Translations under genes and position numbers: made by a program
Part shown: positions 1 to 64,000 of the stretch, in pieces
Position numbering within the stretch: the stretch's first letter is position 1
Layout of the letters: every line of letters starts with the position of its first letter
DNA from: a virus
Length of the DNA: 64,000 nucleotides
Direction: 5' to 3' (one strand)
IMG/VR virus record: IMGVR_UViG_3300035660_000006
The notes under the pieces: model-generated
Database searches by the model: none
The model's input: only the letters and a program-made list of their open reading frames with translations
What the model was told of the DNA's origin: nothing

Positions 1-173
1 ACCTTTTCCTGCCTGTTTTCGGCACTCTCTGACTTCACTAATTCACTCGCAAATAGTGAAGTGCCTTTAAAATGAACTTAAATGGGTAAAAGGACAATCG
101 ATTTTAAAATGGCAGGAAATGGGCAAAAGAGTGGCAAATTTTGTGTCACTACTCTACAGAAAATCACCTAATT

Positions 174-192
174 CTTGTAGAAATTCTACAAG
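174..192. promoter_or_regulatory. perfect 9-1-9 palindrome CTTGTAGAA-A-TTCTACAAG (candidate operator)
   Basis: about 36 nt upstream of the ATG at 228, overlapping the TATA-like region. Confidence 0.45.
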
Positions 193-227
193 ATTGATAT
201 TTAAAGTTAAAAGTTTGATATTTACTT

Positions 228-422
228 ATGAGTAATAAAAGACCGAAAGGTTTGGAATGTTCGTTTAGTTTGGGTGGTGGGCAGTTTAGATTACTTATAC
301 CAAGAGATGTATCAAGGTATCTAAAAATGGTGAAAGATAGAAAATACGAGGCTATTATTGATGTTATTTCACTTAAAAGTTTTAAGGTAATTGTTAAAGA
401 AAGAAATGAGGTGATTTGGTGA
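228..422 (+). CDS. hypothetical small protein (64 aa)
   Basis: ORF with upstream AT-rich promoter-like region and a 9-1-9 palindrome about 40 nt upstream; no recognisable motif. Confidence 0.4.
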   Translation: MSNKRPKGLECSFSLGGGQFRLLIPRDVSRYLKMVKDRKYEAIIDVISLKSFKVIVKERNEVIW

Positions 423-631
423 AAACAAACTGGATTGTAAAAATTAAATATCCAAAAAAATTAGATAAAACAATTGACATTCCAATTCCAAAAGGATTAG
501 TAAAACAGATAATGAAAGATTTTAAAGTGAAAAATTGGAAAGAAATTGAATTAAAACAAACTTACAATAAAAAAAAGAAAGAAGTGAGAATTGACATTAA
601 AAAATTGAAAGATAAATGTGTTAAAAGTTAA
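416..631 (+). CDS. hypothetical lysine-rich small protein (71 aa)
   Basis: ORF overlapping the previous stop (translational coupling); very basic. Confidence 0.4.
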   Translation: MVKTNWIVKIKYPKKLDKTIDIPIPKGLVKQIMKDFKVKNWKEIELKQTYNKKKKEVRIDIKKLKDKCVKS

Positions 632-640
632 AAATCAAAC

Positions 641-970
641 ATGGTAACAATAAGAAGAGTTGATTTTGAAAATCTTATGATTGAAATTCCAGAAGATGAA
701 ACTCAACCAATTGTTGTAAACTGGATGGATAATAAAGGTAAAATAATTCATAATTTTAAAGTGGAAAATGAAGAATCCTTTGAAAATTTTATGAAAGAGT
801 TGTTTATTAAGGGTCAAAAAGAGGAAATTATGAAAAATATTTCTTTCGACAGAACAATATATCCGAGAGTTCCTATTCCTATAAAATGGTATCGAAAATT
901 AGGAAGTCCAAAAATTGTTAAGTTGGTTTTTGATGAAGTTAATGACAAGATTGAGATTGAAAGTAAATAA
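641..970 (+). CDS. hypothetical protein (109 aa)
   Basis: ORF in the same-strand operon; no motif recognised. Confidence 0.45.
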   Translation: MVTIRRVDFENLMIEIPEDETQPIVVNWMDNKGKIIHNFKVENEESFENFMKELFIKGQKEEIMKNISFDRTIYPRVPIPIKWYRKLGSPKIVKLVFDEVNDKIEIESK

Positions 971-1030
971 TTTTTCTATTTCTATTCCTATTTGTTAGAT
1001 ATTTAACATTAAACATATAACTTTCAAGAG

Positions 1031-1292
1031 AAACATCCAACGATATTATACAGCAATTAACATAAATCCAACGAAACATCACTGGATAAAATAAAATGCG
1101 AACAAGACATAATTACAATGCAATATTACGAAATATGATGACACAAGATAGCATCCGACTACATTGGATGATATACAACCCCAATAAAACAAAATAAAAT
1201 TGCATCCGACCAGATTATATACAACCAAATGTCATGGGATAATATTCCATGTAACCCCAATTTTATAATATGGGATGTGACAGGATTTGATA
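1031..1292. repeat. iteron-like array upstream of the wH gene: (C/A)ATCC(A/G)AC four times, GGATG inverted copies, GATGTG-ACAGGATTTGATA element
   Basis: direct reading: catccaac 1034, aatccaac 1065, catccgac 1152 and 1203; cactggat 1080; gacaggatttga 1279. Confidence 0.6.
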
Positions 1293-1322
1293 AAAATTAT
1301 ATTAAATAAAAAGAGGTGAAAT

Positions 1323-2141
1323 TTGATGAAATATGAGCCTGAAATAGAGGTAAAAGTCTTCTTAGCAATTCGTGAATTAGGAGAAGCGACTAAAGAAGAA
1401 GTTTTGGATTATTTGAAAGACCACGAAAAATTGACTCTTAATCCAAAAGATTTGAGTAGATATGTCGGCAGATGGAAATCAAAAAAAATAATAGCAGTTT
1501 CTTTTAAAGATGGAGAAACTGTCTATAAACTTGCCGATGTTCCTGCGTGGTATACATCAGGAATAATGGCTATTTGCAAAGGAACGACAAATACAGATAT
1601 GAGAGAAGCATTAGATGGATTAAATGAAAGAATAGTTAATGAAGGGAGAATAATTCAACCAAGAAGCCCATATTCTGACTTCCATTCCTTTAAATTGAAG
1701 TTTGAGACAATTGACAAAATACTTGGTGGTTGGAAGGGAGAGGAAGAAGGAAATCTTGTTTTTCCAAGAAGCGATGGAAAATTATTTGTTCCTTCCAATT
1801 GGTTTAAGGGTTGGATAAGAGATAACGCAGGATTGGTAAATTTAGTATCATCTGTGTGTTATCATTTGGGAATTGGTAATGGAAAATTTTTAAAAACACC
1901 AAAAATGGGATTTATTCAATTAAAAGTGAAAGTTGGGTTGGCAACCTATGAATATATAGAAAGTGGAAGCCCATTTGAAATAATTTTAAGATACCCAATG
2001 AAAGGAACAACTATAAAGAGTGAAGATGAACTAAAAAGTTTCTTCAAAATGTTAGAAGAAGCACCGATAAGAGGATTTGGTGCTAATCCATTTGCTCTTG
2101 GTGGAAGAATAAGACTTGTTGAAATGACTCCTATCCAATAG
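1323..2141 (+). CDS. winged-helix domain protein; candidate iteron-binding, replication or partition protein
   Basis: N-terminal wH-like segment (EVKVFLAIRELGEATKEEVLDYLK); gene flanked on both sides by iteron-like repeats; GGTGA RBS 6 nt upstream; glycine-rich C-terminal loop GFGANPFALGG. Confidence 0.55.
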   Translation: MMKYEPEIEVKVFLAIRELGEATKEEVLDYLKDHEKLTLNPKDLSRYVGRWKSKKIIAVSFKDGETVYKLADVPAWYTSGIMAICKGTTNTDMREALDGLNERIVNEGRIIQPRSPYSDFHSFKLKFETIDKILGGWKGEEEGNLVFPRSDGKLFVPSNWFKGWIRDNAGLVNLVSSVCYHLGIGNGKFLKTPKMGFIQLKVKVGLATYEYIESGSPFEIILRYPMKGTTIKSEDELKSFFKMLEEAPIRGFGANPFALGGRIRLVEMTPIQ

Positions 2142-2239
2142 AAAAGCGAACCTTTTTATTTTTTCTTTTTCTTATTTTTTAATATAAAAACCATTTTATT
2201 TCATCACATATTATTTTATCACATACGATAATAAATTAT

Positions 2240-2700
2240 TATATTTGATTCGATATGATGAAATACTACCCTATTTGATGTCCCCACACAGGATTCGATA
2301 GAACCAAATACTATGTTATGTTTTGTCATTAAATATGACGATACAGTAATAGATTTTTATTTAACTTTATGCGATGAAATTAAATGGTATATCAAACACA
2401 TAATACTCTACAAAAACAAGATGCTATGGCAAATAACAAGACAAGATAGAATGTTATTACACCCCAATCATATTCTATTTCATTGAATCGCATATTTACT
2501 TACTCTATTTGACAAACTGATACACCATAAAATTTCCCCAAAACAATATTTTACCTCATAAAATTAGATTTCATCGTATGCGATGTCACGAGATTAGATT
2601 TAACATCATTTAATGTTACTGAATGCGACAGGATTTGACTACATTCAATTGCATCAGACTGCACTGGATGGGATTAGATGTTATTTTACCTAATTTTTTT
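2240..2700. repeat. iteron-like array downstream of the wH gene: ACAGGATTYGA twice, GATTAGAT, TGCGATG repeats, CACTGGATG
   Basis: gatgtccccacacaggattcgata (2277-2300) parallels gatgtgacaggatttgata (1274-1292); gcgacaggatttga 2625; gcactggatgg 2661. Confidence 0.6.
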
Positions 2701-2741
2701 CTCTTTTTTCAACTTTAAAAGTCTAACATTCTAAATATCTA

Positions 2742-3104
2742 TTGATAAAAATGTATATTGGAAGAAGGGGTGGGAAGCGACCTTCCATAATAGAGTGCCA
2801 GAGTTGTGGTTATGTAATCGAGTTTCACAACTACAGGTGTGGTTCTATGGGAAGCCAGAGGAAGGAAATCAATTGCCCCAAGTGTAAATTCAAGAATGTC
2901 ATAAATTCAAAAACAAATATAAAGGTGAAAAAGATGGATAAAAACGATTTCAATAATATAATAAAAACTCTTGAAGATTTTTTCAATGAGAGAATACTGC
3001 AACTTGGTGAGCAGAAAGATATTGAAAAGATGAGAAGATTCATGAGACAGATGGATGCTGTGATGTTCTTTCTGGCAGACATAAGAGACAGCCTTGACAA
3101 ATAG
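2742..3104 (+). CDS. zinc-ribbon protein (120 aa)
   Basis: CxxC...CxxC pairs (CQSCGY / CPKCKF). Confidence 0.5.
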   Translation: MIKMYIGRRGGKRPSIIECQSCGYVIEFHNYRCGSMGSQRKEINCPKCKFKNVINSKTNIKVKKMDKNDFNNIIKTLEDFFNERILQLGEQKDIEKMRRFMRQMDAVMFFLADIRDSLDK

Positions 3105-3106
3105 GT

Positions 3107-3316
3107 GTGCAAATGAAAGAGAAAGTTGACAGGCAGAAAAAAATGTTTGTCAGGGATATTTCAATTTACACAAACAATGGATACTCTGTTTCCACTGAAG
3201 TTATGAGAGAAGTGAAAAAATCATTGGTAAAAGAAACTACAACAATTGTTGATAAAAAAACAGGGAAAAAAGTTGCAAAGTTAGTAATAAGTTACGAGCC
3301 TATACATTTGGATTAA
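3107..3316 (+). CDS. hypothetical small protein
   Basis: ORF, coupled to its neighbours. Confidence 0.4.
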   Translation: MQMKEKVDRQKKMFVRDISIYTNNGYSVSTEVMREVKKSLVKETTTIVDKKTGKKVAKLVISYEPIHLD

Positions 3317-3325
3317 GGTGGAAAA

Positions 3326-3547
3326 GTGAATAATATGTTCATTTACAGATGTCCGATGTGCAAGAAATTGAGGTTCAAATCTAACAATGATATGTTTGGT
3401 TGTATCACAAAAAAAGGAGAATTAGTTGATTTTAGAATATGTTCCAGATGCAAGAAAGATAACCTTCGCTTGATAATGACAGACCCAGTAAAGTTTCATA
3501 AAAAAATTAATAAGATTCTTGAGGGAAAATTAAATGGAATGTCCTAA
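3326..3547 (+). CDS. zinc-ribbon protein (73 aa)
   Basis: CPMCKK...CSRCKK; AGGTGGAAAAGTGAA RBS-like leader. Confidence 0.5.
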   Translation: MNNMFIYRCPMCKKLRFKSNNDMFGCITKKGELVDFRICSRCKKDNLRLIMTDPVKFHKKINKILEGKLNGMS

Positions 3548-3932
3548 ATGTGGAAGTAAAAATATTGGTGCTATTGAAAATAAAGAAAATGGGCAGATAA
3601 TTCAATGTAATGATTGTGGTAAAGATTGGTTTGAAGAATATTCGGTGAAAAATTTAAGAAAAAGAAAAATACGACACAAATGGAGAGAAATACCACCCAT
3701 GATGATGATTGCAATCATAATTGTATTTATTCTCTTGATAGACACAATCTGTAATCTTTCATTAAGATTGCCGAGAGAATATGAAAAACCTTGTGCCTTC
3801 CTATGCATAGACCATAACATGACTTATGATGGTGGTAATAATTTTTTGCATGGTGGGAAAGGTTGTGTGGTCTGCCACTGCAAAAGTGGAGATTATACAA
3901 GGTTGACTGTGCCGATAGTTTGTAGTGATTGA
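3534..3932 (+). CDS. zinc-ribbon plus transmembrane, Cys-rich protein (132 aa)
   Basis: CPKCGS...CNDCGK N-terminal ribbon, central hydrophobic segment, Cys-rich tail. Confidence 0.5.
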   Translation: MECPKCGSKNIGAIENKENGQIIQCNDCGKDWFEEYSVKNLRKRKIRHKWREIPPMMMIAIIIVFILLIDTICNLSLRLPREYEKPCAFLCIDHNMTYDGGNNFLHGGKGCVVCHCKSGDYTRLTVPIVCSD

Positions 3933-4281
3933 AATGACAAAAGAATCTAAGGTAGTTGTTGGAAGTCCTAAAATATGCAGACCGACAGACAAAGAAATGA
4001 CTTGCGAAGATTGTGGGAAGAATTGCTACTTCTCGGATAATTGGAACTTTGATGTTATGGATAAAGTAATCTGCCTCAATTGTTATCTTGAAAAATATCA
4101 AAACAAGAAAGGAATCAAGATAGGAGTTCATGAAGAGACTATTAAAAATATCGCTAAAATCAAGGGGATAGAAGAGTGGGAATCAAATCTGCTGGTTAGG
4201 AAAATAATGGATAAATCAGGGGAGAAGAAAGAGTTGATTATCACAAAGGATAAAAAATTAATTAAAGGTGGTAAGAAATGA
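3925..4281 (+). CDS. Cys-rich zinc-binding protein (118 aa)
   Basis: CEDCGKNC...CLNC. Confidence 0.45.
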   Translation: MIEMTKESKVVVGSPKICRPTDKEMTCEDCGKNCYFSDNWNFDVMDKVICLNCYLEKYQNKKGIKIGVHEETIKNIAKIKGIEEWESNLLVRKIMDKSGEKKELIITKDKKLIKGGKK

Positions 4282-4427
4282 AATATGATACATTTTTTTG
4301 TATTTGGATTGTGGTAGTGTTTTTGTTAACATTAGCATTGTCAGATTCATTTACAAAATTTATGGCAATTTTTAGTTTGATAATGTCAAGTTTTTTTATG
4401 GGCATGAGAAATGTGGTGATAAAATAA

Positions 4428-4955
4428 ATGATTTCTATTCCTATGGAAGGGTGGAGTGATTTCTTTTTTTGTTTAGTCGCTTTCTTCTTTCATGAAGTTG
4501 GTCATATCTGGATGGCTAAAAGTAGGGGAGTATATCTCAAAACAACAGCATGGAAATTGTTTGGATTTATTCCGATAGGTGCTTTGGTTTGGATTGACAA
4601 GAACAAAGCAACAATTCAAGACCAATTGGATGTGTCAAGTGCTGGTATTTGGGTGGGTCTCCCATTCACTTTATTGATGTTTAATCCGAAACTTTTTTTC
4701 AGTGTCTATATGATTGCTTGTTGTGTTGATGTCTTTGCGATAGTTTTGCTATCAATATTTATTATTCTTGGGTTGCCGAGATTTATGACAATCAACGAAG
4801 CAGGAAGAAGATATGATTTTAGCATAAGTTGGAGAGGAATTAAATTGAAGGATAAATCACAAACAACTGGAGTGGTAAAGAGGGGGTCATCCATCCCTGC
4901 ACCTGCCACGAAAGTTGGTGAAAAACATGGTCGTAAAGATAAAAATAATATGTAA
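4428..4955 (+). CDS. integral membrane protein with HExxH motif (possible M50/S2P-like metalloprotease)
   Basis: FHEVGHIW inside a predicted TM helix; multiple hydrophobic segments. Confidence 0.45.
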   Translation: MISIPMEGWSDFFFCLVAFFFHEVGHIWMAKSRGVYLKTTAWKLFGFIPIGALVWIDKNKATIQDQLDVSSAGIWVGLPFTLLMFNPKLFFSVYMIACCVDVFAIVLLSIFIILGLPRFMTINEAGRRYDFSISWRGIKLKDKSQTTGVVKRGSSIPAPATKVGEKHGRKDKNNM

Positions 4956-5082
4956 AAATAGTTACTGTGGGAGAAGAACAACAATTTTAACCAGAGTTAA
5001 TTTTGAAGAGAATTCCTATTTTTGCCCACATTGTGGTTATGGGGACACAAAAATCGAGCAGGTAAAATAGACTATTTATAGA

Positions 5083-5409
5083 CTACTTTAATTTCTTCAA
5101 GTCTCTTCTTAACTGCTTGATGAAAACCTTAGTCACATTCTTCTCTTCTTCTTTCAAGAAGCCTCTTGCTCTGGGCAAACTACCAAACTTCTTCCTGTAG
5201 AATTGAAGTTCTTTCTCTTGTGCTTTGTTATGGGAGAACTTGTATGTGTTTCCTTTCTTTAGCCACTCCCTTTCTTCAATCTCATGGACTGCAATACCTT
5301 CCTTGAATTTTTTTGGCATACGCTTGTCTATGTAAATTGTCTTTTCAATCTCGCTGATGTCTCCAATTGTTGGCATACTCAACGAAGTGGAAATTTTATA
5401 ACCATGCAT
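5083..5409 (-). CDS. hypothetical basic protein (108 aa)
   Basis: ORF on minus strand; palindromic promoter motif immediately upstream (5429-5446). Confidence 0.45.
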   Translation of the reverse strand: MHGYKISTSLSMPTIGDISEIEKTIYIDKRMPKKFKEGIAVHEIEEREWLKKGNTYKFSHNKAQEKELQFYRKKFGSLPRARGFLKEEEKNVTKVFIKQLRRDLKKLK

Positions 5410-5454
5410 ACTGTGATATTTTAACTTTTAAAATATTTAAATATTTTGGAAAAA

Positions 5455-5670
5455 TTACTTTTCTTCTTCATAAAAAACATATTTACTTATTTTTTCCATT
5501 TCTCGTAAGAGTTCATTTAATTCTTCTTCTGGAAGTCCTTTATCTTGATTTTCAAATGAGAATGTGGTTATTAAATTTATTTTATGAATTTTTGACAACT
5601 CATTTATCTTAGTTGAAATATCTAATAATATTTTCTTGTTTTGTGGAATGTTTTTAATTTCAAATATCAT
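5455..5670 (-). CDS. hypothetical protein
   Basis: ORF. Confidence 0.35.
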   Translation of the reverse strand: MIFEIKNIPQNKKILLDISTKINELSKIHKINLITTFSFENQDKGLPEEELNELLREMEKISKYVFYEEEK

Positions 5671-5873
5671 TCACTTGCACCTAAAATTTTCTTAATCTCA
5701 TTTAAATGAAGATTAATTATCTTAACTTTGTTTTTTTTGTCTTTGCTATAATTTATTTCAGCAATTGTTCTATCTATAACTCTCCAGAGTGGTTCTTTCT
5801 CATTTTGTTTCATACCTAATAATTTTTCCTTGAGTTTTTCTGGAATTCGTATGAGTTTTAAATTATAAGGCAT
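5667..5873 (-). CDS. hypothetical protein
   Basis: ORF; start faces the AT-rich divergent intergenic region. Confidence 0.4.
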   Translation of the reverse strand: MPYNLKLIRIPEKLKEKLLGMKQNEKEPLWRVIDRTIAEINYSKDKKNKVKIINLHLNEIKKILGASE

Positions 5874-6051
5874 TATGTTGTTATGAACAAGTAGATATAA
5901 ATATGTTACAATGATGTATACACTTTGAAAAAAAAACTAAAGGTCAAATTCCAAAAGCGTTTCTAATATCTTTACTATCTTTAATAAAGATAATAAAGAC
6001 CATTTTGGAATTCAAGTATAGTAAAGTATAGTATATATGTATACATATTAC

Positions 6052-6072
6052 ACTACTACTACTACTACTACT
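6052..6072. repeat. (ACT)7 microsatellite
   Basis: actactactactactactact, read directly from the sequence. Confidence 0.8.
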
Positions 6073-6492
6073 ATAGACGACAAACTTTTTTTTATTTTTA
6101 CTACTAAAAAATGATTAAAAATTTTATCGACTATAAAAAAGTTCCCCTAATAACAGTGTTATAAATTACGAATCACGAAAACGAGGAGATTAAGTATCTC
6201 TAACACACAAAAACCCAAAGTATAACAAAAGGGTGTTTATGTAACATATTTGTCACCACTTAAAAATAATTAAATTTAATTTTTCCCTCTTTAATTTTTA
6301 TTTTTGTTTATATTGTAATGTATAGATATTAATGTAAAATTTTTTGCAGATTAAAAAATCATAACAACACCATTATATTTTTAAAATTAAAAGTTTAAAG
6401 TTGAAAATAAAAACACTACTTAAAAATGAAAACATAATTTTGAGTTATTACTTAAAAGTGAACTTGTTATATTAAAGATAATAAAGATAATT

Positions 6493-7677
6493 TTGAAAAT
6501 AAAGATAACTTATATAGTAAAATATACTAAATCCTTATTAACTGACTTTCACAAAATTTTTCCTATGTTCTCACAATTTCATTTGATTGGCGACCCCTTC
6601 TTCAAAAGGAAAGTGAACGATGAATATGATTTTGATTCCCAACCTTTTATACCCACACAAACAGTTGAAACAATTTGTGGGGAAATAGATTATACTTTAC
6701 AGTTTAAAGAAGAATTTTTTGAGAGTTTATTAGGTGATAGGGGAACTGGTAAGACAAGTTCACTTGTCTACTTTAAAAATTATATTGAGAAACATAGCAA
6801 GAAAAACAATAAAAAAACACTTGTTGTTTATGTAAACGAAGATTTTGACAAACTTTTCGGAAATTTTTTCACCATCAATCGTCTTTTAACTGGTTCTTTT
6901 TTAAATATAAAAAATGAAAATGAGGCAGAAAAAAACACTAAAGAAGAGATAGAAAAATATTATAGTGTATATTTTCTTTTTGACATACCTGAAGATGTTA
7001 GTGATTTGAAGGAATTTAAAGAATTTGGGAAGTTGTTGGATTTTATTTTGAGAAATCATTGTGGCTCTATTATTATTTCTATGAACAGAAATCACTACAA
7101 TAAATTATGTAGTGTAACTAATATTGTTGGTGTAGACGCAAAAATAACAACTCGTGATGTTGAAAAAGATTTTAATGAAAATTTAATGTTAAAAATAACA
7201 TTATTAAGATTAAAAATGTTCAGGGAAAATGGTTATCAGGATGACAACTACTTTCCATTCACTATTGATGCTTTGCGTTTGATTGCAAATTTTTCAAATA
7301 ATATCCCAAGAAACTTTTTAATGGCTTGTAGGACTTGTTTGTGTGAAGCAGACAAAAAAGATGTAAATATTATTGATGAAAATTTTGTCGAGAAAAATTT
7401 AAAAATAACATTCGCAACGCAGATAATAGAGAGTCAAGTAAAAGATATAGGGGAAAGGAGAATATATTTTGTGATTTATGAATGCCTTAAAAACAACTTT
7501 TCTTCCAAATGTGAAGACATTCAAAAATTATTCACTAAATTACAGGAAAAGGAAACATTCCCAATGTCATATCCATCCCTAATACATAGAATAAGAAAAA
7601 TGAACGATTGGGGAATTTTAAATACCGAAAGAAATTTTAAGACACCGAGAGGCAAGTCAATCGAGGTGATTGTATGA
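6493..7677 (+). CDS. AAA+ ATPase, Orc1/Cdc6-like candidate replication initiator
   Basis: Walker A GDRGTGKTS; Walker-B-like FLFDIPED; sensor-1-like IIISMNRN; about 390 aa; immediately upstream of MCM; real start probably downstream of 6493. Confidence 0.55.
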   Translation: MKIKITYIVKYTKSLLTDFHKIFPMFSQFHLIGDPFFKRKVNDEYDFDSQPFIPTQTVETICGEIDYTLQFKEEFFESLLGDRGTGKTSSLVYFKNYIEKHSKKNNKKTLVVYVNEDFDKLFGNFFTINRLLTGSFLNIKNENEAEKNTKEEIEKYYSVYFLFDIPEDVSDLKEFKEFGKLLDFILRNHCGSIIISMNRNHYNKLCSVTNIVGVDAKITTRDVEKDFNENLMLKITLLRLKMFRENGYQDDNYFPFTIDALRLIANFSNNIPRNFLMACRTCLCEADKKDVNIIDENFVEKNLKITFATQIIESQVKDIGERRIYFVIYECLKNNFSSKCEDIQKLFTKLQEKETFPMSYPSLIHRIRKMNDWGILNTERNFKTPRGKSIEVIV

Positions 7678-7991
7678 AAAAAATTTTTGAGCCAGTAAAA
7701 CTAACAGAAACACAGAAAACGATTATGAATCAAGAAGTAATATCATTCAAGGGATTGCAGGACATCGTAAGTGGAAAATTGGACTTCATGGATATGACAG
7801 ATTACATGATTATGGACTATCTGGCTAAAAAAGAGAGAATGGTTTTTTTGAAAATAAAAACAATTGAGAATGAGATAAAAATGTTTAATGAGGCAGTTGA
7901 TATATCGACAAATCTGGGGGTGTTTCAAAACATCAATGGAGAGCCATTAAAAAAAATTGAACTGCAAATCACCAAAGAATATGTAAGGTAA
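7674..7991 (+). CDS. hypothetical protein (105 aa)
   Basis: ORF overlapping the stop of the ATPase gene. Confidence 0.45.
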   Translation: MKKIFEPVKLTETQKTIMNQEVISFKGLQDIVSGKLDFMDMTDYMIMDYLAKKERMVFLKIKTIENEIKMFNEAVDISTNLGVFQNINGEPLKKIELQITKEYVR

Positions 7992-7992
7992 G

Positions 7993-10125
7993 GTGAAAAA
8001 AGTGAAATTTGATGATGCAGTTGCATTACAATGGAACGATTTTCTCTACCAAAACTATTATTCCAATTATCAAGAGGCAAAACTATGGGATTCTTCCAAC
8101 GACATATTTTCTACTTTGGAACAGAAAAAAAACAGGATAATAGTTGATTTCAATGCAATCCAAAAATTTGATGATGATAATGGGACACAACTTAGGAAGG
8201 TTTTGTGCGATGGTTACAGCAGGGAGACACTTAATTTTTTTGAGAAGGAACTCAACTTTGAGAGTGTTGTAGATATAGAAGACCCAACAAAAAAATACAA
8301 ATATTCACTAAAAAAGTGGAATTATCCAGAACCAAAAACACCAACTGACCCAATTCCATATCTTGCTGAAAAAATAAAATTGGGTTTTAAAAATATTCCA
8401 GTTAAAATTTCTATCTTTGAAACCACTAACCATAAAAATTGGGGAAAAATAGTTGAAGTAACTGGAATGATTCAAAATGTAGGGATACCAACAGTTTACA
8501 CAAAACAAAAAACATTTGAGTGTTCCAAGTGTCATTATGAATTTGAAGAGCAGATTACAATTTTTCAAAAAAAAATTAAATTCAACTCTTGGGCGAGATG
8601 TCCCAATTGCTCAAAAGATGCAAAATTTGAAGAAGTAACATCAAAAGAAATAAAGGAGAGAATTCAACTTTTAATATTAACTGAAGAGCAAGTGTCAGCA
8701 TCCCTTCCTATTAAATTGCGAATTATTTTACCAGAGGATTTGATAGATGTTGAAGATGCAGAGCAGAGAAAATTATTGCTCGGCAGAAAAATAAAGATAA
8801 GTGGGATATTATATTCTCCGAAAATCAAAACAGAAGTTGAAAGGTTTCCAGTTGTTGACGCTTTGTATTGGGAAGTAATGGAAGAGGAAATACAAATTTC
8901 TAAAGAAGACATAGAAGAATTTAAAAAAATAGCAAATGAAGACCCAATTAAAAAATTAGTTGAATCATTCTGCCCAAGTATATATGGGAACGAGAATGTT
9001 AAAGAATCAATTATTTTATCGTTGGTTGGTGGTGTAAGTGAAGAAAACCCAATTGATAAAAAATTCAAAAGGGGAAACAATCATTTATTACTTATAGGTT
9101 CACCATCTACTGCCAAAACAACTTTATTGATGTATATTTACAGAAATTTTCCGAGAAGTAAATATTTAGTTGCATCGGAAATGTCAAGTTCTGGTCTATC
9201 TGCTGGTCTAATAAAAGACCCAGAAACAGAAAGTTGGATGATTTCTGCTGGTGCATTAGTCATGGCTAATAACAGTGTGTGTTTGATTGATGAACTTGAT
9301 AAGGCAAACCCAGAAGATATAAGAACACTTGATGTTGTTGCTGAAAGTTGTATTTTACCAATAGATAAGATTGGAATAAGCACAAAACTGAAAGCAAACA
9401 CAACAATAATTGCTTGTGCCAATCCAAAAATGGGAAGATATGACCCCCACACAGATTTACAAGAACAAATTCCTTTTGGTAGTGTTTTGTTGAGCAGATT
9501 TGACCAAAAACATTTGTTGCAGGATATTCCAAATGAAGAACTCGATAAAAAAATTTCAGATAGGATTTTGAATCCTGAAGAAGTTACACCACCAATAAAA
9601 CAAGATATACTTTTTAAGTATCTCACTTATACTAAAAAATTAAGACCAGTTTTGTCACAGGAAAGTAAAGATAAAATTAAAGAATATTTTATTCAAATGA
9701 GAATTAAAACACAAGGAAGAGCAGATATTATTTATGCAACATTCAGGCAACTTGAAACTCTAAGAAGGATGACAGAGGCTTATGCAAAATTAAGAATGGG
9801 GAAAAAAACAACAAAGGAAGATTCATTGATGGCTATAAAATTATATGAAAAATCCCTTATGACATTTGGTTTTGACCCAATAACAGGTGAAATAGATATA
9901 GACAAAGCAGAGGGGAGACCATCAAGTAAGACAAGAAATAAATATTATCGTATGCTTGAGATAATAAAAGGATTACAAGCAAACATGAAACTTGTGCCAG
10001 AAACAGACTTCTTTAGTGCATGTTCAAATGAATTTACTTCAACTGATGTTGAGCAATGGTTGAAACAAGCGAAAAATGAAGGGTTATTGATAGAGCCAAA
10101 ACCAAATATGTATGAGGTTGTGTAA
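7993..10125 (+). CDS. mcm: MCM replicative helicase
   Basis: C4 zinc finger CSKCHY...CPNC; MCM-type Walker A GSPSTAKTT; Walker B CLIDELDKA; arginine finger SRFD; 710 aa. Confidence 0.9.
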   Translation: MKKVKFDDAVALQWNDFLYQNYYSNYQEAKLWDSSNDIFSTLEQKKNRIIVDFNAIQKFDDDNGTQLRKVLCDGYSRETLNFFEKELNFESVVDIEDPTKKYKYSLKKWNYPEPKTPTDPIPYLAEKIKLGFKNIPVKISIFETTNHKNWGKIVEVTGMIQNVGIPTVYTKQKTFECSKCHYEFEEQITIFQKKIKFNSWARCPNCSKDAKFEEVTSKEIKERIQLLILTEEQVSASLPIKLRIILPEDLIDVEDAEQRKLLLGRKIKISGILYSPKIKTEVERFPVVDALYWEVMEEEIQISKEDIEEFKKIANEDPIKKLVESFCPSIYGNENVKESIILSLVGGVSEENPIDKKFKRGNNHLLLIGSPSTAKTTLLMYIYRNFPRSKYLVASEMSSSGLSAGLIKDPETESWMISAGALVMANNSVCLIDELDKANPEDIRTLDVVAESCILPIDKIGISTKLKANTTIIACANPKMGRYDPHTDLQEQIPFGSVLLSRFDQKHLLQDIPNEELDKKISDRILNPEEVTPPIKQDILFKYLTYTKKLRPVLSQESKDKIKEYFIQMRIKTQGRADIIYATFRQLETLRRMTEAYAKLRMGKKTTKEDSLMAIKLYEKSLMTFGFDPITGEIDIDKAEGRPSSKTRNKYYRMLEIIKGLQANMKLVPETDFFSACSNEFTSTDVEQWLKQAKNEGLLIEPKPNMYEVV

Positions 10126-10337
10126 GGTGGAAGAATACTGGATTTGCACAAAAGATGTAATAGAAGAAGAGAGCCTGTTCAGAAAAAGGCATAAAAGGTA
10201 TGTATTCAGACCAATTGTAAAGATTGATGATGGTGAAAAAATAAGATTGAATAAGATAAAATCTGGAAGCACATGCTCGGAATATGTTGTTTTTGTTATA
10301 AAGAAAACTATTAAACTTTAAACATCAAACGATTAAT

Positions 10338-10793
10338 ATGGCAAAGAAAAAACAAAGTGAAGAGAAGAAAATAATCATGAACAAAAGATTGTCTACATTC
10401 AATGTTCTGGTCTATTTCATTCTCTCTCTCGCTGGTTGCACAATAATGGTGTTTGTTGCCCATGCTTGGGGGATACAATTCCATAATTTTGACCTATCCT
10501 ATAACATGGCTCTATTGATAAATGATATGAACAACGCCGATTCTTGCAATGAAACACTTGATTTCAGAGAAATGAAAGACAGATGGGGGTTGGGAGAAAA
10601 TGACACAGTAAGTTATGAGGATGTATATGTCAGTTCCAGTGATTTTTTATCTGAATTGATATTTTTAGCATTTTATGGGGCTGGTATGTTTGCTTTTGGT
10701 ATTTGTGGATTGGTTTTTATGTTGTCGCAATTCATAGAAAGCGATGCTGAAAAAAATCTAACATTATTGAAAATTTATAAGCAGAAAAAATAA
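10338..10793 (+). CDS. membrane protein (151 aa)
   Basis: two predicted TM helices. Confidence 0.45.
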   Translation: MAKKKQSEEKKIIMNKRLSTFNVLVYFILSLAGCTIMVFVAHAWGIQFHNFDLSYNMALLINDMNNADSCNETLDFREMKDRWGLGENDTVSYEDVYVSSSDFLSELIFLAFYGAGMFAFGICGLVFMLSQFIESDAEKNLTLLKIYKQKK

Positions 10794-10795
10794 AA

Positions 10796-11104
10796 GTGAA
10801 AAAAGTGGATAAAAAAAATGGAGTATGTTTTGTATTAGATGGTCATGTAATGAAAAGTTACATTGAAGGAAAGGACAAACACATGGATGAAATGTTGAGC
10901 CATGAAGTTGAATTTTACAGAAATAATGAAAAATTAAAAATGGTTACCCCAATTCAAGCATTCATGTTTGCTTTGTTTACTTCCGAGAACATAGATGGTG
11001 AAAGGCTTAAAAGATTGGTTGACAGGGTTAGTTTCAATTTCATAACAACAGAAAATGGCAAACCAAAAGTAATAGATTTAGATTATTTGAGAGATGAAAA
11101 ATAA
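10796..11104 (+). CDS. hypothetical protein
   Basis: ORF, coupled. Confidence 0.4.
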   Translation: MKKVDKKNGVCFVLDGHVMKSYIEGKDKHMDEMLSHEVEFYRNNEKLKMVTPIQAFMFALFTSENIDGERLKRLVDRVSFNFITTENGKPKVIDLDYLRDEK

Positions 11105-11297
11105 TGGCAGTGGAAAGTAAAATAAATTGTAATATTATAGGTCATGAAGGGTGTGGCATGTCTTATTGCAGTTTGGATTTAATGAGAAGAATTCAATTAT
11201 TTTTTGATATATCTGTTGTTAATACTTGTTTTTCCCCAGAAGAATTATTGAAGAAAGTTAAGAAAGCAGAAAAGGGAGAAAATTTTATCCTCATAGA

Positions 11298-11606
11298 ATG
11301 GTGAAAATAATGGTTAAGATTAAGCAAAAAACAAAAAACAGAATTTTTGCTGTGCTTCTTTTGATAGGCTTGATTATATTAATCATAGATTCGTTTCAAA
11401 ACACTTTTAATGACCTTAAATATGGTCATTGTGGATTTTATAGATGGGTAATCGGAAGCATAAAATTAGGTTATGTCAATTGTGAAGGCAACAATATGCA
11501 CACATATTTGCAGAATTACATGGGATATTTTATGATGATTTTTAATCCAATTACTATATTAGCAATTTTTTTTGTTGACATGTTTAGAGGGGGAGACAAT
11601 GCTTGA
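11298..11606 (+). CDS. membrane protein
   Basis: hydrophobic segments. Confidence 0.4.
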   Translation: MVKIMVKIKQKTKNRIFAVLLLIGLIILIIDSFQNTFNDLKYGHCGFYRWVIGSIKLGYVNCEGNNMHTYLQNYMGYFMMIFNPITILAIFFVDMFRGGDNA

Positions 11607-12080
11607 AGTAATAATAATATATGGTTTTTTGGTTGTATTTGTTTTAATTGGGTTGTTTGTTGTATATGATTTATGGATAGGTGAGCCAGATGGTGAAAAA
11701 TGATGCCTAAATTAGTTAGATTTAAAGTAAGGAAAATAGTGCCTAAACACAAACGCATAGTCAAAGACCGAGAAGGCAAAGTTGTAGATTATGAGGAGTG
11801 GTGAGTAAAAATGAGAATGTATGATAAAAAAGGAAATTTTGTCAAGGATTGTGATTGTTTTTGCCATGAAATTTTTAAACATTGTAGTTGTGATTGTTCA
11901 GAAAAAGGATTGATAGAAGAAGTATATGTAAAAAAGAATGGTGATAATAATGGATGAAATATGGGATGAGTTTGAACAAATGGGTTGGTTCGGACAAGCG
12001 TTATATTTCGCTTTGTTTTTCATAATTTTTGTGTTGGTTGATTTACCAATGATAATTGCCAATAAAATATGTGATTTGTA

Positions 12081-12692
12081 ATGCCAAAAATAGATGGTTC
12101 GTGGGACAAAGTGTGGAAGAGTTATGAAGGGTTAAATATATTTGGAAGAAAGTTAATAGATGCGACAGAAGAAAAATTCAAAGAAGTTCTTTTGATGTAT
12201 ATACCAAAAGATTTTTCCATAATTGAAGTCGGTTGTGGGGCAGGAAATACACTTGCAATTTTCAGGAGATTAGGGTATAAGGATGTTGTTGGTATAGACC
12301 CATCTATCAATTCGATGAGATTATGTTTGCAGAAAGGATTTGTGGTAAATAAAGATGTATTCAAAAATAATTCGCAAGAATGGAAAGTGAAAAAAGATGT
12401 TGTATTCTCGCATGGAATGTTAGAGCATTACGATTATGTTCCCATGAAAGAGATTGCTAAAGATTTTGTGAGATTAGCGAAAAGGTTTATCGTGATAGTC
12501 CAACCAAACCCAGAATCTATCGTTCATATAATAAGAAAGAAAGTGACAAAATCAAGATGGGAATGGGAAAGACCTTACACAGCGAATGATTATAAGCAAA
12601 TATTCACTTCGCTTGGCTTCAGGCTTATTTATGAAACTACAATAAATTATTTTCATGAGGATTATTTCATGATTTTTGAAAGAGGTGAATAG
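12081..12692 (+). CDS. class I SAM-dependent methyltransferase
   Basis: motif I IIEVGCGAGNT. Confidence 0.7.
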   Translation: MPKIDGSWDKVWKSYEGLNIFGRKLIDATEEKFKEVLLMYIPKDFSIIEVGCGAGNTLAIFRRLGYKDVVGIDPSINSMRLCLQKGFVVNKDVFKNNSQEWKVKKDVVFSHGMLEHYDYVPMKEIAKDFVRLAKRFIVIVQPNPESIVHIIRKKVTKSRWEWERPYTANDYKQIFTSLGFRLIYETTINYFHEDYFMIFERGE

Positions 12693-13404
12693 TATGGATG
12701 ATAAACAAGTTGCAGATTTAGTAGATAAGATGATTGATGATTTTCTTGAAAAAGATGATAAGGAAAAAAATGATAACGTATTTTACCCCAGTGAGCTTCC
12801 TTACTGCAAAAGGAAAAATTATTACAGCAGAAGATGTAATATTCCCTTCGATGCCGAGACCAAGAGGCTCTTTCACATGGGAAATTTAATACATAATTTT
12901 ATAACTTTTTTGCTGAAAAAAAACTTTGAAGGAAAGTTGATAGATTCCGAGAGAAGCCTTACTGTTATTGCCGATGCCGAGCATGACATTGATATTAGGG
13001 GAAGGTTGGATAATCTTGTTATGATTAATGATGAAAGTGGAAGTGAAAAAACTATCTTTGAAGTGAAATCAACAGCCAACATCAGTTTCATGAAGGAAGC
13101 ACAGGAACATCATGTTATGCAAATAACACCTTACTTAAGAGCATTGCAAATGAAAAAAGGTTACATTGTCTATGTTGAAAAAAACACATTAAAAACAAAA
13201 GTTTTTCCAGTTGAATATAACAAAGAAATTTTTCTCAAGTTAGTAAACAGGGCAAAAGATATTGCAAAACATTTGAGGGAAAACACATTACCAGAGGCAG
13301 ATGGAAAGAAGAGTAAATGGGAATGTAATTACTGCTCGTATAAAACCCAATGTGATAACAATTATAATCCAAATGATACAAATGAAAAAAAAAGTAATGC
13401 TTAA
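12676..13404 (+). CDS. Cas4-like / RecB-family PD-(D/E)xK nuclease with 4Fe-4S cysteines
   Basis: N-terminal Cys (PYCKRK); D...EVK nuclease motifs; QxxxY; C-terminal CNYCSYKTQC cluster. Confidence 0.7.
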   Translation: MKEVNSMDDKQVADLVDKMIDDFLEKDDKEKNDNVFYPSELPYCKRKNYYSRRCNIPFDAETKRLFHMGNLIHNFITFLLKKNFEGKLIDSERSLTVIADAEHDIDIRGRLDNLVMINDESGSEKTIFEVKSTANISFMKEAQEHHVMQITPYLRALQMKKGYIVYVEKNTLKTKVFPVEYNKEIFLKLVNRAKDIAKHLRENTLPEADGKKSKWECNYCSYKTQCDNNYNPNDTNEKKSNA

Positions 13405-13645
13405 ATTTAATTCATACCAAAAGAGAATACTTCATGAATCTGATTATTGGTGGTTAACCTGCGAAAGAGTTGGTCAATCACTTAATGAGTTGAGCAAAAA
13501 AAGTGGGTTCAGCAATTATTGGACTAAAAAACAACTTGATGATTTAGTTCAAAAAAATATATTAATGATATTTCCTTATGGAAAACGATACAGATATGCA
13601 TATACAAAAGAATTCAAAGAAATTTTAGAAGAACTGCGAATGTAA
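13301..13645 (+). CDS. small HTH/wH-like protein (true start probably at the internal Met near 13384)
   Basis: ORF overlaps the Cas4-like gene out of frame; the C-terminal 80 aa look like a wH regulator. Confidence 0.4.
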   Translation: MERRVNGNVITARIKPNVITIIIQMIQMKKKVMLKFNSYQKRILHESDYWWLTCERVGQSLNELSKKSGFSNYWTKKQLDDLVQKNILMIFPYGKRYRYAYTKEFKEILEELRM

Positions 13646-13890
13646 TTTAAAGGCAAGAATCCCTGTCTTCCATGTCAAGTGGGTGGGTGCAATTCCCTTG
13701 CTATCCGAAAGGTAAAGGTTACAGAAATTAAAACAGTGCATAATAATGTGAAAGGTGTTTTGTGAACAGAAAATACCAAGTAGCAAAAACTATTATGCCT
13801 TCCTGAAGCCTTGACCACTTGCCTCTCGCCCATTCCCCAAGATTGGAGAAAGCAGGATATTGGGGTTAAATTCCCCACATTCGCACTATA
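13643..13890 (+). ncRNA. candidate structured non-coding RNA (class unknown; strand uncertain)
   Basis: about 250 nt with no ORF and GC well above surroundings; terminal 7-nt inverted repeat GCGAATG / CATTCGC; internal long-range complements CAAGTGG / CCACTTG; GGGTGCAATTCCC and TGGGGTTAAATTCCCCA hairpin-like motifs. Confidence 0.35.
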
Positions 13891-13949
13891 TTTTTTCTCT
13901 TGAATAGAAAATTGTTATAAATTTAAAGTTTAAAATTAAAAATTTAACT

Positions 13950-14915
13950 ATGACAAAAACAACACAATATGATGAAGATTTTTGGGAAACAAATTTCATA
14001 AAAAAAGTTTTGGTCGGTCTTGGAATATTAGTTTGTGCAGTTATTCTATTGAGTTTAGTAAGCAGTTTTTGGCAAGAAATTCCAGCAGGAAATGTTGGTG
14101 TCATGGAGACATTCGGAAAAGTAAGCCCAACAACCTATAATTCTGGGTTAGTTTTTCCAAAAAATCCTTTCGCAAGATTCAATATTTACAACATGAGAAT
14201 GCAGAAATTAAACATAGAAAATCTTGAAGCAAGTGATAAGGAAGGACAGTTGGTTTACGCAGATATTGTAATCAATTACAAAATAAAAGATAACAATTCT
14301 GCGAGAAGAATATTACTTGAGATAGGAAAACCATCTGATTATGTAGATATAATGGCATTAAAAGAAAAGACAACACAAGGTTTCAAGCAGACAACAGTGA
14401 ATTATGAAGCGATGGAAATTCTCGAAAAAAGACAGGAAGTAAGCGACAAAGCAAGGGATAATATTTTCAATCGTTTGCCCACAGATTTGCTTGATGTTGA
14501 ATCAATAAACATTGTTGACATTAGATTTACCCAAGCATTTGATGATGCGATTGAAAGAAAGAAAGTTGCAGAGCAATCAGCACTCGCATCAGAGAACGAA
14601 GTGAAAGTTGCAGAGGCAGAAGCAAAGAAATTAGTTGCACAAGCAGAAGGAGAAAAGAAGGTGACAATACTTAATGCAGAAGCACAGGCAGAACAAAAAT
14701 TAGTTATCGCAAAGGCAGAAGCACAATCATTAATGTTGCAGAAGGAACAAATTACTCCATTGATACTTCAGTTAAGACAGATTGAAGCACAAGTGAAAGC
14801 ATACGAGAAGTGGAATGGTCAGTTACCAACAATAATTTCAGGTCAAGGAAGCATTCCATTCATCAACATGAATTTTGATTCCCAACAATCAAAGATTAGT
14901 AGTGGGGGTGGTTAG
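13950..14915 (+). CDS. SPFH/band-7 (prohibitin/stomatin/HflK-like) membrane protein
   Basis: N-terminal TM; SPFH core (IPAGNVGVMETFGK...); Ala/Glu/Lys-rich coiled-coil tail. Confidence 0.75.
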   Translation: MTKTTQYDEDFWETNFIKKVLVGLGILVCAVILLSLVSSFWQEIPAGNVGVMETFGKVSPTTYNSGLVFPKNPFARFNIYNMRMQKLNIENLEASDKEGQLVYADIVINYKIKDNNSARRILLEIGKPSDYVDIMALKEKTTQGFKQTTVNYEAMEILEKRQEVSDKARDNIFNRLPTDLLDVESINIVDIRFTQAFDDAIERKKVAEQSALASENEVKVAEAEAKKLVAQAEGEKKVTILNAEAQAEQKLVIAKAEAQSLMLQKEQITPLILQLRQIEAQVKAYEKWNGQLPTIISGQGSIPFINMNFDSQQSKISSGGG

Positions 14916-14982
14916 TTTTTTTTATTTTTTTTAATTTAATATTATTTTAATATTAATCTAATATTAGTTTAATAGTGATAAC

Positions 14983-15180
14983 ATGGCAGATATAACAATA
15001 ACAAAAATTTTACTAACATTCATAGTCAGGTTTATTCTCGTTAATTTGGCTTTCGGTTTGGTTTATCTCATAGACAAATTTTCCAAGACAGGAAACGAGT
15101 GGGATTTGAAATATATGCTTGTTGTTTCTTTCTTATCAACAGTTTTTATGACAATATTTTATGTGCTTGGGGTGTTATGA
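14983..15180 (+). CDS. small two-TM membrane protein (possible SPFH partner)
   Basis: two hydrophobic helices; directly downstream of the SPFH gene. Confidence 0.4.
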   Translation: MADITITKILLTFIVRFILVNLAFGLVYLIDKFSKTGNEWDLKYMLVVSFLSTVFMTIFYVLGVL

Positions 15181-15314
15181 TGCCGAGTGGCTACGATAAT
15201 ATGAACGATTGGTATGAGAATTCCAGAAGGAAGAAAAAACAGATAGACAAAACATTAAAAACCTAAAAAAACTATCAATGTTAGGGTATTTTCAAAAAAA
15301 AAGGGGTTAGACAA

Positions 15315-16442
15315 ATGGAAATAATAATAGATGAAGAATTTCATAATTTAATTCCACCTTTACACGAAGAAGAGTTTAAGCAACTCGAAGAAAGTGTAAT
15401 AAAAGAAGGGTGTCGAGATGTTTTAGTTTTATGGGGTAAAATATTACTTGATGGACATAATAGATATGAAATTTGCTCAAAGAACAACATTCCTTTTAAG
15501 ACAACACAAAAAGAATTCAAAGACAGGAACGAAGCAAAAATATGGATAATTCAAAACCAATTTGGAAGGAGAAACATTAACGCTTATCAAAAATCTGTTC
15601 TCGCTATAAAATTAAAATCTATTTTTGAAGAGATTGCCAAAAAAAACATTTCTTTAAGTGGTGGAGATAAAAAAAGTGAAGAATATAAATCAGGTTTGAC
15701 GAAATCATCAAAGCCGATTGAATCGATTCATACAAGAAAAGAACTCTCAAAAATAGCCCATGTTTCAGAAGACACTATTCAAAAAGTTGAAAAAATTGAA
15801 AAGGAAGCAACGAAGGAAGAAAAAAAAGAATTAGTAGAAGGGAAAGCATCAATTAATGAGATTTATATGAAAGTTCGCAGAAAGAATAGAGTTATATCAC
15901 AAACACCACCATTACCAGAAGGTAAATTCAACATACTTTACGCAGACCCACCATACAAATATGATTTCTCTTTAACTGTTAGCAGAGAGATAGCACAAAA
16001 TTATCCAGATATGGATACAGACGATATTTGTGCTTTGAAAGATAAGTTGCCAGTAGATGATAATGTTGTATTATTACTCTGGTGTCCAGCCCCAAAACTA
16101 AAAGATGGATTAAGGATTATGCAGGAATGGGGTTTCACTTACAAAACCCATGCTGTTTGGGACAAGGAAATAATAGGCATGGGTTATTGGTTTAGGTCGC
16201 AACACGAATTACTTTTGCTCGGTGTGAAAGGAAATTTTTCTCCACCAGACCCAAGCAGTCTTTTTAGTTCAATTATAAGAGAAAAAAGAACTGAACACAG
16301 CAAGAAGCCAGAAAAAGTTTATGATATGATTGAGAAAATGTTCCCTCAAGGGAAATATTTAGAACTCTTTTCAAGAACTAAAAGAAACAATTGGACAGGT
16401 TGGGGGTTAGATTATCCAAGTGGTAATAATGGGCAGAAATGA
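15315..16442 (+). CDS. ParB-like nuclease domain fused to N6-adenine DNA methyltransferase (MT-A70/DPPY type)
   Basis: N-terminal ParB-N fold (DGHNRYEIC); C-terminal ILYADPPYKYDF DPPY motif plus HAVWDKEIIGMGYWFRSQHELLLLGVKG. Confidence 0.8.
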   Translation: MEIIIDEEFHNLIPPLHEEEFKQLEESVIKEGCRDVLVLWGKILLDGHNRYEICSKNNIPFKTTQKEFKDRNEAKIWIIQNQFGRRNINAYQKSVLAIKLKSIFEEIAKKNISLSGGDKKSEEYKSGLTKSSKPIESIHTRKELSKIAHVSEDTIQKVEKIEKEATKEEKKELVEGKASINEIYMKVRRKNRVISQTPPLPEGKFNILYADPPYKYDFSLTVSREIAQNYPDMDTDDICALKDKLPVDDNVVLLLWCPAPKLKDGLRIMQEWGFTYKTHAVWDKEIIGMGYWFRSQHELLLLGVKGNFSPPDPSSLFSSIIREKRTEHSKKPEKVYDMIEKMFPQGKYLELFSRTKRNNWTGWGLDYPSGNNGQK

Positions 16443-16953
16443 TTTAATTGAAGATTTTGCTCTTGAAGAAATAGCGTCAGAGTGGTTTAATGAATTCTAC
16501 AAAAAATATTTCAAAGCAACGAAAATTTTAGATGTAACTAAAAAAGAAGAATACCAGAAGATAGGAATTGACAAAATACTAACTGTTGGGAATGGTGAAG
16601 AAATAAAAGTGGAAGAAAAAGTAAGGAGTTGGAGAAATAGGGACTTCTTCAAGAAGGATATTCTGTTCGAGTATTGGCACTCAAAAAGGAATTGGCTCGG
16701 TTGGGTATACACAACACAAGCAAAATATTATGTTTATGGTTTGTCTAACGAAAATAAGAATGGATTTGGCGATAGTGTAAGGGTTGTTGATTTACAACCA
16801 GATGGAAATTCTAACTCGTTCAAAATATTTATTAGAGGGAATAACTGGCAGACATCAAATACAGAAACTATAAAAAATGGTGTGAAACTTTACAGAACAA
16901 AAAATTTCATTGTTCCAATTGAAGATTTGGGAGATTGGGTCACGATAGTTTAG
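16420..16953 (+). CDS. hypothetical protein (177 aa)
   Basis: ORF overlapping the ParB-MTase stop. Confidence 0.45.
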   Translation: MVIMGRNDLIEDFALEEIASEWFNEFYKKYFKATKILDVTKKEEYQKIGIDKILTVGNGEEIKVEEKVRSWRNRDFFKKDILFEYWHSKRNWLGWVYTTQAKYYVYGLSNENKNGFGDSVRVVDLQPDGNSNSFKIFIRGNNWQTSNTETIKNGVKLYRTKNFIVPIEDLGDWVTIV

Positions 16954-16959
16954 TGCAGT

Positions 16960-17688
16960 ATGACCAAGAGGTGTGGAAAAATGACAGGCGAAAAAATCGA
17001 AGATAAAGTGGAAAAAGTGGAAAGTGAAGAGGAACAACCACAAGAAGAGAAGATAGAAATACCTTGCCCAAGATGTGGAATGAAAGAAATGTTTTTAACC
17101 AAAACTAAAAGGTCATTTGCTTGGAAATGCAAAAATTGTTCTTTTGATTCAAATAAACTTTCAGATGTATTTTCTCATCCGAAAAAGGAACTAATAGTCG
17201 CACAAAAACTAAAGGAACTTTGCCCACATCTGTTGTTTGTGGAGAATACCCCAATAGACAGTGATTTGATTGCTGGTAAGGAAGGCAAATCTCCTGTAAA
17301 GTATGATTGTTCTGTATTCTTTTTTGGAGATAAGATTGACAAGATAAAAGTTTCTATCTTGCAGAACATAGATGTAGACAGATATTTGACAACTGAAGAG
17401 CAATACCTTCAGGGTTCTATGAAAGTGTTTGAATATTTGGCTAAAATTGATAGCCTGATGATATTTTATGCACCACAAGAGCCAGTGGAAGAAAAAAGGT
17501 TAGGTGTAGCATCATGCAAGGATTTGAAAAAATTTGCAGTAGAGGTTAAGGATAGATTTGGTAATCAACAACTAAGCATACCAAAAGAAATCAGACCAAC
17601 TCTAATAACATTTGACAGAGAAAAGATTGTATCCATGCTTCACAGAAATCTCTGGAAGATAATCAAGGAAAGAAGATATATGTTCTGA
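16960..17688 (+). CDS. zinc-ribbon protein (242 aa)
   Basis: CPRCGM...CKNC. Confidence 0.5.
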   Translation: MTKRCGKMTGEKIEDKVEKVESEEEQPQEEKIEIPCPRCGMKEMFLTKTKRSFAWKCKNCSFDSNKLSDVFSHPKKELIVAQKLKELCPHLLFVENTPIDSDLIAGKEGKSPVKYDCSVFFFGDKIDKIKVSILQNIDVDRYLTTEEQYLQGSMKVFEYLAKIDSLMIFYAPQEPVEEKRLGVASCKDLKKFAVEVKDRFGNQQLSIPKEIRPTLITFDREKIVSMLHRNLWKIIKERRYMF

Positions 17689-18633
17689 TTACTTTTTAAA
17701 ACTAATTCCACTCAATGTTGGGTCAAGGATTACATCAATTCCCATCAATCTGTTGACAGTCTTTGCAACTTCTGTCATGAAATCATACCAGTCGGTTGTT
17801 GGCAACATTCTTCTGTCGAAACCAAATTTATCTGCATCTTCCCTGTAAGAAAGTGAACCTTTGCCTATGCATTCATTGATTGCACTGATTGTTTTGTCTG
17901 CATCAACTCTTGACTTCTCAAATTTTAGAATGACTTGTCCCATAGTTTTTTTAGGCTCTTCAATTATAATTGGCTCTGGTCTACTTCTAAGAGCAGTCTC
18001 TTTTGTAATGATTGGAGACCATTCCCTGTTCATTATCCTTACTTTTCTGCTTAATTTTGCTATAGAATAAATTGCTGTTGAAGATAAATCGAATTTTTTA
18101 CCTGCATTCTCCCAACATTCATAAGGATTTTTATTTAGATAATTAACAATTTTTTCATTCCTTTCATTAATCCAATCCATGCTTCTGCCTGTTCTGACTC
18201 TATGTCCACCAGCACTGCCGAGTTTTTGACCTTTCATCCAGTCATAAAAAGTAGTATAACTGACATTAATGATTTTTCCTATTTTTTCCATAGTGGCTTC
18301 TGGGTGCAAACTTTTGTAACTTTTAACATAATTGATTACATCCCTTTTAAGTTGGTAACTATAATTTCTTGGTCTTTTTGAACCTTTTTGTCTGTCTGCT
18401 TCTTTTACTCCATCTTTTACTTTCAAGAACAAATCATTCAGTTGTTTTTTATCAAGAGTTGGTCTTCTGCTTGGAGTGACCGAAAAGGGTGGCACTCTAC
18501 CCCCAATTGTTGGTGGTTTATATGGTTCAAGAACAACAACCTTATTATCATCTTTTTCCTTAAAAGAACCCAGAACAGCAGTAATTTTGTCCATACTATC
18601 CATGTTAGTATCCAATTCTATTGTAATTTTCAT
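17689..18633 (-). CDS. HTH domain protein (314 aa)
   Basis: HTH-like segments (EATMEKIGKIINVSYTTFYDWMKG); first gene of the minus-strand block. Confidence 0.5.
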   Translation of the reverse strand: MKITIELDTNMDSMDKITAVLGSFKEKDDNKVVVLEPYKPPTIGGRVPPFSVTPSRRPTLDKKQLNDLFLKVKDGVKEADRQKGSKRPRNYSYQLKRDVINYVKSYKSLHPEATMEKIGKIINVSYTTFYDWMKGQKLGSAGGHRVRTGRSMDWINERNEKIVNYLNKNPYECWENAGKKFDLSSTAIYSIAKLSRKVRIMNREWSPIITKETALRSRPEPIIIEEPKKTMGQVILKFEKSRVDADKTISAINECIGKGSLSYREDADKFGFDRRMLPTTDWYDFMTEVAKTVNRLMGIDVILDPTLSGISFKK

Positions 18634-18938
18634 AGTTATACTTTTAAAGTCTAACTTTAAAAACTTATCGTTTAATCAAAAAACATATTAAAAATAGAAA
18701 ATTAAGGTGCTTTTCTGATAGCATCCTTGATAAACTTTTCCATCTCTTCCATCGTAGTATCTTCAACAGTAAAAGTTATTGATTTTCTGCCATCTTTTGT
18801 TTTATTATGTTCCCTATCCCAAAGGGATATACCAATTCTTGATTTGTTTTGACCTTCTCCCATTAATCTCATAATACATTCACCAATACTATTTTTGATT
18901 GAATAAATATTTATATTAGTGATAGAATAATAAATTAT

Positions 18939-19283
18939 TTAAATTCGTTCTACTTTATACAATTCTGGAATGTATTCCCAATGACTACACTCATCGAGGA
19001 TATACCATGTCCCATCATCAGATTGAACAATACATTCTATGTCGCAATAGACAAGACCAGAATGTTCAAGAGCATTAACTATCTCTATGGCTAACTCTTC
19101 CCAACTATGTTGCTGGTTTTCTTGTATCCAGACTTTTCCAGTTTTGGTATTTGTGACCTTTAATTTTTTAGACACATATTGTTTTTCGATACATTCTGGA
19201 CATTCTAAACATGCTCTGACAACAGTATTATCTGGAACTCCTGTGCTTACAACTTTTCCACAATTATTACAAGTTAATCTCAC
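18939..19283 (-). CDS. zinc-ribbon protein (114 aa)
   Basis: CNNCGK...CLECPEC. Confidence 0.5.
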   Translation of the reverse strand: MRLTCNNCGKVVSTGVPDNTVVRACLECPECIEKQYVSKKLKVTNTKTGKVWIQENQQHSWEELAIEIVNALEHSGLVYCDIECIVQSDDGTWYILDECSHWEYIPELYKVERI

Positions 19284-19516
19284 TTATTATCACCTAAAAG
19301 TTCTTTCTTGAATTGTTGAATTAATTTATTAATTTCATCATAAATTTTATTTTCTCCTTTGTGAATTATTTTTTCTATTTCCTTGTTTTCTGTTATTTTT
19401 GTTGTAGAAATTGTTAGTTTTCTATCTTTCTCAATATTTTTAATTAAAGTTTCTATCTTCTCAGATAGAAATTGGTTATTTCTTTCTTGGTCATCAAGCA
19501 TTTGTTTTAAGTTCAT
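19280..19516 (-). CDS. small coiled-coil protein
   Basis: heptad-like K/E-rich sequence. Confidence 0.4.
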   Translation of the reverse strand: MNLKQMLDDQERNNQFLSEKIETLIKNIEKDRKLTISTTKITENKEIEKIIHKGENKIYDEINKLIQQFKKELLGDNK

Positions 19517-20106
19517 TTATTTTCACCATTTTTTTCTATAATCATCTCAACGTCTGATTTAAAATCCCTAAAATCTTTACCTTCAAAAATCCATTCAGTT
19601 AATTTTTTATAATAATCACCCATAATCACAAAATTAGTCGGACAAATAACAGGGTCGCATTTAAAAACCAAATTTTCCCCATCAAAATATCTCACACCCA
19701 ACACTTCAATTTTTTCAGGTCTGACTGCGACATTACCCAAATAATGCAAACTGTTTATCCAAAAATGTTTCCAATCTTCCATATTCACTTTATCCAATTC
19801 TTCTTGTGTATAAGATACAGATAACTTCATGTCTTTTGGTGTTTTAACTTTTTGGTTCTTAATAATAATCATCAAAAAATCGTCTTCTGGGTAGCAATCA
19901 TCACTATCAACTTCAACTTTCACCAGAGCAAACTTGTCTCCTTTCGTTGATTTCATACAATAAAAAGGTGCATAAGCAGAACTCAAATAAACAAATCCTT
20001 TTTTACTTTTTATATTCCAATTATATTTCGTATCAGTAACAAAACCTTCCTTCTCTATTTTCTTTGCGTTTTCTTCTGATGTTCCATGATATAAAATTAA
20101 TTTCAT
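19513..20106 (-). CDS. ADP-ribosyltransferase-fold protein (Tpt1/KptA-like H-G-T motif)
   Basis: N-terminus LILYHGTSEENAKKIEKEGF...GFVYLSS...FALVKVEV matches the KptA C-lobe pattern FLYHGTAS..IKKQGL..YVHLS..ILTVKA. Confidence 0.45.
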   Translation of the reverse strand: MKLILYHGTSEENAKKIEKEGFVTDTKYNWNIKSKKGFVYLSSAYAPFYCMKSTKGDKFALVKVEVDSDDCYPEDDFLMIIIKNQKVKTPKDMKLSVSYTQEELDKVNMEDWKHFWINSLHYLGNVAVRPEKIEVLGVRYFDGENLVFKCDPVICPTNFVIMGDYYKKLTEWIFEGKDFRDFKSDVEMIIEKNGENK

Positions 20107-20231
20107 TTCATCGCCTCAACAAATTCTTTCCAGTCTTCTTTTATTTTTTCCTTTTCTATGGTTATGAAAAGGGATTTCATTGCAACAAGTTTACAAATTG
20201 CCTTGTTTTTAGGGTTTCTAATCCTTAACAT

Positions 20232-20537
20232 TTATTTCGCCTCGCTTTTGCAAGTGCAAACTTCCATTCTTTCTCTCAAATGCTTTGGAACTGTCACTAC
20301 TATTCTCTTCCCACACTTCTCGCATCTCATAGAGCCAACAACCATACTCTTCTTTAATTGTTCAAGCCCTTTCATGAATACAATCCTGTAAAAATCTGAC
20401 TTCTCAATTTTCGGTATATAACTTGGTGATTGTTTGTTAATCTCTTCCTTCAACTGATTCGCATCTTCCAGTGTTTTTTCGTTTACTCTAAATGAAACTG
20501 GTAACATTTGCTCGTCTTTATTCTTCCCTTTCTTCAT
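20232..20537 (-). CDS. zinc-ribbon protein (101 aa)
   Basis: CEKCGKR...CTC. Confidence 0.45.
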   Translation of the reverse strand: MKKGKNKDEQMLPVSFRVNEKTLEDANQLKEEINKQSPSYIPKIEKSDFYRIVFMKGLEQLKKSMVVGSMRCEKCGKRIVVTVPKHLRERMEVCTCKSEAK

Positions 20538-20635
20538 CTTTTTTCACCTTCGATTTTATTTTTAATGCTTTGACTCTACCTTCAATCATTCCATTAGTAT
20601 CAAATACAATCATTTCTTTTATTTTGTGCATAATC

Positions 20636-21061
20636 TCAACCCCATTCAGCAGTGTCATATTCTTTCATTTCGCTTACTATGTGTTTAGTCAATCCATTCT
20701 CGATTTTTTCAAACAATTTAAATAATTTATTTTTAGGGACATCTCCTTCTGAACATTGATACAAGAAACAACCAATCGACTTCAAAACCTGAATGTCGCT
20801 TGAGTTTTCGTAATTAAATTTGAATTTATATCCCTTCTTGGAATAATCATCATCTTTCCCATATCTTTGAATTACTGCTTTTCTGTTTAATTGGAATAAT
20901 GCTTGAGCCAAATTCTGTTCAAAATCTTCAGATAACATCTCGAAGCCTTTCTCTCTGAACATACTTGAAATATTCCAGAATACTTCACCCTTGTTTTCCT
21001 GTTTTTTAACCCATGTTGCTATTCTGTTTATACATTTATCGCTTACCATAAAACTACTCAT
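20636..21061 (-). CDS. hypothetical protein (141 aa)
   Basis: ORF immediately downstream of the vWA gene. Confidence 0.45.
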   Translation of the reverse strand: MSSFMVSDKCINRIATWVKKQENKGEVFWNISSMFREKGFEMLSEDFEQNLAQALFQLNRKAVIQRYGKDDDYSKKGYKFKFNYENSSDIQVLKSIGCFLYQCSEGDVPKNKLFKLFEKIENGLTKHIVSEMKEYDTAEWG

Positions 21062-21063
21062 TT

Positions 21064-23058
21064 TTATTCACCACCATTAAAACCATAACTCACTTTTTTC
21101 AAAATTTTCTCGTAAAGTTTGACAATTCCATCTTTCAATTCTTCACCATCTTTAGCGATGATAAAATTATCCTTACCATAGATGTTTTCAAAATACATTC
21201 TATAATTTGCATTATCCTGACCAAAAAATATTCCAAAGATATGAATGCCTTTTTCTCTTGTCAATTTCACTTTTTCTTGTGTAAGAATACTTTCATCTGC
21301 CATCCCATCTGTAATTGTGAATATTATTTTCAACTCATCTTCTACTTCTTCTAATTTTTTTGTTGCAATAACAGTTGCCTGTGCAGTTGGAGTTCCACCC
21401 CCTGCTGTCAATCCATTGATTCTTCTAACATCAAGTTCATCATCCCATTTCTTGACAAGAAAATCATTATAACCCTCAAATCCTCTTATAGCAAACTTCA
21501 CACCAAGAGTCTCGAAGACCTTACCTAAAATGTAAGTTGTTTCTTTTGAATTGGACAACTTTACTTTATTGCTGATTAAGTTTCCTGTTATCTTATCATA
21601 AACAGAATCCATTTGCCCCATACTTCCAGAGCAATCTATCATCAATATGACCGAATGTTCTGGTGTCTCGATAAGTTCCTTCTCATAAATATGATTATCA
21701 AATTCACCATCAATGTTATATTTGACAAAACTTCTGACTGCACTCTTCAACTTCAATTTACCAGTTGTCTGGTCTCCAACTAATGTTCTTCCTATTATTA
21801 TCCTGTTCTTCAATTCTTGTGAAATCATATCGGCAGTAGAATCAGCCCTGCTTGTATTGAATTTACTTTCATAACCTTTTCTTGGAATATTCAAACTTAG
21901 ACCAGCACCATCAGAATCCATGAATTCCTTCTCTAATTTTTCTGTTTCATCCCCTGCTTTCATTCTTATCTGTCTTTCAATCTTTTCTTGAGAAGTATAT
22001 TCATCCTTGAATTTTTCCTTGATAATCTTGACAAATTTATCTATTTTATCCTGCGATTTCATAATTTCTGGGCTACTCTGGTCATCCTCATCCTTATCAT
22101 CATCTTCACTTTCTTCTTCACTTTTTCCATCTTCTTCACGTTCCTCTTCACTTTGTTCACTTTCTTCATCTTTATATTCTTCTTCCTCGCTTTCATCGGA
22201 GTCGGAATCATCACTGTCTAACATTTCCTCAAATTCTTTTTTGAATTTATCAAATTCTTTCTCAATCTTCTTTGTTTCTTCCTTAGATAATTTTGATTTA
22301 TCTTTTTTACCACTGAAGTCAAACTCTTGGTCTTGGGTTTTTCCAACACCATTATCACTCTTGTTATTTCTTGTTGAATTCATTTTACTTGTTTCTTGAC
22401 TTGGCAAATCTTTAATCAAAACATCATAAATATCAAGTGCTATCTTAACACAACCCTCAAAGTCTTGGTATATCACATCTTTTGAAATCTTAATCAATTT
22501 TTCCATTAATTTTCTCTCAGGATACAATGTTTTGAATCCCCTCAACTCAAGACTTAATGAATATAAAACATCAGTAATCATTCTATTTTTTTCCATCAAT
22601 GCTAACTTATGGAAGAATGAAAGACTAAAACCAAGAAGTTCTGGACAGCCCCTATACAAATTCATACCAAGAAATTCTATCCTTACATCTTCAATAGAAT
22701 TCAAACACATCTTTAACAAATTCCAATCAATATTATATGAAGAAGGTCTTAATTTATTGACAATTCTTTTCGCATTACCAGTAAATAAAATATGAAAAGC
22801 CTCATGCAAGGATATACCTTTTTTGAGAATCCAATCAACAAAAGAATCAGAGGGAAATATTTGTCTGGGTAAAAATATTTGATTAGACTTTATGTTTGAA
22901 TAAGGAGTCTTACTCCCAAAAATAACCCTGACATTTCCCTTCTTGGTTAAAGTTTGGGTAAGGATTGACAATACATCAATCTGGCTATCTTCCCTTATAT
23001 CTTGGACTACATTATCTATTATATCCTTCATGTGTTCAAGTTTGTATTTGTCAATCAT
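21064..23058 (-). CDS. von Willebrand factor A (vWA) domain protein with acidic low-complexity linker (CbbO/NorD-like)
   Basis: C-terminal MIDAS VILMIDCSGSMG (DxSxS); long D/E/S-rich tract; overlaps the stop of the MoxR gene. Confidence 0.8.
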   Translation of the reverse strand: MIDKYKLEHMKDIIDNVVQDIREDSQIDVLSILTQTLTKKGNVRVIFGSKTPYSNIKSNQIFLPRQIFPSDSFVDWILKKGISLHEAFHILFTGNAKRIVNKLRPSSYNIDWNLLKMCLNSIEDVRIEFLGMNLYRGCPELLGFSLSFFHKLALMEKNRMITDVLYSLSLELRGFKTLYPERKLMEKLIKISKDVIYQDFEGCVKIALDIYDVLIKDLPSQETSKMNSTRNNKSDNGVGKTQDQEFDFSGKKDKSKLSKEETKKIEKEFDKFKKEFEEMLDSDDSDSDESEEEEYKDEESEQSEEEREEDGKSEEESEDDDKDEDDQSSPEIMKSQDKIDKFVKIIKEKFKDEYTSQEKIERQIRMKAGDETEKLEKEFMDSDGAGLSLNIPRKGYESKFNTSRADSTADMISQELKNRIIIGRTLVGDQTTGKLKLKSAVRSFVKYNIDGEFDNHIYEKELIETPEHSVILMIDCSGSMGQMDSVYDKITGNLISNKVKLSNSKETTYILGKVFETLGVKFAIRGFEGYNDFLVKKWDDELDVRRINGLTAGGGTPTAQATVIATKKLEEVEDELKIIFTITDGMADESILTQEKVKLTREKGIHIFGIFFGQDNANYRMYFENIYGKDNFIIAKDGEELKDGIVKLYEKILKKVSYGFNGGE

Positions 23059-24317
23059 GCATTCTCACTCTCTTCTTCTTTACCCTGATTTAAAATTTCT
23101 TCATATCCTAATTTTCCTTCCATTACTGCTTCTGCAACTGACATCAATCCACTTCTGACTGTCTCATCATCTGAAAGTTTCAAGGCAATAGAGTGTTTGA
23201 ATGAAGTTAGCACTGTCGCTTTTTCCTGAATATATCCATCACTTTTTATCTTGAGCAACTTCACCCAAGATTCTGCTTCTCTTGAAGATATTTGCAATTT
23301 CTCATATCTCTGTCTTATCAGACCTATTGTCTTTGCAATTTGTTCAGCCAATTTTTCTGGCACATCATGTTTTTTCATCAAAATCATTTTTTGCCTTATT
23401 TCTTTTGGATGGCTGAAATAGAACTCTGCGTCTATCCTTGATTTAAGTGCTGGTATCAATGGTTTAATGAATGCAAGTGGATTCATAGTCAAGAAAACTA
23501 CCAAGTTAGGATTTCTCACAACTTCCCCACCCTTATCTTCGAGAATTATTTCCCTTCTCTCATCAAGCAAGGAGTAGAAAATTGATTGGTGTTCTCTCTG
23601 CATGAAATTCACTTCTTCTATCTGTAACCAACAATCATTCTTCAATGCTGTGGTTATCAGACCATCAACCCACTCGGTAATTATTTCACCCTTCTCATCT
23701 CTTCTGATAACATACTTACCCTTCAATTCCTGTGCTTCTGTGTTAACTGTCACATTTACTCTTATAATTGGTTTTTTGTATTTCCATTGTAGATACTTGA
23801 TAAGAGTTGTCTTACCTGTTCCTGCTTCACCTTTGAACAAAAGAGCAGTGGTATCGTTGTTTTCAAGAATCCTCTCTATTGTTGTTAGATTTCTATCAAC
23901 ATCATAGAATAAGGGTTTTTCGATTGGTGGTTCAATATAACAAGCCTTGTATTTAACATCACCAACTTCGAGTTCAGTTTGTTGAACTACTGGAGAAGGT
24001 TGAGGTTGCTGAACTGCAACTTGTGTTTGTGGTTGTATTTGTTGGTTCACTTTTTTCACTTTTTGTGCAACTTGTGTTTGTTGTGTTGCAACATGGTTTG
24101 TATGACCTGACTTCGCTTCGTATCTTTGCCTGTCGTAAAATTTTTTACAATCCTTACAATAGGCAATCTTAGGAAGTTTAGGATTTTTCCCACATTTGGG
24201 ACAAATTTCAATTTGCTGTTTTCCTTTCATTTTCTCATCCCCATTCATTATTTGAATACAACGAATACTATGAATACATAAGGTTAAATACTTTACTGAG
24301 GGTAAAAAATACCCCAT
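23055..24317 (-). CDS. MoxR-family AAA+ ATPase (CbbQ/NorQ-like) with N-terminal zinc ribbon and Q-rich linker
   Basis: Walker A GEAGTGKTT; Walker B WLQIEEVN; CPKCGK...CKDCKK; real start probably an internal Met. Confidence 0.8.
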   Translation of the reverse strand: MGYFLPSVKYLTLCIHSIRCIQIMNGDEKMKGKQQIEICPKCGKNPKLPKIAYCKDCKKFYDRQRYEAKSGHTNHVATQQTQVAQKVKKVNQQIQPQTQVAVQQPQPSPVVQQTELEVGDVKYKACYIEPPIEKPLFYDVDRNLTTIERILENNDTTALLFKGEAGTGKTTLIKYLQWKYKKPIIRVNVTVNTEAQELKGKYVIRRDEKGEIITEWVDGLITTALKNDCWLQIEEVNFMQREHQSIFYSLLDERREIILEDKGGEVVRNPNLVVFLTMNPLAFIKPLIPALKSRIDAEFYFSHPKEIRQKMILMKKHDVPEKLAEQIAKTIGLIRQRYEKLQISSREAESWVKLLKIKSDGYIQEKATVLTSFKHSIALKLSDDETVRSGLMSVAEAVMEGKLGYEEILNQGKEEESENA

Positions 24318-24396
24318 TTTTAAGGGATTTCTGAGTATGTAAGAACCAGTTTTTAAAGGGGTGTTAAACTTTCAACATTAAACATTTAAATGCATA

Positions 24397-24945
24397 TTGA
24401 GTGATATATTGTTTAGAAAATATATAATCGAGGTGGTAAAAATTACAGAAACGAAAGGTGACATTATAGACAAAATAGATACTTTAGAAACAGAAATTAG
24501 AAGAGAAATAGGTGAAATCAGAAGAAATGCAGGTATAGAAAATGTTCCGAGACCAAGAGGAAAAAGTCCAGTGATAGTAACCAAACTTCATACAATGTTA
24601 TCAGGTAGATATGGTTATAAAAATGGATTGTCAATAGACCAGATTGCAGTTAGTTTATATGGGCAATCATCATGGGTAACAAGAACAAGAGCAAGACAGA
24701 TGTTAGCACTTATTAGAAAAAAATTTGATTTGCCAATATACAGTGTCAGACCAATAGGAATTTCTGGAAAAAGAAAAGAGAGATATTGCATTCTCAACGA
24801 TAAATTTGAATGCAAACAAGTGAATGAGCATCTTGATAAAGTGAAAGATGGAATAAAAAAATCTCAAAGAAGAGTTTTAAAAAGAGAAAATATATTAACA
24901 ATGAAAAATAGACCAAAAATCAAAAAGGTGATGAACAATGGATAA
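24397..24945 (+). CDS. HTH DNA-binding protein (182 aa)
   Basis: GLSIDQIAVSLYGQSSWVTRTRARQMLALI HTH. Confidence 0.5.
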   Translation: MSDILFRKYIIEVVKITETKGDIIDKIDTLETEIRREIGEIRRNAGIENVPRPRGKSPVIVTKLHTMLSGRYGYKNGLSIDQIAVSLYGQSSWVTRTRARQMLALIRKKFDLPIYSVRPIGISGKRKERYCILNDKFECKQVNEHLDKVKDGIKKSQRRVLKRENILTMKNRPKIKKVMNNG

Positions 24946-25849
24946 AATGAAATTAGAACATATACCGATTGATAAGTTAGAAGTCAACTGGGATTTTAGG
25001 ACAGAACCAAGAGACAAAGAGATAACAGAAGGGATAAAACAATCAATCAAAAAAACTGGATTAGTTCAGTTGATAAAAGTAAGACCATTAAAGAATGGTA
25101 AATATGAAGTAGTTGCAGGAAGGGGAAGACTTCAGGAGTTAAAAAAATTAGGAGAAAAGACAATTCCTGTAATTGTTGAAGACTTAACAGATGAACAAGC
25201 AAAATTTCAATCTCTGATTGAAAATATACAGAGAAACAATCTATCACCAATGGAAATGGCAAATGCATTCAAAGATATTTTGACTAAATCTGCGTTAGTC
25301 AAACGAAAAGGTGAAAGATACACAGGTTATAGGTGGCTTTCAGAGAAAACAGGATTAACAGAACAATATATTGGAAGGATTATGTCTTTGGTTGAAGCAT
25401 CTGAACCAATCAAGAAAAAAGTGGCAGAAGCAGTAAAATCAAAAAAACTTTCAGAAGATGTTGCAGTAGAAATACTAAGTAGAACAAGAAATGAACCAAA
25501 AATGACAGAGAGAGTTTTAGACCAAGCAATAAAGAAGAATGTTGGAAAAGTAAGACCAGTAGTAAGACAAATGATAAAAGCAGAGAAAGATTTTATAAAT
25601 TTTGAAGAGGCTTTGAAATCCATGAAGTCAGCAGGTCTGATAGATGAAGAAGGTGCAAGGAAGAAAACACCAGATGACTTTGTTCATGAATTGATGGATA
25701 AAGTTTTGGCTTTATATTACTGGCTTGAACCAAAAGTAATTACATATCTATCACAAGAACAGATAAAAAGACTGAAAAAAGAATTAGAAGACTTAAAAAC
25801 AGATAAAATAGAGCCATTTTTAGAAGAGTTAGAAACCAGTTCTCTCTAA
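24938..25849 (+). CDS. parB: ParB/Spo0J-like partition protein
   Basis: ParB N-domain (YEVVAGRGRLQEL; IPVIVEDLTDEQAKFQSLIENIQRNNLSPMEMA). Confidence 0.7.
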   Translation: MDKMKLEHIPIDKLEVNWDFRTEPRDKEITEGIKQSIKKTGLVQLIKVRPLKNGKYEVVAGRGRLQELKKLGEKTIPVIVEDLTDEQAKFQSLIENIQRNNLSPMEMANAFKDILTKSALVKRKGERYTGYRWLSEKTGLTEQYIGRIMSLVEASEPIKKKVAEAVKSKKLSEDVAVEILSRTRNEPKMTERVLDQAIKKNVGKVRPVVRQMIKAEKDFINFEEALKSMKSAGLIDEEGARKKTPDDFVHELMDKVLALYYWLEPKVITYLSQEQIKRLKKELEDLKTDKIEPFLEELETSSL

Positions 25850-25900
25850 TTTTTTCTTTTTTTCAATTTTTAAAATTTAACATTAAATTTCCAAATTTTT

Positions 25901-25922
25901 AAAAATATTTAAATATTTGTAA
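25901..25922 (+). promoter_or_regulatory. conserved palindromic archaeal promoter element AAAAATATTTAAATATTTGTAA
   Basis: near-identical 22-nt motif repeated at 49065, 60625 and 63524; ATG about 24-25 nt downstream. Confidence 0.6.
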
Positions 25923-25945
25923 ATCTAAATTATAACAAGATAGTT

Positions 25946-26155
25946 ATGGCTCATAAAACTAAATTTGGAGTATTAACACCACAAGGAAATTTAGTTAAAA
26001 CAATGGAGATGGATTTGTCAAAAATCAAATCCCCAGACCCATTGGCTTATGCTTATGGTTTCTTTCAGGGAAAATCTGGGCAACCAATGAGCAAGGATAA
26101 AGATTTGGCAAAAGAATATATCAGGGGTTATAAAGAAGGTAAAAAGGTGAAATAA
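25946..26155 (+). CDS. small protein, MAHK start (M(V)HKK array 1)
   Basis: first gene after the conserved promoter. Confidence 0.5.
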   Translation: MAHKTKFGVLTPQGNLVKTMEMDLSKIKSPDPLAYAYGFFQGKSGQPMSKDKDLAKEYIRGYKEGKKVK

Positions 26156-26409
26156 TGCACAAAAAAATTGGTTCAGAATTAAAAAGAGTCACTGAAAGTG
26201 ACATAGATGGACTTGCATTCTATGAATATAACATAGATGGTGAAACTTTCAGAGAAAATTTTGTTAAGGCTGGTGGAACACCAGATATGGCAAATCACTT
26301 TTGGGAGAAGTTTCATGGAAAGAATCATGCAATACTTTCAACTTTCGGTGATGCTGATTTAAAACATCGAAAAATATTGACAAAAACTATCAAGATGGGT
26401 TATGGGTGA
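26155..26409 (+). CDS. small protein, MHKK start
   Basis: GGTGAAATAATGCACAAAAAA start context. Confidence 0.5.
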   Translation: MHKKIGSELKRVTESDIDGLAFYEYNIDGETFRENFVKAGGTPDMANHFWEKFHGKNHAILSTFGDADLKHRKILTKTIKMGYG

Positions 26410-26602
26410 ATTGATTGCACAAGCAAAGTGAAAAGTGGACAAAAGGATTGACTTGGGGAGATTCAGAACTTGAAGGAATATCAAAAGGCACAGGTTCAGA
26501 AGCATACGATTATACTTATGGAATTTATCCAATTCCGAAAACTTTCCAGAAGGAAGCAAAAAAAGAATTGAAAGAAAGAATAGAAATGCGAAGAAAAAGA
26601 GG

Positions 26603-26791
26603 TTGGTAAAAATGGTTCATAATTGTGTCGCAAAAAGAAAATCAAAAGAACTTGTTAGGGCAATCCTTGATAATATTGATTCAAAAGGAAATGTTAAATA
26701 TCAATATATAGTTGATGAAGTTGAAGATTTAGTTTTTCATGGTCTTGGAGATAGAAAACTTCAAGAAGAAATGATAACAGGTGAAAAATAA
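26603..26791 (+). CDS. small protein, MVKMVHN start
   Basis: GGTGA RBS; ATGGTTCAT. Confidence 0.45.
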   Translation: MVKMVHNCVAKRKSKELVRAILDNIDSKGNVKYQYIVDEVEDLVFHGLGDRKLQEEMITGEK

Positions 26792-27078
26792 TGGTTCATA
26801 TTAGACATAAATTTAATAGGAAAGTTGCTACTACTGTAGAATTTGAAGATGAATTAACAAAAGTTTATTATCACAGCACACCTGTAGTTTCATTTAATCC
26901 AGAAAAGATAATTCTTGACAGTGGTGGTTGGCACACATCAACAACTAAAAAAAGAATGAACCAAGTTAGCGATGAGTTTAATCTTGATTTCAAAGTCTGG
27001 CAGAAAGATTACAGTTGGTATGTTGATTATAAGGGAAAAACATTGCCCTTCCAAAGTGGAATGGAGTTGAAGAGATAA
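26791..27078 (+). CDS. small protein, MVHIRHK start
   Basis: GGTGAAAAATAATGGTTCAT. Confidence 0.5.
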   Translation: MVHIRHKFNRKVATTVEFEDELTKVYYHSTPVVSFNPEKIILDSGGWHTSTTKKRMNQVSDEFNLDFKVWQKDYSWYVDYKGKTLPFQSGMELKR

Positions 27079-27365
27079 TGCACAAAGGATGGAGATTTAC
27101 GAAACAATTCAAAGATTGGTTAGGTGAAAAAGGATATGGAAGATTTTCTCCATCGCAAGTTCCTAAATTATGGGAACAATATCAAAAAGAAAAGGGGAGA
27201 TAATTGGGACACAAAAGAGAAACATACAAAGTTTATGAAAATGGAAAATTAAGAGCAATCACAAAAAGTGAAGATGAAGCATTTTTTTGGTTGCAACACA
27301 ATCAACCATTCAGTTTCTTTTATGCTTTAAAATATGGTGGATTCAAGATTAAGAAGGTGAAATAA

Positions 27366-27575
27366 TTGCACAAAAAAAATTCGGAAAAACAAAATTTACT
27401 TAATTATTGGTTTGAAGCAGAATATGATAGATGTGTAAAGGCATTTAGGCAAACATTTGGTTATGATTATCAAGTTAAACTTTCAGTTGAAGAAGAATTG
27501 GATGAAATGAATAAAGATGTTAAAAAAGCACCAATGTGGCAACTGAAAGAATTAGTTAATTATTTGAAAGAATAG
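27366..27575 (+). CDS. small protein, (M)HKK start with TTG initiation codon
   Basis: AAGGTGAAATAATTGCACAAAAAAAA: the conserved context is retained but ATG becomes TTG. Confidence 0.4.
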   Translation: MHKKNSEKQNLLNYWFEAEYDRCVKAFRQTFGYDYQVKLSVEEELDEMNKDVKKAPMWQLKELVNYLKE

Positions 27576-27836
27576 GTGATATGATTGCACATAATATCAG
27601 AAGTTAGAAAACAATTTCATCAAGATGCTTTAGAAGAGCAAGAAAGAATGTATGGAAGCGATTAATTATGGTTCATAAACAAGAAAGAGCAAAATTATTA
27701 AAAAGAAAAAGAGAATTAGAAAGAGAAATTGAAATAGCCACTGAAGGAAGTATAGCAGATTATGAAATAAAAGAATTTTTAGATGAGAATGAAAAAGAAA
27801 TATTAAAAATTGAAAAAAAATTAAAAGGGAAATGAT

Positions 27837-28352
27837 ATGGTTCATAGAAAAGTGAAAGTGAAAAATGTATATCCATTTACTAAAACCACTGGAAAGTGGG
27901 GTATGCATAAACTTGCTAAAGACCCTAAACAGAGGGAGATGCAGACAGAGATTTTAGATTTATTGTATAATGTGAGATACTACAAAGGTGAACAGGCAAA
28001 AGACCATGAAGTGCTGTCAATATTAATCAAGCAACCGAAGAACAAGTTTTTCAAGTTCCTGAAAGACCACACAAGATGGGGGGCAACAGGAAGGTGGACA
28101 GACCAGAAAAAGTTTGGAGACGAGATAAATAGTGTAATCCAAGTGGAATTTTTGGACACAGAAAGTGATTTTATAGGAAACAGGCTGATGCAGTTGGTCA
28201 ACAAATATAACAGTGATTTTGTCAAGGAAGACTTGCTGTATGCAAGAACCGAGCCAGTGGAAGAATCGACACTGATGTTATGGGACTGGAGAAAAGAAGG
28301 TGGGTGTGTAATGAAAAATCCACTTTATGCTTGTGGAAAAAAAGTGAAATGA
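27837..28352 (+). CDS. protein (171 aa), MVHRK start
   Basis: ATATGGTTCATAGAAAAG; longest member of the array. Confidence 0.55.
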   Translation: MVHRKVKVKNVYPFTKTTGKWGMHKLAKDPKQREMQTEILDLLYNVRYYKGEQAKDHEVLSILIKQPKNKFFKFLKDHTRWGATGRWTDQKKFGDEINSVIQVEFLDTESDFIGNRLMQLVNKYNSDFVKEDLLYARTEPVEESTLMLWDWRKEGGCVMKNPLYACGKKVK

Positions 28353-28656
28353 ATGCACAAAAAGAAAGATTATTATGATAGAGTAGTAGAAAAGGAAATA
28401 TTAAAATTGAATAAACAGGGAAAGTCTATTGATGAGATTGATGAACATCTTGTTTATGGTATGGAATTCTCCCCAGAATATTCATGGGAGATGATTAAAA
28501 AAACACTTAAATTAAAACAAAAGGTGAAATGAATGTACACAAGAAAAAAATTTATGAAATATATAAATGAGATGGGAAATTTAGGATTATTAAATTACGA
28601 AGAACATACAAAAATCAAAGAAAGAATTATGTCTAATCCAAATTTAAGGTGAAAAA

Positions 28657-28839
28657 ATGCCACACAAAGGAAAAGTAAGATATAGGAGATGGGATGTTGG
28701 AGAAAAAGGAAGACATTACTTGCAAGTCGCTTACAAAGGTGCGAAAAAACTTGTTGAAGTTAAGTTAAAAGCATATAAGGGAAAAAAGGGAAAAGGTGCA
28801 AAAGACATACAAATATTTCCTAAACCCAGAAAAAAGTAA
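28657..28839 (+). CDS. small basic protein, MPHKGK start
   Basis: AAGGTGAAAAAATGCCACACAAAGG. Confidence 0.4.
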   Translation: MPHKGKVRYRRWDVGEKGRHYLQVAYKGAKKLVEVKLKAYKGKKGKGAKDIQIFPKPRKK

Positions 28840-28845
28840 TGTTTT

Positions 28846-28860
28846 TACTATACAGTAGTA
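28846..28860 (+). promoter_or_regulatory. palindrome TACTA-TACAG-TAGTA upstream of the LAGLIDADG gene
   Basis: same ACTA/TAGT arms as the other two copies; 32 nt before the ATG. Confidence 0.4.
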
Positions 28861-28892
28861 ATATTTAAGTTTATCTTCTATATTCTAAAGTT

Positions 28893-29711
28893 ATGAATAA
28901 AAAAAATAGAATATTATTAGCAAAATTACTTGGTTATATACATTCAGATGGTTGTTTTGTTAATAGAGGTAACAATATTTTTAAAGTTCAATTTGATAAT
29001 GATGATTTTACTTTAATAAAAGATTTTTCGGATAGTTTTCAAAGGGTTTTTTTAGTAAAACCACATATTCATTCATATTTTAAAAATGATAAAAAACATT
29101 TTTTTGTTGGAAAACAAGACCAAAAAATTATTAAAATAATGAGATTATTTGATATTTTTTCATTTAATAAAAAAGAGAAATGTGCCTATCTTTCAGGTCT
29201 TTATGATGGTGATGGAAGTGTTAGTTTTGGATTTAAAAAAGATGGACAAATGAGTTTTAGAATTAGATTTCATAACAAGGATGCAAAACTTATAGAAACA
29301 GTTAAGAAATTTTTACAAGATATTGGAATTAAAAATTCAAAAATTTATTCAGAAAAAATAAGAGGTTATGGGAGTGGAATTTTTTATAATATTTCAATAA
29401 CTAATCAAAAAGATGCTAAAATTTTTTATGAAAATATTAAGTTAAAATCAAAACATAAAATGGTAGCATTAAAAAATTATTTAAAAATAATTAAACCATA
29501 TTCTTCTGATAAATATTCATTTAAATTGAAAGAAAAGGCAATAAAACTTCATAAACAAGGTTTTGGATGTAGAAAAATTGCAAAAATATTAAATGTGAGT
29601 TCTGTCAGAGTAACAAGATGGTATAAACAATTTGGTGATACAAAAAGATATAAAGGTTATCCTGCAAGATGGGATGTGGTAAAAGAAAAAGTTCTTTTCT
29701 TCAAAAAATAG
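28893..29711 (+). CDS. LAGLIDADG homing endonuclease with C-terminal HTH
   Basis: two LAGLIDADG motifs (LLAKLLGYIHSDGCF; AYLSGLYDGDGSV); C-terminal HTH GFGCRKIAKILNVSSVRVTRW. Confidence 0.8.
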   Translation: MNKKNRILLAKLLGYIHSDGCFVNRGNNIFKVQFDNDDFTLIKDFSDSFQRVFLVKPHIHSYFKNDKKHFFVGKQDQKIIKIMRLFDIFSFNKKEKCAYLSGLYDGDGSVSFGFKKDGQMSFRIRFHNKDAKLIETVKKFLQDIGIKNSKIYSEKIRGYGSGIFYNISITNQKDAKIFYENIKLKSKHKMVALKNYLKIIKPYSSDKYSFKLKEKAIKLHKQGFGCRKIAKILNVSSVRVTRWYKQFGDTKRYKGYPARWDVVKEKVLFFKK

Positions 29712-30768
29712 AGTAGATTTTCTCTGAAGTAGTAACATATATATACTTTGAAAACTAAACATTTTCCTATGCCAAATAAACAAGACTATTACAAGTTACA
29801 ATTCCTTCATGGGGAATTGCTCAAAAGCAGGAGACTCTTGTTTAGTGGTATTTCTATGAGGGAAGTCCAATTTTTGCAAGGTCGAATAAAGTTTATTAAC
29901 GATGAGATAGAGAAGATTAGTCACTAAAAGGTAGTGTTTATATGCTTGTTTTCAAGTCAATCCCTATCCTAATTGAATCAAACTATCTCACGAAACAGGG
30001 TTAGGTTAAGATATTTAACTTTTAAAATCAAACTTTCTTCTATGATTAATGGGGAATATGATTTTGTATCGAAGGCTGGTCGATATATGTTCTTTATTTT
30101 TATTATTTGGTCTATAGTTTATTCTCTCGATAGGTGGGTTTTTAAGACAAAAATACTAATTAGTTGTTGTTCCCTGCTTATTGCTTTATTGGGGGCAATA
30201 ATTTTTGAATTTATAATAGGTTTTATGTTGGAGATTGATTAAATGAAAAAAAAGAATCAAAGAAAAACAATAATAATCGAAGGTAAACCTTTGGAATATT
30301 TTTTTGTGGCTTTTGGCATATTCCTAATTACATTTTCGGCAATGAAAATATTTTTTGCCAGAAGGTTATTCTTCCAGACAAGTTTTCTCGGCTTCTATTT
30401 TGGAAGCATACTTTTGTGGTGGTTTTACACAATGGTTCAAGTCTTTGAGTGGAGAATTAAATGGAAAAAAAAGTCAAGATAGTCTATGAATTTGACAATG
30501 AAAATGAGGCACAAATATTTTTAAATAGAATTCATGATTTGATTGTCACAAATTATTTTGGAAAAATCTCTCCAAGTGTAACAACAAAAGAGGTCAAATG
30601 ATGGAAGAAGAAAAACCAAAAAACAAGTTTCTTGAAATAGTGAAAAGTATTTTCAAAGGAATTTTTAATATTATAAAAATGATTATAACAGGCATTCAAA
30701 ATTATATGAAAAGTCAATGGTTAGAATGGGACAAGGAAGCAGAGAAAGGGAAAAAACATGGTGATTGA

Positions 30769-31113
30769 ATGATAGAAAATAAAAATCAAAAATTTGTTCA
30801 TGATGAATATGGGAATGTAGAAATGAATGGAAAAAAATACAGAGTAAAAATACAGAACATGGAAACAGGGGAAATTATTTTTGAGCCGATAGAGGATGAA
30901 ACAAAATTTCAGAAAGACTTTGATGAGATAGTAGACAAATTATCTGAACAAATTGACAAGAAAGCATTAATGAAAGATGTGTTGAGACTTTACCCAAAAA
31001 AAGAGATTTCTGAAATTCATGATAGAATTTTTGAGGATTTTCAACCAATCAGAGCCAAAAGAGGTTGCTATGAAATAATGATTGGAAGGAAATCAATTTT
31101 AATCAGGCAATAG
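30769..31113 (+). CDS. hypothetical protein (114 aa)
   Basis: ORF. Confidence 0.45.
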   Translation: MIENKNQKFVHDEYGNVEMNGKKYRVKIQNMETGEIIFEPIEDETKFQKDFDEIVDKLSEQIDKKALMKDVLRLYPKKEISEIHDRIFEDFQPIRAKRGCYEIMIGRKSILIRQ

Positions 31114-31121
31114 GTGGAAAA

Positions 31122-32324
31122 GTGAACATAATGATAGTCAGCGATATGATTTCTCCATATCTTGGGGGGTCAGAATCGTATTGCAAGAATGTTGGTAGAG
31201 AATTAGTCAAACTCGGACATAATGTTTTGTGGGTTGGCATGAGATTTTCGCCAGAATTGAAAGAAGCAGAAACAAATGAAGATGGTGTGAAGATATTAAG
31301 ATTGAATGTCCCTTTCAACGAGAGAAGATTATTCTGCCTTCATCCAAAATTATTATCCCTTATGAAAGATGCTGATGTCGTTCAATTCAATAGTTTTGTC
31401 AGTGCTATTACTGGTGGATTTATTGCAAAAATAATGAAGAAACCTTCGGTTGGGCTTTGTCACGAAATGTTTGCTGACTTATGGCAGAAGTTTACTAACA
31501 ACAGGATTGAACAGATAATCTATCCAGCAATCGAGAAATTAATTTCAATCAATCCCTATATCGCTTGGATAGTCCCCTGCGATTATACAAAGAATACATT
31601 GATTAAAATGGGGGTAAGACCAGAGATAATCAAGAAGATTCCACATGGAATAGACACTAAACTTTTTCACCCCAAATATGGGAGTTTCATTGAAAAATAT
31701 AGATTATGGGATAGGTTTGTGATTCTATATTCTGGAAGGTATGGCTTCAAGGGAACATGCTACTCAAAGAACCAAAAAGTATTGTTTGATGCATTCAAAA
31801 AAGTGAAAGTGGAAATTCCAAGTGCAGTTCTGTTGATGGTTGGCTCAGATTTTGAAAATGTAAGACCTTACATAGAAAGTATTGGTCTGGAGATAGGAAA
31901 AGATGTCATTTATGCTGGAAAGATTCCTGACAAACAGATGCCAGAATTTTATTCTTCTGGAGATGTATTTGTGAGTAGTTCACTTTCAGAAGGCTTCGGT
32001 TTCAGTATTCTTGAAGCACAAGCATGTGGTTGCCCTGTCGTAGCATTTGCGAATGGAAGTATCCCAGAAGTAGTATCAGATAATAAAACTGGAATATTGA
32101 TAAAAAAAAGAAAGACTTCTTATGGTCTTGCAAAAGGAATAAAAAATATATACAAATATCGCAGAATGAAAATTCTTATGGGTTTAAATGCGATGCGATG
32201 GGTAAAGAAATTCAGTTGGAAAAAATCAGCAAAGGCACATTCAGATTTGTATGAAGAGGTATATTGCTGGTATAAAATAAATAGGGTGAGAGAGTGTTTT
32301 GGATGGAAAAAGATAAAGTCTTAG
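31122..32324 (+). CDS. GT4-family (GT-B) glycosyltransferase
   Basis: EGFGFSILEAQACGCPVVA E..E motif. Confidence 0.8.
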   Translation: MNIMIVSDMISPYLGGSESYCKNVGRELVKLGHNVLWVGMRFSPELKEAETNEDGVKILRLNVPFNERRLFCLHPKLLSLMKDADVVQFNSFVSAITGGFIAKIMKKPSVGLCHEMFADLWQKFTNNRIEQIIYPAIEKLISINPYIAWIVPCDYTKNTLIKMGVRPEIIKKIPHGIDTKLFHPKYGSFIEKYRLWDRFVILYSGRYGFKGTCYSKNQKVLFDAFKKVKVEIPSAVLLMVGSDFENVRPYIESIGLEIGKDVIYAGKIPDKQMPEFYSSGDVFVSSSLSEGFGFSILEAQACGCPVVAFANGSIPEVVSDNKTGILIKKRKTSYGLAKGIKNIYKYRRMKILMGLNAMRWVKKFSWKKSAKAHSDLYEEVYCWYKINRVRECFGWKKIKS

Positions 32325-32405
32325 CAGAGTTGTCATTGCTTCTGACAAATGGTGGTGAGACCAAAAAAATAAAGCAACTCCAGAGAGAACTGAAAATGTT
32401 GGAAA

Positions 32406-33866
32406 ATGAAGAGGCAAGAAAAAATGGGTGAAATTAAAATTGACATTCCAATAAACGAAGATACACTATTCTTTATAGCATTTTTTGTAATTCTGGCTAT
32501 CCATTTGTATCCACTCGTGAGATATTCCCTGCCTCTCGGCTGGGACAATGGTTTTTATTTTTATGCTCTAACTAAAAGAATAGAACCCCTGTCAACTGCC
32601 CAAGAACCATTATATTTTTATCTCGCTTATGCTCTGTCAAATATATTTGGTGTGATACCAACCATAAAATTAATTCAGTTTGCTTCAATAATAATTTTAA
32701 GTATTGGAACATACTTGTTCACGAGAGAATATTTTGACAAGAGGACAGCAATAATAATCATGTTGATAGTTGCAATGATTCCTGCCACGAGCAGGATTTG
32801 GCAAGACCAAGAAAGAAACATACTTGCACTTTCACTTTTTCCACTTTTGCTTTATGTTTTGCTGAAGAATGAAATGCAGTATACACTTGCAAGTGGGTTA
32901 ATTCTTGGATTGATTGGATTGACACACAGATTTGTTTATCTCTTCGCAATAGCAGGTTTGGGTCTGTTTACCCTAACCAAACTGAAGAAGTTATGGGTGA
33001 GAAATGGGGTTGTATTAGCAATTTCACTGATAATGGTTAGTCCATTCTTATTTTACAGATTCTTTGTTATACTTCCAACAACGCAACTGGAAGCAGTAAC
33101 ACTTTTCAAATGGGAACAAGTTCCATTTCAATTTAGTTACATAATACAAACATCAAGCATGGCTGTATTTTTTGGAATATGTTCCTTCCTGTTAGTCTTG
33201 CTTCACAACAAAAGAGATGAGCCAACAATTCTTTTAATGTGTTATTTTGTTTTTGCCTTTATATTATTCACAGGGTTAGTTGGAACACCATTTCTCGTTT
33301 ATGAAAGATATATGTTGATTTTCTCTATTATGAGTGCTATATTTTCAGCACCATACATTTCAGAATTTATTAAATCGAGTTTCAAGCCAGTTTATGTAAA
33401 TTTAATTTTAACATTTTTTGTAATTATACTGATAATATTTGGTTTTTCATACATCAAAGAATTAACCCCATTTATCATTCCACAAGAGATAGAAGCATTC
33501 AAATGGATAAATTATAATTTACCAGCAAATACAACTTTGTTGATTCCAAGCAGAGAACATTATTGGGCAGATGCTATCACAGGAAAAAACATAGTTCCCC
33601 TTGAATGGTATCAATTGCTTATGCAACAACCACCAACAGATGAGGTAAAAATCATAACAGGTAGTATAGTTGAATCAGAAGAAGCATTGAAAAAAGTGAA
33701 AGTGAAATACAACCAGACAGATATTTACTTATTTTTTACCTTACCAAACGACCCAATATTACCTTCTGATAACACTGCCTATCAATTATTTTTACAAAAA
33801 ACAGCAAAATGGAATCAGACTATGACTTGGGGGAATGGAACAGTGTCATTTTTGTTCAAGTTGTGA
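32406..33866 (+). CDS. polytopic membrane protein, GT-C-like glycosyltransferase candidate
   Basis: about 12 hydrophobic segments; 486 aa; adjacent to GT4. Confidence 0.5.
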   Translation: MKRQEKMGEIKIDIPINEDTLFFIAFFVILAIHLYPLVRYSLPLGWDNGFYFYALTKRIEPLSTAQEPLYFYLAYALSNIFGVIPTIKLIQFASIIILSIGTYLFTREYFDKRTAIIIMLIVAMIPATSRIWQDQERNILALSLFPLLLYVLLKNEMQYTLASGLILGLIGLTHRFVYLFAIAGLGLFTLTKLKKLWVRNGVVLAISLIMVSPFLFYRFFVILPTTQLEAVTLFKWEQVPFQFSYIIQTSSMAVFFGICSFLLVLLHNKRDEPTILLMCYFVFAFILFTGLVGTPFLVYERYMLIFSIMSAIFSAPYISEFIKSSFKPVYVNLILTFFVIILIIFGFSYIKELTPFIIPQEIEAFKWINYNLPANTTLLIPSREHYWADAITGKNIVPLEWYQLLMQQPPTDEVKIITGSIVESEEALKKVKVKYNQTDIYLFFTLPNDPILPSDNTAYQLFLQKTAKWNQTMTWGNGTVSFLFKL

Positions 33867-34048
33867 TTGCATGGATGTTATAATTTTTTTGATTTTATTT
33901 TTATTTGTTGTATTATGGCTATATTTCTTTTTTAGTTACAAACAAGAAGACTTACCAAAAATTTAGGATAACATTAACATTTTATGAATGTAAACTTAAA
34001 TTCTTTTGACATCCAAAACTTATAAGCATACATCCTATAATTTTAATT

Positions 34049-34258
34049 ATGGAGATAGACAGAATAAAGATTTCAGACGCAATAAACAAGTTAAAAGACC
34101 CAATAACCATCTGCGATATAATGTCAGAACTTGGATTGGAACTGTGCAATGAAAACAAGTTAAAAGTGAAGATGATACTTGAAGACTTTGTTAACAGAAA
34201 ATGGTTAGAAAACTCGACAAATCTCTATTTCAGGACATTTGAGGTGTTTAGAATATGA
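34049..34258 (+). CDS. small protein upstream of TnpB
   Basis: ORF. Confidence 0.35.
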   Translation: MEIDRIKISDAINKLKDPITICDIMSELGLELCNENKLKVKMILEDFVNRKWLENSTNLYFRTFEVFRI

Positions 34259-34380
34259 ATGTAAGAGAACTAACTACTCGGCAATTAGTCGAATATCAAG
34301 AACTGAAAGAGTTGGGCTGGTCGACAAAAAAGATATTTGAAGAAGTGTTCAAAATATATTAGATTACTATATAAAACTAT

Positions 34381-35499
34381 ATGTTAAAAAATATAAATAT
34401 GACTACAAAGGTTATAAAATGTGGTGTTGTCGGTCTAACCAACAATAAAAAAGAATGTTTGGACAGTGAATGGTCTAACTTTCAAGATTTTCTACAACTG
34501 AAAAATACTCTTTGGTGGAAGAATGATTGGGGTAAGAACATCTATTCTGCCAACAAACAACAGGCAGAAAGGTTCTACAAATCAATAGAGGAAGGAAAGG
34601 AATACCCAATTTCAATCAGAAAAGACCTAATACAGATTGAAAAAAAGGATACAAAACTCGCTAAATATTGGTTCAGAATGAGAGTTAAGTCAAAAAGAAA
34701 TCTATGGTTGGCAATAAAACCACACCAACCAATCTCTGATGATGTTGAATTTCAAGAGAGTAAATTACTTAAAAAGAATGGTCAATACTTCATCTATCTT
34801 ACTATTCAAAAGGAAATCAAAATAAAAAAATCATACTCAAACATACTCTCCATAGATTTAGGAGTGAAATGGATTGCTACTGTCTGTGACATGAAATCCA
34901 AAAGACCTGTTTTCTATGGGAAAGAGTTGAGAGGAATTAGAGGAAAACATTTCTATCTAAGAAGGAAAATTCAAAAGAAAAAGATAAGACAAATGGGAAA
35001 GTGGTTGGAAAATAACAAAGAAGAAAGAATAGTGAATGACTTAATACATAAAATTTCAAGAGATATTGTCAATAAAGCAAAGGAAACAAACTCCATGATT
35101 TGTTGGGGTGATATAAAAGGAATAAGGAAAAACAACAAAGGAAGAAAGTTCAACAGGAAATTGAATAGTTTTCCATTCTACAAATTGAAAGAGCAAATCA
35201 GATACAAAGCAGAATGGGAAGGAATAAAAGTTGTTGAAATTAGCGAAGCATGGACATCACAAATTTGTAATAAATGTAGTGAGAAGGGAACAAGAAATAA
35301 AGGTTTGTTCAAATGTAATAGTTGTGGATATGAGGATAATTCAGATAGGAATGGTAGTCTAAACATAGGCAAACGAGTTCTTGGGCAAGTCTCAAGAATA
35401 GGGGTATCTGTGAATATACCCAAAACTGAAGCAGAAAACATAAAGAATACAAAAATTAGAAATTCAGTAAGCGACTTCAGAAGCCACCTATTTCAATAG
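34381..35499 (+). CDS. tnpB: TnpB (IS200/IS605 OrfB) RNA-guided nuclease family, solo
   Basis: RuvC-I SIDLGVKWIATV; zinc finger CNKCSEKG...CNSCGYEDNSDRNGSLNIGKR; RuvC-III. Confidence 0.85.
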   Translation: MLKNINMTTKVIKCGVVGLTNNKKECLDSEWSNFQDFLQLKNTLWWKNDWGKNIYSANKQQAERFYKSIEEGKEYPISIRKDLIQIEKKDTKLAKYWFRMRVKSKRNLWLAIKPHQPISDDVEFQESKLLKKNGQYFIYLTIQKEIKIKKSYSNILSIDLGVKWIATVCDMKSKRPVFYGKELRGIRGKHFYLRRKIQKKKIRQMGKWLENNKEERIVNDLIHKISRDIVNKAKETNSMICWGDIKGIRKNNKGRKFNRKLNSFPFYKLKEQIRYKAEWEGIKVVEISEAWTSQICNKCSEKGTRNKGLFKCNSCGYEDNSDRNGSLNIGKRVLGQVSRIGVSVNIPKTEAENIKNTKIRNSVSDFRSHLFQ

Positions 35500-35700
35500 A
35501 TGGCAGTTCACAAGTTTCACATATCAAGTATCTTTAATAGGTGATAATTCATGTTCAGCGAGTTTCAGAATAGCAAAGAGATATATTTATTAGACCCAAC
35601 AAACGCAATAATGATAGTCAATGTCTTTCCTAACTTAAAAAACTTTCTCACTGAAAGAAAAATAGCATCATTTCTGTTCAACTTTAACATTGGCATCTGA
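34381..35700 (+). mobile_element. IS200/IS605-family element remnant (tnpB without tnpA); right end / omega-RNA region expected within about 200 nt past the stop
   Basis: TnpB ORF inserted between glycosyltransferase genes on opposite strands. Confidence 0.5.
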
Positions 35701-35829
35701 TTTTTGCATGAGATTTGCTCTCCACTTATTATGCTCATACTTTACTTTTTCTTTTCTTAATCTTCTCCTGTCTTTTTTTCTCCTTCCAGTCTCATTTCTT
35801 TTCCCCTTTCTCCTTTCTATAACTACCAT

Positions 35830-36549
35830 TTATCTCTTCTCCAAAATTATCTTACCTAAACATATTATTCCATTTAGAGCATTCATAAGACCATCTTTAA
35901 TTTTTGTTCCTCTTCCTTTTATGAAAGATGATTCAACTGGAATATAAAATATTTTTCCACCTCGTCTGCCACAAATAATATTTGATTCAATTTCAATTGA
36001 ATATCTTGCACTGGAACTGTATTTCAGCAAATTCAAAGCCATTTCATAATTATACAACCTGTATCCACTTTCGCTGTCTTTTATTTTAAGACCAGAAAAC
36101 AATGAACTTAATTTATTCAAAAAATAATTTCCTAACTTTTTGGAGAATGGATATTTTGACAAGTCTCTTTCTCCAACAATTAAAATAGGTGCAATTTTCA
36201 AAAGAGATGTAAAATTTAATAATTCAATCATATCAACAAACTTGGGAATATATTTTGGGTCTAACTGCCCATCAGCATCCACCATTATCAAAGCATCATT
36301 TTCATTGAAAATTTTATTTGTCATAAGATAATATATCATATACCTCAATGTGCTTCCTTTTCCAAGATTGCATGGGTTTGAAATGACACTTGCTTTATTT
36401 CTTTCTGCAATTATTCTTGTTTTATCAATGCTTCCATCATCAAATACATAAATAAATTTGGTATATTTTCTCACTTTTTTAATTACTTCGCCTATAGTCT
36501 TTTCTTCATTTTTTGCAGGAATTCCAACAATAATTTTTCCCATTGTCAT
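35830..36549 (-). CDS. GT2-family glycosyltransferase (dolichyl-phosphate sugar synthase-like)
   Basis: VFDDGSIDKT; VDADGQ (DxD). Confidence 0.8.
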   Translation of the reverse strand: MTMGKIIVGIPAKNEEKTIGEVIKKVRKYTKFIYVFDDGSIDKTRIIAERNKASVISNPCNLGKGSTLRYMIYYLMTNKIFNENDALIMVDADGQLDPKYIPKFVDMIELLNFTSLLKIAPILIVGERDLSKYPFSKKLGNYFLNKLSSLFSGLKIKDSESGYRLYNYEMALNLLKYSSSARYSIEIESNIICGRRGGKIFYIPVESSFIKGRGTKIKDGLMNALNGIICLGKIILEKR

Positions 36550-36587
36550 TTAATCATGTTTTTAACTTTTGAAATTAAAATAATAAT

Positions 36588-36878
36588 ATGTTATTTAAAT
36601 ATAGAAAGGGTTATGTTCTCGAATTAAAAGCAAGAGATGAATTGAAAAAAAATGGCTATTATGTTATAAGGTCATCTGGTTCTCATGGTATTTTTGATTT
36701 AGTTGCTGTTAACGAAAATGAAGTTCTCTTTATACAAATTAAGAGGCAAATTAAAAGACAAAAAATCAAAGAAGAAGAAGAAATTAAAAATTTTAAAGTT
36801 CCAAAAAATTGCCGAAAAGAAATATGGATATGGAAACCATTTGGAAAACAATGGGAAAAAATTTTCTTTCAAACTTGA
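36588..36878 (+). CDS. Holliday junction resolvase Hjc-like PD-(D/E)xK nuclease
   Basis: KGYVLELKARDELKKNGYYVIRSSGSHGIFDLVAVNENEVLFIQIK matches the Hjc core. Confidence 0.6.
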   Translation: MLFKYRKGYVLELKARDELKKNGYYVIRSSGSHGIFDLVAVNENEVLFIQIKRQIKRQKIKEEEEIKNFKVPKNCRKEIWIWKPFGKQWEKIFFQT

Positions 36879-36951
36879 TAGAAATAACTATATGGTAGTA
36901 AGGTTAGAGGGTTTCTTTAAGTTTTTAAAGTTAAAAGGATAAAATATAAAA

Positions 36952-37365
36952 ATGGATTTTCAACAGGGAAAAAATATTCTTGAAGAAAAGAAATTATTCA
37001 CTTCTGCTTCAGAATTATCAAGTTCTTGGAAGAAAACAAGAAGCCACAACTTTTCTTATGAAACATTTCCACATTATCTGGCTAAAGCATGTCTTATCTT
37101 TCTTATTTGCAGAAAAAACAAAAGATTTAACACAGTTGGTGCTTTGTCCGAGTATGAATTTCCTAACGCAAGGTGTATTGATGTTCTCCAGATAATAGGC
37201 AAAGAGAAGGAAATAGTTGGTTATGAAGTTGAGACGAGCAGTGATAATCACAAGAAGACACCAGATAAATTACCGATAATAACTATTGATTTAAGGAAAG
37301 CACCAGATAAGGTGAAAGAAGCATTCAAAATACTTGAAAGTTATTTTAAAGATTTTATAGTTTGA
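36952..37365 (+). CDS. hypothetical protein (137 aa)
   Basis: ORF. Confidence 0.45.
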   Translation: MDFQQGKNILEEKKLFTSASELSSSWKKTRSHNFSYETFPHYLAKACLIFLICRKNKRFNTVGALSEYEFPNARCIDVLQIIGKEKEIVGYEVETSSDNHKKTPDKLPIITIDLRKAPDKVKEAFKILESYFKDFIV

Positions 37366-37867
37366 GATGATAAAAATGGTTGAAGAAAAAAGAACAAACA
37401 GAATAATATTAATTGTTTTTGGATTAGTGTTTATTTTTGGTCTTGCTCAATTGATATGGAAATTTGCTGAAAATTATAGACTTAATAATTGCATAGAAGG
37501 TTGTTTCTACAAAGGAACAGAGATTTGGTGTGATATGGGTTGTTGGTATTTGTTTGATAAATATGATGTAAATATTTCAGATGTTAAACTTCCAACAGAA
37601 TGTGAACAATGGGGTGGAAAATACCCCTTTTTATGCACAAGAAATTAAAAAATAGAAGTTGCCTCTAATCGGTCATTTTCCCAGCACTGCAAAAGGATAC
37701 AGGCATGTCCCTTTCGAGGCAAAATTGGGGTGTTAAAAGTGGGCATCTCCAAAATAGTGCAAACACTACCACAAATTATTTAGGATTGCATGTATTTTTT
37801 GATTTATATGTTAGAGACTATCGTTTGATTTTAAAAGTTTAAATATATTAAAAGTTAAAATAGTATT

Positions 37868-38062
37868 ATGTCAGAAATAGAAGAAAAAGTAATGGCATTC
37901 CTTGAGGCATCTCCCACTTCCTCATTCAATTTCTCAGAGATAAGCAGAGCAGTCGGAAAAGCCCCCCCAACCATAAAAAGGGTGGTTGAAAGGCTTCAAA
38001 AACTGAAAAAAGTAAATGTTATAGACAAGAAATCAATGAAATTGGTGAGGGTATGCAGGTAA
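37868..38062 (+). CDS. small winged-helix protein
   Basis: IKRVVERLQKLKKVNVIDKK. Confidence 0.4.
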   Translation: MSEIEEKVMAFLEASPTSSFNFSEISRAVGKAPPTIKRVVERLQKLKKVNVIDKKSMKLVRVCR

Positions 38063-38250
38063 AGAAAATAGCAGAAATGGAACTGATTAATAGTGAAAAA
38101 GTGAAAAACTTTAGCATAACAATCGACTTTAAGAATAAACTCATGTTCTTTGCAGAAAATGATGGTGCTAATGAGCCTTCTGTCTGTTTGTCTTTGGATG
38201 CTCTAACTGATGAAGCAGTGGATGATGTTAAAATTAAAGGGGTGGAATAA

Positions 38251-38451
38251 ATGGTTTTTTTACCAAAAGCGACCATAAAAAGAATGATAAAAGAATATTA
38301 TCCAGACGATATGATAAGTAGTAAAGCAATTGAGAGATTAATAGTCCAAGCAGAAGATTTTATCAGGATGACATATCTTGATGCAAGAAAGTTTGCAGAC
38401 GCAGGAAACAGAAAAATGGTATCAGAAAAAGATGTAATTCTTGCGACATAG
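38251..38451 (+). CDS. archaeal histone-fold protein (HMf-like)
   Basis: LPKATIKRMIKEYYPDDMISSKAIERLIVQAEDFIRMTYLDARKFADAGNRKMVSEKDVILA versus HMfB [61 protein letters not shown]. Confidence 0.6.
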   Translation: MVFLPKATIKRMIKEYYPDDMISSKAIERLIVQAEDFIRMTYLDARKFADAGNRKMVSEKDVILAT

Positions 38452-38757
38452 AGGAAATGTTTGGTTATTTGTGGGATATAGGTTTCAAAACCATTGCTGT
38501 TTTCCCCTATATTCAAAAATGAAATTAAACCCATTACTCACAAACAACTAAAACACCTCAAATAAAAAGTGAAAAAAATGGCAAGAGCATGTCCAATACT
38601 TATGATAGGAAGAACAGAAGACAAATCAGAATGCATAGGAGAAAGATGCATGTGGTTCATTCCAGCGATTAATGAATGCATATTTCCAGCAATCAACAGA
38701 AGTATCTTTAAAAATATAGAAATCAAAAAATAATTATAAAGTGTCCACTTACTTAGT

Positions 38758-39336
38758 GTGGAAGAGAGGAGAGTATTGCAATTTAGGATATTTGGTAGAG
38801 TATTCACTATTTTCTGGAAAAAAAGTGGAAAAGATTATTCTTTCAATTTTAGGTCTACATTTCTTGAAAAACCATGCGTGGGGATTAATAGCAATGTTTA
38901 TGGTTCTGATATTTATAAAAACCAACTTCATTTTTTTATGGGGGATTTTGATGATATTCTTACATTGAAGCAATTAAAGAAAAAGGTTAGGGAAGTTCAG
39001 GACAGATTTAAGGATTTAGTTGGCGATGGATATATTTACGAAACTTCACCAAATAAGTTTTCTCTGCATTTCTATCAGTTATCAACTTACTGGGAGTGGA
39101 TGAAGGTAATTCATTTTCTTAATGATTGTTTGGATACGAGTTATGTGCGATGGCGTCTCAGGAGAAATTCGATGGTCATGCGATTATCACCTAAATCTTC
39201 TGGTTATATTCCAAAACTTATTGAAGTTGTGAAAACAAAATATCACAAAGGAGAAGACGAGTTTTCAAAAAGAATGATTTTGCAAAATTTAAATAGCGAG
39301 GTGAAAATAAAAGATGGTTCATACACCAAGAATTGA
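38758..39336 (+). CDS. archaeo-eukaryotic primase (AEP/PrimPol)-like protein candidate
   Basis: DxD (FFMGDFDD), SxH (KFSLHFY) and motif-III-like (MVMRLSPKSSGY) in the right order. Confidence 0.4.
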   Translation: MEERRVLQFRIFGRVFTIFWKKSGKDYSFNFRSTFLEKPCVGINSNVYGSDIYKNQLHFFMGDFDDILTLKQLKKKVREVQDRFKDLVGDGYIYETSPNKFSLHFYQLSTYWEWMKVIHFLNDCLDTSYVRWRLRRNSMVMRLSPKSSGYIPKLIEVVKTKYHKGEDEFSKRMILQNLNSEVKIKDGSYTKN

Positions 39337-39943
39337 AGAGCCAACAATATTCATTCCAACACTTGAGCAATGGAAAGCACCCAGCGATGAAGAAATAAAA
39401 AGAAGAAGGGAATTTAGCGTAGTTCTATACGCCCCAAAATATGATGAGAAACTGAGAGAAGAAGCGACAATAACTTATAATGAAACAGATGGAACATTTG
39501 AAGTAGAGATAACAAAAGTTGGAAAAGCGAAGTGGAGTGAAAATTTAGGTAGATTTAGTTCTTATGAAGAAGCGAAGGCAAAACTTTATAGTAGATTTGA
39601 TGATTTATTTAATACACCATCCCCAAGTGGGATGGGTGGTTCATGGGATTATGATAAAGATGGAAATCAAAGAACATCAAGCCATCCAGCGATGCAGACT
39701 AAAAGAAGCATATCATTAATCGAAGGAGATGAAGCAGAAGCAGTATTGAAAGCAAGAGTGGAAAGTGTAGAGTTTACACCTAAAGGAAAGAAGATGAAAT
39801 CTTATACAATAAGAGTCCCAGATACAGGTATGCCAACAATGATTTCTGTGCGAACACTTTACCCTTCATACTTTAAACACATAGACCAATTGCACACCAA
39901 AAGAGTAGCAAGATTAAGAAGGATTAGACAGAGTAAAAAGTGA
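39314..39943 (+). CDS. hypothetical protein (209 aa)
   Basis: ORF. Confidence 0.45.
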   Translation: MVHTPRIEEPTIFIPTLEQWKAPSDEEIKRRREFSVVLYAPKYDEKLREEATITYNETDGTFEVEITKVGKAKWSENLGRFSSYEEAKAKLYSRFDDLFNTPSPSGMGGSWDYDKDGNQRTSSHPAMQTKRSISLIEGDEAEAVLKARVESVEFTPKGKKMKSYTIRVPDTGMPTMISVRTLYPSYFKHIDQLHTKRVARLRRIRQSKK

Positions 39944-40219
39944 AACAATTTAAAGTTAAACTTTTAAAATATAACACAGGGGTGTTTAAAAAATGAGTAA
40001 AAGAAGTCTATTCAGAAAAATCAGACATGAGATTTCTGTAAGATTGAGACCTGTGTTAGTTTTAGACTTGGAATCATTAGCAAGAGTTTTGACAGACCAC
40101 GAGAAGAGATTAAAAAAAATAGAACAACATTTAGGTCTTGAACTTGCAATAAGAGAAGTCAATAATACTAAAAAAACTAATAAAAAGAAGGGAAAATCCA
40201 AAAAATGATTTTTCTTTTC

Positions 40220-40606
40220 TTACATTTTTCCCATAAGCATCTGCAAGATTACTTTGTATAAGTTTGTGCTATTATCAACACTTTTAAGGATTTCAACCAT
40301 ATCTTCTGCTGTCAATAGATATACTTCCTTTGTCATTGCTCTCGTAGTTTCTTCTGGCAATTCGATGATTTGTCCTGAATCTGTTGTAATTGTTTTTCTT
40401 TCCTTAACAAATTCCTTCTTGCTGATAAAATATTGAGTTGGAGTTTTAGAGACTAATTTCACTTCTTGTGGTGTTTGAATTGTTTGAAATGGTTGTTGCA
40501 TGGTTTGAACAGGAATTTGTGGATTTCCTGTGATAGCACCCCTCAATCTTGCTTCCTCTTCAGGAGAAATTGATTGTTGTTTTTTCTTTACTCTGAACAT
40601 AGACAA
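40220..40606 (-). CDS. hypothetical protein
   Basis: ORF. Confidence 0.4.
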   Translation of the reverse strand: MSMFRVKKKQQSISPEEEARLRGAITGNPQIPVQTMQQPFQTIQTPQEVKLVSKTPTQYFISKKEFVKERKTITTDSGQIIELPEETTRAMTKEVYLLTAEDMVEILKSVDNSTNLYKVILQMLMGKM

Positions 40607-40987
40607 CTATTTTAATTTTAAACTTTAAATATTATACATTTGAAAAATGAAAAGTTTTAAATTTTTGAAAATTTTAAATAAACAAATATGTATAGGTAAT
40701 GTCATGAATAAAAAATTAATTCTTCCATTTGTAATTTTGCTTCTATCATTTCAGATAGGGTTTTCTGCCGAAGGGTGTAATTTATATGTAATAACAGATG
40801 GTGGAGTATTAGTCTTTTTAGAATCAACACTTCATTTTATAATGAATTTGCTGATGTGCTGGTCTGGAATGTATGTTTTATTGTTTTTTATAGCGATAGC
40901 AGGTATTTTAATGATGATATTCAAGGCTTTCGGAAAATGGTGAATTAGATTAAAATATTTAAAAATTTAAAAATCAAAACAGATTGC

Positions 40988-42091
40988 ATGAAAAAACTTT
41001 CATTAATCTTACCACTCTTGATTTTATTATCACCAGTGTTGGGTGCAACATGCGAACAGACTTGTGCGAGTTCTGGATTTGATTATTATGTTTGTTCTGC
41101 TTTTGATTATACTGGTGCTTTCAGTTGCCATTTTTCATCTCCACTATCCTATTGTTATAATTCTTATACAGAAAAGTTTGGAACAGATTGTGCGACAAGA
41201 TGTTTTTGTTTTAAGATAAACGATTGTGGTTGCTCAAATCTGGAATGCAGTGGTGTTTGTGGAGTTTCTGGTTGTGCTGGGACTACTTTAAACATAAATT
41301 CTATCACAAGTTTACCAGCAGACACATTTCTTAATGATTATTCTACTTGGGATGTAAACATACAAAATACAGGAAGCATTTGTGCTTATACTTATGCCGA
41401 ATGTCATGTCAGGTCACCAACAGGAGTTAATTATTATGTTACTGATGGATGTGGTTCAATTCCTGCTGGTTCAACACATACAGTTTATCCACAAAGACAA
41501 GTGAATGAAATAGGAACTTGGCAATTATTATCTTGTAGCATTTATGAAGCACAAGGGGAAGGAGTATGTCAAGCACCAATGATATATAGAGATGAATATG
41601 ATTTTTCTCCAACACATACTTGGGATGTTACAACGTCTTCTTGTCCCCCAACAACATTTGGGGAATGTCCATCAGGTTATGATGGATATTTTCAATGTTT
41701 TGCAAATCATATAGGTCATTGCGAATTTTATTCAGGGATAGGAAAATATTGTTGGACAGATTTTAGAAATTGTCAAACTTTCTATTTGCCAGAAGTGAGA
41801 TGTTGTTCTGCTGGTGCATGTGTTCCTTGCACAGGAACAACTACTACAACAATAGCAGGAACTACAACTACAACATTAAGTGTAACAACTACCACATCAG
41901 AAATTGGTGTTTCAAATTTGGATGAACCATTCAATACAACTGATATGCCAGATGAATTAAGATTTATGAATAATCTCGCAACAGGTCTTTTTAATATGTC
42001 TGGCTCAATAATTGCAGGTTTATTTTTATTGATATTAGCCTTATCTATTGCAACAATATTAATAGTAATAGGAAAGAGGTCGTTAACGTGA
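40988..42091 (+). CDS. secreted Cys-rich, Thr-linker, C-terminally membrane-anchored glycoprotein candidate
   Basis: signal peptide; about 40 Cys; TGTTTTTIAGTTTTT linker; C-terminal TM. Confidence 0.6.
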   Translation: MKKLSLILPLLILLSPVLGATCEQTCASSGFDYYVCSAFDYTGAFSCHFSSPLSYCYNSYTEKFGTDCATRCFCFKINDCGCSNLECSGVCGVSGCAGTTLNINSITSLPADTFLNDYSTWDVNIQNTGSICAYTYAECHVRSPTGVNYYVTDGCGSIPAGSTHTVYPQRQVNEIGTWQLLSCSIYEAQGEGVCQAPMIYRDEYDFSPTHTWDVTTSSCPPTTFGECPSGYDGYFQCFANHIGHCEFYSGIGKYCWTDFRNCQTFYLPEVRCCSAGACVPCTGTTTTTIAGTTTTTLSVTTTTSEIGVSNLDEPFNTTDMPDELRFMNNLATGLFNMSGSIIAGLFLLILALSIATILIVIGKRSLT

Positions 42092-42762
42092 AGAAATATA
42101 TTATTTTAATGATGCTGTTTTGTTTAGTGTTTATTCCAACTGTTATGTCAGTAGAAGTAACTAATGAATCAAGAGAATATGTCAGATACAGAAAAGAAGT
42201 CAGCAATTTCACACAAGAATTTTTATATTTTGATAATTTTGATGGGAAAAACTTTTTTGTTCAATTTTTAGTAATCCCACAATTAAGGGTATATGGTTCA
42301 CCAGAAACCATTTCAATTTGGAATCCAGTTCTCTATTTTCAAAGAGGAAGTGAAATTATTGGTGTTGATACTTCTTCTTGCTGGAAATGGTGGGGCAATG
42401 CTTCAAATCAACAAGAGCAAAGACAAAATGAAGATTGTCCAACTGTATCGTTTGAAATGAAAGCCAATGATAAAAGTATGACAATTTATATGTTTACAAA
42501 TGGAACAGTAAAACCAGCCCCAGCATTTATTACATATTATTATGGATATTCAACAGCGTATGCAGACGATAAAATAATTTATAGTGATACAAGAAGAATT
42601 GCATCAAACTCTTTAACAGAATTTTTTACACTTAATCTCAATATATGGAAAGGTGCTTACTATTTGTTAATAGTTATTATTATGGTTATTGGTGTTCTAT
42701 TTTTTGTGGGTGGAATACCATTATTAATCAAAAAAATAATAGTAAAAGTGAGTGGGGGATAA
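42088..42762 (+). CDS. signal-peptide plus C-terminal TM protein, SCWxWW family paralog A
   Basis: TSSCWKWWGN motif; C-terminal TM anchor. Confidence 0.55.
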   Translation: MKKYIILMMLFCLVFIPTVMSVEVTNESREYVRYRKEVSNFTQEFLYFDNFDGKNFFVQFLVIPQLRVYGSPETISIWNPVLYFQRGSEIIGVDTSSCWKWWGNASNQQEQRQNEDCPTVSFEMKANDKSMTIYMFTNGTVKPAPAFITYYYGYSTAYADDKIIYSDTRRIASNSLTEFFTLNLNIWKGAYYLLIVIIMVIGVLFFVGGIPLLIKKIIVKVSGG

Positions 42763-43553
42763 TGAGAAAAGACATTTTAATATTAGCAGGAATTTTGTTA
42801 GCAATACCAATGGTTTTTTCAATTATGCAAGACCCAAGAACATTAACTGATTTATGGTATTACATTCCTAATTATACAAATTGTTTGGGAAATTCTGATG
42901 GTTTAACACCAATTCCAATTGAAGGGACTTGTGAAAATCTTTGGATGTTTATTTTTACAAATAACACACCATCACAAATAACAACACAATTAATTCCAGC
43001 ACCAAATATGACTTGTTATCGCAATAATCAAAATTGTCCTTTAACAGGATATTATACTAATATGAGTTTTAAGGCAGACATACAGGGAACTTTTCTACCA
43101 TTTGGAATGTATATTGGTGGTGCGAAATCTTCAAACCATTCTGTTGATGTTGGGAGTTGTTGGAATTGGTGGAACACAACAGATGAAGAATTGAGAAGGT
43201 ATCAAAGGTCTTTCTGTCCAATAACAACAATTTCTTTTGGAAGATTTGATAAAGGTGCAGTTCTTTGGTTTTGGTGGGCAGATGTGCCTTATCCATTTGG
43301 AACAGCACAACCAGACACTTTCATTTCTTTCAAAGGTTATGGGGGAACTATGTTTAATGTTGACAATATGTATAGTCCAGATGCCCAATCAATGTTTAGT
43401 GCAATAAGAAGTTATCTAAACATTTCACTTTCACTTTGGAGAATACTTTATTATCTTGTAATGATTGTATTTATTATAACAGGAATATTTTTTGTTTTAG
43501 GAGTTTTGCCTATGGGTTTAAGATGGATAATTAAAAAAATAACAGAGGATTGA
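42763..43553 (+). CDS. signal-peptide plus C-terminal TM protein, SCWxWW family paralog B
   Basis: start at Met MRKDILILAGILLAIPMVFS; VGSCWNWWNT motif; C-terminal TM. Confidence 0.55.
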
Positions 43554-43772
43554 TATGGCAATATTAGGATTAGATGCAATAAACAGATTTTTTGATTCGT
43601 TATATGCTTATTGGGTCGGATATTGGAATGCTTGGGGAGTTCTTGGGATGGCTCTATTTTTTATAATTGCCCAAATTTCAGCAGTTTGGTTCTATATTAA
43701 AATAATGAATGCACTAATAAATTTTGAGCCAAAAGTAAGATTGTTTATTAATAGAGTGATGCTATTTTTTGA

Positions 43773-46139
43773 TTAAAATCTTTTTGAAAGCGATTTCATT
43801 CCAAACAATATAGCCATACCTATACCACCAAGAAGTATCACAATAAATATTGGCTGGACACATAGAATCAAAGTTATAGTTGATTTAAGAATAGATGTAA
43901 TGAAACACATTATATTTGCAGTGCATACTCCAATCTGCCCACAATAAAATCCACTTGGTGGAAGAGGTGTTCCTGTTTCCAGATGATAGACACTATTGTT
44001 CTGCGAGAATATCATCTCCATATTGTTTCCATGATTTGTGAGCCAAATCTCCTGAACTGAATTATTATTAAGATTTAAATAACAATTTGGAATGAATTGT
44101 TCTTTGTCTGCGTAAAGCGTATTTCCGACAACATTCAAATCACTTGAATTAAATTTCATCATTAATATTCCATTCTCTCCACCAACATTAAATGGTGAAG
44201 CGATATAACATTCAGTATCGGAAACACAAGTCATTCCAGAATGTGAACTGATTGGCTCATTATTATAATTTTTCACCTTATAAAATGATATATTAAGTGG
44301 TGGGCTTGGGGGACAGCAATAATTATAACTGGTTGAAAAATTATCTAAAGAATAATTAAGAATATGTAACTCATCATTCCATAAATGGAAGAAATGTGTA
44401 GAATTTCTTGTCATAGATGATGGGACATATAATCTTTGTGTGCCTCTCATAATTCCCAAAGTTGTTGACCTATTAAATGTTTCCAATTCAGTTGCACCAG
44501 AACCTTGCCAGAACCACCAATTCCAAAAATGCCTGTCTTTATATGGGAATGTATTAATATCTCCCCCATCATAAAATGACTTTACAGAAATTGAATCTTG
44601 AGAAAGTGGGGGGCTTGACCAATAAAAATACCATTCACCTTCCAAGTGATTCCAACTATTTCCAATACCATAATATTGTTGAAATATAACTGCTGTATCA
44701 TAATATCCCTGTTCATGCCCAACACGAATAGCCCAATGATAATTATCATCAGTATGAACAAATTTTGTAAATTCACTTACATGGGATATACAACCACATG
44801 AAGGTTCATCGCATGGCTGATTTGGAAATAACCAAAAATAATCCACATCATAAGTATTTGCGTTATCAATAATTATTGTTCCAACAAGATTCCAATTCTT
44901 ATCATATTTGTAGATATGAGTATTGTTGTTGAGATAATAATTATCCCTGCTTTCAGAAAATCTGAAATAAGTTGTAATATAACAAGCACAAGATGTTGGG
45001 TCAACAATATAATGTGGTTGCCAATCTATTGTTTCATTTTTCAATAATGCAGAACTAACTTTAGTCAAACTTAATGTGTTTGGATATGAAACAGCAGAAC
45101 AACTCGAATTATAAGTTATGTCTGGTGGGTGTGCTTGAAGTGTTGTTGTGGTGGTTGGGGGTGGTGGAATATTTTTAACTAAAGGATAATTATCATAATT
45201 AAAAACATTCCCTGTTTTTGAAAGTGGAAGGGGATAATCACAAATATAATCTAAATTATTGTCAATACAAAACATATCAGACCAACCTAAACCATTCAAT
45301 GAAGTATAATAATTTCCACCTATTAATGAGCCTTGAATTATGTTTGTCCCTGAAGTTAGAGTAGTATTCCATTGTGAGTTTGGATTTCCCATCGCTTGAT
45401 ATATGCATTCTGGGTGAGTGCAATCTGTAGGGCTGACCCAAATATTATTATAGAATGTAAGATTTCCACTCAAAGAAACAGTTCCAGTAATATTCACTCT
45501 TGTTATTAGGCTTCGCAAATTTCCCTCATTTCCATGTTTTAAATAAGTTAAATTTGAATCTGTTATTGTTGTATTGCGACCATCCACTGATAAACTTCCT
45601 TTGATATATTTGAATGTGTTATTTCCAAAATGATAAGAAATACTATCATGTGTGCAATGTATTGTCCCACTGATATTTTCAAAATAATCAAATCCAGTAA
45701 TTCCAAAACAATCAATAACATTATTAACAGTTATATTTTTTGAATAACCATAAAGGGCATTACCATAAGCAATATCCCAAAATGAACTTGGATTATTAAA
45801 ATAGAGATTTTCATATTTGAAATAATTTGTGCCATAAGAATGTAAACCATAATACCAATCGGTAACTGAACAATTGTAAATTGTTGTATTGTGTGCGTTA
45901 TTATCCAAGCCAGTAGTTCCCCATGTTTGAATTCCATCAACTCTATGACCCTGACAGTCCAAAATTATATTATTCGCAGAGAAAGTCATACAGGTTGAAG
46001 CACCTGAATTGATAATATCTGCTGTCAAATAATAGACTGTGTTTGCTGAATTCATATTAGTGCAAACATTGATATTTACTGCCGAAACAATCTGAAAACA
46101 AAACAGAATAAAAAGCATAGAGATGATATTTTTTTTCAC
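43773..46139 (-). CDS. large secreted, membrane-anchored protein rich in N-glycosylation sequons (788 aa)
   Basis: signal peptide; dozens of NxS/T; C-terminal TM; possible beta-helix-like repeats. Confidence 0.65.
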   Translation of the reverse strand: MKKNIISMLFILFCFQIVSAVNINVCTNMNSANTVYYLTADIINSGASTCMTFSANNIILDCQGHRVDGIQTWGTTGLDNNAHNTTIYNCSVTDWYYGLHSYGTNYFKYENLYFNNPSSFWDIAYGNALYGYSKNITVNNVIDCFGITGFDYFENISGTIHCTHDSISYHFGNNTFKYIKGSLSVDGRNTTITDSNLTYLKHGNEGNLRSLITRVNITGTVSLSGNLTFYNNIWVSPTDCTHPECIYQAMGNPNSQWNTTLTSGTNIIQGSLIGGNYYTSLNGLGWSDMFCIDNNLDYICDYPLPLSKTGNVFNYDNYPLVKNIPPPPTTTTTLQAHPPDITYNSSCSAVSYPNTLSLTKVSSALLKNETIDWQPHYIVDPTSCACYITTYFRFSESRDNYYLNNNTHIYKYDKNWNLVGTIIIDNANTYDVDYFWLFPNQPCDEPSCGCISHVSEFTKFVHTDDNYHWAIRVGHEQGYYDTAVIFQQYYGIGNSWNHLEGEWYFYWSSPPLSQDSISVKSFYDGGDINTFPYKDRHFWNWWFWQGSGATELETFNRSTTLGIMRGTQRLYVPSSMTRNSTHFFHLWNDELHILNYSLDNFSTSYNYCCPPSPPLNISFYKVKNYNNEPISSHSGMTCVSDTECYIASPFNVGGENGILMMKFNSSDLNVVGNTLYADKEQFIPNCYLNLNNNSVQEIWLTNHGNNMEMIFSQNNSVYHLETGTPLPPSGFYCGQIGVCTANIMCFITSILKSTITLILCVQPIFIVILLGGIGMAILFGMKSLSKRF

Positions 46140-46145
46140 TTTTTT

Positions 46146-46616
46146 TCACCTTAAATATGGATTCTGTTGTTTATTTTTTAATAAAATTGCATACAGTATT
46201 CCAAACACCATAATAATTATTGTAATTGAAATTATTAAAGTTTTAAAAATTTTCATATTTTTGTCTTTTGATGAATTTATTGGTTGTGTTTGGTTGAGAG
46301 AAATATCCATACATTTGTAGTATCCCAAAAGTCTTCTCTCAAAGATGAAATAATATTCATTGACAACATCTTCTGGGTATTGCTTTATTTCACTTTCTGT
46401 CGCAAGTCTTGGAGTATCCAAGCGAACTCTTTCTTCAAGTTTACAGATAATATTTTCTTCTGTAAAATTTCCTCTTATTTTTGGGACAATAGGCATATTA
46501 GTGAAATTCCACTTTTCTGTTGGATTCTTAATATTTGTTGCGATATAGTTTGCTTCTTGGGATAAGGCTTGATTTATCACAAGCAAGAACGCTATTAGAA
46601 ATAGAATGCTTCTCAT
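46146..46616 (-). CDS. signal-peptide plus C-terminal TM protein (156 aa)
   Basis: hydrophobic termini. Confidence 0.5.
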   Translation of the reverse strand: MRSILFLIAFLLVINQALSQEANYIATNIKNPTEKWNFTNMPIVPKIRGNFTEENIICKLEERVRLDTPRLATESEIKQYPEDVVNEYYFIFERRLLGYYKCMDISLNQTQPINSSKDKNMKIFKTLIISITIIIMVFGILYAILLKNKQQNPYLR

Positions 46617-46730
46617 ACCAAATTATTTAACTTTCAAAGTTAAAAGTATTAGTAAAAGAACCCCAAACAAATTAATTGAAAATTTTTAAATATTTATAAA
46701 TTCAAAAAAGATAGTAATTAAGTGAAGGAA

Positions 46731-47303
46731 ATGAAAAAATCCATAATACTCTTATCAATCTTATTGTTGCTACCTTTAATTCAAGCACACACAGTTACAC
46801 TAAAATTATATACAGACTTGCAGAAGACACAGGTTTACTCAAACGAATTCTTATGGGCTTATCTCCAGAACAAGACATTTGTGGGTGGAGAATTAAGTTA
46901 TAATGTATCTTGTTTTAACGCAAAATACACAGGTGGTCAGGCATTAGTCTTATCTGTTCCAACAGGATATTACGATGTCCTGTTTGTTGATGGTGCAATT
47001 TCTTGGAATAATAACACCAATTGCCCAGATAGAGCAGACAACTACGATATTTGGGCAACAGCACAGAGTAATGTTCTGATAGATGGGGACAAAACACTCG
47101 ATTATTTTGTCAACACAACATTGATTGCCCCACCGAGACAATACTTCTGGAATATTTTAAGTTTCAGGGCAATTATTTCAATAATAGTATGGATTTTAAT
47201 AGGTGCGTTGTGTTTTGTTGTAGCATGGAAAACAAATTCAGGGTTGGCAGTAGCAATATTATTTCTAATCTGCTTGATTGTCAAATTGCTTCTTGGGGTT
47301 TGA
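46731..47303 (+). CDS. signal-peptide plus C-terminal TM protein
   Basis: ATG at 46731 after TATA-like motif at 46678. Confidence 0.5.
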   Translation: MKKSIILLSILLLLPLIQAHTVTLKLYTDLQKTQVYSNEFLWAYLQNKTFVGGELSYNVSCFNAKYTGGQALVLSVPTGYYDVLFVDGAISWNNNTNCPDRADNYDIWATAQSNVLIDGDKTLDYFVNTTLIAPPRQYFWNILSFRAIISIIVWILIGALCFVVAWKTNSGLAVAILFLICLIVKLLLGV

Positions 47304-49056
47304 GGTAATAATTATGGGTAAATCTATAAGGAAATTTGCAATAATATTTTTCTTCTTTTCTTTATGGTTTGCTCTATCTAATATTACTTATCTCGTTCTT
47401 GCTCAAGAAATGGAAACTTATAAAGGGGATTTAACTTATAATGATTTTATTGACGAAAGGGGTATAGATTGGGAAGTAAAATTTGAACCTCAAAATAATA
47501 TAGATAAGATAGTATCTTCTGTCATATATATTGATTTAGTATCTGTTCCAGCAACAGCAGAAGATATTTTAATGAAATTAACTGTTAATGACGAATTACA
47601 TTGTTCTCCAGAAATATTCAAATTAGATGGATTTGAAGGTTCAAAAAAAATTAAATTTGATTGTTCTGGAGTAATTAATCGACAAGGACTTTATAATTTA
47701 CATTTATCAACAACACAAGTAATAAAAGGAATATCTGGAAGTTATGAAATTATTTATTATATGACTCCTTCTTGGCAGAAAACAATCGAAGATATTGAAA
47801 AGAAAATTAATGAAACTTCTTGGCAGAAGTCAATTGAGAATATTGAAAAAAGGATGGAAAATAAAATAACAATGGGAACAGGTGGAACTGAATATCAAAT
47901 GAATGATAATGCGAGAATTTTTGCAAGACTTCTTGATGGAAATTCCAGACCAATAAATATTGCTTCCTGCAATGCTACTGTTTATTATCCTAACAATACA
48001 AAACTTTTAAATAATGTTCCTTTAACACTTCTTGAAAAAGGAATTTATTATTATGATTTTACAACACCAAACATCACAGGAAACTACATAACAGTTTTTG
48101 ATTGCATTTTTCCTTCAATACCTTTTATTCAGAATATATCGATTAATGTTCCATTAGCATCTTTAGAGAGGTATAATGGGGAGTTTCTTTTTGATAATTC
48201 AAATAATATAACGATTAATTCTGCTTATATGACTTGGGTAGCAGATTTATCAGCAACAGGAGTAATTTTCCAAACACAATTCAACTATCAAGTAATCAAT
48301 CAAACAACAGGAATAAAAGCATTAATATTGTTCAATAAAACTCTAACTCAAAGTGATTTTTTAACCATTTCAGAGCAAGTATTTCAATTTCAAAATTTAG
48401 GTTCTGGAACTGCTACAGTTTATTATGCAAGATTATATGTCAATTATACTTGGAATGACCCACAACAAATCATTAGAGGTCAGGATGAAGTTCATATCGG
48501 AAGTGGAAATGTTAGTTATGTAGACTCTGTAGGAAATGTTTCTTATGTTGATACTGTTGGAAATGCAAGTGCAACATTCAGAGATTTAAGATATGCTGGT
48601 GGAACTGAATATTTTTCTGGCACAGAAGGGCAGATTACTTATCAATTTTTAGAAACTTCTCAAGGAAATCCAAGTCCAATAAATACTGCAAATTGTAATA
48701 TGACAATATGGTTTCCTAATAACTCATTGTTTATCTCAAATCAGAATATGCCTTATCTTTCAGGAAGTTCAGGTATTTATGTAACAAATTTTACAGTTCC
48801 ATCGACACAAGGAGTATATAAAACAAATGCAATCTGTTATTCATCACCAAAATGGAGTTATGGTGCTTCAACTTTCCATGTAGAGAATACTTTATACAAT
48901 AATCAGCAAACAATCTACAGTTTCTTACAAGCAATGAACACAACTCTGGTAAATAACCAACAATATATAATCTCTCTGGTGCAGAATGTTTCCACCCAAA
49001 TAACTACCTCATGGGATACATTTTGGGATTCAGTAAGTGCAAGGATAACCAGTTGA
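47278..49056 (+). CDS. secreted protein with two copies of the CN-x-T...YPxNT...FT-P...G-Y....C domain and internal tandem repeats
   Basis: signal peptide; paralogous to 49109 and 51213; 48-nt and 27-nt tandem repeats. Confidence 0.65.
   Translation: MSNCFLGFEVIIMGKSIRKFAIIFFFFSLWFALSNITYLVLAQEMETYKGDLTYNDFIDERGIDWEVKFEPQNNIDKIVSSVIYIDLVSVPATAEDILMKLTVNDELHCSPEIFKLDGFEGSKKIKFDCSGVINRQGLYNLHLSTTQVIKGISGSYEIIYYMTPSWQKTIEDIEKKINETSWQKSIENIEKRMENKITMGTGGTEYQMNDNARIFARLLDGNSRPINIASCNATVYYPNNTKLLNNVPLTLLEKGIYYYDFTTPNITGNYITVFDCIFPSIPFIQNISINVPLASLERYNGEFLFDNSNNITINSAYMTWVADLSATGVIFQTQFNYQVINQTTGIKALILFNKTLTQSDFLTISEQVFQFQNLGSGTATVYYARLYVNYTWNDPQQIIRGQDEVHIGSGNVSYVDSVGNVSYVDTVGNASATFRDLRYAGGTEYFSGTEGQITYQFLETSQGNPSPINTANCNMTIWFPNNSLFISNQNMPYLSGSSGIYVTNFTVPSTQGVYKTNAICYSSPKWSYGASTFHVENTLYNNQQTIYSFLQAMNTTLVNNQQYIISLVQNVSTQITTSWDTFWDSVSARITS
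47773..47868 (+). repeat. 48-nt tandem repeat x2 inside a CDS (WQKTIEDIEKKINETS / WQKSIENIEKRMENKI)
   Basis: direct reading. Confidence 0.7.
48503..48568 (+). repeat. 27-nt tandem repeat x2.4 inside a CDS (GNVSYVDSV / GNVSYVDTV / GNAS)
   Basis: direct reading. Confidence 0.7.
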
Positions 49057-49064
49057 AAATATTG

Positions 49065-49087
49065 AAAATATTTAAATATTTGTAAGT
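49065..49087 (+). promoter_or_regulatory. conserved palindromic promoter element GAAAATATTTAAATATTTGTAAG
   Basis: identical to the 60625 copy; ATG 22 nt downstream. Confidence 0.6.
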
Positions 49088-49108
49088 TCTAAATAATAAT
49101 AGATTATT

Positions 49109-50008
49109 ATGAAGATAACCAAAAAAAATATCTTAATGTCGATGTTTGTCCTCTCAATTACTCTATTTTCAGTAATGGCTATGTATGGTGAAAAGGTTGT
49201 ATCCGATGGAAGAATTGCTTGGGTATCACACACAGAATATTGGTCTAACGAGGAAGGGCAGAGCATCGTAAGACTTCAAGATTTTCAGGGCAGACCAATC
49301 ACAGCAAATTGGTGTAATGTAACCATTTATTATCCTGACAAGACTGCATTTGTCACAAACCAGCCTATGCTTGTAAATTCTATCGTTGGCAATTATTATT
49401 ACAATTTTACAACCCCAAACACTATGGGTATTTATGAAGAATTTGTAAATTGTTCTTATGGGAGTCCAAATGAAAAGTTTGTTTCAACTTCTGAATCATT
49501 CCACATGAATCCAGCACTTAATATGACTTGGTATCTAAACCAATCCTTGTCAGATTTGAATATTACACTAAACAATTATGGGGTAAACATAACAGCAATA
49601 AGGAATGACACTATGTATATTGTCGACAATATGGTAAACAAAACTAACTTTGACGATTGGAAGAATAACGCAACAAACCAATTCAGCGATGTAAAGACAA
49701 ACCTGACACTCGCAATAAATGGATTATGTAATACAACCGACAGCAATTCAAGTGATATGTGTCAATTATTGTGGAATATGACAGCGTTCCAACAAGCACA
49801 GAACATAACTTTCACTAATTACTTCGAGAACATAACAGAGACTACAACAAACCTGTGGAATTTTACTTCAGGAACTTTATTTAATAAATTAAATGATACT
49901 TATAATCTGGTCTTCGATATAAATGTAACAGTTAATAAAATACAAGAAAATGTAACAGCAATAAGACAAGACCAAGTTGATGATGTTCATATTAATATAA
50001 TTAGTTAA
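49109..50008 (+). CDS. secreted N-glycosylation-rich protein, WVSHTEY family
   Basis: WVSHTEYWSNEEGQ...CNVTIYYPDKT...NFTTPNTMGIYEEFVNC. Confidence 0.65.
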   Translation: MKITKKNILMSMFVLSITLFSVMAMYGEKVVSDGRIAWVSHTEYWSNEEGQSIVRLQDFQGRPITANWCNVTIYYPDKTAFVTNQPMLVNSIVGNYYYNFTTPNTMGIYEEFVNCSYGSPNEKFVSTSESFHMNPALNMTWYLNQSLSDLNITLNNYGVNITAIRNDTMYIVDNMVNKTNFDDWKNNATNQFSDVKTNLTLAINGLCNTTDSNSSDMCQLLWNMTAFQQAQNITFTNYFENITETTTNLWNFTSGTLFNKLNDTYNLVFDINVTVNKIQENVTAIRQDQVDDVHINIIS

Positions 50009-50017
50009 GGTGAAAAA

Positions 50018-50305
50018 ATGCACGAATGGAAAAAAGTTGGTTATGTTGGTATAGATAGTGGAACTTTAATTTTAACTGACCCTGCTTACATGAAAGAAAA
50101 TTTACCAACTTATGAAGAATTAGTTGGTTTAAAGAAAAGCAGTAAAGTCAAAGGAGACATAACAAAAGAAGTTAAAGTTGGTGGAAGTAGTGCAGTAGTT
50201 ACAAATACAGGTTATGGAGATGGAAAATATCCTGTTTATGCCAAAATAACTGATGAAGGGAAATGGGGAAAAAGAGTTTCAGAGATAAAAGTAAAGTTTA
50301 TTTAA
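50018..50305 (+). CDS. small protein, MHEWKK start (M(V)HKK array 2)
   Basis: AAGGTGAAAAAATGCACGAATGG. Confidence 0.5.
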   Translation: MHEWKKVGYVGIDSGTLILTDPAYMKENLPTYEELVGLKKSSKVKGDITKEVKVGGSSAVVTNTGYGDGKYPVYAKITDEGKWGKRVSEIKVKFI

Positions 50306-50478
50306 ATAAAGGTGAAAAATATGCACAAAACAAAATATATGCTTTCAGATTGGACAAAAGAAGGTTTGAAAGAATTAGGTTTGTCGGAAAATAAGTTTAA
50401 TAAAATGTCAAAAAAAGAGCAGAAAGATTTAATTAAAGAACTTAAAGAAATGGGGCATTGGTAAATAAAGGTGAAAAT

Positions 50479-50727
50479 ATGGTTCATAATATAAGAAAAT
50501 GTGAAGCATGTCAAAATGCTGGTATTCAATGGAGATTACTCGATGAATTAAGACCCACAGCAAAACCATACAATGTATGTTCAAATTGCTTAATTGAATT
50601 GACAACAACATCACTTAAACCAAAAGAATTTAAAAATCTTCTAAAAAGTGGGCATAAAGAAGGAGAATTTTTATTGCATGAAGATTTTTACGATGAGAAG
50701 GGAAGAGCATTGCAACCAAAATGTTAA
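50479..50727 (+). CDS. small zinc-ribbon protein, MVHNIRK start
   Basis: AAGGTGAAAATATGGTTCATAAT; CEACQ...CSNC. Confidence 0.45.
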   Translation: MVHNIRKCEACQNAGIQWRLLDELRPTAKPYNVCSNCLIELTTTSLKPKEFKNLLKSGHKEGEFLLHEDFYDEKGRALQPKC

Positions 50728-51212
50728 AGGTGAAAAAAATGGTTCATAATGTCTATAAAAAATGGACTGAAAAAACGAAGGAAAAACTAAAAACAAAAAT
50801 AGATAAATTAAATCCATCTCAATTGGGTTATCTTGAAGAGATAGTTGATTCTGAGTTTTAAATTAAGGTGAAAAATATGCACAAAAAATGGAAAAAAAGA
50901 GATGTTTACGAATATATGGGTGCAGGTTTGCCAGAATATTTTGAGGGTAAACTCGTCTATGTTGGCAGACCAAGAATGAAAGTGAAAATCAAAAAGAAAA
51001 AGTGAGAATATGCACAAAAAAAAGAAATATCCATTAGTATTAAAATGGAAAAGTGTTTACGAAGCACCACAAGAAGAAATAGAAAGAAGATTCAAGAAAA
51101 TGTATGGGAAAAAACCAACTGAAGAAGAAATGAATGATATTCTTCTTGAAGGGGAATTCTAATAATTTGAATTTTTTTAAAAATTTAAATTCTTGAAAGT
51201 TAAATATTAATC

Positions 51213-52040
51213 ATGAAAATATTCACTTGGACTAATCTTGCAATATTCATTCTCTTCGTTTCATTAATAGGATTAGGAATTTATACGATAAACAAACCAT
51301 CAGAAAAGTTCGAGCAGAAGAGTCCTGAAGAAGCGTATCTTAATTGGGTTTCCCACACAGAATATATTGCTGGTGATACTACTGGGCAGGGAATAATATC
51401 TGTAAGTGACTATAAAGGAAGACCTTTGAATGCTTCATGTCTGCTCTCGCTGGTTTATCCTGACAATACTTTTGTGTTTACTGATTACGCTATGAGTCCT
51501 TCTATCATCGCTGGAAACTACTATCGTATATTCACAGTTCCGAACACATTTGGGGTATATACAGAGTTCGTAAACTGTTCTGTCCAGTTAAATCCAGCAG
51601 TAAATATTTCTGGAAGCAAAAGCAATTCAATCCATGTCAACCCAGCATTTGATTTTCTTGTCAATATTTCACAGAACATAACAGACTTGAAGCAAGAGTT
51701 TGTTAATTTCACAATTGATGTGCAGAATAATTTTACATACACAAACAATCTGATAGATAATCTTAATGATAGTTTAGTAATAAATTTGAACAATACTAAC
51801 CAATTAATAATTAATTCCACAAATAATATATCGACAAGTATCACAAATTTCAGAAATGAGGCATACACTTGGTATATAGACATAATAAGCAGAATATACA
51901 ATTGTTGTGAGAGATGGATAGAAGAAATCGGCAAGTTGGGGACATTAGGTGGAAATATGATACAAAGACTACCAACTGGTGGTGGAACTTCGCAGACTAA
52001 TATGCCAAGTTGGTTAAAAAGAATAATTGGTGGTGATTAA
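51213..52040 (+). CDS. secreted N-glycosylation-rich protein, WVSHTEY family paralog
   Basis: WVSHTEYIAGDTTGQ...VYPDNT...FTVPNTFGVYTEFVNC. Confidence 0.65.
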   Translation: MKIFTWTNLAIFILFVSLIGLGIYTINKPSEKFEQKSPEEAYLNWVSHTEYIAGDTTGQGIISVSDYKGRPLNASCLLSLVYPDNTFVFTDYAMSPSIIAGNYYRIFTVPNTFGVYTEFVNCSVQLNPAVNISGSKSNSIHVNPAFDFLVNISQNITDLKQEFVNFTIDVQNNFTYTNNLIDNLNDSLVINLNNTNQLIINSTNNISTSITNFRNEAYTWYIDIISRIYNCCERWIEEIGKLGTLGGNMIQRLPTGGGTSQTNMPSWLKRIIGGD

Positions 52041-52885
52041 TTGCATTCATTAGAGAGAGAAGAAGAACAACAAAGTGGTAATTTAATTAGCGAGGGAGTC
52101 GCTGGGTGGAAAATGCTTTTCAATGCGATAAAAAGGAAAAAACCAGAGGAACAGCAATCACAACCGATTAATAATTAATGCGTATAAAGGCAGAAAAATT
52201 TAACTTCCGAGAATATCAGCAGGTATTTGATGACGAAGTTTTATATTTATAATTTCACTTTTTCCACTTTTTTATAGATTAAAATTATATGTATACAATC
52301 GTATTCAATTATTTAATTTTAAAATCCTAACAATTTTTATGGATTTTGAAAACATGGAACATTTATTAAGAGTTCTTATTCTTGTTTTATTACTAATTGT
52401 CCTAATCGCAATAATTGTAAAACTTAACCAGACTTGGCATCTCTTCGATGGTTGGTTCAGGTCTATAAGTTGCTGGTTATTTGGCTGTTGAAAGTTTAAA
52501 ATCTGACATCTTGACATTCACTGACAAGTTGTCATTTTCTATACCTTATAAATAAAATTTTCTTCAAAACTATGTTTATCTATGAAAGTGATTACCTTAT
52601 GATAATCACTGAATTAGCCTTTAAAAAATAAAATGTGAAAAACATGGCAACAGTCAATGATACACTCTTTTAAGTCATTATGGTTTTAAAGAGGTCATAA
52701 TTGACTGACATTGGAAATGGAGTAGGTGCTTTGTTCACTGGTATGGGTGCAAGTTTGTAAGTGAAAATTTGCAGACCACCAGCCATTAGCAGTGTTCATC
52801 ATACTACTCGCAATAGGAACAGGGGTTGGATAGCAGAGGAATTTGCCCAAATACATCCTTGCTTCTATTGGTAGAAGGGTCGGTG

Positions 52886-52916
52886 CAAAGGTTTAAACCT
52901 TTGAATAGACTTTTTT
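52886..52916 (+). terminator. perfect 18-nt palindrome CAAAGGTTTAAACCTTTG followed by a T6 run (terminator-like or protein-binding site)
   Basis: direct reading; lies in an ORF-free region. Confidence 0.4.
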
Positions 52917-53050
52917 CCAAGTAGTCAGAATCGATGGGTTCTACCCCCAAGCGTAGAATGGCTTTTCTTTCTTTTTCTATTTTGTTAATAAATTAGACCT
53001 ATTACTCGATAAAAAACCTATATTCTAAAGTATATAAATATTTAAATACT

Positions 53051-53066
53051 ACTACGATAGAGTAGT
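53051..53066 (+). promoter_or_regulatory. palindrome ACTAC-GATAGA-GTAGT ending 5 nt before the endonuclease ATG
   Basis: related copies at 59636-59651 and 28846-28860. Confidence 0.5.
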
Positions 53067-53071
53067 GAAAT

Positions 53072-53875
53072 ATGAAGAAGTGTAAATATTGTAAGAACGA
53101 ACTTAAAAACCCTAAAAGAAGTTTTTGTAATCAAAAATGTTGGCATAGTTATTATTCTAAATATTATTCTGGAAAAAATAATCCTTGTTTTGGTATTAAA
53201 AAAAATGGAGAATACAAAAAATGTTCAAATTGTGGAAAAAAAATATGGGTTGTAAATAATAGATTGAGAAGACTAAATAATTATTTTTGTAATAGAAAAT
53301 GTTGGAGAAAATCAGAAAAGGAGTCAATAAAAGTCTTATGTAAATTTTGTGGAAAAGAAAAAATAACATACCCTTATGATAAGAATATAAAGAGAAATCA
53401 TTTTTGTAGTCAAAAATGTAAAGCAAAATGGCAGAGTGAAAATCTCAATGGAAAAAATAATAATAATTTTAATAATTATTGGAATAATCAACAAAAAAAA
53501 TCTCTTGGCGAAAAACAAAAAATAAGATTAAGAGAACATCCAGAAAAACATCCAAATAGAATTCTTGCAAAAAATGGACATATATCAACACCACAAAAAC
53601 AACTCTTCAAATTAATCAAATATTATTATCCTTCTGCTGAATTAAATCATAGAGTTATAACTAAAAATGGGTTTGGGCAAAGACATGCTGATGTTGGTCT
53701 CCCAGAATTTAAACTTGACATCGAATTTGATGGAGATTATTGGCACAACCCAGAAGATGATAGAGAAAGAGACCAAGAACTTCTCGAAGTTGGGTGGAAA
53801 ACTATTAGATTTGGTTATAAAGATTTGAAGACACCAGAAATGATAATTAAGAAAATAAAAGAATGGTTAAGTTAA
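53072..53875 (+). CDS. homing-endonuclease-like protein: three FCS-type zinc fingers plus a Vsr/DUF559-like PD-(D/E)xK domain
   Basis: CxxC...FC(N/S)xKC three times; C-terminal FDGDYWHNPEDD...GWKTIRF. Confidence 0.65.
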   Translation: MKKCKYCKNELKNPKRSFCNQKCWHSYYSKYYSGKNNPCFGIKKNGEYKKCSNCGKKIWVVNNRLRRLNNYFCNRKCWRKSEKESIKVLCKFCGKEKITYPYDKNIKRNHFCSQKCKAKWQSENLNGKNNNNFNNYWNNQQKKSLGEKQKIRLREHPEKHPNRILAKNGHISTPQKQLFKLIKYYYPSAELNHRVITKNGFGQRHADVGLPEFKLDIEFDGDYWHNPEDDRERDQELLEVGWKTIRFGYKDLKTPEMIIKKIKEWLS

Positions 53876-54732
53876 TCTTGAGGCTTTCCTATCGGCTGAT
53901 TTGTCTTGACTACCCACCGAGCATAAGGATTCATATTTATTAATTCACGACTAATATTAGCAAAATCTTCAACTTGGGCATATAGGGTATTGATTAATGC
54001 CCCATCTTTCTCTCTTTCAAAAACTTCTAATTTTCCATCAACAATATTCCCTGCTTTATCCCTCAAAACAGGATAGAAAAAATATCTTACCCTTTCAATT
54101 CCCACACCCTTAATAATAATTTTATCCCCATCTTTGATTGAAATATCATGCGTTAACTCAACAGTTTTTGTTTCTTCTGTTCCATCTTCCTTTTTTATCT
54201 TGTATTTGTATAATTTGTTGAGATTACATCTGATAATAAAATCTTCTTTAACAAGGTCGAAGAAGTCTAACCTAATCGGAACAGCAAATAAATACCATTT
54301 TTTATATTTCCAAAGACGAATATTTTGAAAACCATCTTGAGTTATGCATTCACCTAAATATTTTCCAAGATATTTCATTCCTTTATCATGAATAAGCCAA
54401 ACTTCTTTAATTGTTGGGTCTTTCTGAAATTTGCATAGACTTTTCACTTTTTTGTAATCTTCCAAGAAGACATCAACTTTCACCTTCATCCTCTTAATAA
54501 GCAAAATAATGAAAACTATAATCACTCCTGCGACTGCTATAACAATAAACCAGAGCCAATACTTTGCGATAAATCCAATTACCCCAGAAAATACTCCTGT
54601 GCTTTTTGATGGGATTGGCTCTATTACATTCTGTGCGAGAATAGGAAAGATTAAAAATAGAATTGTTAGTATGGGTAAAAACTTTTTCATGCAATAATAT
54701 TTAGATTTTAACTTTAAAAACTTTAAATCCAA
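53872..54732 (-). CDS. membrane-anchored hypothetical protein (286 aa)
   Basis: N-terminal TM segments. Confidence 0.5.
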   Translation of the reverse strand: MDLKFLKLKSKYYCMKKFLPILTILFLIFPILAQNVIEPIPSKSTGVFSGVIGFIAKYWLWFIVIAVAGVIIVFIILLIKRMKVKVDVFLEDYKKVKSLCKFQKDPTIKEVWLIHDKGMKYLGKYLGECITQDGFQNIRLWKYKKWYLFAVPIRLDFFDLVKEDFIIRCNLNKLYKYKIKKEDGTEETKTVELTHDISIKDGDKIIIKGVGIERVRYFFYPVLRDKAGNIVDGKLEVFEREKDGALINTLYAQVEDFANISRELINMNPYARWVVKTNQPIGKPQD

Positions 54733-56440
54733 ATATATATTGTGTTAAAGAATAACTATAAATTTGAAAAAATTCAAAATATTCAAAATAAAGGTGATAA
54801 AAATAGCACCAGCACCAGAAATTATAGGATTGATGTCTTTTGTAGTAATAGTGGTAGCCATAATCATGTGGGTAGTGTATTGGAAACATGCAGACTTCAG
54901 TTAAAATATTTTGGGGGTGTCTAAATGGAAAACAACCCCAATAAAAGAGTAGATACATTTCTTTTTATAATTCTTTTTATTCAGATTTTGATTCTCATAG
55001 CAATGTTCTTGGTGATTCAACAAGTCAACAAAGCAGTTGTTGAAATCAAGAAATTCTGTTGGGGGAATAAGATAGCAGACGCAATAGCGAACCCCCAGCA
55101 ACCAAGTTTGAATATAATTCAATAGGTGGGAACAATCAAAAAAGAACAAATCACAAAAATGCTAAATGACAGGATAAAATATTGGCTACAACCCAAACCT
55201 AAAAATTTAACAGTATCACCAAGTGAAGTGAAAATAAACACAGAAGAGTTGTTCAAATTTTCCTCAAGAATGATTGTTGAAGAATTAAAATTTATTAAAA
55301 AACAAATGAGGGCGATAGAATGAACATAATAATCGAATTTTTGTTGTTGATTTTTTTATTGAAAACTCTGCAAGTAAATTCAGGATTAGTGATAATTTTA
55401 ATTTGTCTGTATTTTATAATAAAATTTACAGGTTGGATTTTTTATTCAATATTTAAAGGGCTTATTGAGTATGTTAAAAAAAAGATAGAGGAGAGTTAAA
55501 TGACAACATATTTTGCATACATATTTGAATTGAAGAAGGACACACCAATCTTAAAGAAGAAATTAGAATTGCTTCTGACAAAGAATTTTACTAAATTTAC
55601 CAAAGGAGTAAGGCAATCTGATGACCTAAAAGTTTATATGAAGCAGGGCAACAAACTGGTGGTTGAATAAATGGTAATATTCGAGTTGGGAACAAAATTA
55701 GGCTCACTTGAAAAAAAATTAGGTAGAGAATCAATAGTTATGGAAATCAGCGAGTGGGAAATGAACACAATTCTTAGAGTCTTGGCAACAAGAAACAAAC
55801 CGATGTATGTCAGGATTGTCAATGAACTCATAAATGAGGCAAAGAAGGAAGGATATGATATGATGATTGCCACAGAAAAAGTGAAAGTGAAATGTCCTAA
55901 CTGCAAAAAAGAGGTGGAGATATAAAATGAAAGATTGGGTATATTGGATGGGATTTGGCACAGGAATAGGTGTAGTTTTATTTGTATTTGTTGGACTCCC
56001 ACTCATTGCTTATTTGGGATTCACAAGAAAACTAAAGTTTCTTCCAAGATTTGAAGATTTAATGAAAGAATTTCCAAATTCACTGGAAGATTTACAGAAA
56101 AGACCACCATACAACAAGATGGATTTTTCAAGTGGCTTGATAGTTATGTATTTTGAATTGATTGTTTCGCATTACTTAATCAAGATAATAAAATTTTTCA
56201 AAAGAGGTAAATAATCATGTGGATGATTTTCCATTGCTGGATTGAATTAATTATGAGCCTTGTTTTTTGGGGCAAGGTTTATTTAGACTTGCAAAAACAT
56301 AGAACACCATTAAGAGATAGATGGGTTGATTTGACAATAGATTTGTTCATGGCTATTTTATTTTCAATTGCGTTCATTGATATGTTCATGAGTATAAATA
56401 CAGCAATCAAGTTGATTAACCTAATAAAAAATATTCCAAG

Positions 56441-56677
56441 ATGAATAGTATGGGGACAACACAGGACAAAATTTTGGAGACGTTGAAAGATAATTCAAAA
56501 GGGTTGACTGCAAGGGAAATTGCAAGAGAGATGAAATATCCCTACAATAGATTACCAACTATGCTTATGAGAATGAAGAATTTTAGTTTAATTGATTTTA
56601 TATTTAAAGATAATGAGAAAATTTGGAAATTAAACTATAAAGGTGAAAATGTTGGCGAGAAGAAAAAAAGTTTGTAG
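56441..56677 (+). CDS. small winged-helix (MarR-like) protein
   Basis: LTAREIAREMKYPYNRLPTMLMRM. Confidence 0.4.
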   Translation: MNSMGTTQDKILETLKDNSKGLTAREIAREMKYPYNRLPTMLMRMKNFSLIDFIFKDNEKIWKLNYKGENVGEKKKSL

Positions 56678-57063
56678 AAGATGCAAGAAGAAAGGAATTT
56701 TCAATGATGCTAAACAAAAATTTTGTAATGTCTGCAACCATGAGATAAATCATGATAAAAGAATTTATGATACTGGAAAGAAAAAAAATTATTGGGGGAG
56801 TAATAGAAGATAAGAGGTGTCTAAATGTGATAAAAAATAAATTCGCATTGGTGATGTGTTTTGGCTAAAAATTCTTGAAGGGAGACTTTCGGAATTAGTT
56901 ACATAGAAACACTTCTGCTACAATATACTTTCAATGCCTAATCGCATGAAAGGTTGCAAGAGCAGAAGACATTCGCAGTAATTATTCTGGCATACTCCAC
57001 ATTTGTTTAGAGATAGTCAAGGCTCACTCGAAGGTAGACCAATCCCCAGAAATTAAGAATGCG

Positions 57064-57387
57064 TTGAAGAGATTGGAATTTATTAAAAATAATACTTCAA
57101 CAAAATTAAACACACCATATTTTATTATTGTTCATAGCATAGCAAGAAACATGGCAAGACCATTAACATTCCCAATTGAAGTCAAGACTGGGAAAAGACA
57201 GACAAGGGAATTTGAACTCGGAGAACTCATTCAAGAATTAGAGGAAGCACATATTAAAATTAACGAGATAGAACAGCAGATTGCCCAGAATTATTCAATA
57301 GATATTCCACTCAACCAGCAAGGACAGGCTATTGTATTTGATTTCAATAATCCAAAGCAAGGTATGGAAGACAGATTCAAATTTTAA
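57064..57387 (+). CDS. hypothetical protein upstream of the endonuclease gene
   Basis: ORF. Confidence 0.4.
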   Translation: MKRLEFIKNNTSTKLNTPYFIIVHSIARNMARPLTFPIEVKTGKRQTREFELGELIQELEEAHIKINEIEQQIAQNYSIDIPLNQQGQAIVFDFNNPKQGMEDRFKF

Positions 57388-58361
57388 TGGTGAAAAAAAC
57401 GAATTGCAAAGAAATAAAAATTAATAGAGAAGAATTATTTAAAAAATATGTTATTGAAAAAAAATCAACACCAAAAATTGCTAATGAGGTTAATAGTAAT
57501 AGAGAAACAATTAGAAAACTTTTACATTTTTATAAAATACCAATTAAAATACCTATTAAAGAAACAATCAGTAAAGAAGAATTAGAAAAATTATATATTA
57601 ATAAAAAAATGTCTTGTAACGAAATAGCAGAAAAATTTAAAACTAATAGAGAAACTATAAGAAAATTACTTCATTTTTATAAAATTAAAATACAACCTTC
57701 TTCAGAAAGATTGAAAGGTAATAAATTTATGTTAGGTAAAAAACATTCAGAAGAAACTAAGATAAAAATAAGTCTTAAACATAAAGGTAAAAAATGTCCC
57801 TTTTTATCAGAATACAATAAAAAATATAAAAGTCAACAAATGAAAGAAAGATGGGAGAACCCATTTTATAGGAAACAACAATCTGAAAGTATGAAAAAAA
57901 ATAATCCAATGAAAAATCCAATTTTTAGAAAAAAGGTTAGTTTGTCAAAAATTGGAGATAAAAACCCATGTAAAAGACCTGAAGTAAAAGAAAAACTAAG
58001 AAAATTTAGAATGACACAAAAATTTCCTTTAAAAAATACAACAATTGAAACATTATTACAGAATGAACTTGAAAAAAGAAACATTCAATTTACTCCTCAT
58101 AAAACAATTTTAAATATAACACAACCAGATGTTTTTATCGAACCAAACATTTGTGTTTATTGTGATGGAGATTTTTGGCATAGTAATCCTAAATTTTATG
58201 ATAGAAATAATTTGAAATATAAAAGTCAAATAAACAATTTAAAAAATGATGAAAAAAATAATATAATTTTAAAAGAAAATAACTATAAAGTTTTTAGATT
58301 TTGGGAAAATGATATTTTAAATAATGTTTCAAAATGTGTAGAAGAGATAATAAATAATTGA
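57387..58361 (+). CDS. homing-endonuclease-like protein: HTH repeats plus NUMOD3 motifs plus Vsr/DUF559-like domain
   Basis: duplicated NRETIRKLLHFYKI; NUMOD3-like HSEETKIKIS...NPMKNPIFRKKVS; C-terminal CVYCDGDFWHSNP...RFWEND. Confidence 0.65.
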   Translation: MVKKTNCKEIKINREELFKKYVIEKKSTPKIANEVNSNRETIRKLLHFYKIPIKIPIKETISKEELEKLYINKKMSCNEIAEKFKTNRETIRKLLHFYKIKIQPSSERLKGNKFMLGKKHSEETKIKISLKHKGKKCPFLSEYNKKYKSQQMKERWENPFYRKQQSESMKKNNPMKNPIFRKKVSLSKIGDKNPCKRPEVKEKLRKFRMTQKFPLKNTTIETLLQNELEKRNIQFTPHKTILNITQPDVFIEPNICVYCDGDFWHSNPKFYDRNNLKYKSQINNLKNDEKNNIILKENNYKVFRFWENDILNNVSKCVEEIINN

Positions 58362-58512
58362 TTAATATGAAATGCGACAGATGTTTGAGATATTTTGACC
58401 AAAGTTGCCCTTTGATTTATGGAGAATTAATAACAGGTAATTGTAAATATTTTTTGAAATTAAATTAATAATTAAAAGAGGTGGTGATTAAAATTAGAAA
58501 AGGTGAATTTCA

Positions 58513-59604
58513 ATGGTAGAATTTCCAAAAATAGAACCAAAATTAGTAGCACCAAGAATCATCAATGCGAAATGGATTGTTGACCCAATTCAAGACACAG
58601 AATTACAGGAACAGATGAGTAAAAATCCAATGTTTGCAGAAGCAATTTTAAGACCAAGAACAGAACTTTTGATTAGAGCAATACAAGAAAAAGTGAGATA
58701 CAGGGAACATATAGGCATAGAAATTAAGGGAGGAACACGAACAGGAAAATCCAGCATAGCAATAGCACTTTGCAAATTCATAAGTGCATTGACAGGAGTC
58801 CCTTTCACTTTGAAACATATTTGCCCAAACGAGATAATTTATCTCCAAAGATTGAAAGACCCAAAATTACCAAATGGTAGTGTGTTTCTAATTGATGAGC
58901 AAACTGAAACGCATACAGGGGCAGGAAGTTATTCGGAAATGTCTGTCCTTGAAGATATTCAACAGATTTGTGCAAAGGAACAGATACATTCGATTTGGTG
59001 TCATCCTCATGAATTTGTTGGCAGGATGTCCACAATCGGACTTGAGACCTATGGGAAAGACCCAGAAAATCTTCTGTGTAGATGTATCATGTATAATATA
59101 GCAACAAGCAGATTGACTAAAGTTCCAATGGGGCAAGTGATTATTCCAGTAGGACAATTGTATAGTTGTGGCTTATTTGGTAAGCCGACAAGAACTGCAA
59201 CAGGATTGAATACAATAATAACATGCATTGAAGATATTTGTCCAAGATATGGAAAGTGTCAAGAATTCATGGCTCAATATGAATATGAGAAAGACAGCAA
59301 AATCAAGCAAGTAAGGACAAGAAGCCTAAAAGACAGGGAAGTGGAAAGGTTAATGATGATTGACCACATTGCAAAAGACAAGAACTTTCAGAATGCAAAG
59401 AATAATGATGAACGAATGAGTTTAGCCAGATTTTTAGTCCCTTTCGGAACTCCAGAAAAATTAATTGGAGAACTATTGAAAATGGCAGTCGCAGTAATTG
59501 AAAAAAGAATCGACATAAAAGAACTCAAGAAGAGTTTAGTCGAGCAAGGCAACATTTCGCAGGAAGAAAGTGAGGAAGGAGAAGAAAATGAGGAAGAGAA
59601 CTAA
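58513..59604 (+). CDS. P-loop NTPase (candidate DNA-packaging or replication ATPase)
   Basis: Walker A GGTRTGKSS; Walker B VFLIDEQTE; acidic C-terminus. Confidence 0.55.
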   Translation: MVEFPKIEPKLVAPRIINAKWIVDPIQDTELQEQMSKNPMFAEAILRPRTELLIRAIQEKVRYREHIGIEIKGGTRTGKSSIAIALCKFISALTGVPFTLKHICPNEIIYLQRLKDPKLPNGSVFLIDEQTETHTGAGSYSEMSVLEDIQQICAKEQIHSIWCHPHEFVGRMSTIGLETYGKDPENLLCRCIMYNIATSRLTKVPMGQVIIPVGQLYSCGLFGKPTRTATGLNTIITCIEDICPRYGKCQEFMAQYEYEKDSKIKQVRTRSLKDREVERLMMIDHIAKDKNFQNAKNNDERMSLARFLVPFGTPEKLIGELLKMAVAVIEKRIDIKELKKSLVEQGNISQEESEEGEENEEEN

Positions 59605-59635
59605 CTTTTTTCTTAAATAGATAAGTTTATATATA

Positions 59636-59651
59636 ACTACGATATAGTAGT
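59636..59651 (+). promoter_or_regulatory. palindrome ACTAC-GATATA-GTAGT ending 4 nt before the endonuclease-like ATG
   Basis: direct reading. Confidence 0.5.
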
Positions 59652-59655
59652 AATT

Positions 59656-60597
59656 ATGGGAAGATATAAAGTAAGATGTAGAATTTGTGGTAGATTTTTC
59701 TCTAAAATAGATTGGAGTCATTTAAAAAAACACAATATAACTTTCAAAAAATATAAAATTAGATTTCCTAATAGTAAAACTCAATCAGAGTTAACAACAA
59801 AAAAATTCATTAAAAATGGTTCTAAAAATATTAAATATATATTAGAAAAGCCGAAAAAATTAAGGTCTAAATGGGGGAAGAAAACTGGTATTTTAGGTGT
59901 TTTGTCAAGAGAGGATAGAAGAAAACGAGACTTAAAATATAACAAACATTGGGAAAAAACATTCACAATTGGACAGAAAAAAAGGGATAAAAAAAGGAAA
60001 AAGAGAAGGAAAAATGACCCAAAATTTGATAAAAAATTGAGAAAAGTTAGTAGAAAGAATGGAATTAAAACACAAAAAATTATGAAACAAAAATCTAAAC
60101 AAGATTATAATTACGAAAAATGGCTTAAAGAAAGACAATCATTGGGACAAATAAAAGCACAAAAAATAATAAAAAAGAGAAGGCAAGAAGACCCAAAATT
60201 TGATAAATATTTAAGAAAGTGTTGTAGTATTGCTGGTTTTATTGGTCTTAAAAAACTTCGTGAAAATAGTCCATTTTGGTTTATGGGTGTTCCTTTTGCT
60301 TCACCTTCTGAAAGAGAATGTGCCAAATTATTTTACAAACATCTTAATTGGATACCAAAAGAAGGAGTAAATTGTCATATTCAAATAGGGAGATGTGAAT
60401 ATGATTTTAAAATTAGTGGTTGTTTTGTTGAATATCATCCAAAAAGTGATTTGTATGATACAACAATCAAAATTTATTATCAGAAGAGAAGAAGAAATCT
60501 CGATAAAAACAATCTTAAAAATAAGAAACTATTTATTCTTCAAAACCTCGAAGATGTCATGAATTTCATAAATATAGAGAAATTTAACAAAAAATAG
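59656..60597 (+). CDS. endonuclease-like protein with basic repeats and a DUF559/Vsr-like C-terminal region
   Basis: N-terminal CRICGRF zinc motif; repeated DPKFDK(K/Y)LRK; CEYDFKISGCFVEYHP. Confidence 0.5.
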   Translation: MGRYKVRCRICGRFFSKIDWSHLKKHNITFKKYKIRFPNSKTQSELTTKKFIKNGSKNIKYILEKPKKLRSKWGKKTGILGVLSREDRRKRDLKYNKHWEKTFTIGQKKRDKKRKKRRKNDPKFDKKLRKVSRKNGIKTQKIMKQKSKQDYNYEKWLKERQSLGQIKAQKIIKKRRQEDPKFDKYLRKCCSIAGFIGLKKLRENSPFWFMGVPFASPSERECAKLFYKHLNWIPKEGVNCHIQIGRCEYDFKISGCFVEYHPKSDLYDTTIKIYYQKRRRNLDKNNLKNKKLFILQNLEDVMNFINIEKFNKK

Positions 60598-60624
60598 TCA
60601 TTTAACCTTCTTTTTTAATTTTTT

Positions 60625-60647
60625 GAAAATATTTAAATATTTGTAAG
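60625..60647 (+). promoter_or_regulatory. conserved palindromic promoter element GAAAATATTTAAATATTTGTAAG
   Basis: ATG 24 nt downstream (60671). Confidence 0.6.
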
Positions 60648-61708
60648 TTCTATATTTATTATTGATTAACATGGTTCACATGATTGAAAAGAAAGATATT
60701 TCAATTACAGGAGAAGAAATATTCTTACCAACTTCCCCTGAAGAGTTAGGAGAAGAAAAAATCGAGCAAGAACCTGTTGAAGAGAAACCTCTGCCCACAA
60801 AACCAGAGGATATTGAATAATGCTTATAATGAGGTGAAAAAAATGAGAACTGGTAGACACAGACCAAATAAATATACAAAACATAAGGTAACAAAACTAA
60901 GAACAATCGAAATACCTGAAGGGTTCAAATTTTTGACAGTTGAGAGACATCCACATGAACCACGAAGGATGAGAATTGTTTTTAAAAAGGATTGAAGAAA
61001 ATGCACAAAAAAACAGACAGTTTAAGTGACCCCAATGATTGGGAACATGTTAAGTTTATGGAAAATGAAGGAGATAGATATTTAGACGAAATGGATAAAG
61101 ACCTCGAAGATATTGATTCGCAATTATAATTAAATTAAAGGTGAAAAAATGGCAAAAAGAAAAATGGGAAAACATAAGGTTAAAGAAACTAATCCATTTG
61201 CTGGGGATTTGAAAGATTTGGAAGGTTATGGAAAAGCATTGCTAAAACAAAAATATACACCAGTAGTGCAACCAAGTCTTGCAAAAGTTAGAAAACCAGA
61301 GGCGTTATTCTAAAATGGCACACAAGATTAGCATGAAAACAATGGCTGGTGCTGTCGCAAGTCCAAAAACTCCAATGAGATTAAAATTAGGATTAGTAAA
61401 AAAATATCCAGCATTGAAGCAATACATGAAGTGAGGTTAATGCCTCATAAAATTAAAAAAGAAATGTTGCGAGATTTAATTACTCAGGAAAAAATGAATT
61501 TAAAATTTATTCAACAATTACCAAAAATAGATTATGAAGCATTTAGATATACAGTAAAAACCCCAGTATCAGGGGAATTTTCAGTTTTAGGCTCTGGATT
61601 TGTTCCAAGCGAGAAAGGGTTTAAGGCAATTAAACCATTATTAAATTAAGGTGAAAATAATGCACAAGAAAAAAGATAATAAAGCAAATCCCTTTGCTAA
61701 TCCATTAA

Positions 61709-62353
61709 ATGAATGGATTAAATCAGGGGAAAAATGGGCTGTCAAATCAGGTGATTAATATTTCCAAAAAAAGTGGAAAGCATAAAATCAGAAAAAGAGA
61801 GCCTGATTTATTTGAGCAGTATGAAGCCGAATTTGAACGAATGTATCCTGAAGAAGAGGAATATGAAGAAGAGCCAGTTGAAAAAGTGAAAGTGAAAAAA
61901 TCAAAAGGTATACATAAGGTTCAGAAAGAAGAATCATTATCATTATTTCCAAGTCCTGAAGATTTGCCAGAAGAAGAAAGCGAAGAAGATTGGTTAGAAA
62001 GACAAAGAAAAGGTTATGAAGAACAAGCAGAAGATTTCAAAAAAATGGCAGAAAGTGGGCAGAAGTTTGCATTAGGAACTTACCACACTGTAAACAAAGC
62101 AGTTCAGGGTGCTAAAAGAGTTGGGAAAAAATTAAATCTAACATTACAAATGATTAAGAGTAAATTTGGAAAGCATAAAGTTCCAAATCAACCTATTCAA
62201 GTTTTCATAGAACCCACAGAAGAGGGTGATTATGTTGTTTATGGTCAAACTACAAGAAGAGAAGTCCCTGTTTCAAAACCAACACAACCAGTTAAAGTTT
62301 ATACTGAATATCCATCAGAAGAAGAATATGTAAAATATGAGGAGTTGATGTAA
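61709..62353 (+). CDS. acidic hypothetical protein (214 aa)
   Basis: ORF within M(V)HKK array 3. Confidence 0.45.
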   Translation: MNGLNQGKNGLSNQVINISKKSGKHKIRKREPDLFEQYEAEFERMYPEEEEYEEEPVEKVKVKKSKGIHKVQKEESLSLFPSPEDLPEEESEEDWLERQRKGYEEQAEDFKKMAESGQKFALGTYHTVNKAVQGAKRVGKKLNLTLQMIKSKFGKHKVPNQPIQVFIEPTEEGDYVVYGQTTRREVPVSKPTQPVKVYTEYPSEEEYVKYEELM

Positions 62354-62571
62354 TGGTTCATAAAAAAAGTTTAGTATTAACAAAAGAAGATAAAATAAAT
62401 TATGAAAAAGGATTTCAAAGTGGATTTGAAGGTAAAGATATGGGATATTTCAAAGGTTCATTTTATGAAAGAGGATGGAATGATGGAAGATTACATAGAG
62501 ATGTTAAAATAATAGATGAAGTAAAATCACTAAGAAATAAAATGTATAAAAAACATAAAAGGTTAAGTTAA
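62353..62571 (+). CDS. small protein, MVHKK start
   Basis: ATGGTTCATAAAAAAAG. Confidence 0.45.
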   Translation: MVHKKSLVLTKEDKINYEKGFQSGFEGKDMGYFKGSFYERGWNDGRLHRDVKIIDEVKSLRNKMYKKHKRLS

Positions 62572-62824
62572 GAATGGTTCATAAAAAATTAACTGCATGT
62601 CAAACAAGAGTATTGAAACACCTTAAAGGAGATAGCCAGACTTGGCTGAAACTATCTAAGAAAGCAAAAGAGGAATATTTATCTGATGTTAAATTAATGA
62701 AGAAGATAAAAGGTAATTAATGTAGATAATAATGTAGATAAGTATGGTAACTGATAAACAAAGAGTCAGGGATAGAAGGAAAACCAAAAAGGAATTTAAA
62801 AAAGAGGACAGATGGAGATAAATT

Positions 62825-63007
62825 ATGGTTCACAAAATGAAAGACAAATTATATCTTGCAGATTTTACTTATGTCGAGCCAGTTACAGGAACATATAAAG
62901 AAGCATTTGATTTCAAAGTTGAAGCAGAAAGTAAACAAGATGCTTTAAGACAAATTAAAAATTGGTTTAAAACTCATGGGACTATAAGAATTATGAAGGA
63001 AGGTTAG
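62825..63007 (+). CDS. small protein, MVHKMK start
   Basis: ATGGTTCACAAAATG. Confidence 0.45.
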   Translation: MVHKMKDKLYLADFTYVEPVTGTYKEAFDFKVEAESKQDALRQIKNWFKTHGTIRIMKEG

Positions 63008-63008
63008 T

Positions 63009-63293
63009 ATGGTTCATAAAAAAAAGAAATTAATTATAGAAGTTAATTATGTTTCACCAATGTTTAGAAGTTGGGGAAGAAAATTTTCAGTTGAAACATT
63101 ATTACCTGAAGATAAAGGGACATGGTTTATTTTAAAAAGAAAGAATTTTTACAAAAAAAATACAGCAATAAAATATGGTAAAGAAAAAGCAAAAGAATTA
63201 AATGCTAAATTTAGTGATAAAACAAGTTCAGAACAAAGATATAGAAAAGGAGAATATCTTATAACTAAAAAAGAAAGTTTAAGGATTGATTAA
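63009..63293 (+). CDS. small protein, MVHKKKK start
   Basis: ATGGTTCATAAAAAAAAG. Confidence 0.45.
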   Translation: MVHKKKKLIIEVNYVSPMFRSWGRKFSVETLLPEDKGTWFILKRKNFYKKNTAIKYGKEKAKELNAKFSDKTSSEQRYRKGEYLITKKESLRID

Positions 63294-63295
63294 AT

Positions 63296-63517
63296 ATGGT
63301 TCATAAAATGGATTTAAAAAATGTAGATGTTAAGGCAGTCTTGATTATTGGACAGCCCACAGAAGATATTAAACAGGAAGTTCCTAAAGATGTTCCAACC
63401 AAAGAAGTCAGTGATGATTTCTATTCTGATTTGGATTCAGGTATGGATGAGTTCACTGAATCTCTTGGTGGTGCTAAGAGAGATAAAGAACCTCTTTTTG
63501 CCGAAAAATCCCTTTAA
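63296..63517 (+). CDS. small acidic protein, MVHKMD start
   Basis: ATGGTTCATAAAATGG. Confidence 0.45.
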   Translation: MVHKMDLKNVDVKAVLIIGQPTEDIKQEVPKDVPTKEVSDDFYSDLDSGMDEFTESLGGAKRDKEPLFAEKSL

Positions 63518-63523
63518 ATTTTT

Positions 63524-63547
63524 GAAAAAATTTAAATATTTGTAATG
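63524..63547 (+). promoter_or_regulatory. conserved promoter element GAAAAAATTTAAATATTTGTAATG
   Basis: variant of the 22-nt motif; ATG at 63567. Confidence 0.55.
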
Positions 63548-63566
63548 TTAAATATATTTGAGTATT

Positions 63567-64000
63567 ATGGTTCACAAAACTGAAAAAATGGTTTCTTGCG
63601 ATTTGACGCAGATTAAGTCACCTAATGGTGCAGGAATCCATAAATATTCTTCTTCTACTGGCGATTGGCTTGACTCTTATGCTAAAGAAGTTGACAAGAT
63701 GGACAGAGCATTAGATAAATCCTATGAAGAGTCAGAAAAATTACAGGAAGAAGCAGAAGAGAGGATTTCACAACTTCAAGACGAAGAGGAAGCAGAAAGA
63801 CAAAAAGAAGAAGACCAATTATATCAGGAACAGATGAGGCAATTGGAAATAGAGAAAGCAAAGACAGAAGTAGAAATGATGAAAAAAGAACTTGAAGAGC
63901 AGAGAAAACCAGCACAACCAGAGTATGTAAAAAGAACAACTCCAGTAATTGTGGAGAAGAAACCAAGTATAAAAGAAAGAGTAGTAAGTCTTGGAAAGAA
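63567..64000 (+). CDS. MVHK-start coiled-coil protein, 3' partial (runs off the window)
   Basis: ATGGTTCACAAAACT after the conserved promoter; E/K/Q-rich. Confidence 0.45.
   Translation, partial: MVHKTEKMVSCDLTQIKSPNGAGIHKYSSSTGDWLDSYAKEVDKMDRALDKSYEESEKLQEEAEERISQLQDEEEAERQKEEDQLYQEQMRQLEIEKAKTEVEMMKKELEEQRKPAQPEYVKRTTPVIVEKKPSIKERVVSLGK

Follow-up and report, generated by a model that had tools for sequence, protein, structure and literature searches.

A probable archaeal-type tRNA-Gly(UCC) gene with a 178-nt intron on an archaeal mobile element

Archaeal tRNA introns have a reviewed length range of 11–129 nt and a median of 12–25 nt, and in the published register of their bulge-helix-bulge (BHB) motif the first two anticodon nucleotides lie within the central helix (PMC4090602). 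In Haloferax volcanii, the introns of tRNA-Trp and tRNA-Met measure 103 nt and 75 nt, respectively (PMC4090602, PMC7714728). Known examples of intron-borne RNAs are the box C/D RNAs of tRNA-Trp introns (PMC4090602), and the archaeal ligase circularises excised introns (PMC7714728). Archaeal viruses carry tRNA genes too, for which the usual rationale is codon-usage bridging; the haloarchaeal tailed virus HGTV-1 has 34–36 of them, one with an intron (PMC13532342).

Here we describe a locus at 13636–13885 on the plus strand of a 64 kb window, by which we mean the whole stretch of DNA that was analysed. We consider it probable that this locus is an archaeal-type tRNA-Gly(UCC) gene, which is interrupted at position 37/38 by a 178-nt intron (13673–13850) and resides on an archaeal mobile element. 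In our reading it is a rare variant within a well-known kind of gene and does not represent a new RNA class. In common with archaeal BHB-spliced tRNA genes it would have a 37/38 intron, a predicted 4-bp central helix with predicted flanking 3-nt bulges, a discriminator A73 and no encoded CCA, and processing by EndA and a ligase, with a circular intron, would also be expected here (PMC4090602, PMC7714728). Unlike those genes, it combines a 178-nt intron devoid of a box C/D RNA with a relaxed 5′ bulge side and an A at position 56, and it sits on a mobile element instead of a chromosome.

HGTV-1 is likewise an archaeal mobile genetic element with an intron-bearing tRNA gene. Whereas HGTV-1 carries many tRNA genes, the window has a single tRNA in 64 kb, with a very long intron, and encodes neither an RNA ligase nor a CCA-adding enzyme; its element is also without a recognised capsid or terminase. 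A third point of comparison is provided by the circular RNAs made from tRNA introns, namely archaeal introns and metazoan tricRNAs. The same machinery would circularise the 178-nt intron if it is spliced (PMC7714728; PMC4536317); the circle considered here is hypothetical.

Cloverleaf and family searches

The ~250-nt stretch at 13636–13885 (+) is GC-enriched, as the initial annotation had reported, with a GC content of 0.42 compared to 0.31 for the window, a value matched by only 0.12% of 250-nt windows. It had also been described as ORF-free. The stretch is indeed ORF-poor, but two minus-strand mechanical ORFs, one of 53 aa and one of 67 aa with a GTG start, overlap it, and an upstream 82-aa ORF ends at 13645, 10 nt inside the closing helix, thereby overlapping the tRNA gene by 10 nt. 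The terminal inverted repeat that brackets the segment is real (GCGAATG at 13636–13642 and CATTCGC at 13878–13884, 7/7 Watson-Crick pairs). Such a 7-bp repeat is not significant by itself, whereas the combined features exceed chance. Both proposed hairpins were recovered, TGGGG-TTAAATT-CCCCA at 13861–13877 and GGGTGCAATTCCC at 13685–13697. The long-range complements CAAGTGG and CCACTTG exist as well, at 13676–13682 and 13815–13821 instead of the reported 13677 and 13825, but their pairing is absent from both the MFE fold and the centroid fold. The suggestion of a folded RNA is borne out on the plus strand, where the segment has an MFE of –71.3 kcal/mol (z = –3.25) and none of 200 shuffles folded equally well; the minus strand yields z = –1.41.

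A structured RNA gene on the plus strand with a closing helix and hairpins is thus what remains of that first reading, while the classes offered for it (SRP-like, riboswitch-like or element-specific ncRNA) are unsupported; in tRNA terms, the closing helix is the acceptor stem and the hairpin next to it the T arm. The 5′ exon (13636–13672, +) was delineated by sequence reading, positions 1–36 of the Rfam tRNA model and the ARAGORN cloverleaf. It comprises the 5′ strand of the acceptor stem, GCGAATG (13636–42), followed by U8 and A9; the D arm ATTT-AAAGGCAA-GAAT (13645–60), followed by C26; and the 5′ strand of the anticodon stem, CCTGT (13662–66), followed by the loop nucleotides C32 U33 U34 C35 C36 A37 with the anticodon TCC at 13669–71. 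The 3′ exon (13851–13885, +) corresponds to model positions 37–71, and the match ends exactly at 13885. It was read as A38 and the 3′ strand of the anticodon stem, GCAGG (13852–56), the variable loop ATAT (13857–60), the T arm (13861–77), the 3′ strand of the acceptor stem (13878–84) and the discriminator A13885, all on the plus strand, where the gene ends without CCA.

All four stems are fully paired (acceptor 7/7 Watson-Crick, D 4/4, anticodon 5/5, T 5/5) and stand at cloverleaf spacings. The conserved nucleotides U8, A14, A15:U48, G18 G19, A21, U33, A37, G53:C61, U54 U55 and A58 are kept; T-loop position 56 is an A, not the near-universal C. The D stem (AUUU/GAAU) is weak, and its pair 10:25 is A:U. 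The anticodon stem CCUGU/GCAGG and a 7-nt loop, CUUCCAA, with U33 and a purine at 37 appear only once 13673–13850 is removed. The resulting spliced tRNA has 72 nt, GCGAATGTAATTTAAAGGCAAGAATCCCTGTCTTCCAAGCAGGATATTGGGGTTAAATTCCCCACATTCGCA, and a cloverleaf energy of –21.4 kcal/mol compared to an MFE of –23.0 kcal/mol. Moreover, G1:C72, C2:G71, G3:C70, A73, C35 and C36 fit the archaeal/eukaryal glycine identity set.

A plain Rfam scan assigns no known family to the locus, in agreement with the initial annotation: the whole window gave no match at gathering score, and a permissive scan of 13400–14100 (E ≤ 10) returned only noise (Lnt, rli48, ctRNA and U4, for instance; E > 1). When the two halves were scanned separately, however, each of them matched tRNA (RF00005) best among 4227 families. 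The 5′ half scored 14.0 bits over model positions 1–36, starting exactly at 13636, and the 3′ half 19.6 bits (E = 0.018) over positions 37–71. The two halves sum to 33.6 bits compared with a gathering score of 29, both being truncated matches in which the 12 joining base pairs are uncounted. It is solely the 178-nt insert that hides the whole gene from Infernal.

ARAGORN in its default tRNA/tmRNA mode found nothing in the unspliced DNA. With the intron option it returned the 178-nt intron, the intron-containing gene being called only at a relaxed threshold that produces 0.19–0.28 false calls per shuffled window. Among the false intron calls, only 8 of 114 (~7%) paired all four positions of the central helix (4/4) in the register described below, which amounts to 8 per 500 shuffled windows. 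The real call falls exactly within an ORF-poor, GC-rich gap, shares its strand with the genes around it and stops short of a T6 run. Given the sequence after in-silico splicing, ARAGORN reports a tRNA at the default threshold, Gly(TCC) whether the junction is placed after loop position 5, 6 or 7. The program itself put the intron at 33/34, with a Ser(AGA) identity; this was rejected, as the variable arm is short, the acceptor identity is glycine-like and the register of the splice motif disagrees.

Other RNA classes were dismissed as well. A group I intron would have a conserved P3–P9 catalytic core, follow a 5′ exon ending in U and itself end in G. Intron_gpI remained unmatched even at E ≤ 10, and when the junctions are placed so as to yield a sensible tRNA, both the 5′ exon and the intron end in A, so a group I intron was rejected. 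A tmRNA, whose tRNA-Ala-like domain has G3:U70 and is accompanied by pseudoknots and a tag reading frame, was rejected on the basis of negative ARAGORN tmRNA searches at default and relaxed thresholds and a G:C pair at 3:70, and SRP RNA or a riboswitch because no such family appeared at gathering score or at E ≤ 10.

A pattern built on the T arm had four matches in metagenomes, two of them relevant, and none in viral contigs or genome contigs. The relevant matches point to a tRNA at 573–685 of contig L136, which Rfam recognises with 49.6 bits and which has a 42-nt intron and adjoins a TrpRS gene; an equivalent tRNA is found at 168–280 of L137. It is probably the tRNA-Trp(CCA) of a metagenomic archaeon. 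Window positions 13842–13879 and L136 642–679 share 87% identity over 38 nt. The T arm TGGGG-TTAAATT-CCCCA is identical in both, A56 included, and the two genes have in common GGAG, three further nucleotides (NAA) and the junction to the anticodon stem. Pair 29:41 of that stem shows a compensatory change, being U-A in the window and A-U in L136. In contrast, the acceptor stem, D arm, anticodon and intron length of the L136 tRNA are not the same, and it lies in a chromosomal context of 38–39% GC with aminoacyl-tRNA synthetases nearby. The closest relative of the L136 GlyRS, from a Methanosarcinales MAG, is only 52% identical.

These observations bear on the idea of a free-standing 250-nt structured ncRNA with coincidentally tRNA-like ends, which we regard as very improbable. 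Although such an RNA would account for the plus-strand fold (z = –3.25) and for the missing full-length family match, and relaxed tRNA finders do yield false positives, each end independently identifies tRNA as the best family in Rfam with nucleotide-exact boundaries. The spliced sequence also passes default ARAGORN, the signals of SRP RNA, riboswitches, tmRNA and group I introns are all absent, and both T arm and junction have homologous counterparts in a real tRNA.

The flanks hold two candidate transcription signals. A T6 run at 13891–13896 (+), read from the sequence and lying 6 nt past the discriminator base, would likely serve the tRNA as an oligo-T terminator of the archaeal kind. The AT-rich ATATGCATATACAAAA at 13594–13609 (+), 27–42 nt upstream of the tRNA 5′ end and still inside the last part of the upstream ORF, could be a TATA-like promoter element, although AT-richness throughout the window makes this a weak reading. 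Two independent sequencing runs agree on the locus with 100% identity, which speaks against an assembly artefact.

Intron and splice motif

The intron (13673–13850, +), for which ARAGORN likewise reports 178 nt, is assigned here to the canonical 37/38 position. At ~10 times the typical archaeal length, it lies beyond the reviewed 11–129 nt (PMC4090602). Its GC content of 0.42 equals that of the exons in a window of 0.31. The predicted fold of the intron is rod-like, with a helix between 13711–24 and 13803–16, a perfect 8-bp stem GCATAATA/TATTATGC at 13738–45/13791–98 and a stem GGTGTTTT/AAAATACC at 13754–61/13770–77. Folded alone, it reaches z = –1.76 on the plus strand (9/200 shuffles) and +0.23 on the minus strand.

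The 5′ side of the predicted BHB (13667–13673, +) consists of helix nucleotides C32 U33 U34 C35 (13667–70) and the bulge C36 A37 U (13671–73). On the 3′ side (13841–13851, +), a constrained fold pairs GGAG (13845–48) with 13667–70. The central 4-bp helix CUUC:GGAG thus contains three Watson-Crick pairs and one G-U pair and includes the first two anticodon nucleotides. The splice sites are predicted after 13672, within the 3-nt bulge CAU, and after 13850, within the bulge AAA (13849–51). The 3′ bulge AAA is clean, with the anticodon stem directly next to it. Opposite the 5′ bulge CAU stands one unpaired nucleotide, U13844, and the inner helix of the constrained fold measures only 3 bp (GAU 13841–43 with GUC 13674–76). 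The BHB modelled here would consequently be a relaxed motif. The unconstrained MFE favours a shifted register, U33–A37:UGGAG, and the constrained fold with cloverleaf and motif lies 6 kcal/mol above the MFE. Cutting in the 37/38 register leaves an anticodon loop of exactly 7 nt. The predicted exon junction joins CTGTCTTCCA to AGCAGGATAT, and that of the circular intron would join GATTGGAGAA to TGTCAAGTGG.

The intron was also read for box C/D, H/ACA and K-turn motifs, with no convincing case. It has a single CUGA (13803–06), the D box sequence, and no RUGAUGA, the C box sequence, where a box C/D RNA would have both along with C′/D′ copies, and an intron-borne box C/D RNA of the kind found in euryarchaeal tRNA-Trp was rejected on these grounds. 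Rfam scans assigned no family to the intron. No second copy of it was found elsewhere in the window, and the insert is without terminal inverted repeats and without a target duplication.

Carrier element and its relatives

Among the genes of the window are those for a complete MCM helicase, a Cas4-like nuclease, ParB and TnpB. An identical MCM is present on a 73-kb JGI contig. We take the AT-rich DNA that carries the tRNA to be a mobile element of archaea, either a virus or plasmid-like, the MCM helicase being the reason for placing it in an archaeal host. Capsid, terminase, EndA and RtcB were not recognised among the ~60 ORFs of the window. As no splicing enzymes are encoded, a host endonuclease and ligase would have to process the RNA.

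The neighbouring SPFH gene has relatives at 52–93% identity. In the gaps upstream of these genes there is no tRNA but another RNA-like element, which is non-coding, conserved and ~170 nt long. Similarity to the closest relatives resumes exactly at 13890; the upstream side differs. The relative whose MCM is 88% identical departs from the window after Cas4, keeping only 18/19 nt of window 13633–13651, at the end of its Cas4-like gene. The locus is absent from more distant MCM relatives, and the upstream 82-aa ORF is an orphan for which no homologue was found. No diverged orthologue of the tRNA locus was found among SPFH, upstream-ORF and MCM relatives.

This boundary marks the region as a recombination hot spot, at which an unrelated 178-nt segment could have been inserted or recombined into the anticodon loop, a scar of modular exchange or integration in a tRNA gene that would now be disrupted, non-functional and decaying. 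The short remnant in the 88%-MCM relative, A56, the weak D stem and the overlap with an ORF could be read in the same way. Yet the four stems are intact without a mismatch and ~13 conserved tertiary positions are kept. Moreover, the insert brings a 4-bp helix and 3-nt bulges in the canonical register, as only ~7% of false calls do, and with this register the loop is exactly 7 nt long. The T arm with A56 recurs in the Rfam-confirmed tRNA of a cellular archaeon, and the insert shows neither terminal inverted repeats, target duplication nor another copy in the window. We therefore judge a decaying gene to be distinctly improbable.

Whether the intron is related to the ~170-nt element of the relatives was addressed by several searches. 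A local alignment of the intron with L051 is suggestive, its score being 37 compared to 21 ± 3.3 for shuffles (0/300 reach it). A profile nhmmer search with the relatives' element did not match the intron, and global alignment is at chance (z = 0.8–1.25), so homology was rejected as unproven. A pattern for the ~170-nt element had 70 matches in viral contigs, all spurious. A 24-mer of the intron had no match in viral contigs, BLAST against phages and plasmids gave chance matches only, and no homologue of the intron was found in the viral, phage and plasmid collections.

The intron might itself be the real payload, with the tRNA exons and BHB serving as a processing cassette and the tRNA secondary or dispensable. 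EndA and ligase would then free a stable, probably circular, rod-like RNA of 178 nt, which could function in regulation, in anti-defence or as a protein sponge. Its length (~10 times the typical value and beyond the reviewed range; PMC4090602), an exon-like GC of 0.42 in a 0.31 window and long predicted helices including perfect 8-bp stems are in line with this idea, as are the circularisation of excised introns by the archaeal ligase (PMC7714728), the box C/D RNAs of tRNA-Trp introns and the conserved ~170-nt non-coding element in the same slot of the relatives. We nonetheless consider it unlikely. Taken by itself, the intron surpasses shuffles in folding by no more than a modest margin (z = –1.76, 9/200), contains no known motif (no C box, one CUGA, no Rfam match), has no homologue in the viral, phage or plasmid collections, and resembles the relatives' element no more than expected by chance in global alignment and profile search. 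The tRNA, in turn, retains nearly all conserved nucleotides, which argues for selection on the tRNA.

There is a correspondingly small chance that the element has turned host tRNA splicing into its source of a stable, ~178-nt circular RNA, and that the slot is a swappable 'RNA cargo' position; it would be swappable because sister elements fill the same slot with a different small-RNA gene. An RNA cargo of this kind would be a natural archaeal counterpart of tricRNA cassettes, in which the tRNA body would mainly be a promoter, processing and folding scaffold.

Proposed processing and implications

For the intron-containing tRNA-Gly(UCC) gene that we favour, the following pathway can be proposed. 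The gene would be transcribed with a short leader, and its transcript would end with the T6 run. Trimming of both ends by RNase P and tRNase Z would be followed by the addition of CCA. The anticodon stem, the 4-bp helix between C32–C35 and GGAG and the two 3-nt bulges would form the bulge-helix-bulge, which host EndA would cleave after 13672 and after 13850. A host RNA ligase would join the exons into the 72-nt tRNA with the anticodon loop CUUCCAA, and would probably also circularise the rod-like intron. Once aminoacylated, the mature tRNA would be expected to read GGA and GGG. Glycine codons in the window ORFs number 327 GGA, 280 GGT, 125 GGG and 46 GGC, GGA being the most used, and the tRNA may be of benefit to the element.

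tRNA introns and tRNAs on mobile elements are already known; what is unusual here is the length of the intron together with its location on a mobile element. An intron of 178 nt would widen the reported length range of archaeal tRNA introns. Furthermore, standard pipelines miss long-intron tRNA genes on archaeal mobile elements, as happened here with both Rfam cmscan and ARAGORN at its default. Genes hidden in this way bear on estimates of the tRNA content of viruses and plasmids and on arguments from codon usage, and they bear on host prediction, because a BHB intron points to an archaeal host. Finally, the intron would lend itself to studying to what extent relaxed motifs and large inserts are tolerated by the splicing endonucleases of archaea.

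A candidate tRNA gene upstream of SPFH

The segment at 13636–13885 (+ strand), between the Cas4-like operon and the SPFH gene, is real and stands out from the window. Its GC content is 0.42 compared with 0.31 for the window, a level reached by only 0.12% of 250-nt windows. The terminal inverted repeat described in the initial annotation (GCGAATG at 13636–42, CATTCGC at 13878–84) is present, as are both hairpins (TGGGG-TTAAATT-CCCCA at 13861–77 and GGGTGCAATTCCC at 13685–97). In agreement with the folded RNA proposed there, the + strand has an MFE of –71.3 kcal/mol (z = –3.25), which none of 200 shuffles equalled; the – strand yields z = –1.41. Two claims held in part. The segment, described as ORF-free, is ORF-poor, yet two mechanical antisense ORFs of 53 and 67 aa overlap it, and an upstream 82-aa ORF extends 10 nt into it. 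The long-range complements CAAGTGG and CCACTTG exist, but the latter lies at 13815–21 rather than 13825, and their pairing is absent from the MFE and centroid folds.

Read 5' to 3', the ends of the segment form, as judged from sequence and fold, a complete tRNA cloverleaf on the + strand. The acceptor 5' strand GCGAATG is followed by U8 A9, a D arm (AUUU-AAAGGCAA-GAAU), C26, the anticodon-stem 5' strand CCUGU and the loop nucleotides CUUCCA. After an insert of 178 nt (13673–13850), the cloverleaf continues with A, the anticodon-stem 3' strand GCAGG, the variable loop AUAU, the T arm UGGGG-UUAAAUU-CCCCA, the acceptor 3' strand CAUUCGC and the discriminator A. All 21 stem pairs are formed, two of them G-U. 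U8, A14, A15:U48, G18 G19, A21, U33, A37, G53:C61, U54 U55 and A58 are in place, and the sole conserved position replaced is C56, here an A. SRP RNA and riboswitch classes, which had been offered as alternatives, are excluded by Rfam scans of the segment, as is a group I intron; ARAGORN on the segment excludes a tmRNA.

The initial annotation could fit no known family by eye, and for the whole gene neither default ARAGORN nor default Rfam makes a call. With the intron option and a relaxed threshold, ARAGORN makes a single call in the 64 kb: this very cloverleaf, its intron 178 nt long. Once the insert is removed in silico, the 72-mer is called as a tRNA at the default threshold, and its cloverleaf lies at most 1.6 kcal/mol above the MFE. 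The relaxed detection is by itself weak evidence, because dinucleotide-shuffled windows gave 19 calls per 100 windows and 138 per 500. An intron call combined with a 4/4 central helix in the canonical splice register occurred in only 8 of 500 shuffled windows. Moreover, the real call falls in one of the few gaps of the window that are both ORF-poor and GC-rich, lies on the same strand as the neighbouring genes, is followed by a T6 run starting 6 nt past its end and is additionally supported by Infernal half-matches. When each exon was scanned separately against 4227 Rfam families, with the stretch ending at the splice site, the tRNA model ranked first in each case. It gave the 5' half 14.0 bits (model positions 1–36, match starting at 13636) and the 3' half 19.6 bits (E = 0.018, positions 37–71, match ending at 13885). 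The two add up to 33.6 bits, with the linking acceptor and anticodon-stem pairs left out; the gathering score is 29.

Predicted splice motif and anticodon

The anticodon-stem 3' strand is preceded by AAA (13849–51), and this in turn by GGAG (13845–48). In a constrained fold, GGAG pairs with C32 U33 U34 C35 (13667–70), C36 A37 U13673 form a 3-nt bulge, and the next GUC (13674–76) pairs with GAU (13841–43). The junction thus modelled has the layout of the archaeal bulge-helix-bulge, in which a 4-bp helix including the first two anticodon nucleotides is flanked by 3-nt bulges holding the splice sites (PMC4090602), albeit in a relaxed version. U13844 is unpaired across from the 5' bulge, the inner helix is short, and the unconstrained fold favours U33–A37:UGGAG; the constrained fold comes at a cost of 6 kcal/mol. 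In the canonical geometry, each bulge is cut between its second and third nucleotides. Such cuts (after 13672 and after 13850) leave exactly a 7-nt loop, CUUCCAA, with the anticodon UCC. ARAGORN's placement gives Ser(AGA) instead; G1:C72, C2:G71, G3:C70, A73, C35 and C36 match the archaeal/eukaryal glycine identity set, which argues against that placement. An intron-borne box C/D RNA is excluded by reading of the intron sequence.

For a 20-mer across the T arm, viral and reference-genome collections yield no match; in JGI metagenomes it matches two archaeal contigs, L136 and L137. Both are chromosomal, encoding TrpRS, GlyRS and further tRNAs, of which one contains an intron of 69 nt. The matching tRNA (L136 573–685, L137 168–280) scores 49.6 bits in Rfam despite an anticodon-loop insert, which is 46 nt in the Rfam alignment and a 42-nt intron according to ARAGORN. 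Since the T arm in L136 is identical to that of the window, A56 belongs to a real tRNA. The L136 tRNA shares the junction of GGAG, NAA and stem, with 87% identity over window positions 13842–13879, and differs by a compensatory change at anticodon-stem pair 29:41 (A-U versus U-A). In L136, the canonical register alone pairs (CUCC:GGAG), giving the anticodon CCA, in keeping with the G1–G3 acceptor stem and the adjoining TrpRS gene. This result supports the splice register applied to the window. ARAGORN labels the L136/L137 tRNA Gly(CCC) and puts its intron at 34/35. The bulge-helix-bulge register, the acceptor stem and the TrpRS gene instead indicate a tRNA-Trp(CCA) whose 42-nt intron lies at 37/38. 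The D loop of this tRNA lacks GG, and its T loop carries A56.

The carrier element and its relatives

Besides many orphans, the element (31% GC) codes for a full MCM of archaeal type, a methyltransferase, a Cas4-like nuclease, SPFH, MT-A70, ParB, TnpB, glycosyltransferases and a LAGLIDADG protein. Among the window's proteins, no capsid, terminase, EndA or RtcB was recognised, and ARAGORN finds no further tRNA in the window at default or relaxed settings. Two Logan assemblies contain the locus at 100% identity, and a 73-kb JGI contig encodes an identical MCM protein.

MCM...SPFH synteny is common to the sister elements (SPFH identity 52–93%, MCM identity 39–88%). Their 240–290-nt gap upstream of SPFH, the slot occupied by the tRNA in the window, is filled by another conserved element, roughly 170 nt long (L051 644–806, L053 3745–3926, L057 904–1081; ORF-free, ~165–180 nt). 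Its ends are conserved (ATGGGRAAAG ... ATTCCCAT, then a T-run), with internal TCAAAG/TCAAGG repeats, and the three versions are clearly homologous (alignment scores 82–108 versus ~23 for shuffles). It has no Rfam match and may be an uncharacterised small RNA or a set of protein-binding repeats; profile search and global alignment give no support for relatedness to the intron. Similarity to the sister elements resumes directly past the tRNA's T-run (13890–13913), which places the tRNA at a module junction. This block is 92% identical to L051 and lies immediately upstream of a TATA-like TTATAAAT (13915–22), 28–35 nt upstream of the SPFH ATG (window 13914–13950), an arrangement suggestive of an archaeal mRNA with little or no leader.

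In a relative with 88% MCM identity (contigs L218, L219), the Cas4-like gene ends in ACTGCGAGTGTAATTTAAA (13680–13698 and 8225–8243, respectively). This stretch is identical at 18 of 19 nt to window 13633–13651, covering 3 nt upstream and the first 16 nt of the tRNA, the remainder of which the relative lacks. Recombination within the tRNA gene may have left it as a scar. No diverged orthologue of the gene was found.

Elsewhere in the window, 52690–52965 (+), in an ORF-free gap (52040–53072), contains the GC-richest 250-nt stretch (0.43). Its + strand has an MFE of –95.7 kcal/mol (z = –4.90, 0/200 shuffles; – strand z = –1.8) and a centroid nearly equal to the MFE. It matches no Rfam family, and the T-rich run at its end precedes a Zn-ribbon/Vsr-like endonuclease ORF (53072–53875). 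It is a stronger candidate for an uncharacterised structured RNA than 13636–13885. Several selfish nucleases reside in this one element: a free-standing LAGLIDADG endonuclease with an HTH domain (28893–29711, +), a TnpB/Cas12f-like IS605 OrfB protein (34381–35499, +) and a NUMOD3/Vsr-like endonuclease (57387–58361, +).

Predicted processing and possible roles

Intron-containing archaeal tRNAs are textbook knowledge. One has been reported in the archaeal virus HGTV-1 (PMC13532342). The present gene is set apart by its intron, which at 178 nt is longer than the reviewed archaeal range of 11–129 nt (PMC4090602) and the 31–103 nt of Haloferax (PMC7714728). Its relaxed motif, the A56 in its T loop and its absence from the output of standard tools are unusual as well.

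Host enzymes would have to process the transcript, since the element has no splicing endonuclease or ligase of its own. The host ligase should circularise the excised intron too, as in Haloferax (PMC7714728). The long intron possibly persists without further function; it may yield a stable circular RNA, or may shield the gene from recombination or targeting, as discussed in a review (PMC4090602).

Sister elements carry an intron-less tRNA-Met(CAT) between the MCM and DUF6847 genes (L053 2501–2573, L054 444–516, L055 2501–2573; Rfam 59.7 bits), so tRNA genes are recurrent cargo of this element family. The mature tRNA-Gly would read the codons GGA and GGG. Among the element's glycine codons GGA is used most (327/778), a preference that fits the usual codon-bridging rationale for mobile-element tRNAs.

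Follow-up and report, generated by a model that had tools for sequence, protein, structure and literature searches.

A protein family of phage-like gene arrays with a predicted ADP-ribosyltransferase fold and a Tpt1-like NAD lobe

Introduction

A small gene in viral DNA raises the question of what a protein that resembles one lobe of an RNA-repair enzyme, and lacks the other, might do for the element that carries it. The gene lies at positions 19513–20106 of a 64,000-nucleotide stretch of DNA from an IMG/VR virus record (IMGVR_UViG_3300035660_000006), referred to here as the window. ADP-ribosylation is a recurring weapon in conflicts between viruses and their hosts, exemplified by Alt, ModA and ModB of phage T4, by AcrIF11, DarT and CmdT. 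An earlier note, made from the letters of the window, had described the gene product as a stand-alone domain similar to the NAD-binding lobe of the RNA 2'-phosphotransferases (Tpt1/KptA), followed by an extra C-terminal domain. We asked what fold the protein adopts, how it relates to known ADP-ribosyltransferases (ARTs), and which activity its conserved residues point to.

Results

The gene and its setting in the window

The gene is a complete open reading frame that encodes 197 amino acids plus a stop codon and, by prediction, a single-domain protein with an ART fold. It begins with ATG in the list of open reading frames and runs on the minus strand, which the earlier note had left unstated; all coordinates given below refer to that strand. 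The three strings that the note quoted are all found in the translation: LILYHGTSEENAKKIEKEGF at residues 3–22, KGFVYLSS at residues 36–43 and FALVKVEV at residues 59–66.

Reading of the DNA shows a Shine-Dalgarno-like GAGG (20114–20117) 7 nt 5' of the start codon. The ATG (20104–20106) shares an ATGA with the stop codon of an upstream 42-residue open reading frame, and the stop codon (19513–19515) shares another ATGA with the start of a downstream 78-residue open reading frame. These overlaps at both ends place the gene within a string of genes, from about 24317 to 17689, that share one direction and are coupled in translation. With a pI of 5.7 the window protein is acidic (the family median is 7.7), which weakly argues against a nucleic-acid target and toward a protein or small-molecule acceptor for this member.

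A large family outside current domain models

A word-indexed search of 5.8 billion proteins returned 77 homologs of the 197-residue protein at E ≤ 1e-3, down to 37% identity. Nearly all of them are full length (170–204 residues), and none carries a Pfam domain. When the family profile was run in an exhaustive HMM scan, 1300 cluster representatives (clusters at 50% identity) passed E ≤ 1e-3 and 788 also passed E ≤ 1e-10; among the best 150 of the 1300, which were listed individually, most matches cover roughly profile positions 3–165. Homologs in such numbers show that the gene is real, far beyond chance.

Single-sequence scans with the window protein gave no match in Pfam, in the PDB or in PADLOC. 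The NCBIfam model for RNA 2'-phosphotransferase scored 17.3 bits (E 0.0027) against a cut-off of 231. Two PHROGs were matched, phrog_5470 (Tpt1) at E 0.08 and phrog_13493 at E 5e-4; the latter is recovered by 38 of 51 family members and phrog_11974 by 14 of the 51, and both of these PHROGs are annotated as of unknown function. By tblastn, neither the window protein nor either of two distant members matched any of 50,697 GenBank phage records, and a pattern scan of IMG/VR returned one locus only. The family of 77 close homologs and 1300 representatives is covered by no model in Pfam, NCBIfam or PADLOC, and we found no paper in the literature that gives it a name. The JGI product name on an identical protein, 'diacylglycerol kinase family enzyme', is supported neither by the Pfam scan nor by structure matches and was set aside. 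The kind of protein is already known, namely an enzyme of the ART superfamily on a viral or mobile element; what is new is the family, which has had no functional annotation.

Predicted fold

Structure prediction, which the earlier note had named as the check on its assignment, yielded an ART fold and not an unrelated one. The AlphaFold2 model, computed from a 44-sequence alignment, is a single domain with a pLDDT of 93.9, a pTM of 0.88 and no segment below 50. Its β-strands comprise residues 2–10 (β-1), 39–42 (β-2), 58–67 (β-3), 71–73 (β-4), 125–128 (β-5) and 134–142 (β-6). Helices are found at residues 11–20 (α-1) and 46–52 (α-2), and then at 75–83, 101–105, 109–123, 156–174 and 185–195. As modeled, the fold is that of an ART, with a split β-sheet core suited to NAD+. 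A Foldseek search of the PDB likewise returned the ART fold, with weak scores, and its matches include the pseudo-ARTs PARP13 and the TASOR pseudo-PARP. The toxins DarT, ParT, MbcT and RES are also structural relatives of the window protein.

The C-terminal half belongs to the same domain

The C-terminal region of about 110 residues that the earlier note had regarded as an additional domain is not separate. We analyzed covariation by mean-field DCA on 207 sequences (Meff 194) and found that strands 125–142 and helix 156–174 covary with the N-terminal half. The top pair, K63–V135, together with K58–D142, places β-3 and β-6 antiparallel, and L3–C71 pairs β-1 with β-4. β-5 is positioned next to β-2 and β-3 by V64–V126, V66–V128, L41–V126 and F38–A127, while A44–F159, A46–T170 and P47–I173 pack the C-terminal helix on α-2. 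About half of the top 45 pairs join residues 1–77 to residues 116–176. This covariation integrates the C-terminal half into one domain with the N-terminal half.

In this half, β-6 (residues 134–142, 19681–19707) runs antiparallel to β-3 in the model and by DCA. It is followed by a conserved layer on α-2 (19585–19656), seen in conservation and DCA alike, which consists of D151-P152, N158, G163 and Y166 together with helix 156–174. The tail that ends the protein (residues 175–197, 19516–19584) is variable, with 0.88 bits, 35% gaps and a pLDDT of 72–85.

Conserved residues and the candidate active site

The 207-sequence alignment reaches members that are only about 25% identical to the window protein. 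In it, H7, G8, T9, G21, Y40, Y45, P73, D76, S119, G124, D151, N158 and Y166 are conserved in at least 97% of sequences. Seven of these residues (H7, G8, T9, Y40, Y45, P73 and D76) stand at 99% each, with S119 at 98%, G124 at 100%, D151 at 98%, N158 at 97% and Y166 at 99%; W30 (95%) and S34 (94%) follow. Residues 74 and 75 are acidic in 99–100% of the sequences, and conservation in the family peaks in P-[DE]-[ED]-D-[FY] (residues 73–77), with 3.42 bits per column.

β-1 (residues 2–10, 20077–20103) carries the H7-G8-T9 motif (20080–20088), which is conserved and aligns with the YHGT of Tpt1. H7 is presumably the signature histidine of ARTs, which binds NAD+. The loop formed by residues 21–38 (19993–20046), with G21, N29, W30 and S34 conserved at 88–99%, would be the positional equivalent of the donor (D) loop of PARPs and Arr. 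The following conserved segment, V-Y40-L-S-S-A-Y45-A-P-F-Y (residues 39–49, 19960–19992), spans β-2 and α-2, and its VYLS aligns with the VHLS of Tpt1. We take Y40 to be the second signature position of the superfamily, where Tpt1 has His, and PARP, diphtheria toxin and Arr have Tyr. On the helix after β-2 sit Y45 and an aromatic pair at positions 48 and 49.

The short β-4 and the acidic triad form the segment Y72-P73-E74-D75-D76-F77 (19876–19893), picked out by conservation, DCA and the spacing found in Arr. D76 in this triad is the candidate third catalytic position, giving a putative H-Y-D signature. The acidic motif covaries with α-2 (F48–D75) and with the residue before G124 (E74–L123). 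These pairs fit a location of the motif at the base of the connection between β-4 and β-5, beside the helix proposed to stack nicotinamide. D76 would lie at the C1'' of NAD, judging by topology, by the analogy of motifs and by covariation that is modest (Meff 194).

In PARPs and toxins, the catalytic Glu is found at the start of β-5. In the window family β-5 begins with N125, which is 72% conserved and part of the segment S119...G124-N125-V-A-V128 (19723–19752) delineated by conservation and DCA. If N125 is the true third position, the enzyme would be similar to mono-ARTs of the H-Y-x type or to Tpt1 (H-H-h), and the acidic triad may instead help to bind the acceptor.

Between β-4 and β-5 lies a helical insert (residues 78–118, 19753–19875), defined by the model helices and by its variability. 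Its length ranges from 22 to 56 residues across the family and its conservation is the lowest in the protein (0.7–1.5 bits). By position it corresponds to the ARTT or acceptor loop, and it is presumed to be the target-recognition module.

Relation to Tpt1, PARPs, Arr and phage ARTs

The resemblance to the NAD lobe of Tpt1 that the earlier note had noticed is weak for the single sequence and becomes significant at the profile level. Our comparison queries were E. coli kptA from the annotated K-12 genome and Arr-3, which is 100% identical to annotated plasmid arr-3 genes; family alignments were built for both Tpt1 and Arr, and hhalign E-values are pairwise. Against Tpt1, hhalign gave a probability of 92.8% (E 4e-7) with the broad family alignment and 93.9% (E 1.6e-7) with the 207-sequence alignment. 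The match pairs residues 2–67 (β-1 with LYHGT, α-1, β-2, α-2 and β-3) with KptA residues 100–155, and hence begins at about residue 100 of KptA. By these profiles, the nearest known relative of the first half of the domain is the NAD lobe of Tpt1. A search of the PDB with the broad profile HMM gave archaeal Tpt1/KptA at E ~1e-3, DarT1 at E 0.016 and PARP10 at ~1. Matches to armadillo-repeat structures in the PDB were spurious, involving only a short 'SL..LGN(V/I)A' segment (positions 114–142) and designed repeat proteins.

As the note had also stated, the N-terminal lobe that carries the Tpt1 Arg-His-Arg residues is absent. A median of 6 residues precedes the signature His, as it does in the window protein, and more than 30 residues precede it in only 9 of the 207 members. 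The absence of this lobe across the family means that the window protein is not a Tpt1. R21, H22 and R69 of KptA, all of them invariant alignment columns, fall in the missing lobe, and the Arg-His-Arg-Arg tetrad is accordingly not found in the family. A Lys or Arg at position 35, present in 72% of members, might match R125 of KptA, an alignment that differs between runs. Further differences are that the second signature His of Tpt1/KptA (PF01885) is Tyr in the window family, which is also without the N-terminal winged-helix RNA lobe, and that beyond the end of the match at residue ~67 the window family adds the 22–56-residue helical insert and the conserved C-terminal helical layer.

Among 44 close and 51 broad members, none reaches any Pfam gathering score. 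PARP is matched below threshold in 18 of the 44; in the broad set, sub-threshold matches are to PARP in five members, to Tpt1 in two and to DarT in one. The Tpt1 matches (PTS_2-RNA) score 17–19 bits against a threshold of 26. The best PARP match (PF00644) has an E-value of 4e-4 and 16–18 bits against 26.7, and covers only the HGT region of the profile. The PARP-type mono-ARTs of the H-Y-[E/I/L] clade (PARP15, PARP10 and PARP16; PF00644) form the comparison group here. Whereas PARPs carry a Glu at the start of β-5, the window family has none there and shows the acidic triad after β-4 instead; unlike the PARP-type mono-ARTs, the window protein has no accessory domains.

With the rifampin ADP-ribosyltransferase Arr (PF12120) the family has in common only the H-Y-D pattern and its spacing. 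The hhalign probability against Arr is 2.9–4.5% and not significant, so we discarded homology to Arr and retained it solely as a mechanistic analogy. The catalytic triad of Arr is H19-Y49-D84, and the side chain of Asp84 forms a water-mediated hydrogen bond shared with the acceptor hydroxyl of rifampicin. Residues of the triad are spaced by 30 and 35 positions in Arr and by 33 and 36 in the window protein (H7-Y40-D76), and the Asp of Arr, like D76, lies in an E-D-D cluster. From the conservation, the covariation and this analogy to Arr we propose a putative H-Y-D center in which E74 and D75 assist H7, Y40 and D76. Insert and C-terminal layer belong to the window family and not to Arr, which is found in resistance cassettes, in contrast to the viral contexts seen here.

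The best viral structure matches are six paralogs from Bacillus phage G (Gp336, Gp53, Gp532, Gp233, Gp251 and Gp568; Foldseek E-values of 4e-6 to 9e-5). With a phage protein labeled 'PARP catalytic domain' they make up the top of the Foldseek search against BFVD (E 4e-6 to 2e-4). Their TM-scores to the window protein are only 0.37–0.50, and their function is not known either. At least 10 ARTs have been counted in phage G, and most viral ARTs are fast-evolving and conflict-related (Iyer et al. 2022, PMC9503650). AcrIF11, an anti-CRISPR ART of phages and plasmids, is a functional analog; its structural similarity is distant, and nothing ties the window family to CRISPR or to any other particular target.

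Neighboring genes, element and host

We gathered 67 metagenomic loci, one IMG/VR locus and five MAG loci, and added loci from exact-protein look-ups. Open reading frames were clustered all against all for the 76 loci from the metagenomes, IMG/VR and these look-ups. Outside near-identical copies of the window contig, no neighbor recurs among these 76 loci, and the two largest apparent neighbor clusters turned out to be antisense open reading frames within the gene itself. At these loci the gene accordingly has no cognate antitoxin, immunity protein or ADP-ribose hydrolase. Pfam detected no macrodomain, ARH, NADAR or NAD-synthesis gene in the window.

The family occurs mainly in phage-like gene arrays. 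Small genes follow one another on one strand in long arrays, interspersed with genes for replication and modification (UvrD helicase, YopX, Ku and ligase, RNR and SNF2). One distant member adjoins a type I restriction-modification system. Another is fused to an SprT-like HExxH module at a locus that also holds DUF932 and an SNF2 helicase; a SprT/DUF932/SNF2 setting is typical of anti-restriction regions. A ligase-like gene lies near 3 of ~70 loci, an association too sporadic to link the family to RNA repair. An Ea47-like neighbor was seen in three otherwise distinct contexts (P0029 contig L006/L045; L014; P0131 L082–L084), which are too few to interpret. In the window itself, the string upstream of the gene contains a CobS-like AAA+ ATPase and a vWA protein. 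This pair is confined to near-identical contigs, and we rejected a functional tie to it.

Elsewhere the window encodes an MT-A70 methyltransferase, a ParB_N protein, a phage-type helicase, glycosyltransferases, homing endonucleases and a TnpB-like gene, as well as TFIIB- and LysW-type zinc ribbons and a PMT_2 glycosyltransferase. We recognized neither a capsid nor a terminase nor a portal gene in the window, and no tRNA was found; its viral nature is suggested by gene content only. Homologous contigs have been binned into MAGs of Pacearchaeota, Heimdallarchaeota, Levybacteria (CPR) and Firmicutes. Together with the zinc ribbons and PMT_2, these bins suggest that the host may be archaeal or a CPR bacterium.

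Discussion

The reading that we favor, with moderate confidence, is that the window protein is a stand-alone, active ART. It would bind NAD+ through H-G-T, Y40 and Y45, use the acidic triad for catalysis, transfer ADP-ribose to a target recognized by the insert and the C-terminal layer, and act as a diffusible effector of host takeover or counter-defense. NAD+ would sit in the cleft of the split β-sheet, where the H-G-T strand (His7 and Gly8) and β-2 (Tyr40) hold it, while Tyr45 and the aromatic pair 48/49 on α-2 stack on the nicotinamide. The P-[DE]-[ED]-Asp76 motif after β-4 would supply the carboxylate that stabilizes the oxocarbenium and activates the acceptor. ADP-ribose would then pass to an acceptor selected by the variable insert (residues 78–118) and by the C-terminal layer with D151, N158 and Y166. 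The absence of a conserved partner, and a location among small genes of accessory, early and DNA-metabolism type that run in one direction, would suit a diffusible effector that acts on a host component; modification of the element's own molecules appears less likely. That the protein is catalytically competent, what D76 and the insert do, and what kind of target is modified are all points that we infer.

A more specific proposal, which we regard as tentative and rather doubtful, is that the family represents a distinct virus-borne ART class. Its members would combine an NAD lobe derived from Tpt1 and stripped of the RNA lobe, an H-Y-D acidic center and, in the place of the ARTT loop, a hypervariable helical module for specificity. 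They would ADP-ribosylate a component of host defense or information processing, be it a protein or the end or a base of a nucleic acid. The hosts of such general counter-defense enzymes may include archaea or CPR bacteria, for which, to our knowledge, no viral ART effector has been characterized.

The earlier note had left two options, a diverged enzyme or a binder of NAD or ADP-ribose, and of these the binder is disfavored. Pseudo-ARTs do exist, the structural matches include PARP13 and the TASOR pseudo-PARP, and the start of β-5 has N125 (72%) in place of the classical Glu, all of which would suit a dead ART fold that binds NAD+, ADP-ribose or a signal derived from ADP-ribose as a sponge or regulator. 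In the pseudo-ARTs that are known, the His is gone and/or the pocket is occluded. The window family, down to ~25% identity, keeps H-G-T, Y40 and Y45 at 99% and an always-acidic P-[DE]-[ED]-D, a pattern typical of active enzymes; this near-total conservation makes a loss of activity less likely, and we consider the binder-only alternative quite unlikely. It is unlikely, to a somewhat lesser degree, that the protein uses NAD+ and is no macromolecule transferase, being either an NAD+ glycohydrolase or a phosphate-directed enzyme in the manner of the Tpt1 C-lobe or of the RES-domain NAD+ phosphorylases. Its products would be free ADP-ribose, ADP-ribose phosphate, or nucleic acids capped at their 5'- or 3'-phosphates. 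Against this reading, the alignment of residue 35 to the Tpt1 Arg shifts between runs, and the other three residues of the tetrad are missing, as is the entire N-lobe that binds RNA. Depletion of NAD+ would hurt a replicating virus, and the highly variable insert suggests a macromolecular target that itself evolves.

The insert and the viral accessory-gene context would also be unexpected in a resistance enzyme. These features, the lack of a Pfam Arr-ms match and the non-significant profile-profile comparison (3–4%) make it very unlikely that the protein is an Arr-like transferase that inactivates an antibiotic or metabolite. The neighborhoods also bear on a toxin of a toxin-antitoxin or abortive-infection module. 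DarT, ParT, MbcT and the RES toxins are structurally related, and one distant member adjoins the type I restriction-modification system, but the 76 loci lack a conserved adjacent gene, Pfam finds neither macrodomain nor ARH nor NADAR in the window, the protein has no PADLOC match, and the contexts are mostly phage-like gene strings, so that a toxin is highly improbable. A genuine RNA 2'-phosphotransferase, working in viral RNA repair with its N-lobe function supplied in trans, is scarcely credible: the first half is Tpt1-like and ligase-like genes occur near 3 of ~70 loci, yet that association is sporadic, there is no conserved partner, the second signature His is Tyr, and the scores lie far under the cut-offs (17 against 231 bits, and 17–19 against 26 bits).

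For the favored reading of an active, stand-alone ART, the fold call, the residues H7, Y40, Y45, E74/D75/D76, S119, D151, N158 and Y166 and the variable module together turn an unannotated gene into a testable candidate effector. The family is large (1300 clusters) and well defined, and what is noteworthy about it is the Tpt1-like half domain without its RNA lobe, the putative acidic center of H-Y-D type and a variable insert in the place of the ARTT loop. Should the protein prove to be one more ART that modifies proteins, the advance would be incremental, and another viral ART would not surprise specialists. If its target is a defense system or a nucleic acid, the family would be a new group of counter-defense enzymes in which the NAD lobe of a housekeeping RNA-repair enzyme, Tpt1, has been re-tooled.

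Gene string around the ADP-ribosyltransferase-fold protein

The gene for the ADP-ribosyltransferase (ART)-fold protein lies in a co-directional minus-strand string headed by an AAA_5 ATPase and, next after it, a von Willebrand factor A (vWA)-domain protein (window 21064-24317, minus strand). The 420-aa ATPase belongs to phrog_249, a CobS-like family labeled 'porphyrin biosynthesis'. The 664-aa vWA protein is CobT-like, with a long acidic linker rich in Glu, Asp and Ser and the vWA domain at its C-terminus. This pair accompanies the ART gene only on near-identical contigs. On the downstream side, the string includes a protein of 114 aa that carries a zinc ribbon (CxxC...CxxC) at its N-terminus (window 18939-19283, minus strand) and a 314-aa protein with IS630-type transposase helix-turn-helix motifs (window 17689-18633, minus strand; Pfam E 4e-5).

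P0001, a protein identical to the ART-fold protein of the window, occurs in JGI metagenomes 3300035688 and 3300035701, where it is named 'diacylglycerol kinase family enzyme'. No search in this analysis backed that name, which therefore looks like a mis-annotation.

Domain extensions and neighbors of family members

N-terminal extensions are rare in the family of the window's ART-fold protein. One example, P0107 (L085 3676-4572), begins with a metallopeptidase module of the SprT-like HExxH type, and DUF932 and an SNF2 helicase are encoded at the same locus; in another, P0079, a region of ~260 aa precedes the ART part. Both architectures resemble those of 'polyvalent' anti-restriction proteins. 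In three contexts that are otherwise unrelated, no more than a few kb separate the ART gene from a lambda Ea47-like gene (PF26900; L006 2110-2613, L014 2541-2933 and L082 6854-7297); three cases are too few for an association to be called.

Nature of the element

The window encodes an MT-A70-type DNA methyltransferase (window 15315-16442, plus strand; Pfam E 1e-19; phrog_21315 and phrog_359), followed by ORFs of 177 and 242 aa, the latter with a zinc ribbon. Several selfish nucleases are aboard the element. Two of their genes, one similar to TnpB/IS200-605-type transposases (phrog_506, E 1e-37) and one of the HNH/homing-endonuclease type, are located at window 34381-35499 and 57387-58361, both on the plus strand, and a LAGLIDADG_3 protein is also encoded (Pfam E 6e-17).

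Among the largest ORFs of window 1-64000, none matched capsid, terminase or portal proteins, and window 1-64000 contains no tRNA. Further Pfam matches include TFIIB and LysW-type zinc ribbons, a PMT_2 glycosyltransferase, Cas4/PD-(D/E)XK, Band_7 and peptidase M50. Homologous contigs were binned into metagenome-assembled genomes of Pacearchaeota, Heimdallarchaeota, CPR (Levybacteria) and Firmicutes. Instead of a typical phage, the element could thus be a virus of archaea or CPR bacteria, or else a mobile element of another kind.

Follow-up and report, generated by a model that had tools for sequence, protein, structure and literature searches.

A start-codon block shared by arrays of unrelated small genes in a putative archaeal mobile element, and its possible role as a translational and recombination junction

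The 64,000-nt window, that is, the whole stretch of DNA analyzed here (IMG/VR virus record IMGVR_UViG_3300035660_000006), carries arrays of small genes that share a conserved sequence block at their starts. This block is confined to the array gene class, with one exception at 39314, the proteins it introduces are unrelated, and junctions of gene indels and replacement among related contigs fall within it. Recombination at the block is shown, while its upkeep for recombination is inferred. We favor, with moderate confidence and without expression, translation, or recombination data, the reading that the block is a standardized junction for translational coupling and also serves as a junction for recombination.

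The element, its promoter, and its arrays

Judged from sequence alone, the element (31% GC) is an archaeal virus or plasmid-like mobile element encoding MCM and ParB. Its arrays appear to be operons of unrelated small accessory genes, probably early, although no transcriptome data support this inference. One promoter box heads each array, and the operons behind it comprise from 6 to more than 13 genes; exact copies of the promoter 16-mer ATTTAAATATTTGTAA are located at 25907, 49070, 60631, and 63530. The extended form TTGAAAA(T/A)ATTTAAATATTTGTAA is kept in five copies of the window lineage and in the related contig L011, and contig L016 has a close variant ending in GAA. This promoter fits the archaeal TTTAWATA consensus of archaeal-virus early genes (PMC11065993). 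The elements outside the body of array 1 are as follows.

25890..25945, + strand: array-1 promoter, a BRE/TATA-like box TTTTAAAAATATTTAAATATTTGTAA plus short leader; exact 16-mer, kept in the window copies, L005, L011, and L016
49062..49085, + strand: second exact promoter copy, followed by a 299-aa gene and then array 2
50018..51162, + strand: array 2, six cassettes starting MHEW (DUF4241), MHKT, MVHN, MVHN, MHKKW, and MHKKKK
60623..60646, + strand: third exact promoter copy
60671..63517, + strand: array 3, 13 ORFs, with MVH, MHK, MAH, or MPH starts in 10
63522..64000, + strand: fourth promoter copy and first array-4 gene (MVHKTE), the architecture recurring from 63567 on
39314..39943, + strand: lone 209-aa gene with the same block (gaggtgaaaataaaagATGGTTCATACA), outside the arrays

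A first-pass annotation of the window had described the architecture of array 1 as recurring in two other arrays behind the same promoter; this held (50018-51162 and 60671-63517), and a fourth array starts at 63567, which contig L005 extends by nine more tagged genes together with a fifth copy of the promoter. The 299-aa gene behind the second promoter copy is signal-peptide-like, starts with MKITKK, and has no tag. The exceptions to the tag in array 3 are MRTGRH (60843), MAKRKMGKHK (61149), and a 214-aa ORF at 61709.

Array 1 (25946-28839, + strand) consists of 14 tightly packed ORFs, the first ATG of which lies 38 nt downstream of the start of the TATA box.

25946..26155, + strand: cassette 1, 69 aa, MAHK (ATG GCT CAT AAA); first gene, no SD, leaderless-like; the L011 orthologue starts MVHK
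26155..26409, + strand: cassette 2, 84 aa, MHKK, block aaggtgaaaTAATGCACAAAAAA; L011 orthologue at a different array position (13250)
26415..26609, + strand: cassette 3, 64 aa, TTG start, HKQ
26612..26791, + strand: cassette 4, 59 aa, MVHN; not in L010, with a 179-nt indel between ATGGTTCAT copies at 26612 and 26791
26791..27078, + strand: cassette 5, 95 aa, MVHI; Kyano_Gp96 / phrog_554 family, domain from residue 10-11
27078..27203, + strand: cassette 6, 41 aa, MHKG
27204..27365, + strand: cassette 7, 53 aa, TTG GGA CAC AAA (M-G-H-K); phrog_38200
27366..27575, + strand: cassette 8, 69 aa, TTG CAC AAA AAA; not in L010, with a 219-nt indel between TTGCACA at 27366 and 27585
27585..27665, + strand: 26-aa remnant ORF (TTG, HIISEV); only the first ~12 codons in common with a 74-aa L010 gene
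27668..27835, + strand: cassette 10, 55 aa, MVHKQ; segment replaced in L010
27837..28352, + strand: cassette 11, 171 aa, MVHRK; homology to L010 and L011 starts at its start block
28353..28532, + strand: cassette 12, 59 aa, MHKKK
28533..28652, + strand: cassette 13, 39 aa, MYTRKK, degenerate tag; the L011 orthologue starts MHKTKKK
28657..28839, + strand: cassette 14, 60 aa, MPHKGK, last array-1 gene

Gaps from a stop to the next start are -1 to +24 nt in almost all neighboring pairs, and the stop/start overlaps (TAATG) reported for this array are present. The SD AAGGTGAAA sits within the final codons of the preceding gene, and this accounts for the KVK ending of seven proteins. Two details of the earlier annotation required correction: four members have TTG starts (26415, 27204, 27366, and 27585) rather than the one at 27366, and the MVHKQER start is at 27668 rather than 27667.

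Composition and constraint of the start block

M-H or M-(V/A/S/P/G/T)-H starts, usually with Lys next, occur in 68 of 72 small array genes, a set drawn from the window and from near-identical and related contigs; elsewhere, His makes up 1.4-1.6% of residues. The pattern ATGGTTCAY was observed 16 times (1.8 expected) and WTGCACAAR also 16 times (4.3 expected), and an unbiased repeat search ranked the 23-nt start block first among direct-repeat families. A chance origin of the shared start is excluded, and the original claim of an array of small genes with a conserved start context holds far beyond chance. Generic start bias, which would have refuted that claim, is not what we find: in an SD-anchored list of gene starts, the only His start outside the arrays is that at 39314, and, this exception aside, neither the 39 long ORFs nor the roughly 50 SD-led genes outside the arrays have one.

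The commonest DNA versions of the block are ATG/TTG-CAC-AAA-AAA and ATG-GTT-CAT-AAA. The Val spacer codon is GTT in 28/28 cases, against a background of 44%, and the His codon is CAC in 27/29 MH-class genes, against a background of 21%. For the MxH class, by comparison, His is encoded by CAT in 26 genes and CAC in 13, behind eight different spacer codons. Met and His are separated by V in 28 genes, A in 4, S in 3, P in 2, G in 1, and T in 1, and each of these 39 spacers is permissive for Met-aminopeptidase; a small residue occupies position 2 in 29% of 51 non-array genes, and the 11 non-Val spacers would all be permissive with p ~1e-6 if independent. Several array genes read ATG GTT/AGT CAC AAA GTT (MVHKV, MSHKV), and one variant start is MGIHK. 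Information content reaches background after about 6 residues, with only the His (6 bits) and the Lys at +1 (1.5 bits) standing out.

Divergence between the window and L005 bears on the same residue. Eight of the 14 differences in 3.4 kb fall between -3 and +15 of one start, and this eight-substitution patch changes MVHMIE to MTHTLE while the ATG and CAC are untouched. The element had been proposed to be maintained at the nucleotide level, which held in part, but His is also kept through synonymous change and with different spacer codons, so a tag or a codon-level signal remains open. The alternative of a shared N-terminal tag, raised at the outset, accordingly stands beside the codon-level signal and the junction role. 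The His is constrained in its own right, and the basis is unresolved; a downstream-box-like enhancer and an N-terminal Xaa-His-Lys tag are both possible.

Predicted RNA folding from -25 to +25 of starts does not distinguish array from non-array genes, so the idea of an unstructured initiation region has no specific support. Avoidance of a restriction site (ATGCAT) was considered as a reason for CAC after ATG and rejected, as ATGCAT occurs freely elsewhere in the window.

Array proteins are unrelated apart from the tag

All-against-all comparison of the array proteins without their first 5 residues found no significant similarity, and members match different Pfam/PHROG families, such as Kyano_Gp96 and DUF4241; both results uphold the claim that the proteins are unrelated past the tag. 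The Kyano_Gp96-like member belongs to a family in which only 4 of its 150 best homologues have an M(x)H start. Two signal-peptide-like proteins behind the same promoter type lack the tag, and the start pattern is absent from three more distant relatives (L003, L014, and L017). Tandem duplication within a single paralogous family was rejected, as there is no similarity between members past residue 5.

Gain, loss, and exchange of cassettes in relatives

Three clean cassette indels were identified, each with its crossover inside the SD-stop-start-His block. Contig L010 lacks the window gene 26612-26790, with a crossover within ATGGTTCA (179-nt indel), and the window gene 27366-27575, with a crossover within TTGCACA (219-nt indel). 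The repeat search likewise gave spacings of 179 nt (repeat family D9) and 219 nt (family D1) for the copies that bound these two genes. The third separates L011 from L012, which are 99.98% identical elsewhere: a 365-nt insertion of two cassettes in L011, with its crossover inside GAGGTGAAAT(A/G)ATTGCACAA. The start block had been suggested to be a junction for gene shuffling, and this is supported by the motif-bounded presence and absence of cassettes in relatives.

A replacement was also found. Window positions 27621-27834 are swapped in L010 for 704 nt comprising the C-terminal ~60 codons of a 74-aa MHII gene and two complete genes, one of 75 aa (MVHKV) and one of 94 aa (MSHKV). The right end of the replaced segment is at ATATGGTTCAT of the 171-aa gene; the left end lies ~35 nt inside a gene. 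Four array-1 cassettes are common to L011, where their order differs (cassette 13 precedes cassette 2), and the array-2 cassette at 50321 has an orthologue within the ParB-adjacent array of L011 and L012. Array 2 itself has no cassette variation among the contigs compared.

TTG-type blocks account for 6/47 starts in the window lineage vs 11/23 in the L011/L012 lineage (p = 0.0025), and orthologous cassettes bear different block types. The version of the block, ATG or TGA-TTG, tracks the lineage and not the cassette, a pattern of concerted evolution.

A proposed coupling junction that may double as a recombination junction

In the proposed model, one standardized junction links each gene to its successor: the upstream gene carries the SD AAGGTGAAA in its final codons, its stop abuts or overlaps the next ATG or TTG, and the downstream gene opens with an invariable (small residue)-His-Lys ahead of an A-rich stretch. 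The resulting block of 20-25 nt, present in dozens of direct copies, spans the start codon; therefore, a crossover within it would join a complete upstream gene with its SD, in frame, to a complete downstream ORF. Entire genes could be deleted, inserted, duplicated, reordered, or swapped between arrays or co-infecting relatives without breaking the operon. These events would arise by short-homology recombination, possibly aided by the Cas4/RecB-like nuclease of the element. The block is also inferred to be a module for translational coupling or (re)initiation, and its coding part may be a downstream-box-type enhancer.

Several objections can be raised. Selection alone would also favor breakpoints at gene boundaries. 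There are only three clean junctions, and the replaced segment has its left boundary ~35 nt within a gene. Finally, nucleotide homology alone predicts a fixed third base of the His codon and a fixed spacer codon, yet both vary.

Whether exchange in the mosaic genomes of phages and viruses uses special linkers, or occurs anywhere with selection acting afterward, is debated, and such mechanisms are hardly documented for archaeal elements. Here the linker is explicit: it overlaps the start codon, is present in more than 40 copies per genome, and sits at the sites where genes were recently gained or lost between contigs of 99-99.98% identity. This provides a testable model in which accessory, possibly anti-defense, genes are plugged in and out while transcription, coupling, and frame are kept. 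The invariant His points either to an unknown archaeal initiation determinant after the start codon or to an N-terminal tag imposed by the virus; either explanation, if true, would be new biology and useful for the design of archaeal expression.

Comparison with known systems

The arrays had been described as an unrecognized system; they are akin to junction motifs of the PeSL and SAS type but represent a differing variant. PeSL (promoter-early stem-loop) cassettes of T4-type phages undergo motif-mediated modular shuffling (Arbiol et al. 2010, PMC2839356). As in the arrays, a short motif recurs among the small, mostly ORFan genes of hyperplastic regions, and indels and replacements between close relatives are ascribed to recombination at motif copies. 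However, the PeSL is an intergenic promoter plus terminator stem-loop, whereas there is one promoter per array and not per gene; no terminator-like site was found on the + strand within array 1, and the count of promoter-like sites is not above that of shuffles. Unlike PeSL, the array motif is a translational junction that extends 6-12 nt into coding sequence and imposes a shared N-terminus, and the array element is archaeal rather than a T4-like phage.

In cluster K mycobacteriophages, start-associated sequences (SAS) mark where many non-structural genes, unrelated to one another, begin (Pope et al. 2011, PMC3203893). Like the block, they are short asymmetric repeats at the position of ribosome binding, in one orientation and in one phage group; their function is unknown, with a role in translation initiation proposed (PMC3203893). 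The SAS, a conserved 13-bp GGGATAGGAGCCC, stays outside the ORF, 3-7 bp ahead of the start, whereas the array block (AAGGTGAAA-stop-ATG/TTG-CAY-AAA) enters the ORF and is unrelated to it in sequence. Neither a shared N-terminal peptide nor a cassette-junction role is reported for SAS in the relevant passages (PMC3203893).

MNHKV, used in pCold vectors, is a translation-enhancing element in E. coli (PMC7242711). It is encoded by ATGAATCACAAAGTG. Leadered and leaderless mRNAs alike are translated better when CA- or A-rich sequence follows the start, and the downstream box has been reviewed (PMC7531240). The downstream box (MNHKV and the leaderless 5' end of lambda cI) resembles the block in placing a signal in the first codons, with x-His-Lys-Val, but it is bacterial, its mechanism is disputed with the base-pairing model refuted, and it forms no repeated genomic junction. 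To our knowledge, no element of this type has been described in archaea. The resemblance (x-CAC-AAA-GTT) is possibly meaningful but is a lead only, as translation enhancement is inferred from sequence likeness.

Early genes of archaeal viruses are small, unrelated, and unannotated, share a strong BRE + TATA (TTTAWATA), and in some cases are anti-defense genes (Bhoobalan-Chitty et al. 2024, PMC11065993). The array promoter meets the BRE + TTTAWATA criterion of this class. There, however, each small gene has its own promoter, whereas in the arrays the promoter heads an operon and it is the junction that is conserved; a shared start context or N-terminus is not described in the relevant section of PMC11065993.

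T4 internal proteins, which are packaged in the capsid, carry an N-terminal targeting sequence of about 10 residues with a prohead-protease cleavage site at its end. It likewise puts a virus-imposed shared N-terminal peptide on unrelated proteins from a hypervariable locus, but over ~10 residues vs the 2-4 conserved in the array tag, and the criterion for capsid targeting is not met, with no protease or capsid gene identified among the scanned genes of the element. Array N-termini (Xaa-His-Lys) would be compatible with H2N-Xxx-His/ATCUN sites such as GHK (PMC8653159) if Met is processed as expected, although there are no binding data and the known cases are single peptides or proteins rather than a tag carried by dozens of unrelated viral proteins. 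Integron cassettes differ in using attC inverted repeats and a tyrosine integrase; the array junctions are direct repeats, no inverted repeats were found at cassette boundaries, and no integrase was found among ~40 proteins scanned.

Alternative explanations

The strongest rival is that the peptide itself is selected, as an N-terminal Xaa-His-Lys that chelates Cu(II)/Ni(II) like GHK or as a tag read by a partner for stability, localization, or packaging, with recombination at the block a by-product of repeated codons. This is possible, but there are no processing, binding, or partner data. In its favor, every spacer (V, A, S, T, G, or P; 39/39) permits Met excision, with Met expected to be retained directly before His, the His is kept while its third codon base varies, the substitution patch between the window and L005 left ATG and CAC intact, two signal-peptide-like proteins behind the same promoter lack the tag, and H2N-Xxx-His peptides are efficient Cu(II) chelators (PMC8653159). 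Also in its favor, a MoxR-type AAA+/VWA gene pair is conserved beside ParB and an array. Its AAA_5 Pfam match occurs in every array-bearing contig concerned (the window, L010, L011-L013, and L016) and its VWA match in the window and L011-L013; MoxR AAA+/VWA pairs are often involved in metal-cofactor insertion. Against this reading, CAC in 27/29 MH-class genes and GTT in 28/28 spacers reflect nucleotide-level constraint or shared descent, which it does not predict; a tag of only two or three residues is very short; MGIHK places the His at position 3 after Met excision; and anoxic habitats and the reducing cytoplasm offer little free Cu(II), which counts against a chelator.

A bolder version, which we regard as unlikely in the absence of binding data, holds that more than 60 unrelated small proteins bear a functional Xaa-His-Lys tag whose DNA is the crossover site. 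Under this same improbable reading, the tag would be a GHK-like Cu(II)/Ni(II) N-terminus or a handle for a partner, the MoxR AAA+/VWA pair being one candidate. If true, a captured ORF would gain the tag in one recombination step, making the block a natural tag-and-swap cloning site.

Also unlikely is that the block is an RNA operator (SD-start-CAYAAA) on the polycistronic mRNA through which a repressor, nuclease, or small RNA of the element or its host switches the whole gene class off or on. Many early mRNAs of T4 are targeted at their initiation regions by the repressor RegA and the nuclease RegB. The motif occurs only in a single co-transcribed class with a single type of promoter, its position overlaps that of ribosome binding, and CAY-AAR is kept at the RNA level. 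However, CAYAAA shifts by 3 nt from the start between the MH and MxH classes, the restriction of the inserted codon to small residues is not accounted for, and there is no RNA family match, distinctive predicted structure, or identified candidate regulator.

A generic start context of the genome or host, or one paralogous family, is all but excluded: A-rich post-start codons and GGTGA SDs are widespread in the element, but non-array genes lack the His start (39314 excepted), the more distant relatives L003, L014, and L017 lack the pattern, and members show no similarity past residue 5 and fall in different Pfam/PHROG families.

Database searches

Rfam and tRNA scans found nothing. A search of IMG/VR found no MCM relative, and the start-block and promoter-plus-start patterns gave a single chance match or none there; a phage GenBank collection had no DNA match to 24.9-29 kb. 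In a genome collection, the ParB profile found nothing, and the TTG-type block gave 34 single matches in unrelated bacteria; one match to this block in a Methanosarcinales MAG was rejected, as it is not an array. The 14 array-1 proteins, concatenated, had no match among 5.8 billion proteins, probably an artifact of concatenation, since an exact-sequence look-up found the 171-aa cassette 11 on record, together with two proteins from arrays 2 and 3. The ParB profile recovered from JGI metagenomes two contigs already in our comparison and one further contig of 2 kb (L022).

The small-gene arrays and their start block

Array 1 (25946–28839) consists of 14 head-to-tail ORFs of 26–171 codons, 12 of which begin M-H or M-x-H; one further ORF, beginning MYTRKK, has an ortholog beginning MHKTKKK. 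These genes are joined by a repeated junction of ~20–25 nt, here termed the start block, which comprises a Shine-Dalgarno sequence (SD), a stop, ATG or TTG, codons for (small residue)-His-Lys, and an A-rich run; the resulting N-terminus is referred to as the tag. Because the SD lies within the final codons of the upstream gene, several array proteins end in KVK; stops abut or overlap the next start, with nearly all intergenic gaps being −4 to +24 nt. The same design is found at 50018–51162 (array 2), at 60671–63517 (array 3), and from 63567 onward; in L005, a contig near-identical to the window, this last array runs nine genes further and ends at a fifth copy of the promoter. Two proteins with signal-peptide-like N-termini encoded behind the same promoter carry no tag.

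The first-pass annotation had described a recurrent start block, and this is confirmed: ATGGTTCAY occurs 16 times versus 1.8 expected, WTGCACAAR occurs 16 times versus 4.3 expected, and, in an unbiased repeat search, the 23-nt block AAGGTGAAATAATTGCACAAAAA headed the direct-repeat families of the region. Its statement that one member uses TTG held only in part, as four array 1 ORFs do so. Generic start-codon bias, which would have refuted its proposal, is ruled out by the near-absence of His starts among long ORFs and SD-anchored non-array starts. No long ORF outside the arrays begins with a block-type His start, that at 39314 excepted, and the SD-anchored starts outside the arrays include only one His start, a minus-strand TTG candidate (33626). 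The ORF at 39314 was missed by the SD-anchored scan only because its SD spacing exceeds the range used.

When all loci of the window and related contigs are pooled, His occupies residue 2 or 3 in 68 of 72 array genes (29 at residue 2 and 39 at residue 3), and Lys is the next residue in 47 of these 68. Information content reaches 6 bits at the His and drops to 1.5 bits one residue later; the Lys-rich tail beyond it fades over ~6 residues. All of these genes are ORF calls, without expression data.

A 214-aa ORF (61709–62353) overlaps a 32-aa MHKKK gene (61660–61758) in another frame and contains three internal copies of G-(K/I)-H-K-(V/I) (SGKHKIRK, KGIHKVQK, and FGKHKVPN), one of which is preceded by an SD-like AAAGTGAAAGTG; the copies may be fused cassettes or internal starts. 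The motif also occurs in MAKRKMGKHKV (61149), with a similar G-R-H-K in the array-bearing relative L016 (6375).

Distribution among related elements

Relatives were found from a ParB search. L010 (88% ParB identity; same JGI sample as L005), L011–L013 (81%; three other samples), and L016 (60%) have in common a ParB gene followed by the same promoter and a small-gene array with M(V/A/S/P/G/T)H starts. No such arrays are present in the relatives with 56–58% ParB identity (L014 and L017–L019), nor in L003, an MCM relative at 50% identity; thus, among the contigs compared, the trait is restricted to one clade. The array-less L014 (3032–3187) and L017 (3463–3618) each contain one 51-aa gene starting MSH(V/I)(V/I)KKKQDDG, conceivably a lone tagged gene.

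Gain, loss, and exchange of cassettes

The window and L010 are 94–99.5% identical around the array. Gene 26612–26790 of the window is missing in L010, which joins the left and right flanks through ATGGTTCA, placing the crossover of this 179-nt indel within the 9-nt start repeat. Gene 27366–27575 is also missing in L010, a 219-nt indel with its crossover within TTGCACA. Over 14 kb, L011 and L012 share 99.98% identity; a two-cassette indel with a crossover in GAGGTGAAAT(A/G)ATTGCACAA distinguishes them. In addition, window positions 27621–27834 are exchanged in L010 for 704 nt that include the last ~60 codons of a 74-aa MHII gene and two complete tagged genes (MVHKV and MSHKV); homology restarts at ATATGGTTCAT of the 171-aa gene, while the left end of the exchanged segment lies ~35 nt inside a gene, leaving a 26-codon remnant ORF in the window.

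L011 holds orthologs of four array 1 cassettes, with homology beginning at their start codons, and the order differs in that cassette 13 precedes cassette 2. The array 2 cassette at 50321 is found in the ParB-adjacent array of L011, with a paralog in L012. TGA-TTG-CAC blocks account for 11 of 23 starts in L011/L012 but for only 6 of 47 starts in the lineage of the window (p = 0.0025), and the two lineages can carry the same cassette with different blocks, one ATG and one TTG, so block version tracks lineage, not cassette. Based on the indel junctions, the reordering, and the lineage-linked block versions, the block is a site of gain, loss, and exchange of whole genes, although only three junctions are clean, and blocks and gene bodies have partly separate histories. 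The earlier proposal of modular cassettes with the start block as a shuffling junction is thereby supported by the test suggested with it, motif-bounded cassette variation between relatives.

Identity is patchy in this region. Across window positions 24228–27375, L010 is 94% identical over ParB and the first three cassettes and 99.5% identical over the next ones; L005 (58582–60277 region) is 86% identical upstream of array 3 and 99.7% identical inside it. This pattern probably reflects ongoing mosaic recombination among strains of the same sample. L011 also contains a complete TTG-type start block (AAGGTGAAATAATTGCACAAAGCA; 12055–12100) followed by only 13 codons and then ~220 nt without a called gene, which resembles a decayed cassette.

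A common N-terminus on unrelated proteins

The array proteins are mutually unrelated, and the tag is imposed on them. All-against-all BLASTP of these proteins without their first five residues returned only low-complexity noise, and the His is the sole conserved column when 43 members are aligned. Three members matched known families:

26791, Kyano_Gp96/phrog_554 protein, domain from residue 10–11
50018, DUF4241/phrog_5209
27204, phrog_38200

Only 4 of the 150 best homologs of 26791, from a search among 1.84 billion representatives, have an M(x)H start, indicating that this N-terminus is a property of the element's arrays and not of the protein families.

Constraint on the start block is present at both the nucleotide and the amino acid/codon levels. 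The Val spacer is GTT in 28 of 28 cases (44% background), and CAC encodes the His in 27 of the 29 MH-class genes (21% background), a uniformity that could have arisen from a few block versions spreading by recombination. His codons of the MxH class differ at their third base (26 CAT and 13 CAC), and the spacer, drawn from eight codons, is invariably V, A, S, P, G, or T. Each of these residues permits Met excision, and residues of this kind are found at position 2 in just 29% of non-array genes. A 3.4-kb stretch of the window shows 14 differences from L005, of which 8 fall within −3 to +15 of one start, where ATG and CAC are unchanged (MVHMIE versus MTHTLE). The first-pass suggestion of maintenance at the nucleotide level is therefore only part of the picture, as His is also kept through third-base and spacer-codon variation. 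Together with the untagged signal-peptide-like proteins, the third-base variation, permissive spacers, and spared ATG and CAC indicate that His is kept for a reason beyond recombination homology, the nature of which is unresolved between the readings below.

Possible functions of the start block

We favor, with moderate confidence, a reading in which the block would be a standardized junction for translational coupling (an SD at the upstream C-terminus, then stop, start, and A-rich first codons) that doubles as an in-frame recombination junction for whole-gene cassettes, since its copies are direct repeats that span the start codon. Recombination at the block is shown by the comparisons of relatives; the translational role is inferred from anatomy alone, in the absence of expression data. 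Several array genes read ATG-GTT/AGT-CAC-AAA-GTT, and the coding part of the block resembles the E. coli downstream box/translation-enhancing element MNHKV, which is encoded by ATGAATCACAAAGTG; this sequence resemblance is no more than a lead. Starts in the arrays and elsewhere could not be told apart by predicted RNA structure.

The strongest competing explanation is a function of the peptide itself, as an Xaa-His-Lys N-terminus or as something recognized by a partner. If Met is processed as expected, all array proteins would start Xaa-His-Lys, like GHK and other Cu(II) chelators of the H2N-Xxx-His class. This remains possible, but there are no processing or binding data. That the block is an RNA operator for a common regulator is unlikely, as neither the 3-nt register shift nor a spacer limited to small-residue codons is readily reconciled with it.

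The block system belongs to none of the three families used for comparison. The PeSL of T4-type phages have the same evolutionary role but are intergenic promoter-terminator units. In cluster K mycobacteriophages, the start-associated sequences (SAS) fall in the same position class and mark non-structural genes that are unrelated, but they are confined to the upstream side and their function is unknown. Sulfolobus virus early genes have a strong consensus promoter of the same type, but with one copy per gene. Integron attC sites and PeSL terminators were sought and not found. What sets this system apart is that the junction extends into the ORF, giving dozens of unrelated proteins a shared N-terminus.

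Gene content of the element

The window has a G+C content of 31%, and tRNA and Rfam scans gave no match. It has BRE/TATA-type promoters (TTGAAAATATTTAAATATTTGTAA), in which the start of the TATA box precedes the ATG by 38 nt. Features recognized include:

7993–10125, MCM helicase
21064–24317, minus strand, MoxR-type AAA+ (AAA_5) gene and downstream partner
24938–25849, ParB
28893–29711, LAGLIDADG homing endonuclease
34381–35499, TnpB
53072–53875, DUF559/MTES_1575 endonuclease-like gene
57387–58361, NUMOD3 + Vsr-like endonuclease-like gene
Also encoded: Cas4/PD-(D/E)XK nuclease, SAM and MT-A70 methyltransferases, SPFH protein, glycosyltransferases

Based on the MCM, the GGTGA SDs, and the BRE/TATA-type promoters, we infer that the window comes from a mobile element of archaea, whether virus or plasmid. 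No capsid gene was recognized in the window, and database searches (genome-collection ParB profile and TTG-block searches) did not identify a host.

In the window arrays, each start block presents a run of 5–9 A on the sense strand and hence oligo-T on the antisense strand. As oligo-T is a termination signal for archaeal RNA polymerase, antisense transcription through the arrays might also be halted by the blocks.

The LAGLIDADG gene is free-standing and lies directly after array 1; with the two other endonuclease-like genes and TnpB elsewhere in the window, the selfish-nuclease load is unusually high for 64 kb. The MoxR-type AAA+ gene and its 657–708-aa partner are oriented divergently to the adjoining ParB and array module, and the pair is kept in all array-bearing relatives; VWA Pfam matches in the partner are confined to the window and L011–L013. 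Some MCM relatives (P0004, P0008, and P0010) are 1160–1196 aa long and contain intein/LAGLIDADG domains (PF14890 and PF14528), while the MCM of the window is without an intein.

What the first reader, a model, noticed from the sequence alone, without database searches (positions are those of the whole stretch)
38251..38451. Histone-fold protein encoded inside the mobile element
The 66-aa ORF aligns residue by residue with archaeal HMf-type histones (LP-A-I-R-IK ... AGRKT-...-ED-LA). It sits among small wH/HTH genes and an AEP-like gene. Histones on viral or plasmid elements of archaea are uncommon. One could package the element's DNA or remodel host chromatin. Two of the DNA-contacting residues differ (AGNRKM vs AGRKT), which suggests altered binding.
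Basis: partly seen in the sequence, partly recalled or inferred. Interest (0 to 1): 0.6.

Follow-up and report, generated by a model that had tools for sequence, protein, structure and literature searches.

The report
Divergent histone-fold gene on archaeal virus-like element
A real, conserved 66-residue histone-fold gene lies on a large virus- or plasmid-like element of an uncultured archaeon, always next to a small winged-helix DNA-binding gene, but it lacks the residues that let ordinary archaeal histones stack into long DNA-wrapping fibres, so it is more likely a local DNA-architecture or regulatory factor than a genome packager.

Summary
The ORF at 38251-38451(+) is real and encodes a histone fold. 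It scores 32.2 bits against Pfam PF00808 (cut-off 21.4), is under purifying selection (dN/dS 0.03-0.12), and the overlapping antisense ORF is broken in relatives. The 64-kb window has no tRNA, rRNA or housekeeping genes. It carries an MCM helicase, ParB, DNA methyltransferases, homing endonucleases, TnpB, glycosyltransferases and many ORFans, so a mobile-element context is supported. Virus versus plasmid is unresolved.

The protein is not a typical HMf-type histone:
- BLASTP against HMfB finds nothing.
- NCBIfam archaea_histone gives 31 bits against a cut-off of 50.
- The best solved relatives by profile are HMk, NC2-beta/NF-YB and MJ1647.
- Published hypernucleosome criteria fail (G16 to Tyr, H49 to Ala).
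- The equivalents of R19 and T54 are both Met. These are two of the three positions whose joint mutation abolishes HMfB DNA binding.

It belongs to a small clade seen only on similar elements. A wHTH gene lies directly upstream in 21 of 21 loci.

Histones on archaeal extrachromosomal elements are already known (M. jannaschii MJECL29, haloarchaeal plasmids, Borgs, archaeal-like histones in Caudoviricetes). I rate this a new variant of a known kind, of moderate interest.

The parts
37828..37861 (+). Tandem BRE/TATA-like promoter motif (ATTTTAAAAGTTTAAAT / ATATTAAAAGTTAAAAT) ending 7 nt before the wHTH start codon. It probably drives a leaderless operon transcript.
   Evidence: Direct repeat D1. 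The sequence is conserved in L005/L007. The motif TTAAAAGTTWAAAT occurs 8 times in the window against 1.4 expected, mostly 10-40 nt upstream of ORF starts. Promoter function is inferred.
37868..38062 (+). 64-aa winged-helix-turn-helix protein, first gene of the cassette.
   Evidence: Weak Pfam HTH_24 match, E=0.0013. A homologue lies immediately upstream of every histone of this clade, in 21 of 21 loci, including those with 45-53% identical histones.
38053..38250 (+). 65-aa acidic small protein of unknown fold, middle gene. It overlaps the wHTH gene by 10 nt and its stop abuts the histone ATG.
   Evidence: ORF list. Homologues are present in L005, L016 and L020 but absent in L017. No Pfam or NCBIfam family.
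38239..38245 (+). Shine-Dalgarno-like GGGGTGG, 5 nt before the histone ATG.
   Evidence: Sequence read directly. The same AAGGTGA-N5-7-ATG arrangement recurs across the window. Function is inferred.
38251..38451 (+). 66-aa histone-fold protein, the finding itself.
   Evidence: PF00808 32.2 bits. NCBIfam archaea_histone 31 bits, below the cut-off of 50. AF2 model. dN/dS 0.03-0.12. It is the only histone-fold ORF in the window.
38298..38534 (-). 78-aa antisense ORF overlapping the histone gene, judged spurious.
   Evidence: It contains 2-3 stop codons at the equivalent position in L005 and L021, while the histone frame stays intact.
38758..39336 (+). 192-aa conserved neighbour, tentatively AEP (primase-polymerase)-like. 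Context only, not part of the cassette.
   Evidence: PF24387 AEP-like is sub-threshold in 3 of 4 homologues (best E=0.011, cut-off 27 bits). Invariant hhDxDD and SPxKxSxHFY motifs. The PDB profile search was uninformative.

Best explanation
The gene encodes a single histone-fold protein that belongs to a small clade found only on a family of large archaeal virus- or plasmid-like elements. It is made from a three-gene operon (winged-helix protein, small acidic protein, histone) with its own BRE/TATA-type promoter.

It most likely forms a homodimer, since no second histone-fold gene is present. The dimer would act as a local DNA-architectural or regulatory factor on the element's DNA, and possibly the host's. 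The co-encoded winged-helix protein would supply site specificity. It probably does not polymerise into a DNA-wrapping hypernucleosome.

In the lineage in this window, the loop-1 arginine and loop-2 threonine that anchor canonical histones in the DNA minor groove are both replaced by methionine. Direct DNA anchoring is therefore probably weakened, and its action may depend more on its partners.

Shown: the fold assignment, conservation and selection, operon structure, linkage to the wHTH gene, residue states, and the non-chromosomal context. Inferred: dimerisation, DNA binding mode, cooperation with the wHTH protein, and timing of expression.
For: Fold and gene status.

Clade size and distribution:
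- A profile search of 1.84 billion representative proteins gives only 22 hits at E<=1e-3. The closest eight are 67-77 aa proteins.
- All members whose context could be read lie in arrays of small ORFans with glycosyltransferases, radical-SAM, PCNA, exonuclease or TnpB genes.

Linkage: the wHTH gene is directly upstream in 21 of 21 loci. It is absent next to the 39%-identical Methanoregula-type histones.

Operon layout: overlapping or abutting reading frames and an SD-like site. A conserved tandem promoter motif. This motif class also occurs about 95 nt upstream of the first gene (ATPase) of the ATPase-MCM cluster, at 6387. The putative surface-glycoprotein genes use a different palindromic motif.

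Non-hypernucleosomal character, using the criteria of PMC6136690 on the alignment:
- G16->Tyr17, bulky in every relative.
- H49->Ala51.
- L46->Phe48.
- D59 and L62 are kept.

DNA contacts: K13T-R19S-T54K jointly abolish HMfB DNA binding (PMC6867714). The window protein has K14, M21 and M56. R10 (R11), K53 (K55) and the R52-D59 clamp (R54-D61) are kept.

Co-variation: M21 always occurs with M or I at 56 (5 sequences) and R21 always with T56 (10 sequences). The Met-type lineages are still under strong purifying selection (dN/dS 0.03-0.11).

Other: modest charge (pI 9.0, net +1.5). One histone-fold ORF only.
Against: - Oligomeric state and DNA binding are therefore untested.
- The hypernucleosome criteria are rules of thumb derived from HMfB.
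- Most relatives keep the R/T pair, so the clade as a whole may bind DNA conventionally.
- Gene linkage to the wHTH protein does not prove physical or functional cooperation.
- The promoter classes are inferred from motif positions alone.
- Neither the host nor the nature of the element (virus or plasmid) was established.
Confidence: 0.45

Rival explanations
1. Genome-packaging histone. The protein coats and compacts the element's own DNA in nucleosome- or hypernucleosome-like particles, in the cell or in the virion.
For: It has a full-length alpha2. There are 30 residues between the L1 Ser and the L2 Arg, as in HMfB. It keeps R11, K55, the R54-D61 clamp, D61 and L64. Most relatives keep the R/T pair. 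Viral and Borg histones are proposed or shown to package DNA.
Against: - Tyr at the G16 stacking position and Ala at H49 fail two of the three published criteria.
- The window variant lacks R19 and T54 equivalents.
- Net charge is only +1.5.
- There is a single small gene with a promoter motif that differs from the one preceding the putative structural or glycoprotein genes.
- No capsid or terminase was found, so a virion is not even demonstrated.
Confidence: 0.15
2. Anti-host 'capstone' or poison subunit. The protein joins or caps host histone polymers, as homodimers or as heterodimers with host histones. This stops hypernucleosome extension and opens or remodels host chromatin, or keeps element DNA free of it.
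For: It lacks the tetramerisation His and has a bulky residue at the stacking position. The window lineage has lost two DNA-anchor residues yet remains under strong purifying selection. This fits a role that depends on protein-protein contacts.
Against: - It is very divergent from cellular nucleosomal histones. BLASTP against HMfB finds nothing and NCBIfam scores below cut-off, so heterodimerisation is doubtful.
- L1 is one residue longer than in HMfB.
- The host and its histones are unknown.
- This idea does not explain the strict linkage to a wHTH gene.
Confidence: 0.15
3. Non-DNA-binding histone-fold scaffold. Like TAF or CENP-type histone folds, it serves mainly as a protein-protein interaction module, for example assembling with the wHTH and 65-aa proteins.
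For: The top structural matches are TAF12, H2B and NC2-beta. Profile matches to NC2-beta and NF-YB score above canonical single-fold archaeal histones. R19 and T54 equivalents are lost. The three-gene cassette is conserved.
Against: - R11, K14, R54 and K55 are conserved, and relatives keep R/T, which argues that DNA contact is ancestral.
- Foldseek E-values are about 0.2 and TM about 0.6-0.7 for a 66-aa monomer, so they do not discriminate.
- The differences among PDB profile hits are 10 bits or less.
Confidence: 0.1
4. Ordinary host chromosomal histone. The window is part of a cellular genome, for example of a small-genome DPANN archaeon, and this is simply the host's histone.
For: The window is cut from a longer contig, and neither its ends nor a capsid gene were seen. 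DPANN genomes are ORFan-rich and low in GC.
Against: - 64 kb with no tRNA and no Rfam RNA.
- No ribosomal, translation or metabolic genes among about 117 ORFs scanned.
- The content is MCM, ParB, MT-A70 and SAM methyltransferases, a Cas4-like nuclease, Hjc, LAGLIDADG and Vsr/NUMOD endonucleases, and TnpB.
- Related contigs share synteny at 63-80% nucleotide identity. They differ by inteins and by the TnpB insertion position.
- The clade has no member in 185,579 GTDB species genomes apart from a 39%-identical Methanoregula histone.
- MCM scores 386 bits against the cellular cut-off of 940.
Confidence: 0.05

Closest known systems
Canonical archaeal nucleosomal histones (HMfA/HMfB, HTk, HPhA)
   Same: Single histone fold of about 66-69 aa with no tails. 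Collinear apart from one extra L1 residue. Same alpha2 length. The R10, K53, R52-D59, D59 and L62 equivalents are conserved.
   Different: - About 32% identity, and no BLASTP alignment.
- NCBIfam score below cut-off.
- G16->Tyr, H49->Ala, R19->Met, T54->Met.
- The C-terminus ends 5 residues after the clamp Asp, against 10 in HMfB.
- Encoded on a mobile element and linked to a wHTH gene.
MJ1647 (HmvA, PDB 8bdk), the Methanococcales DNA-bridging histone
   Same: Best single-sequence PDB hit (E=8.5e-5). It shares the LPKAT-KR-K N-terminus and the RK...D motif.
   Different: MJ1647 has a 27-aa C-terminal tetramerisation module that is needed for bridging (PMC10516927). The window protein stops at residue 66 and has no such module.
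NC2-beta / NF-YB / HapC (H2B-like transcription-factor histone folds)
   Same: Among the best profile hits in the PDB, behind the tandem H2B and HMk double-fold chains (3.9e-10 to 7e-10). Same L1 length with the conserved Pro. Gap-free alignment to NC2-beta. Conceptually similar pairing of a non-specific histone fold with a sequence-specific partner.
   Different: - No alphaC helix.
- No H2A-like partner gene in the window.
- The partner here is a wHTH protein, not an NF-YA-type subunit.
- Score advantage over archaeal histones is only about 8 bits.
- Membership is not claimed.
Histones already known on archaeal extrachromosomal elements and viruses
   Same: These share the general situation of a histone-fold gene carried by a non-chromosomal archaeal replicon. 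Examples:
- MJECL29 on the M. jannaschii extrachromosomal element (PMC10516927).
- Face-to-face histones on haloarchaeal plasmids and 'phage histones' (PMC11390915).
- Borg histones (PMC12660748).
- Archaeal-like histones in Caudoviricetes predicted to infect Methanobacteriota (bioRxiv 10.1101/2024.12.06.627149).
   Different: - MJECL29 is described as a canonical paralogue.
- Face-to-face and phage histones have a shortened alpha2 and a 3-4-residue alpha3, or an extra C-terminal domain.
- The present clade has no tblastn match in INPHARED phages or PLSDB plasmids, no confirmed match in a pattern-based scan of IMG/VR, and no PHROG family.
- It carries a conserved wHTH partner, which I found described in none of the papers I read.

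Membership tests
Histone-fold superfamily (Pfam PF00808 CBFD_NFYB_HMF) | Profile score above the curated gathering threshold over the full domain | tested here: met
   32.2 bits against 21.4; residues 3-65 on profile 2-64/65.
Histone-fold superfamily (Pfam PF00808 CBFD_NFYB_HMF) | Helix-loop-long helix-loop-helix architecture | tested here: met
   AF2 gives H6-16, H24-55 and H60-63, with pLDDT 76 overall but about 50 over the last 15 residues. Foldseek top hits are all histone folds, with probability 0.9-0.98 but E about 0.2.
Histone-fold superfamily (Pfam PF00808 CBFD_NFYB_HMF) | Intramolecular Arg-Asp clamp (R52-D59 in HMfB) and hydrophobic dimer core (A24, L28, L32, I39, A43) | tested here: inconclusive
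   R54 is invariant among close relatives (Ala in two distant members) and D61 is invariant throughout. The core positions are A26, L30, A34, T41 and A45, so three are identical and two are changed (criteria from PMC6136690).
Archaeal nucleosomal (HMf-type, hypernucleosome-forming) histones | Score above the curated NCBIfam archaea_histone (NF043032) cut-off | tested here: not met
   31 bits against a cut-off of 50. BLASTP against HMfB gives no alignment at E<=100.
Archaeal nucleosomal (HMf-type, hypernucleosome-forming) histones | Dimer-dimer (four-helix-bundle) residues L46, H49, D59, L62 | tested here: not met
   The equivalents are F48, A51, D61 and L64. The His that hydrogen-bonds to D59 is Ala in all 15 close relatives.
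Archaeal nucleosomal (HMf-type, hypernucleosome-forming) histones | Small residue (G16) at the stacking interface | tested here: not met
   Tyr17 in the window, and Y/F/H/L/I/D in all relatives. Bulky residues interfere with multimerisation (PMC6136690).
Archaeal nucleosomal (HMf-type, hypernucleosome-forming) histones | Minor-groove anchoring arginines R10 and R19, with the L2 Thr (T54) | tested here: not met
   R11 is present. R19->M21 and T54->M56 in the window. R and T are present in 10 of 15 close relatives. K13T-R19S-T54K abolishes HMfB DNA binding.
Archaeal nucleosomal (HMf-type, hypernucleosome-forming) histones | Wraps about 30 bp per dimer and gives a 30-bp MNase ladder | not testable with these tools
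   Needs recombinant protein.
Alpha3-truncated histones (face-to-face, bacterial dimer, phage histones; Schwab et al. 2024) | Alpha2 is 4-5 residues shorter than in nucleosomal histones | tested here: not met
   There are 30 residues between the L1 Ser and the L2 Arg, identical to HMfB. Definition from PMC11390915.
Alpha3-truncated histones (face-to-face, bacterial dimer, phage histones; Schwab et al. 2024) | Alpha3 of only 3-4 residues | tested here: inconclusive
   Nine residues follow L2 (SEKDVILAT). AF2 makes only a 4-residue helix there, at pLDDT about 50.
MJ1647-type (Methanococcales) bridging histones | C-terminal two-helix tetramerisation module of about 27 aa | tested here: not met
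   The protein ends at residue 66, five residues after D61. Definition from PMC10516927.
NF-YB / NC2-beta (H2B-like) transcription-factor histone folds | Obligate H2A-like heterodimer partner and a C-terminal alphaC helix | tested here: not met
   No second histone-fold ORF in the window or in related loci. No residues beyond alpha3.
Virus (as opposed to plasmid or other element) | Hallmark genes: major capsid protein, terminase or packaging ATPase, portal | tested here: inconclusive
   - No Pfam or PHROG hallmark was found.
- One small ORF hits the phage family Kyano_Gp96 (E=9e-15).
- A block of secreted, membrane-anchored proteins rich in glycosylation sequons looks like an envelope module but is unproven.
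Mobile / extrachromosomal element (as opposed to host chromosome) | Absence of cellular housekeeping genes, with its own replication, partition and selfish-element genes | tested here: met
   - 0 tRNA and 0 Rfam RNA.
- MCM, ParB_N, methyltransferases, Cas4-like, Hjc, LAGLIDADG, Vsr/NUMOD and TnpB genes.
- Conserved synteny in 10 or more related metagenome contigs.
- The ends of the element were not seen.

The most novel reading that the evidence does not exclude
The wHTH protein, the small acidic protein and the histone fold form a dedicated three-part DNA-recognition module of a previously undescribed family of archaeal virus-like elements. In this module a histone-fold dimer that can no longer polymerise is targeted by a sequence-specific partner, an NF-Y-like logic arising in archaeal mobile elements. 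The module would mark or shape specific sites on the element, or cap host histone fibres. The Met21/Met56 lineage would be a derived form that has given up minor-groove anchoring.
Probability: 0.15. Interest if true: 0.7.

Novelty: new variant of a known kind. Interest (0 to 1): 0.45.

Why it matters
Recent surveys show that prokaryotic and viral histones are far more varied than the HMf paradigm. Very few mobile-element histones of archaea have been examined, and none is known to have a fixed partner gene.

This small clade is restricted to virus-like elements and under strong purifying selection. It fails the sequence rules for hypernucleosome formation and is always co-encoded with a winged-helix protein. 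It offers a compact, testable system of three proteins of about 65 aa each. The question it addresses is what a histone fold does when it is used by a parasite of a histone-containing cell: packaging, regulation or interference with host chromatin.

The naturally occurring R/T and M/M variants at the classical DNA-anchor positions provide a ready-made comparison.

It is not a first. Histones on archaeal extrachromosomal elements, Borgs and tailed viruses are already reported.

Tried and rejected
- Relatives in known viruses and plasmids. An IMG/VR pattern scan gave 151 pattern hits, none confirmed. tblastn against INPHARED phages and PLSDB plasmids gave no match. PHROGs gave no family.
- Host identification. 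A GTDB genome scan gave only a 39%-identical Methanoregula histone on a 5.8-kb contig. MCM is 30% identical or less to every viral or plasmid MCM. Related contigs in NCBI assemblies carry no taxonomy I could read. The host remains unknown.
- Dimer modelling. Oligomer state was therefore not modelled.
- Structured RNA upstream of the operon (37650-37800). Folding energy was no better than shuffles (z=-0.04). Rejected.
- Extending the window. Exact-protein look-ups for left-end ORFs found nothing. The right flank continues for at least 2 kb with more small same-strand ORFans. There is no overlap between the right flank and the window start, so no evidence for circular closure.
- Second histone gene for a heterodimer. 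None was found in the window or in related loci.
- Alpha3-truncated (face-to-face or Bd0055-like) classification. Rejected because alpha2 is full length.
- AEP identity of the 192-aa neighbour. Only sub-threshold support.
Full report
**1. The observation**

The ORF at 38251-38451(+) begins with ATG, ends with TAG and encodes 66 aa: MVFLPKATIKRMIKEYYPDDMISSKAIERLIVQAEDFIRMTYLDARKFADAGNRKMVSEKDVILAT.

- It matches Pfam PF00808 (CBFD_NFYB_HMF) end to end: E=1.3e-7, 32.2 bits against a gathering cut-off of 21.4. It gives weaker matches to CENP-T_C and core Histone.
- AlphaFold2 with a 15-sequence alignment gives helices 6-16, 24-55 and 60-63. Mean pLDDT is 76, but only about 50 over the C-terminal 15 residues.
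- All top Foldseek matches in the PDB are histone folds such as TAF12, H2B and NC2-beta. Probabilities are 0.9-0.98, but E is about 0.2, as expected for a 66-residue monomer.
- The exact protein is encoded on four independent metagenome contigs. One source lists a 73,232-bp contig.
- dN/dS in the histone frame is 0.03-0.12 for correctly registered pairs.
- The longer antisense ORF 38298-38534(-) carries 2-3 stop codons in relatives.
- The gene's GC (32.3%) equals that of the window (31%).

**2. How 'HMf-like' is it?**

A MAFFT alignment with HMfB is collinear apart from one extra residue at the N-terminus and one in loop L1. I verified the HMfB sequence as identical to PDB 1a7w. By my count about 21 of 66 positions are identical. 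Other measures point away from the HMf type:

- BLASTP of the two proteins returns no alignment at E<=100.
- phmmer with HMfB gives 8.7 bits.
- NCBIfam's archaea_histone model gives 31 bits against a cut-off of 50.
- The best single-sequence PDB hit is MJ1647/HmvA (8bdk, E=8.5e-5), then NC2-beta. HMfA, HMfB and HPhA do not appear at E<=10.
- An 18-sequence family profile ranks the PDB hits as follows: tandem H2B and the HMk doublet (two folds each), NC2-beta 3.9e-10, NF-YB/HapC 5e-10 to 7e-10, MJ1647 1.7e-8, H2B 2e-8, and an 'archaeal histone A' 1e-7. HMfB is not among the best 60.
- L1 has the same length as in NC2-beta, with a Pro that is invariant in the family.

These score differences are 10 bits or less. 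I do not read them as phylogeny. They show only that the protein is a divergent member of the PF00808 family, not a typical HMf-type histone.

**3. Residue-level reading**

Henneman et al. (PMC6136690) list features of HMfB and its relatives. Their three criteria for hypernucleosome formation are the dimer-dimer residues, a small residue at position 16, and stacking interactions. Using the alignment, the window protein compares as follows.

| HMfB feature | HMfB residues | Window protein |
|---|---|---|
| Dimer core | A24, L28, L32, I39, A43 | A26, L30, A34, T41, A45 |
| Salt-bridge clamp | R52-D59 | R54-D61 (kept; R54 invariant in close relatives, D61 throughout) |
| Minor-groove arginines | R10, R19 | R11 kept, M21 |
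| Dimer-dimer residues | L46, H49, D59, L62 | F48, A51, D61, L64 |
| Small residue at stacking interface | G16 | Y17 |

- Position 17 is bulky in every relative. Position 51 is Ala in all 15 close relatives and H/N/Y in more distant ones.
- The L2 motif is R54-K55-M56 against R52-K53-T54 in HMfB.
- The triple change K13T-R19S-T54K abolishes HMfB DNA binding (Soares et al. 2000, as cited in PMC6867714). The window protein has K14, M21 and M56, so two of those three positions are changed.
There is no insertion. The changes there are G51->N53 and T54->M56, and the other lost DNA anchor is R19->M21.
- Among 15 close relatives the two positions co-vary perfectly. M21 occurs with M or I at 56 in 5 sequences, including the 67%-identical P0012. 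R21 occurs with T56 in 10 sequences.
- The Met-type genes are still under strong purifying selection (dN/dS 0.03-0.11).
- Alpha2 is full length, so the protein is not one of the alpha3-truncated histones defined by Schwab et al. (PMC11390915).
- The chain ends five residues after D61 and lacks the MJ1647 tetramerisation module (PMC10516927).
- pI is 9.0 and net charge +1.5.

**4. The family**

- The word-indexed search of 5.8 billion proteins found 14 relatives, 66-69 aa long and 67-91% identical.
- An exhaustive profile search of 1.84 billion cluster representatives found only 22 proteins at E<=1e-3. Eight of them are 67-77 aa proteins at 32-53% identity that share the L1 Pro, the K-T/S...E-x-D motif and the short C-terminus.
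- No confirmed match in a pattern-based scan of IMG/VR. No tblastn match in INPHARED phages or PLSDB plasmids, and no PHROG family.
- GTDB species genomes gave only a 39%-identical Methanoregula-type histone.

**5. Context**

The 64-kb window has no tRNA and no Rfam RNA. About 60 larger and 57 smaller ORFs were scanned with Pfam. The recognisable genes are:

| Coordinates | Assignment |
|---|---|
| 6493-7677 | P-loop ATPase, weakly Orc1/Cdc6-like |
| 7993-10125 | MCM helicase (386 bits against the cellular cut-off of 940) |
| 12081 | SAM methyltransferase |
| 12676 | Cas4/PD-(D/E)XK nuclease |
| 13950 | SPFH |
| 15315 | MT-A70 methyltransferase |
| 21064-24317(-) | MoxR-VWA pair |
| 24938 | ParB_N |
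| 28893 | LAGLIDADG endonuclease |
| 31122-36549 | GT4, PMT_2 and GT2 glycosyltransferases |
| 34381 | TnpB |
| 36588 | Hjc |
| 53072, 57387 | Vsr/DUF559/NUMOD endonucleases |

Everything else is ORFan. No ribosomal, translation or metabolic gene was seen. My own rough ATG-only, greedy ORF call gives 123 ORFs, 93 of them on the + strand, covering 87% of the window.

The region 40.6-52 kb encodes nine proteins with signal peptides, C-terminal membrane anchors, many N-x-S/T sequons and Cys-rich regions. This could be an envelope or surface module served by the element's glycosyltransferases, but that is an inference.

A conserved P-loop ATPase (58513-59604) is intein-bearing in some relatives. 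It resembles only generic ASCE ATPases.

I conclude that the DNA is a large extrachromosomal or virus-like element of an archaeon:
- The archaeal signatures are MCM, Hjc, TFIIB-type zinc ribbons, BRE/TATA-like promoter motifs and GGTGA ribosome-binding sites. PCNA is encoded on the related locus L017.
- Virus versus plasmid is unresolved and the host is unknown.

**6. The cassette**

- The histone is the last gene of a tight three-gene unit. The wHTH gene (37868-38062) overlaps the 65-aa gene (38053-38250) by 10 nt. The stop codon of the 65-aa gene abuts the histone ATG. A GGGGTGG ribosome-binding site lies 5 nt upstream of that ATG.
- An HMM built from five wHTH sequences finds a wHTH gene directly upstream of the histone in 21 of 21 loci of the clade. 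That is about eight distinct lineages, including L017 and L020, whose histones are only 53% and 45% identical.
- No wHTH gene lies next to the Methanoregula-type histones.
- The middle gene is present in most lineages but missing in L017.
- Upstream of the wHTH ATG there is a tandem TTAAAAGTT(T/A)AAAT motif that is conserved in relatives.
- That motif occurs 8 times in the window against 1.4 expected, almost always just upstream of ORF starts. One copy, at 6387, lies about 95 nt before the first gene (ATPase) of the ATPase-MCM cluster.
- A different, palindromic motif (AAAATATTTAAATATTTGTAA) marks 7 loci against 0.15 expected. It precedes several of the putative glycoprotein genes (40988, 46722, 49109) but not the histone operon.
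- This suggests, weakly, that the histone is expressed with regulatory and replication genes rather than with structural genes.

**7. Mechanism**

My best reading (confidence about 0.45) is a homodimeric, non-polymerising histone fold. It acts locally on DNA as an architectural or regulatory factor together with the co-encoded wHTH protein. In this lineage, minor-groove anchoring is probably weakened.

| Rival | Confidence |
|---|---|
| Genome-packaging histone | 0.15 |
| Capstone or poison for host histone fibres | 0.15 |
| Protein-protein scaffold without DNA binding | 0.10 |
| Host chromosomal histone | 0.05 |

None of these could be tested directly, because oligomer and DNA-complex modelling was not available.

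**8. What is known**

Histone genes on archaeal non-chromosomal replicons have precedents:
- MJECL29 on the M. jannaschii extrachromosomal element (PMC10516927).
- Face-to-face histones on haloarchaeal plasmids and 'phage histones' (PMC11390915).
- Histones in Borgs (PMC12660748).
- Archaeal-like histones in Caudoviricetes predicted to infect Methanobacteriota (bioRxiv 10.1101/2024.12.06.627149).

Three features appear in none of the papers I read: a clade restricted to mobile elements, its failure of the hypernucleosome criteria, and its obligatory wHTH neighbour. I therefore rate it a new variant of a known kind, with interest 0.45.

Noticed in passing
window 621, 5418(-), 6387, 37831, 37848, 39954(-), 51177, 54705(-): The motif TTAAAAGTTWAAAT (up to 1 mismatch) occurs 8 times against 1.4 expected. 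It sits mostly 10-40 nt upstream of ORF starts, so it is probably a BRE+TATA promoter class of the element.
   Followed up: partly
window 5430, 25902, 40952, 46679, 49065, 60626, 63525: A second, palindromic AT-rich motif, AAAATATTTAAATATTTGTAA, marks 7 loci against 0.15 expected. It lies in front of several membrane or glycoprotein genes and small-ORF arrays. It may be a second promoter or operator class and a target for a dimeric DNA-binding protein.
   Followed up: partly
window 40647-52040: A run of nine genes for secreted proteins with C-terminal anchors, Cys-rich regions and many N-x-S/T sequons (367, 224, 302, 788, 156, 193, 592, 299 and 275 aa). None has a Pfam or PHROG family. Together with GT4, PMT_2 and GT2 at 31-36.5 kb it looks like an envelope or surface glycoprotein module.
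   Followed up: partly
window 58513-59604; relatives P0053, P0055, P0056: A conserved P-loop ATPase (Walker A GGTRTGKSS, Walker B LIDEQ) is a core gene of the element family and hosts inteins in some relatives. Fold searches give only generic RecA/SF3/Zot-like similarity.
   Followed up: yes
window 28893-29711 and 31122-32324; L005 2779-5049: The window has a free-standing LAGLIDADG endonuclease and an intein-less GT4 gene. In relatives, the orthologous GT4 gene carries a Hint/intein insertion (756 aa). This points to active homing-element turnover within the family.
   Followed up: no
window 34381-35499; L005 12970-14148: A TnpB (IS200/605-type) gene lies at different positions in the window element and in its relatives, which implies independent insertions.
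   Followed up: no
window 38758-39336: The 192-aa gene downstream of the histone has invariant hhDxDD and SPxKxSxHFY motifs. It gives sub-threshold hits to Pfam AEP-like (PF24387) in 3 of 4 homologues, so it may be a divergent primase-polymerase or Rep protein.
   Followed up: partly
window, one of 57 small ORFs (position not determined): One small ORF matches Pfam PF23790 Kyano_Gp96 (a T4-like cyanophage protein family) at E=9e-15, and another matches DUF4241 at 6e-7. The batch scan does not say which ORFs they are.
   Followed up: no
window 2919, 10790, 26140, 27351, 28338, 28517, 50306, 50862, 61135, 61645: The unit AAGGTGAAA-N-ATGCACAAAA recurs about ten times. It is a strong GGTGA ribosome-binding site followed by ORFs that start Met-His-Lys. 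This may be a multi-copy family of small genes or simply a shared translation-start context.
   Followed up: no
window 53072-53875 and 57387-58361: Two genes combine zinc-ribbon or NUMOD3/HTH repeats with a C-terminal Vsr/DUF559-type endonuclease domain, so they are probably homing or nicking endonucleases. The second contains an internal 64-nt repeat.
   Followed up: no
window 21064-24317(-): A MoxR-type AAA_5 ATPase followed by a 664-aa VWA-domain protein, on the strand opposite to most genes. The role of this chaperone-like pair on the element is unknown.
   Followed up: no
L017 (SRR11721899 contig, 15.4 kb): A second, distinct element in the same sample as the window's element carries a 53%-identical histone with its wHTH partner, next to PCNA, a DnaQ/PolB-exo-like nuclease, radical-SAM and GT2 genes. 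Related histone-bearing elements therefore co-occur.
   Followed up: partly
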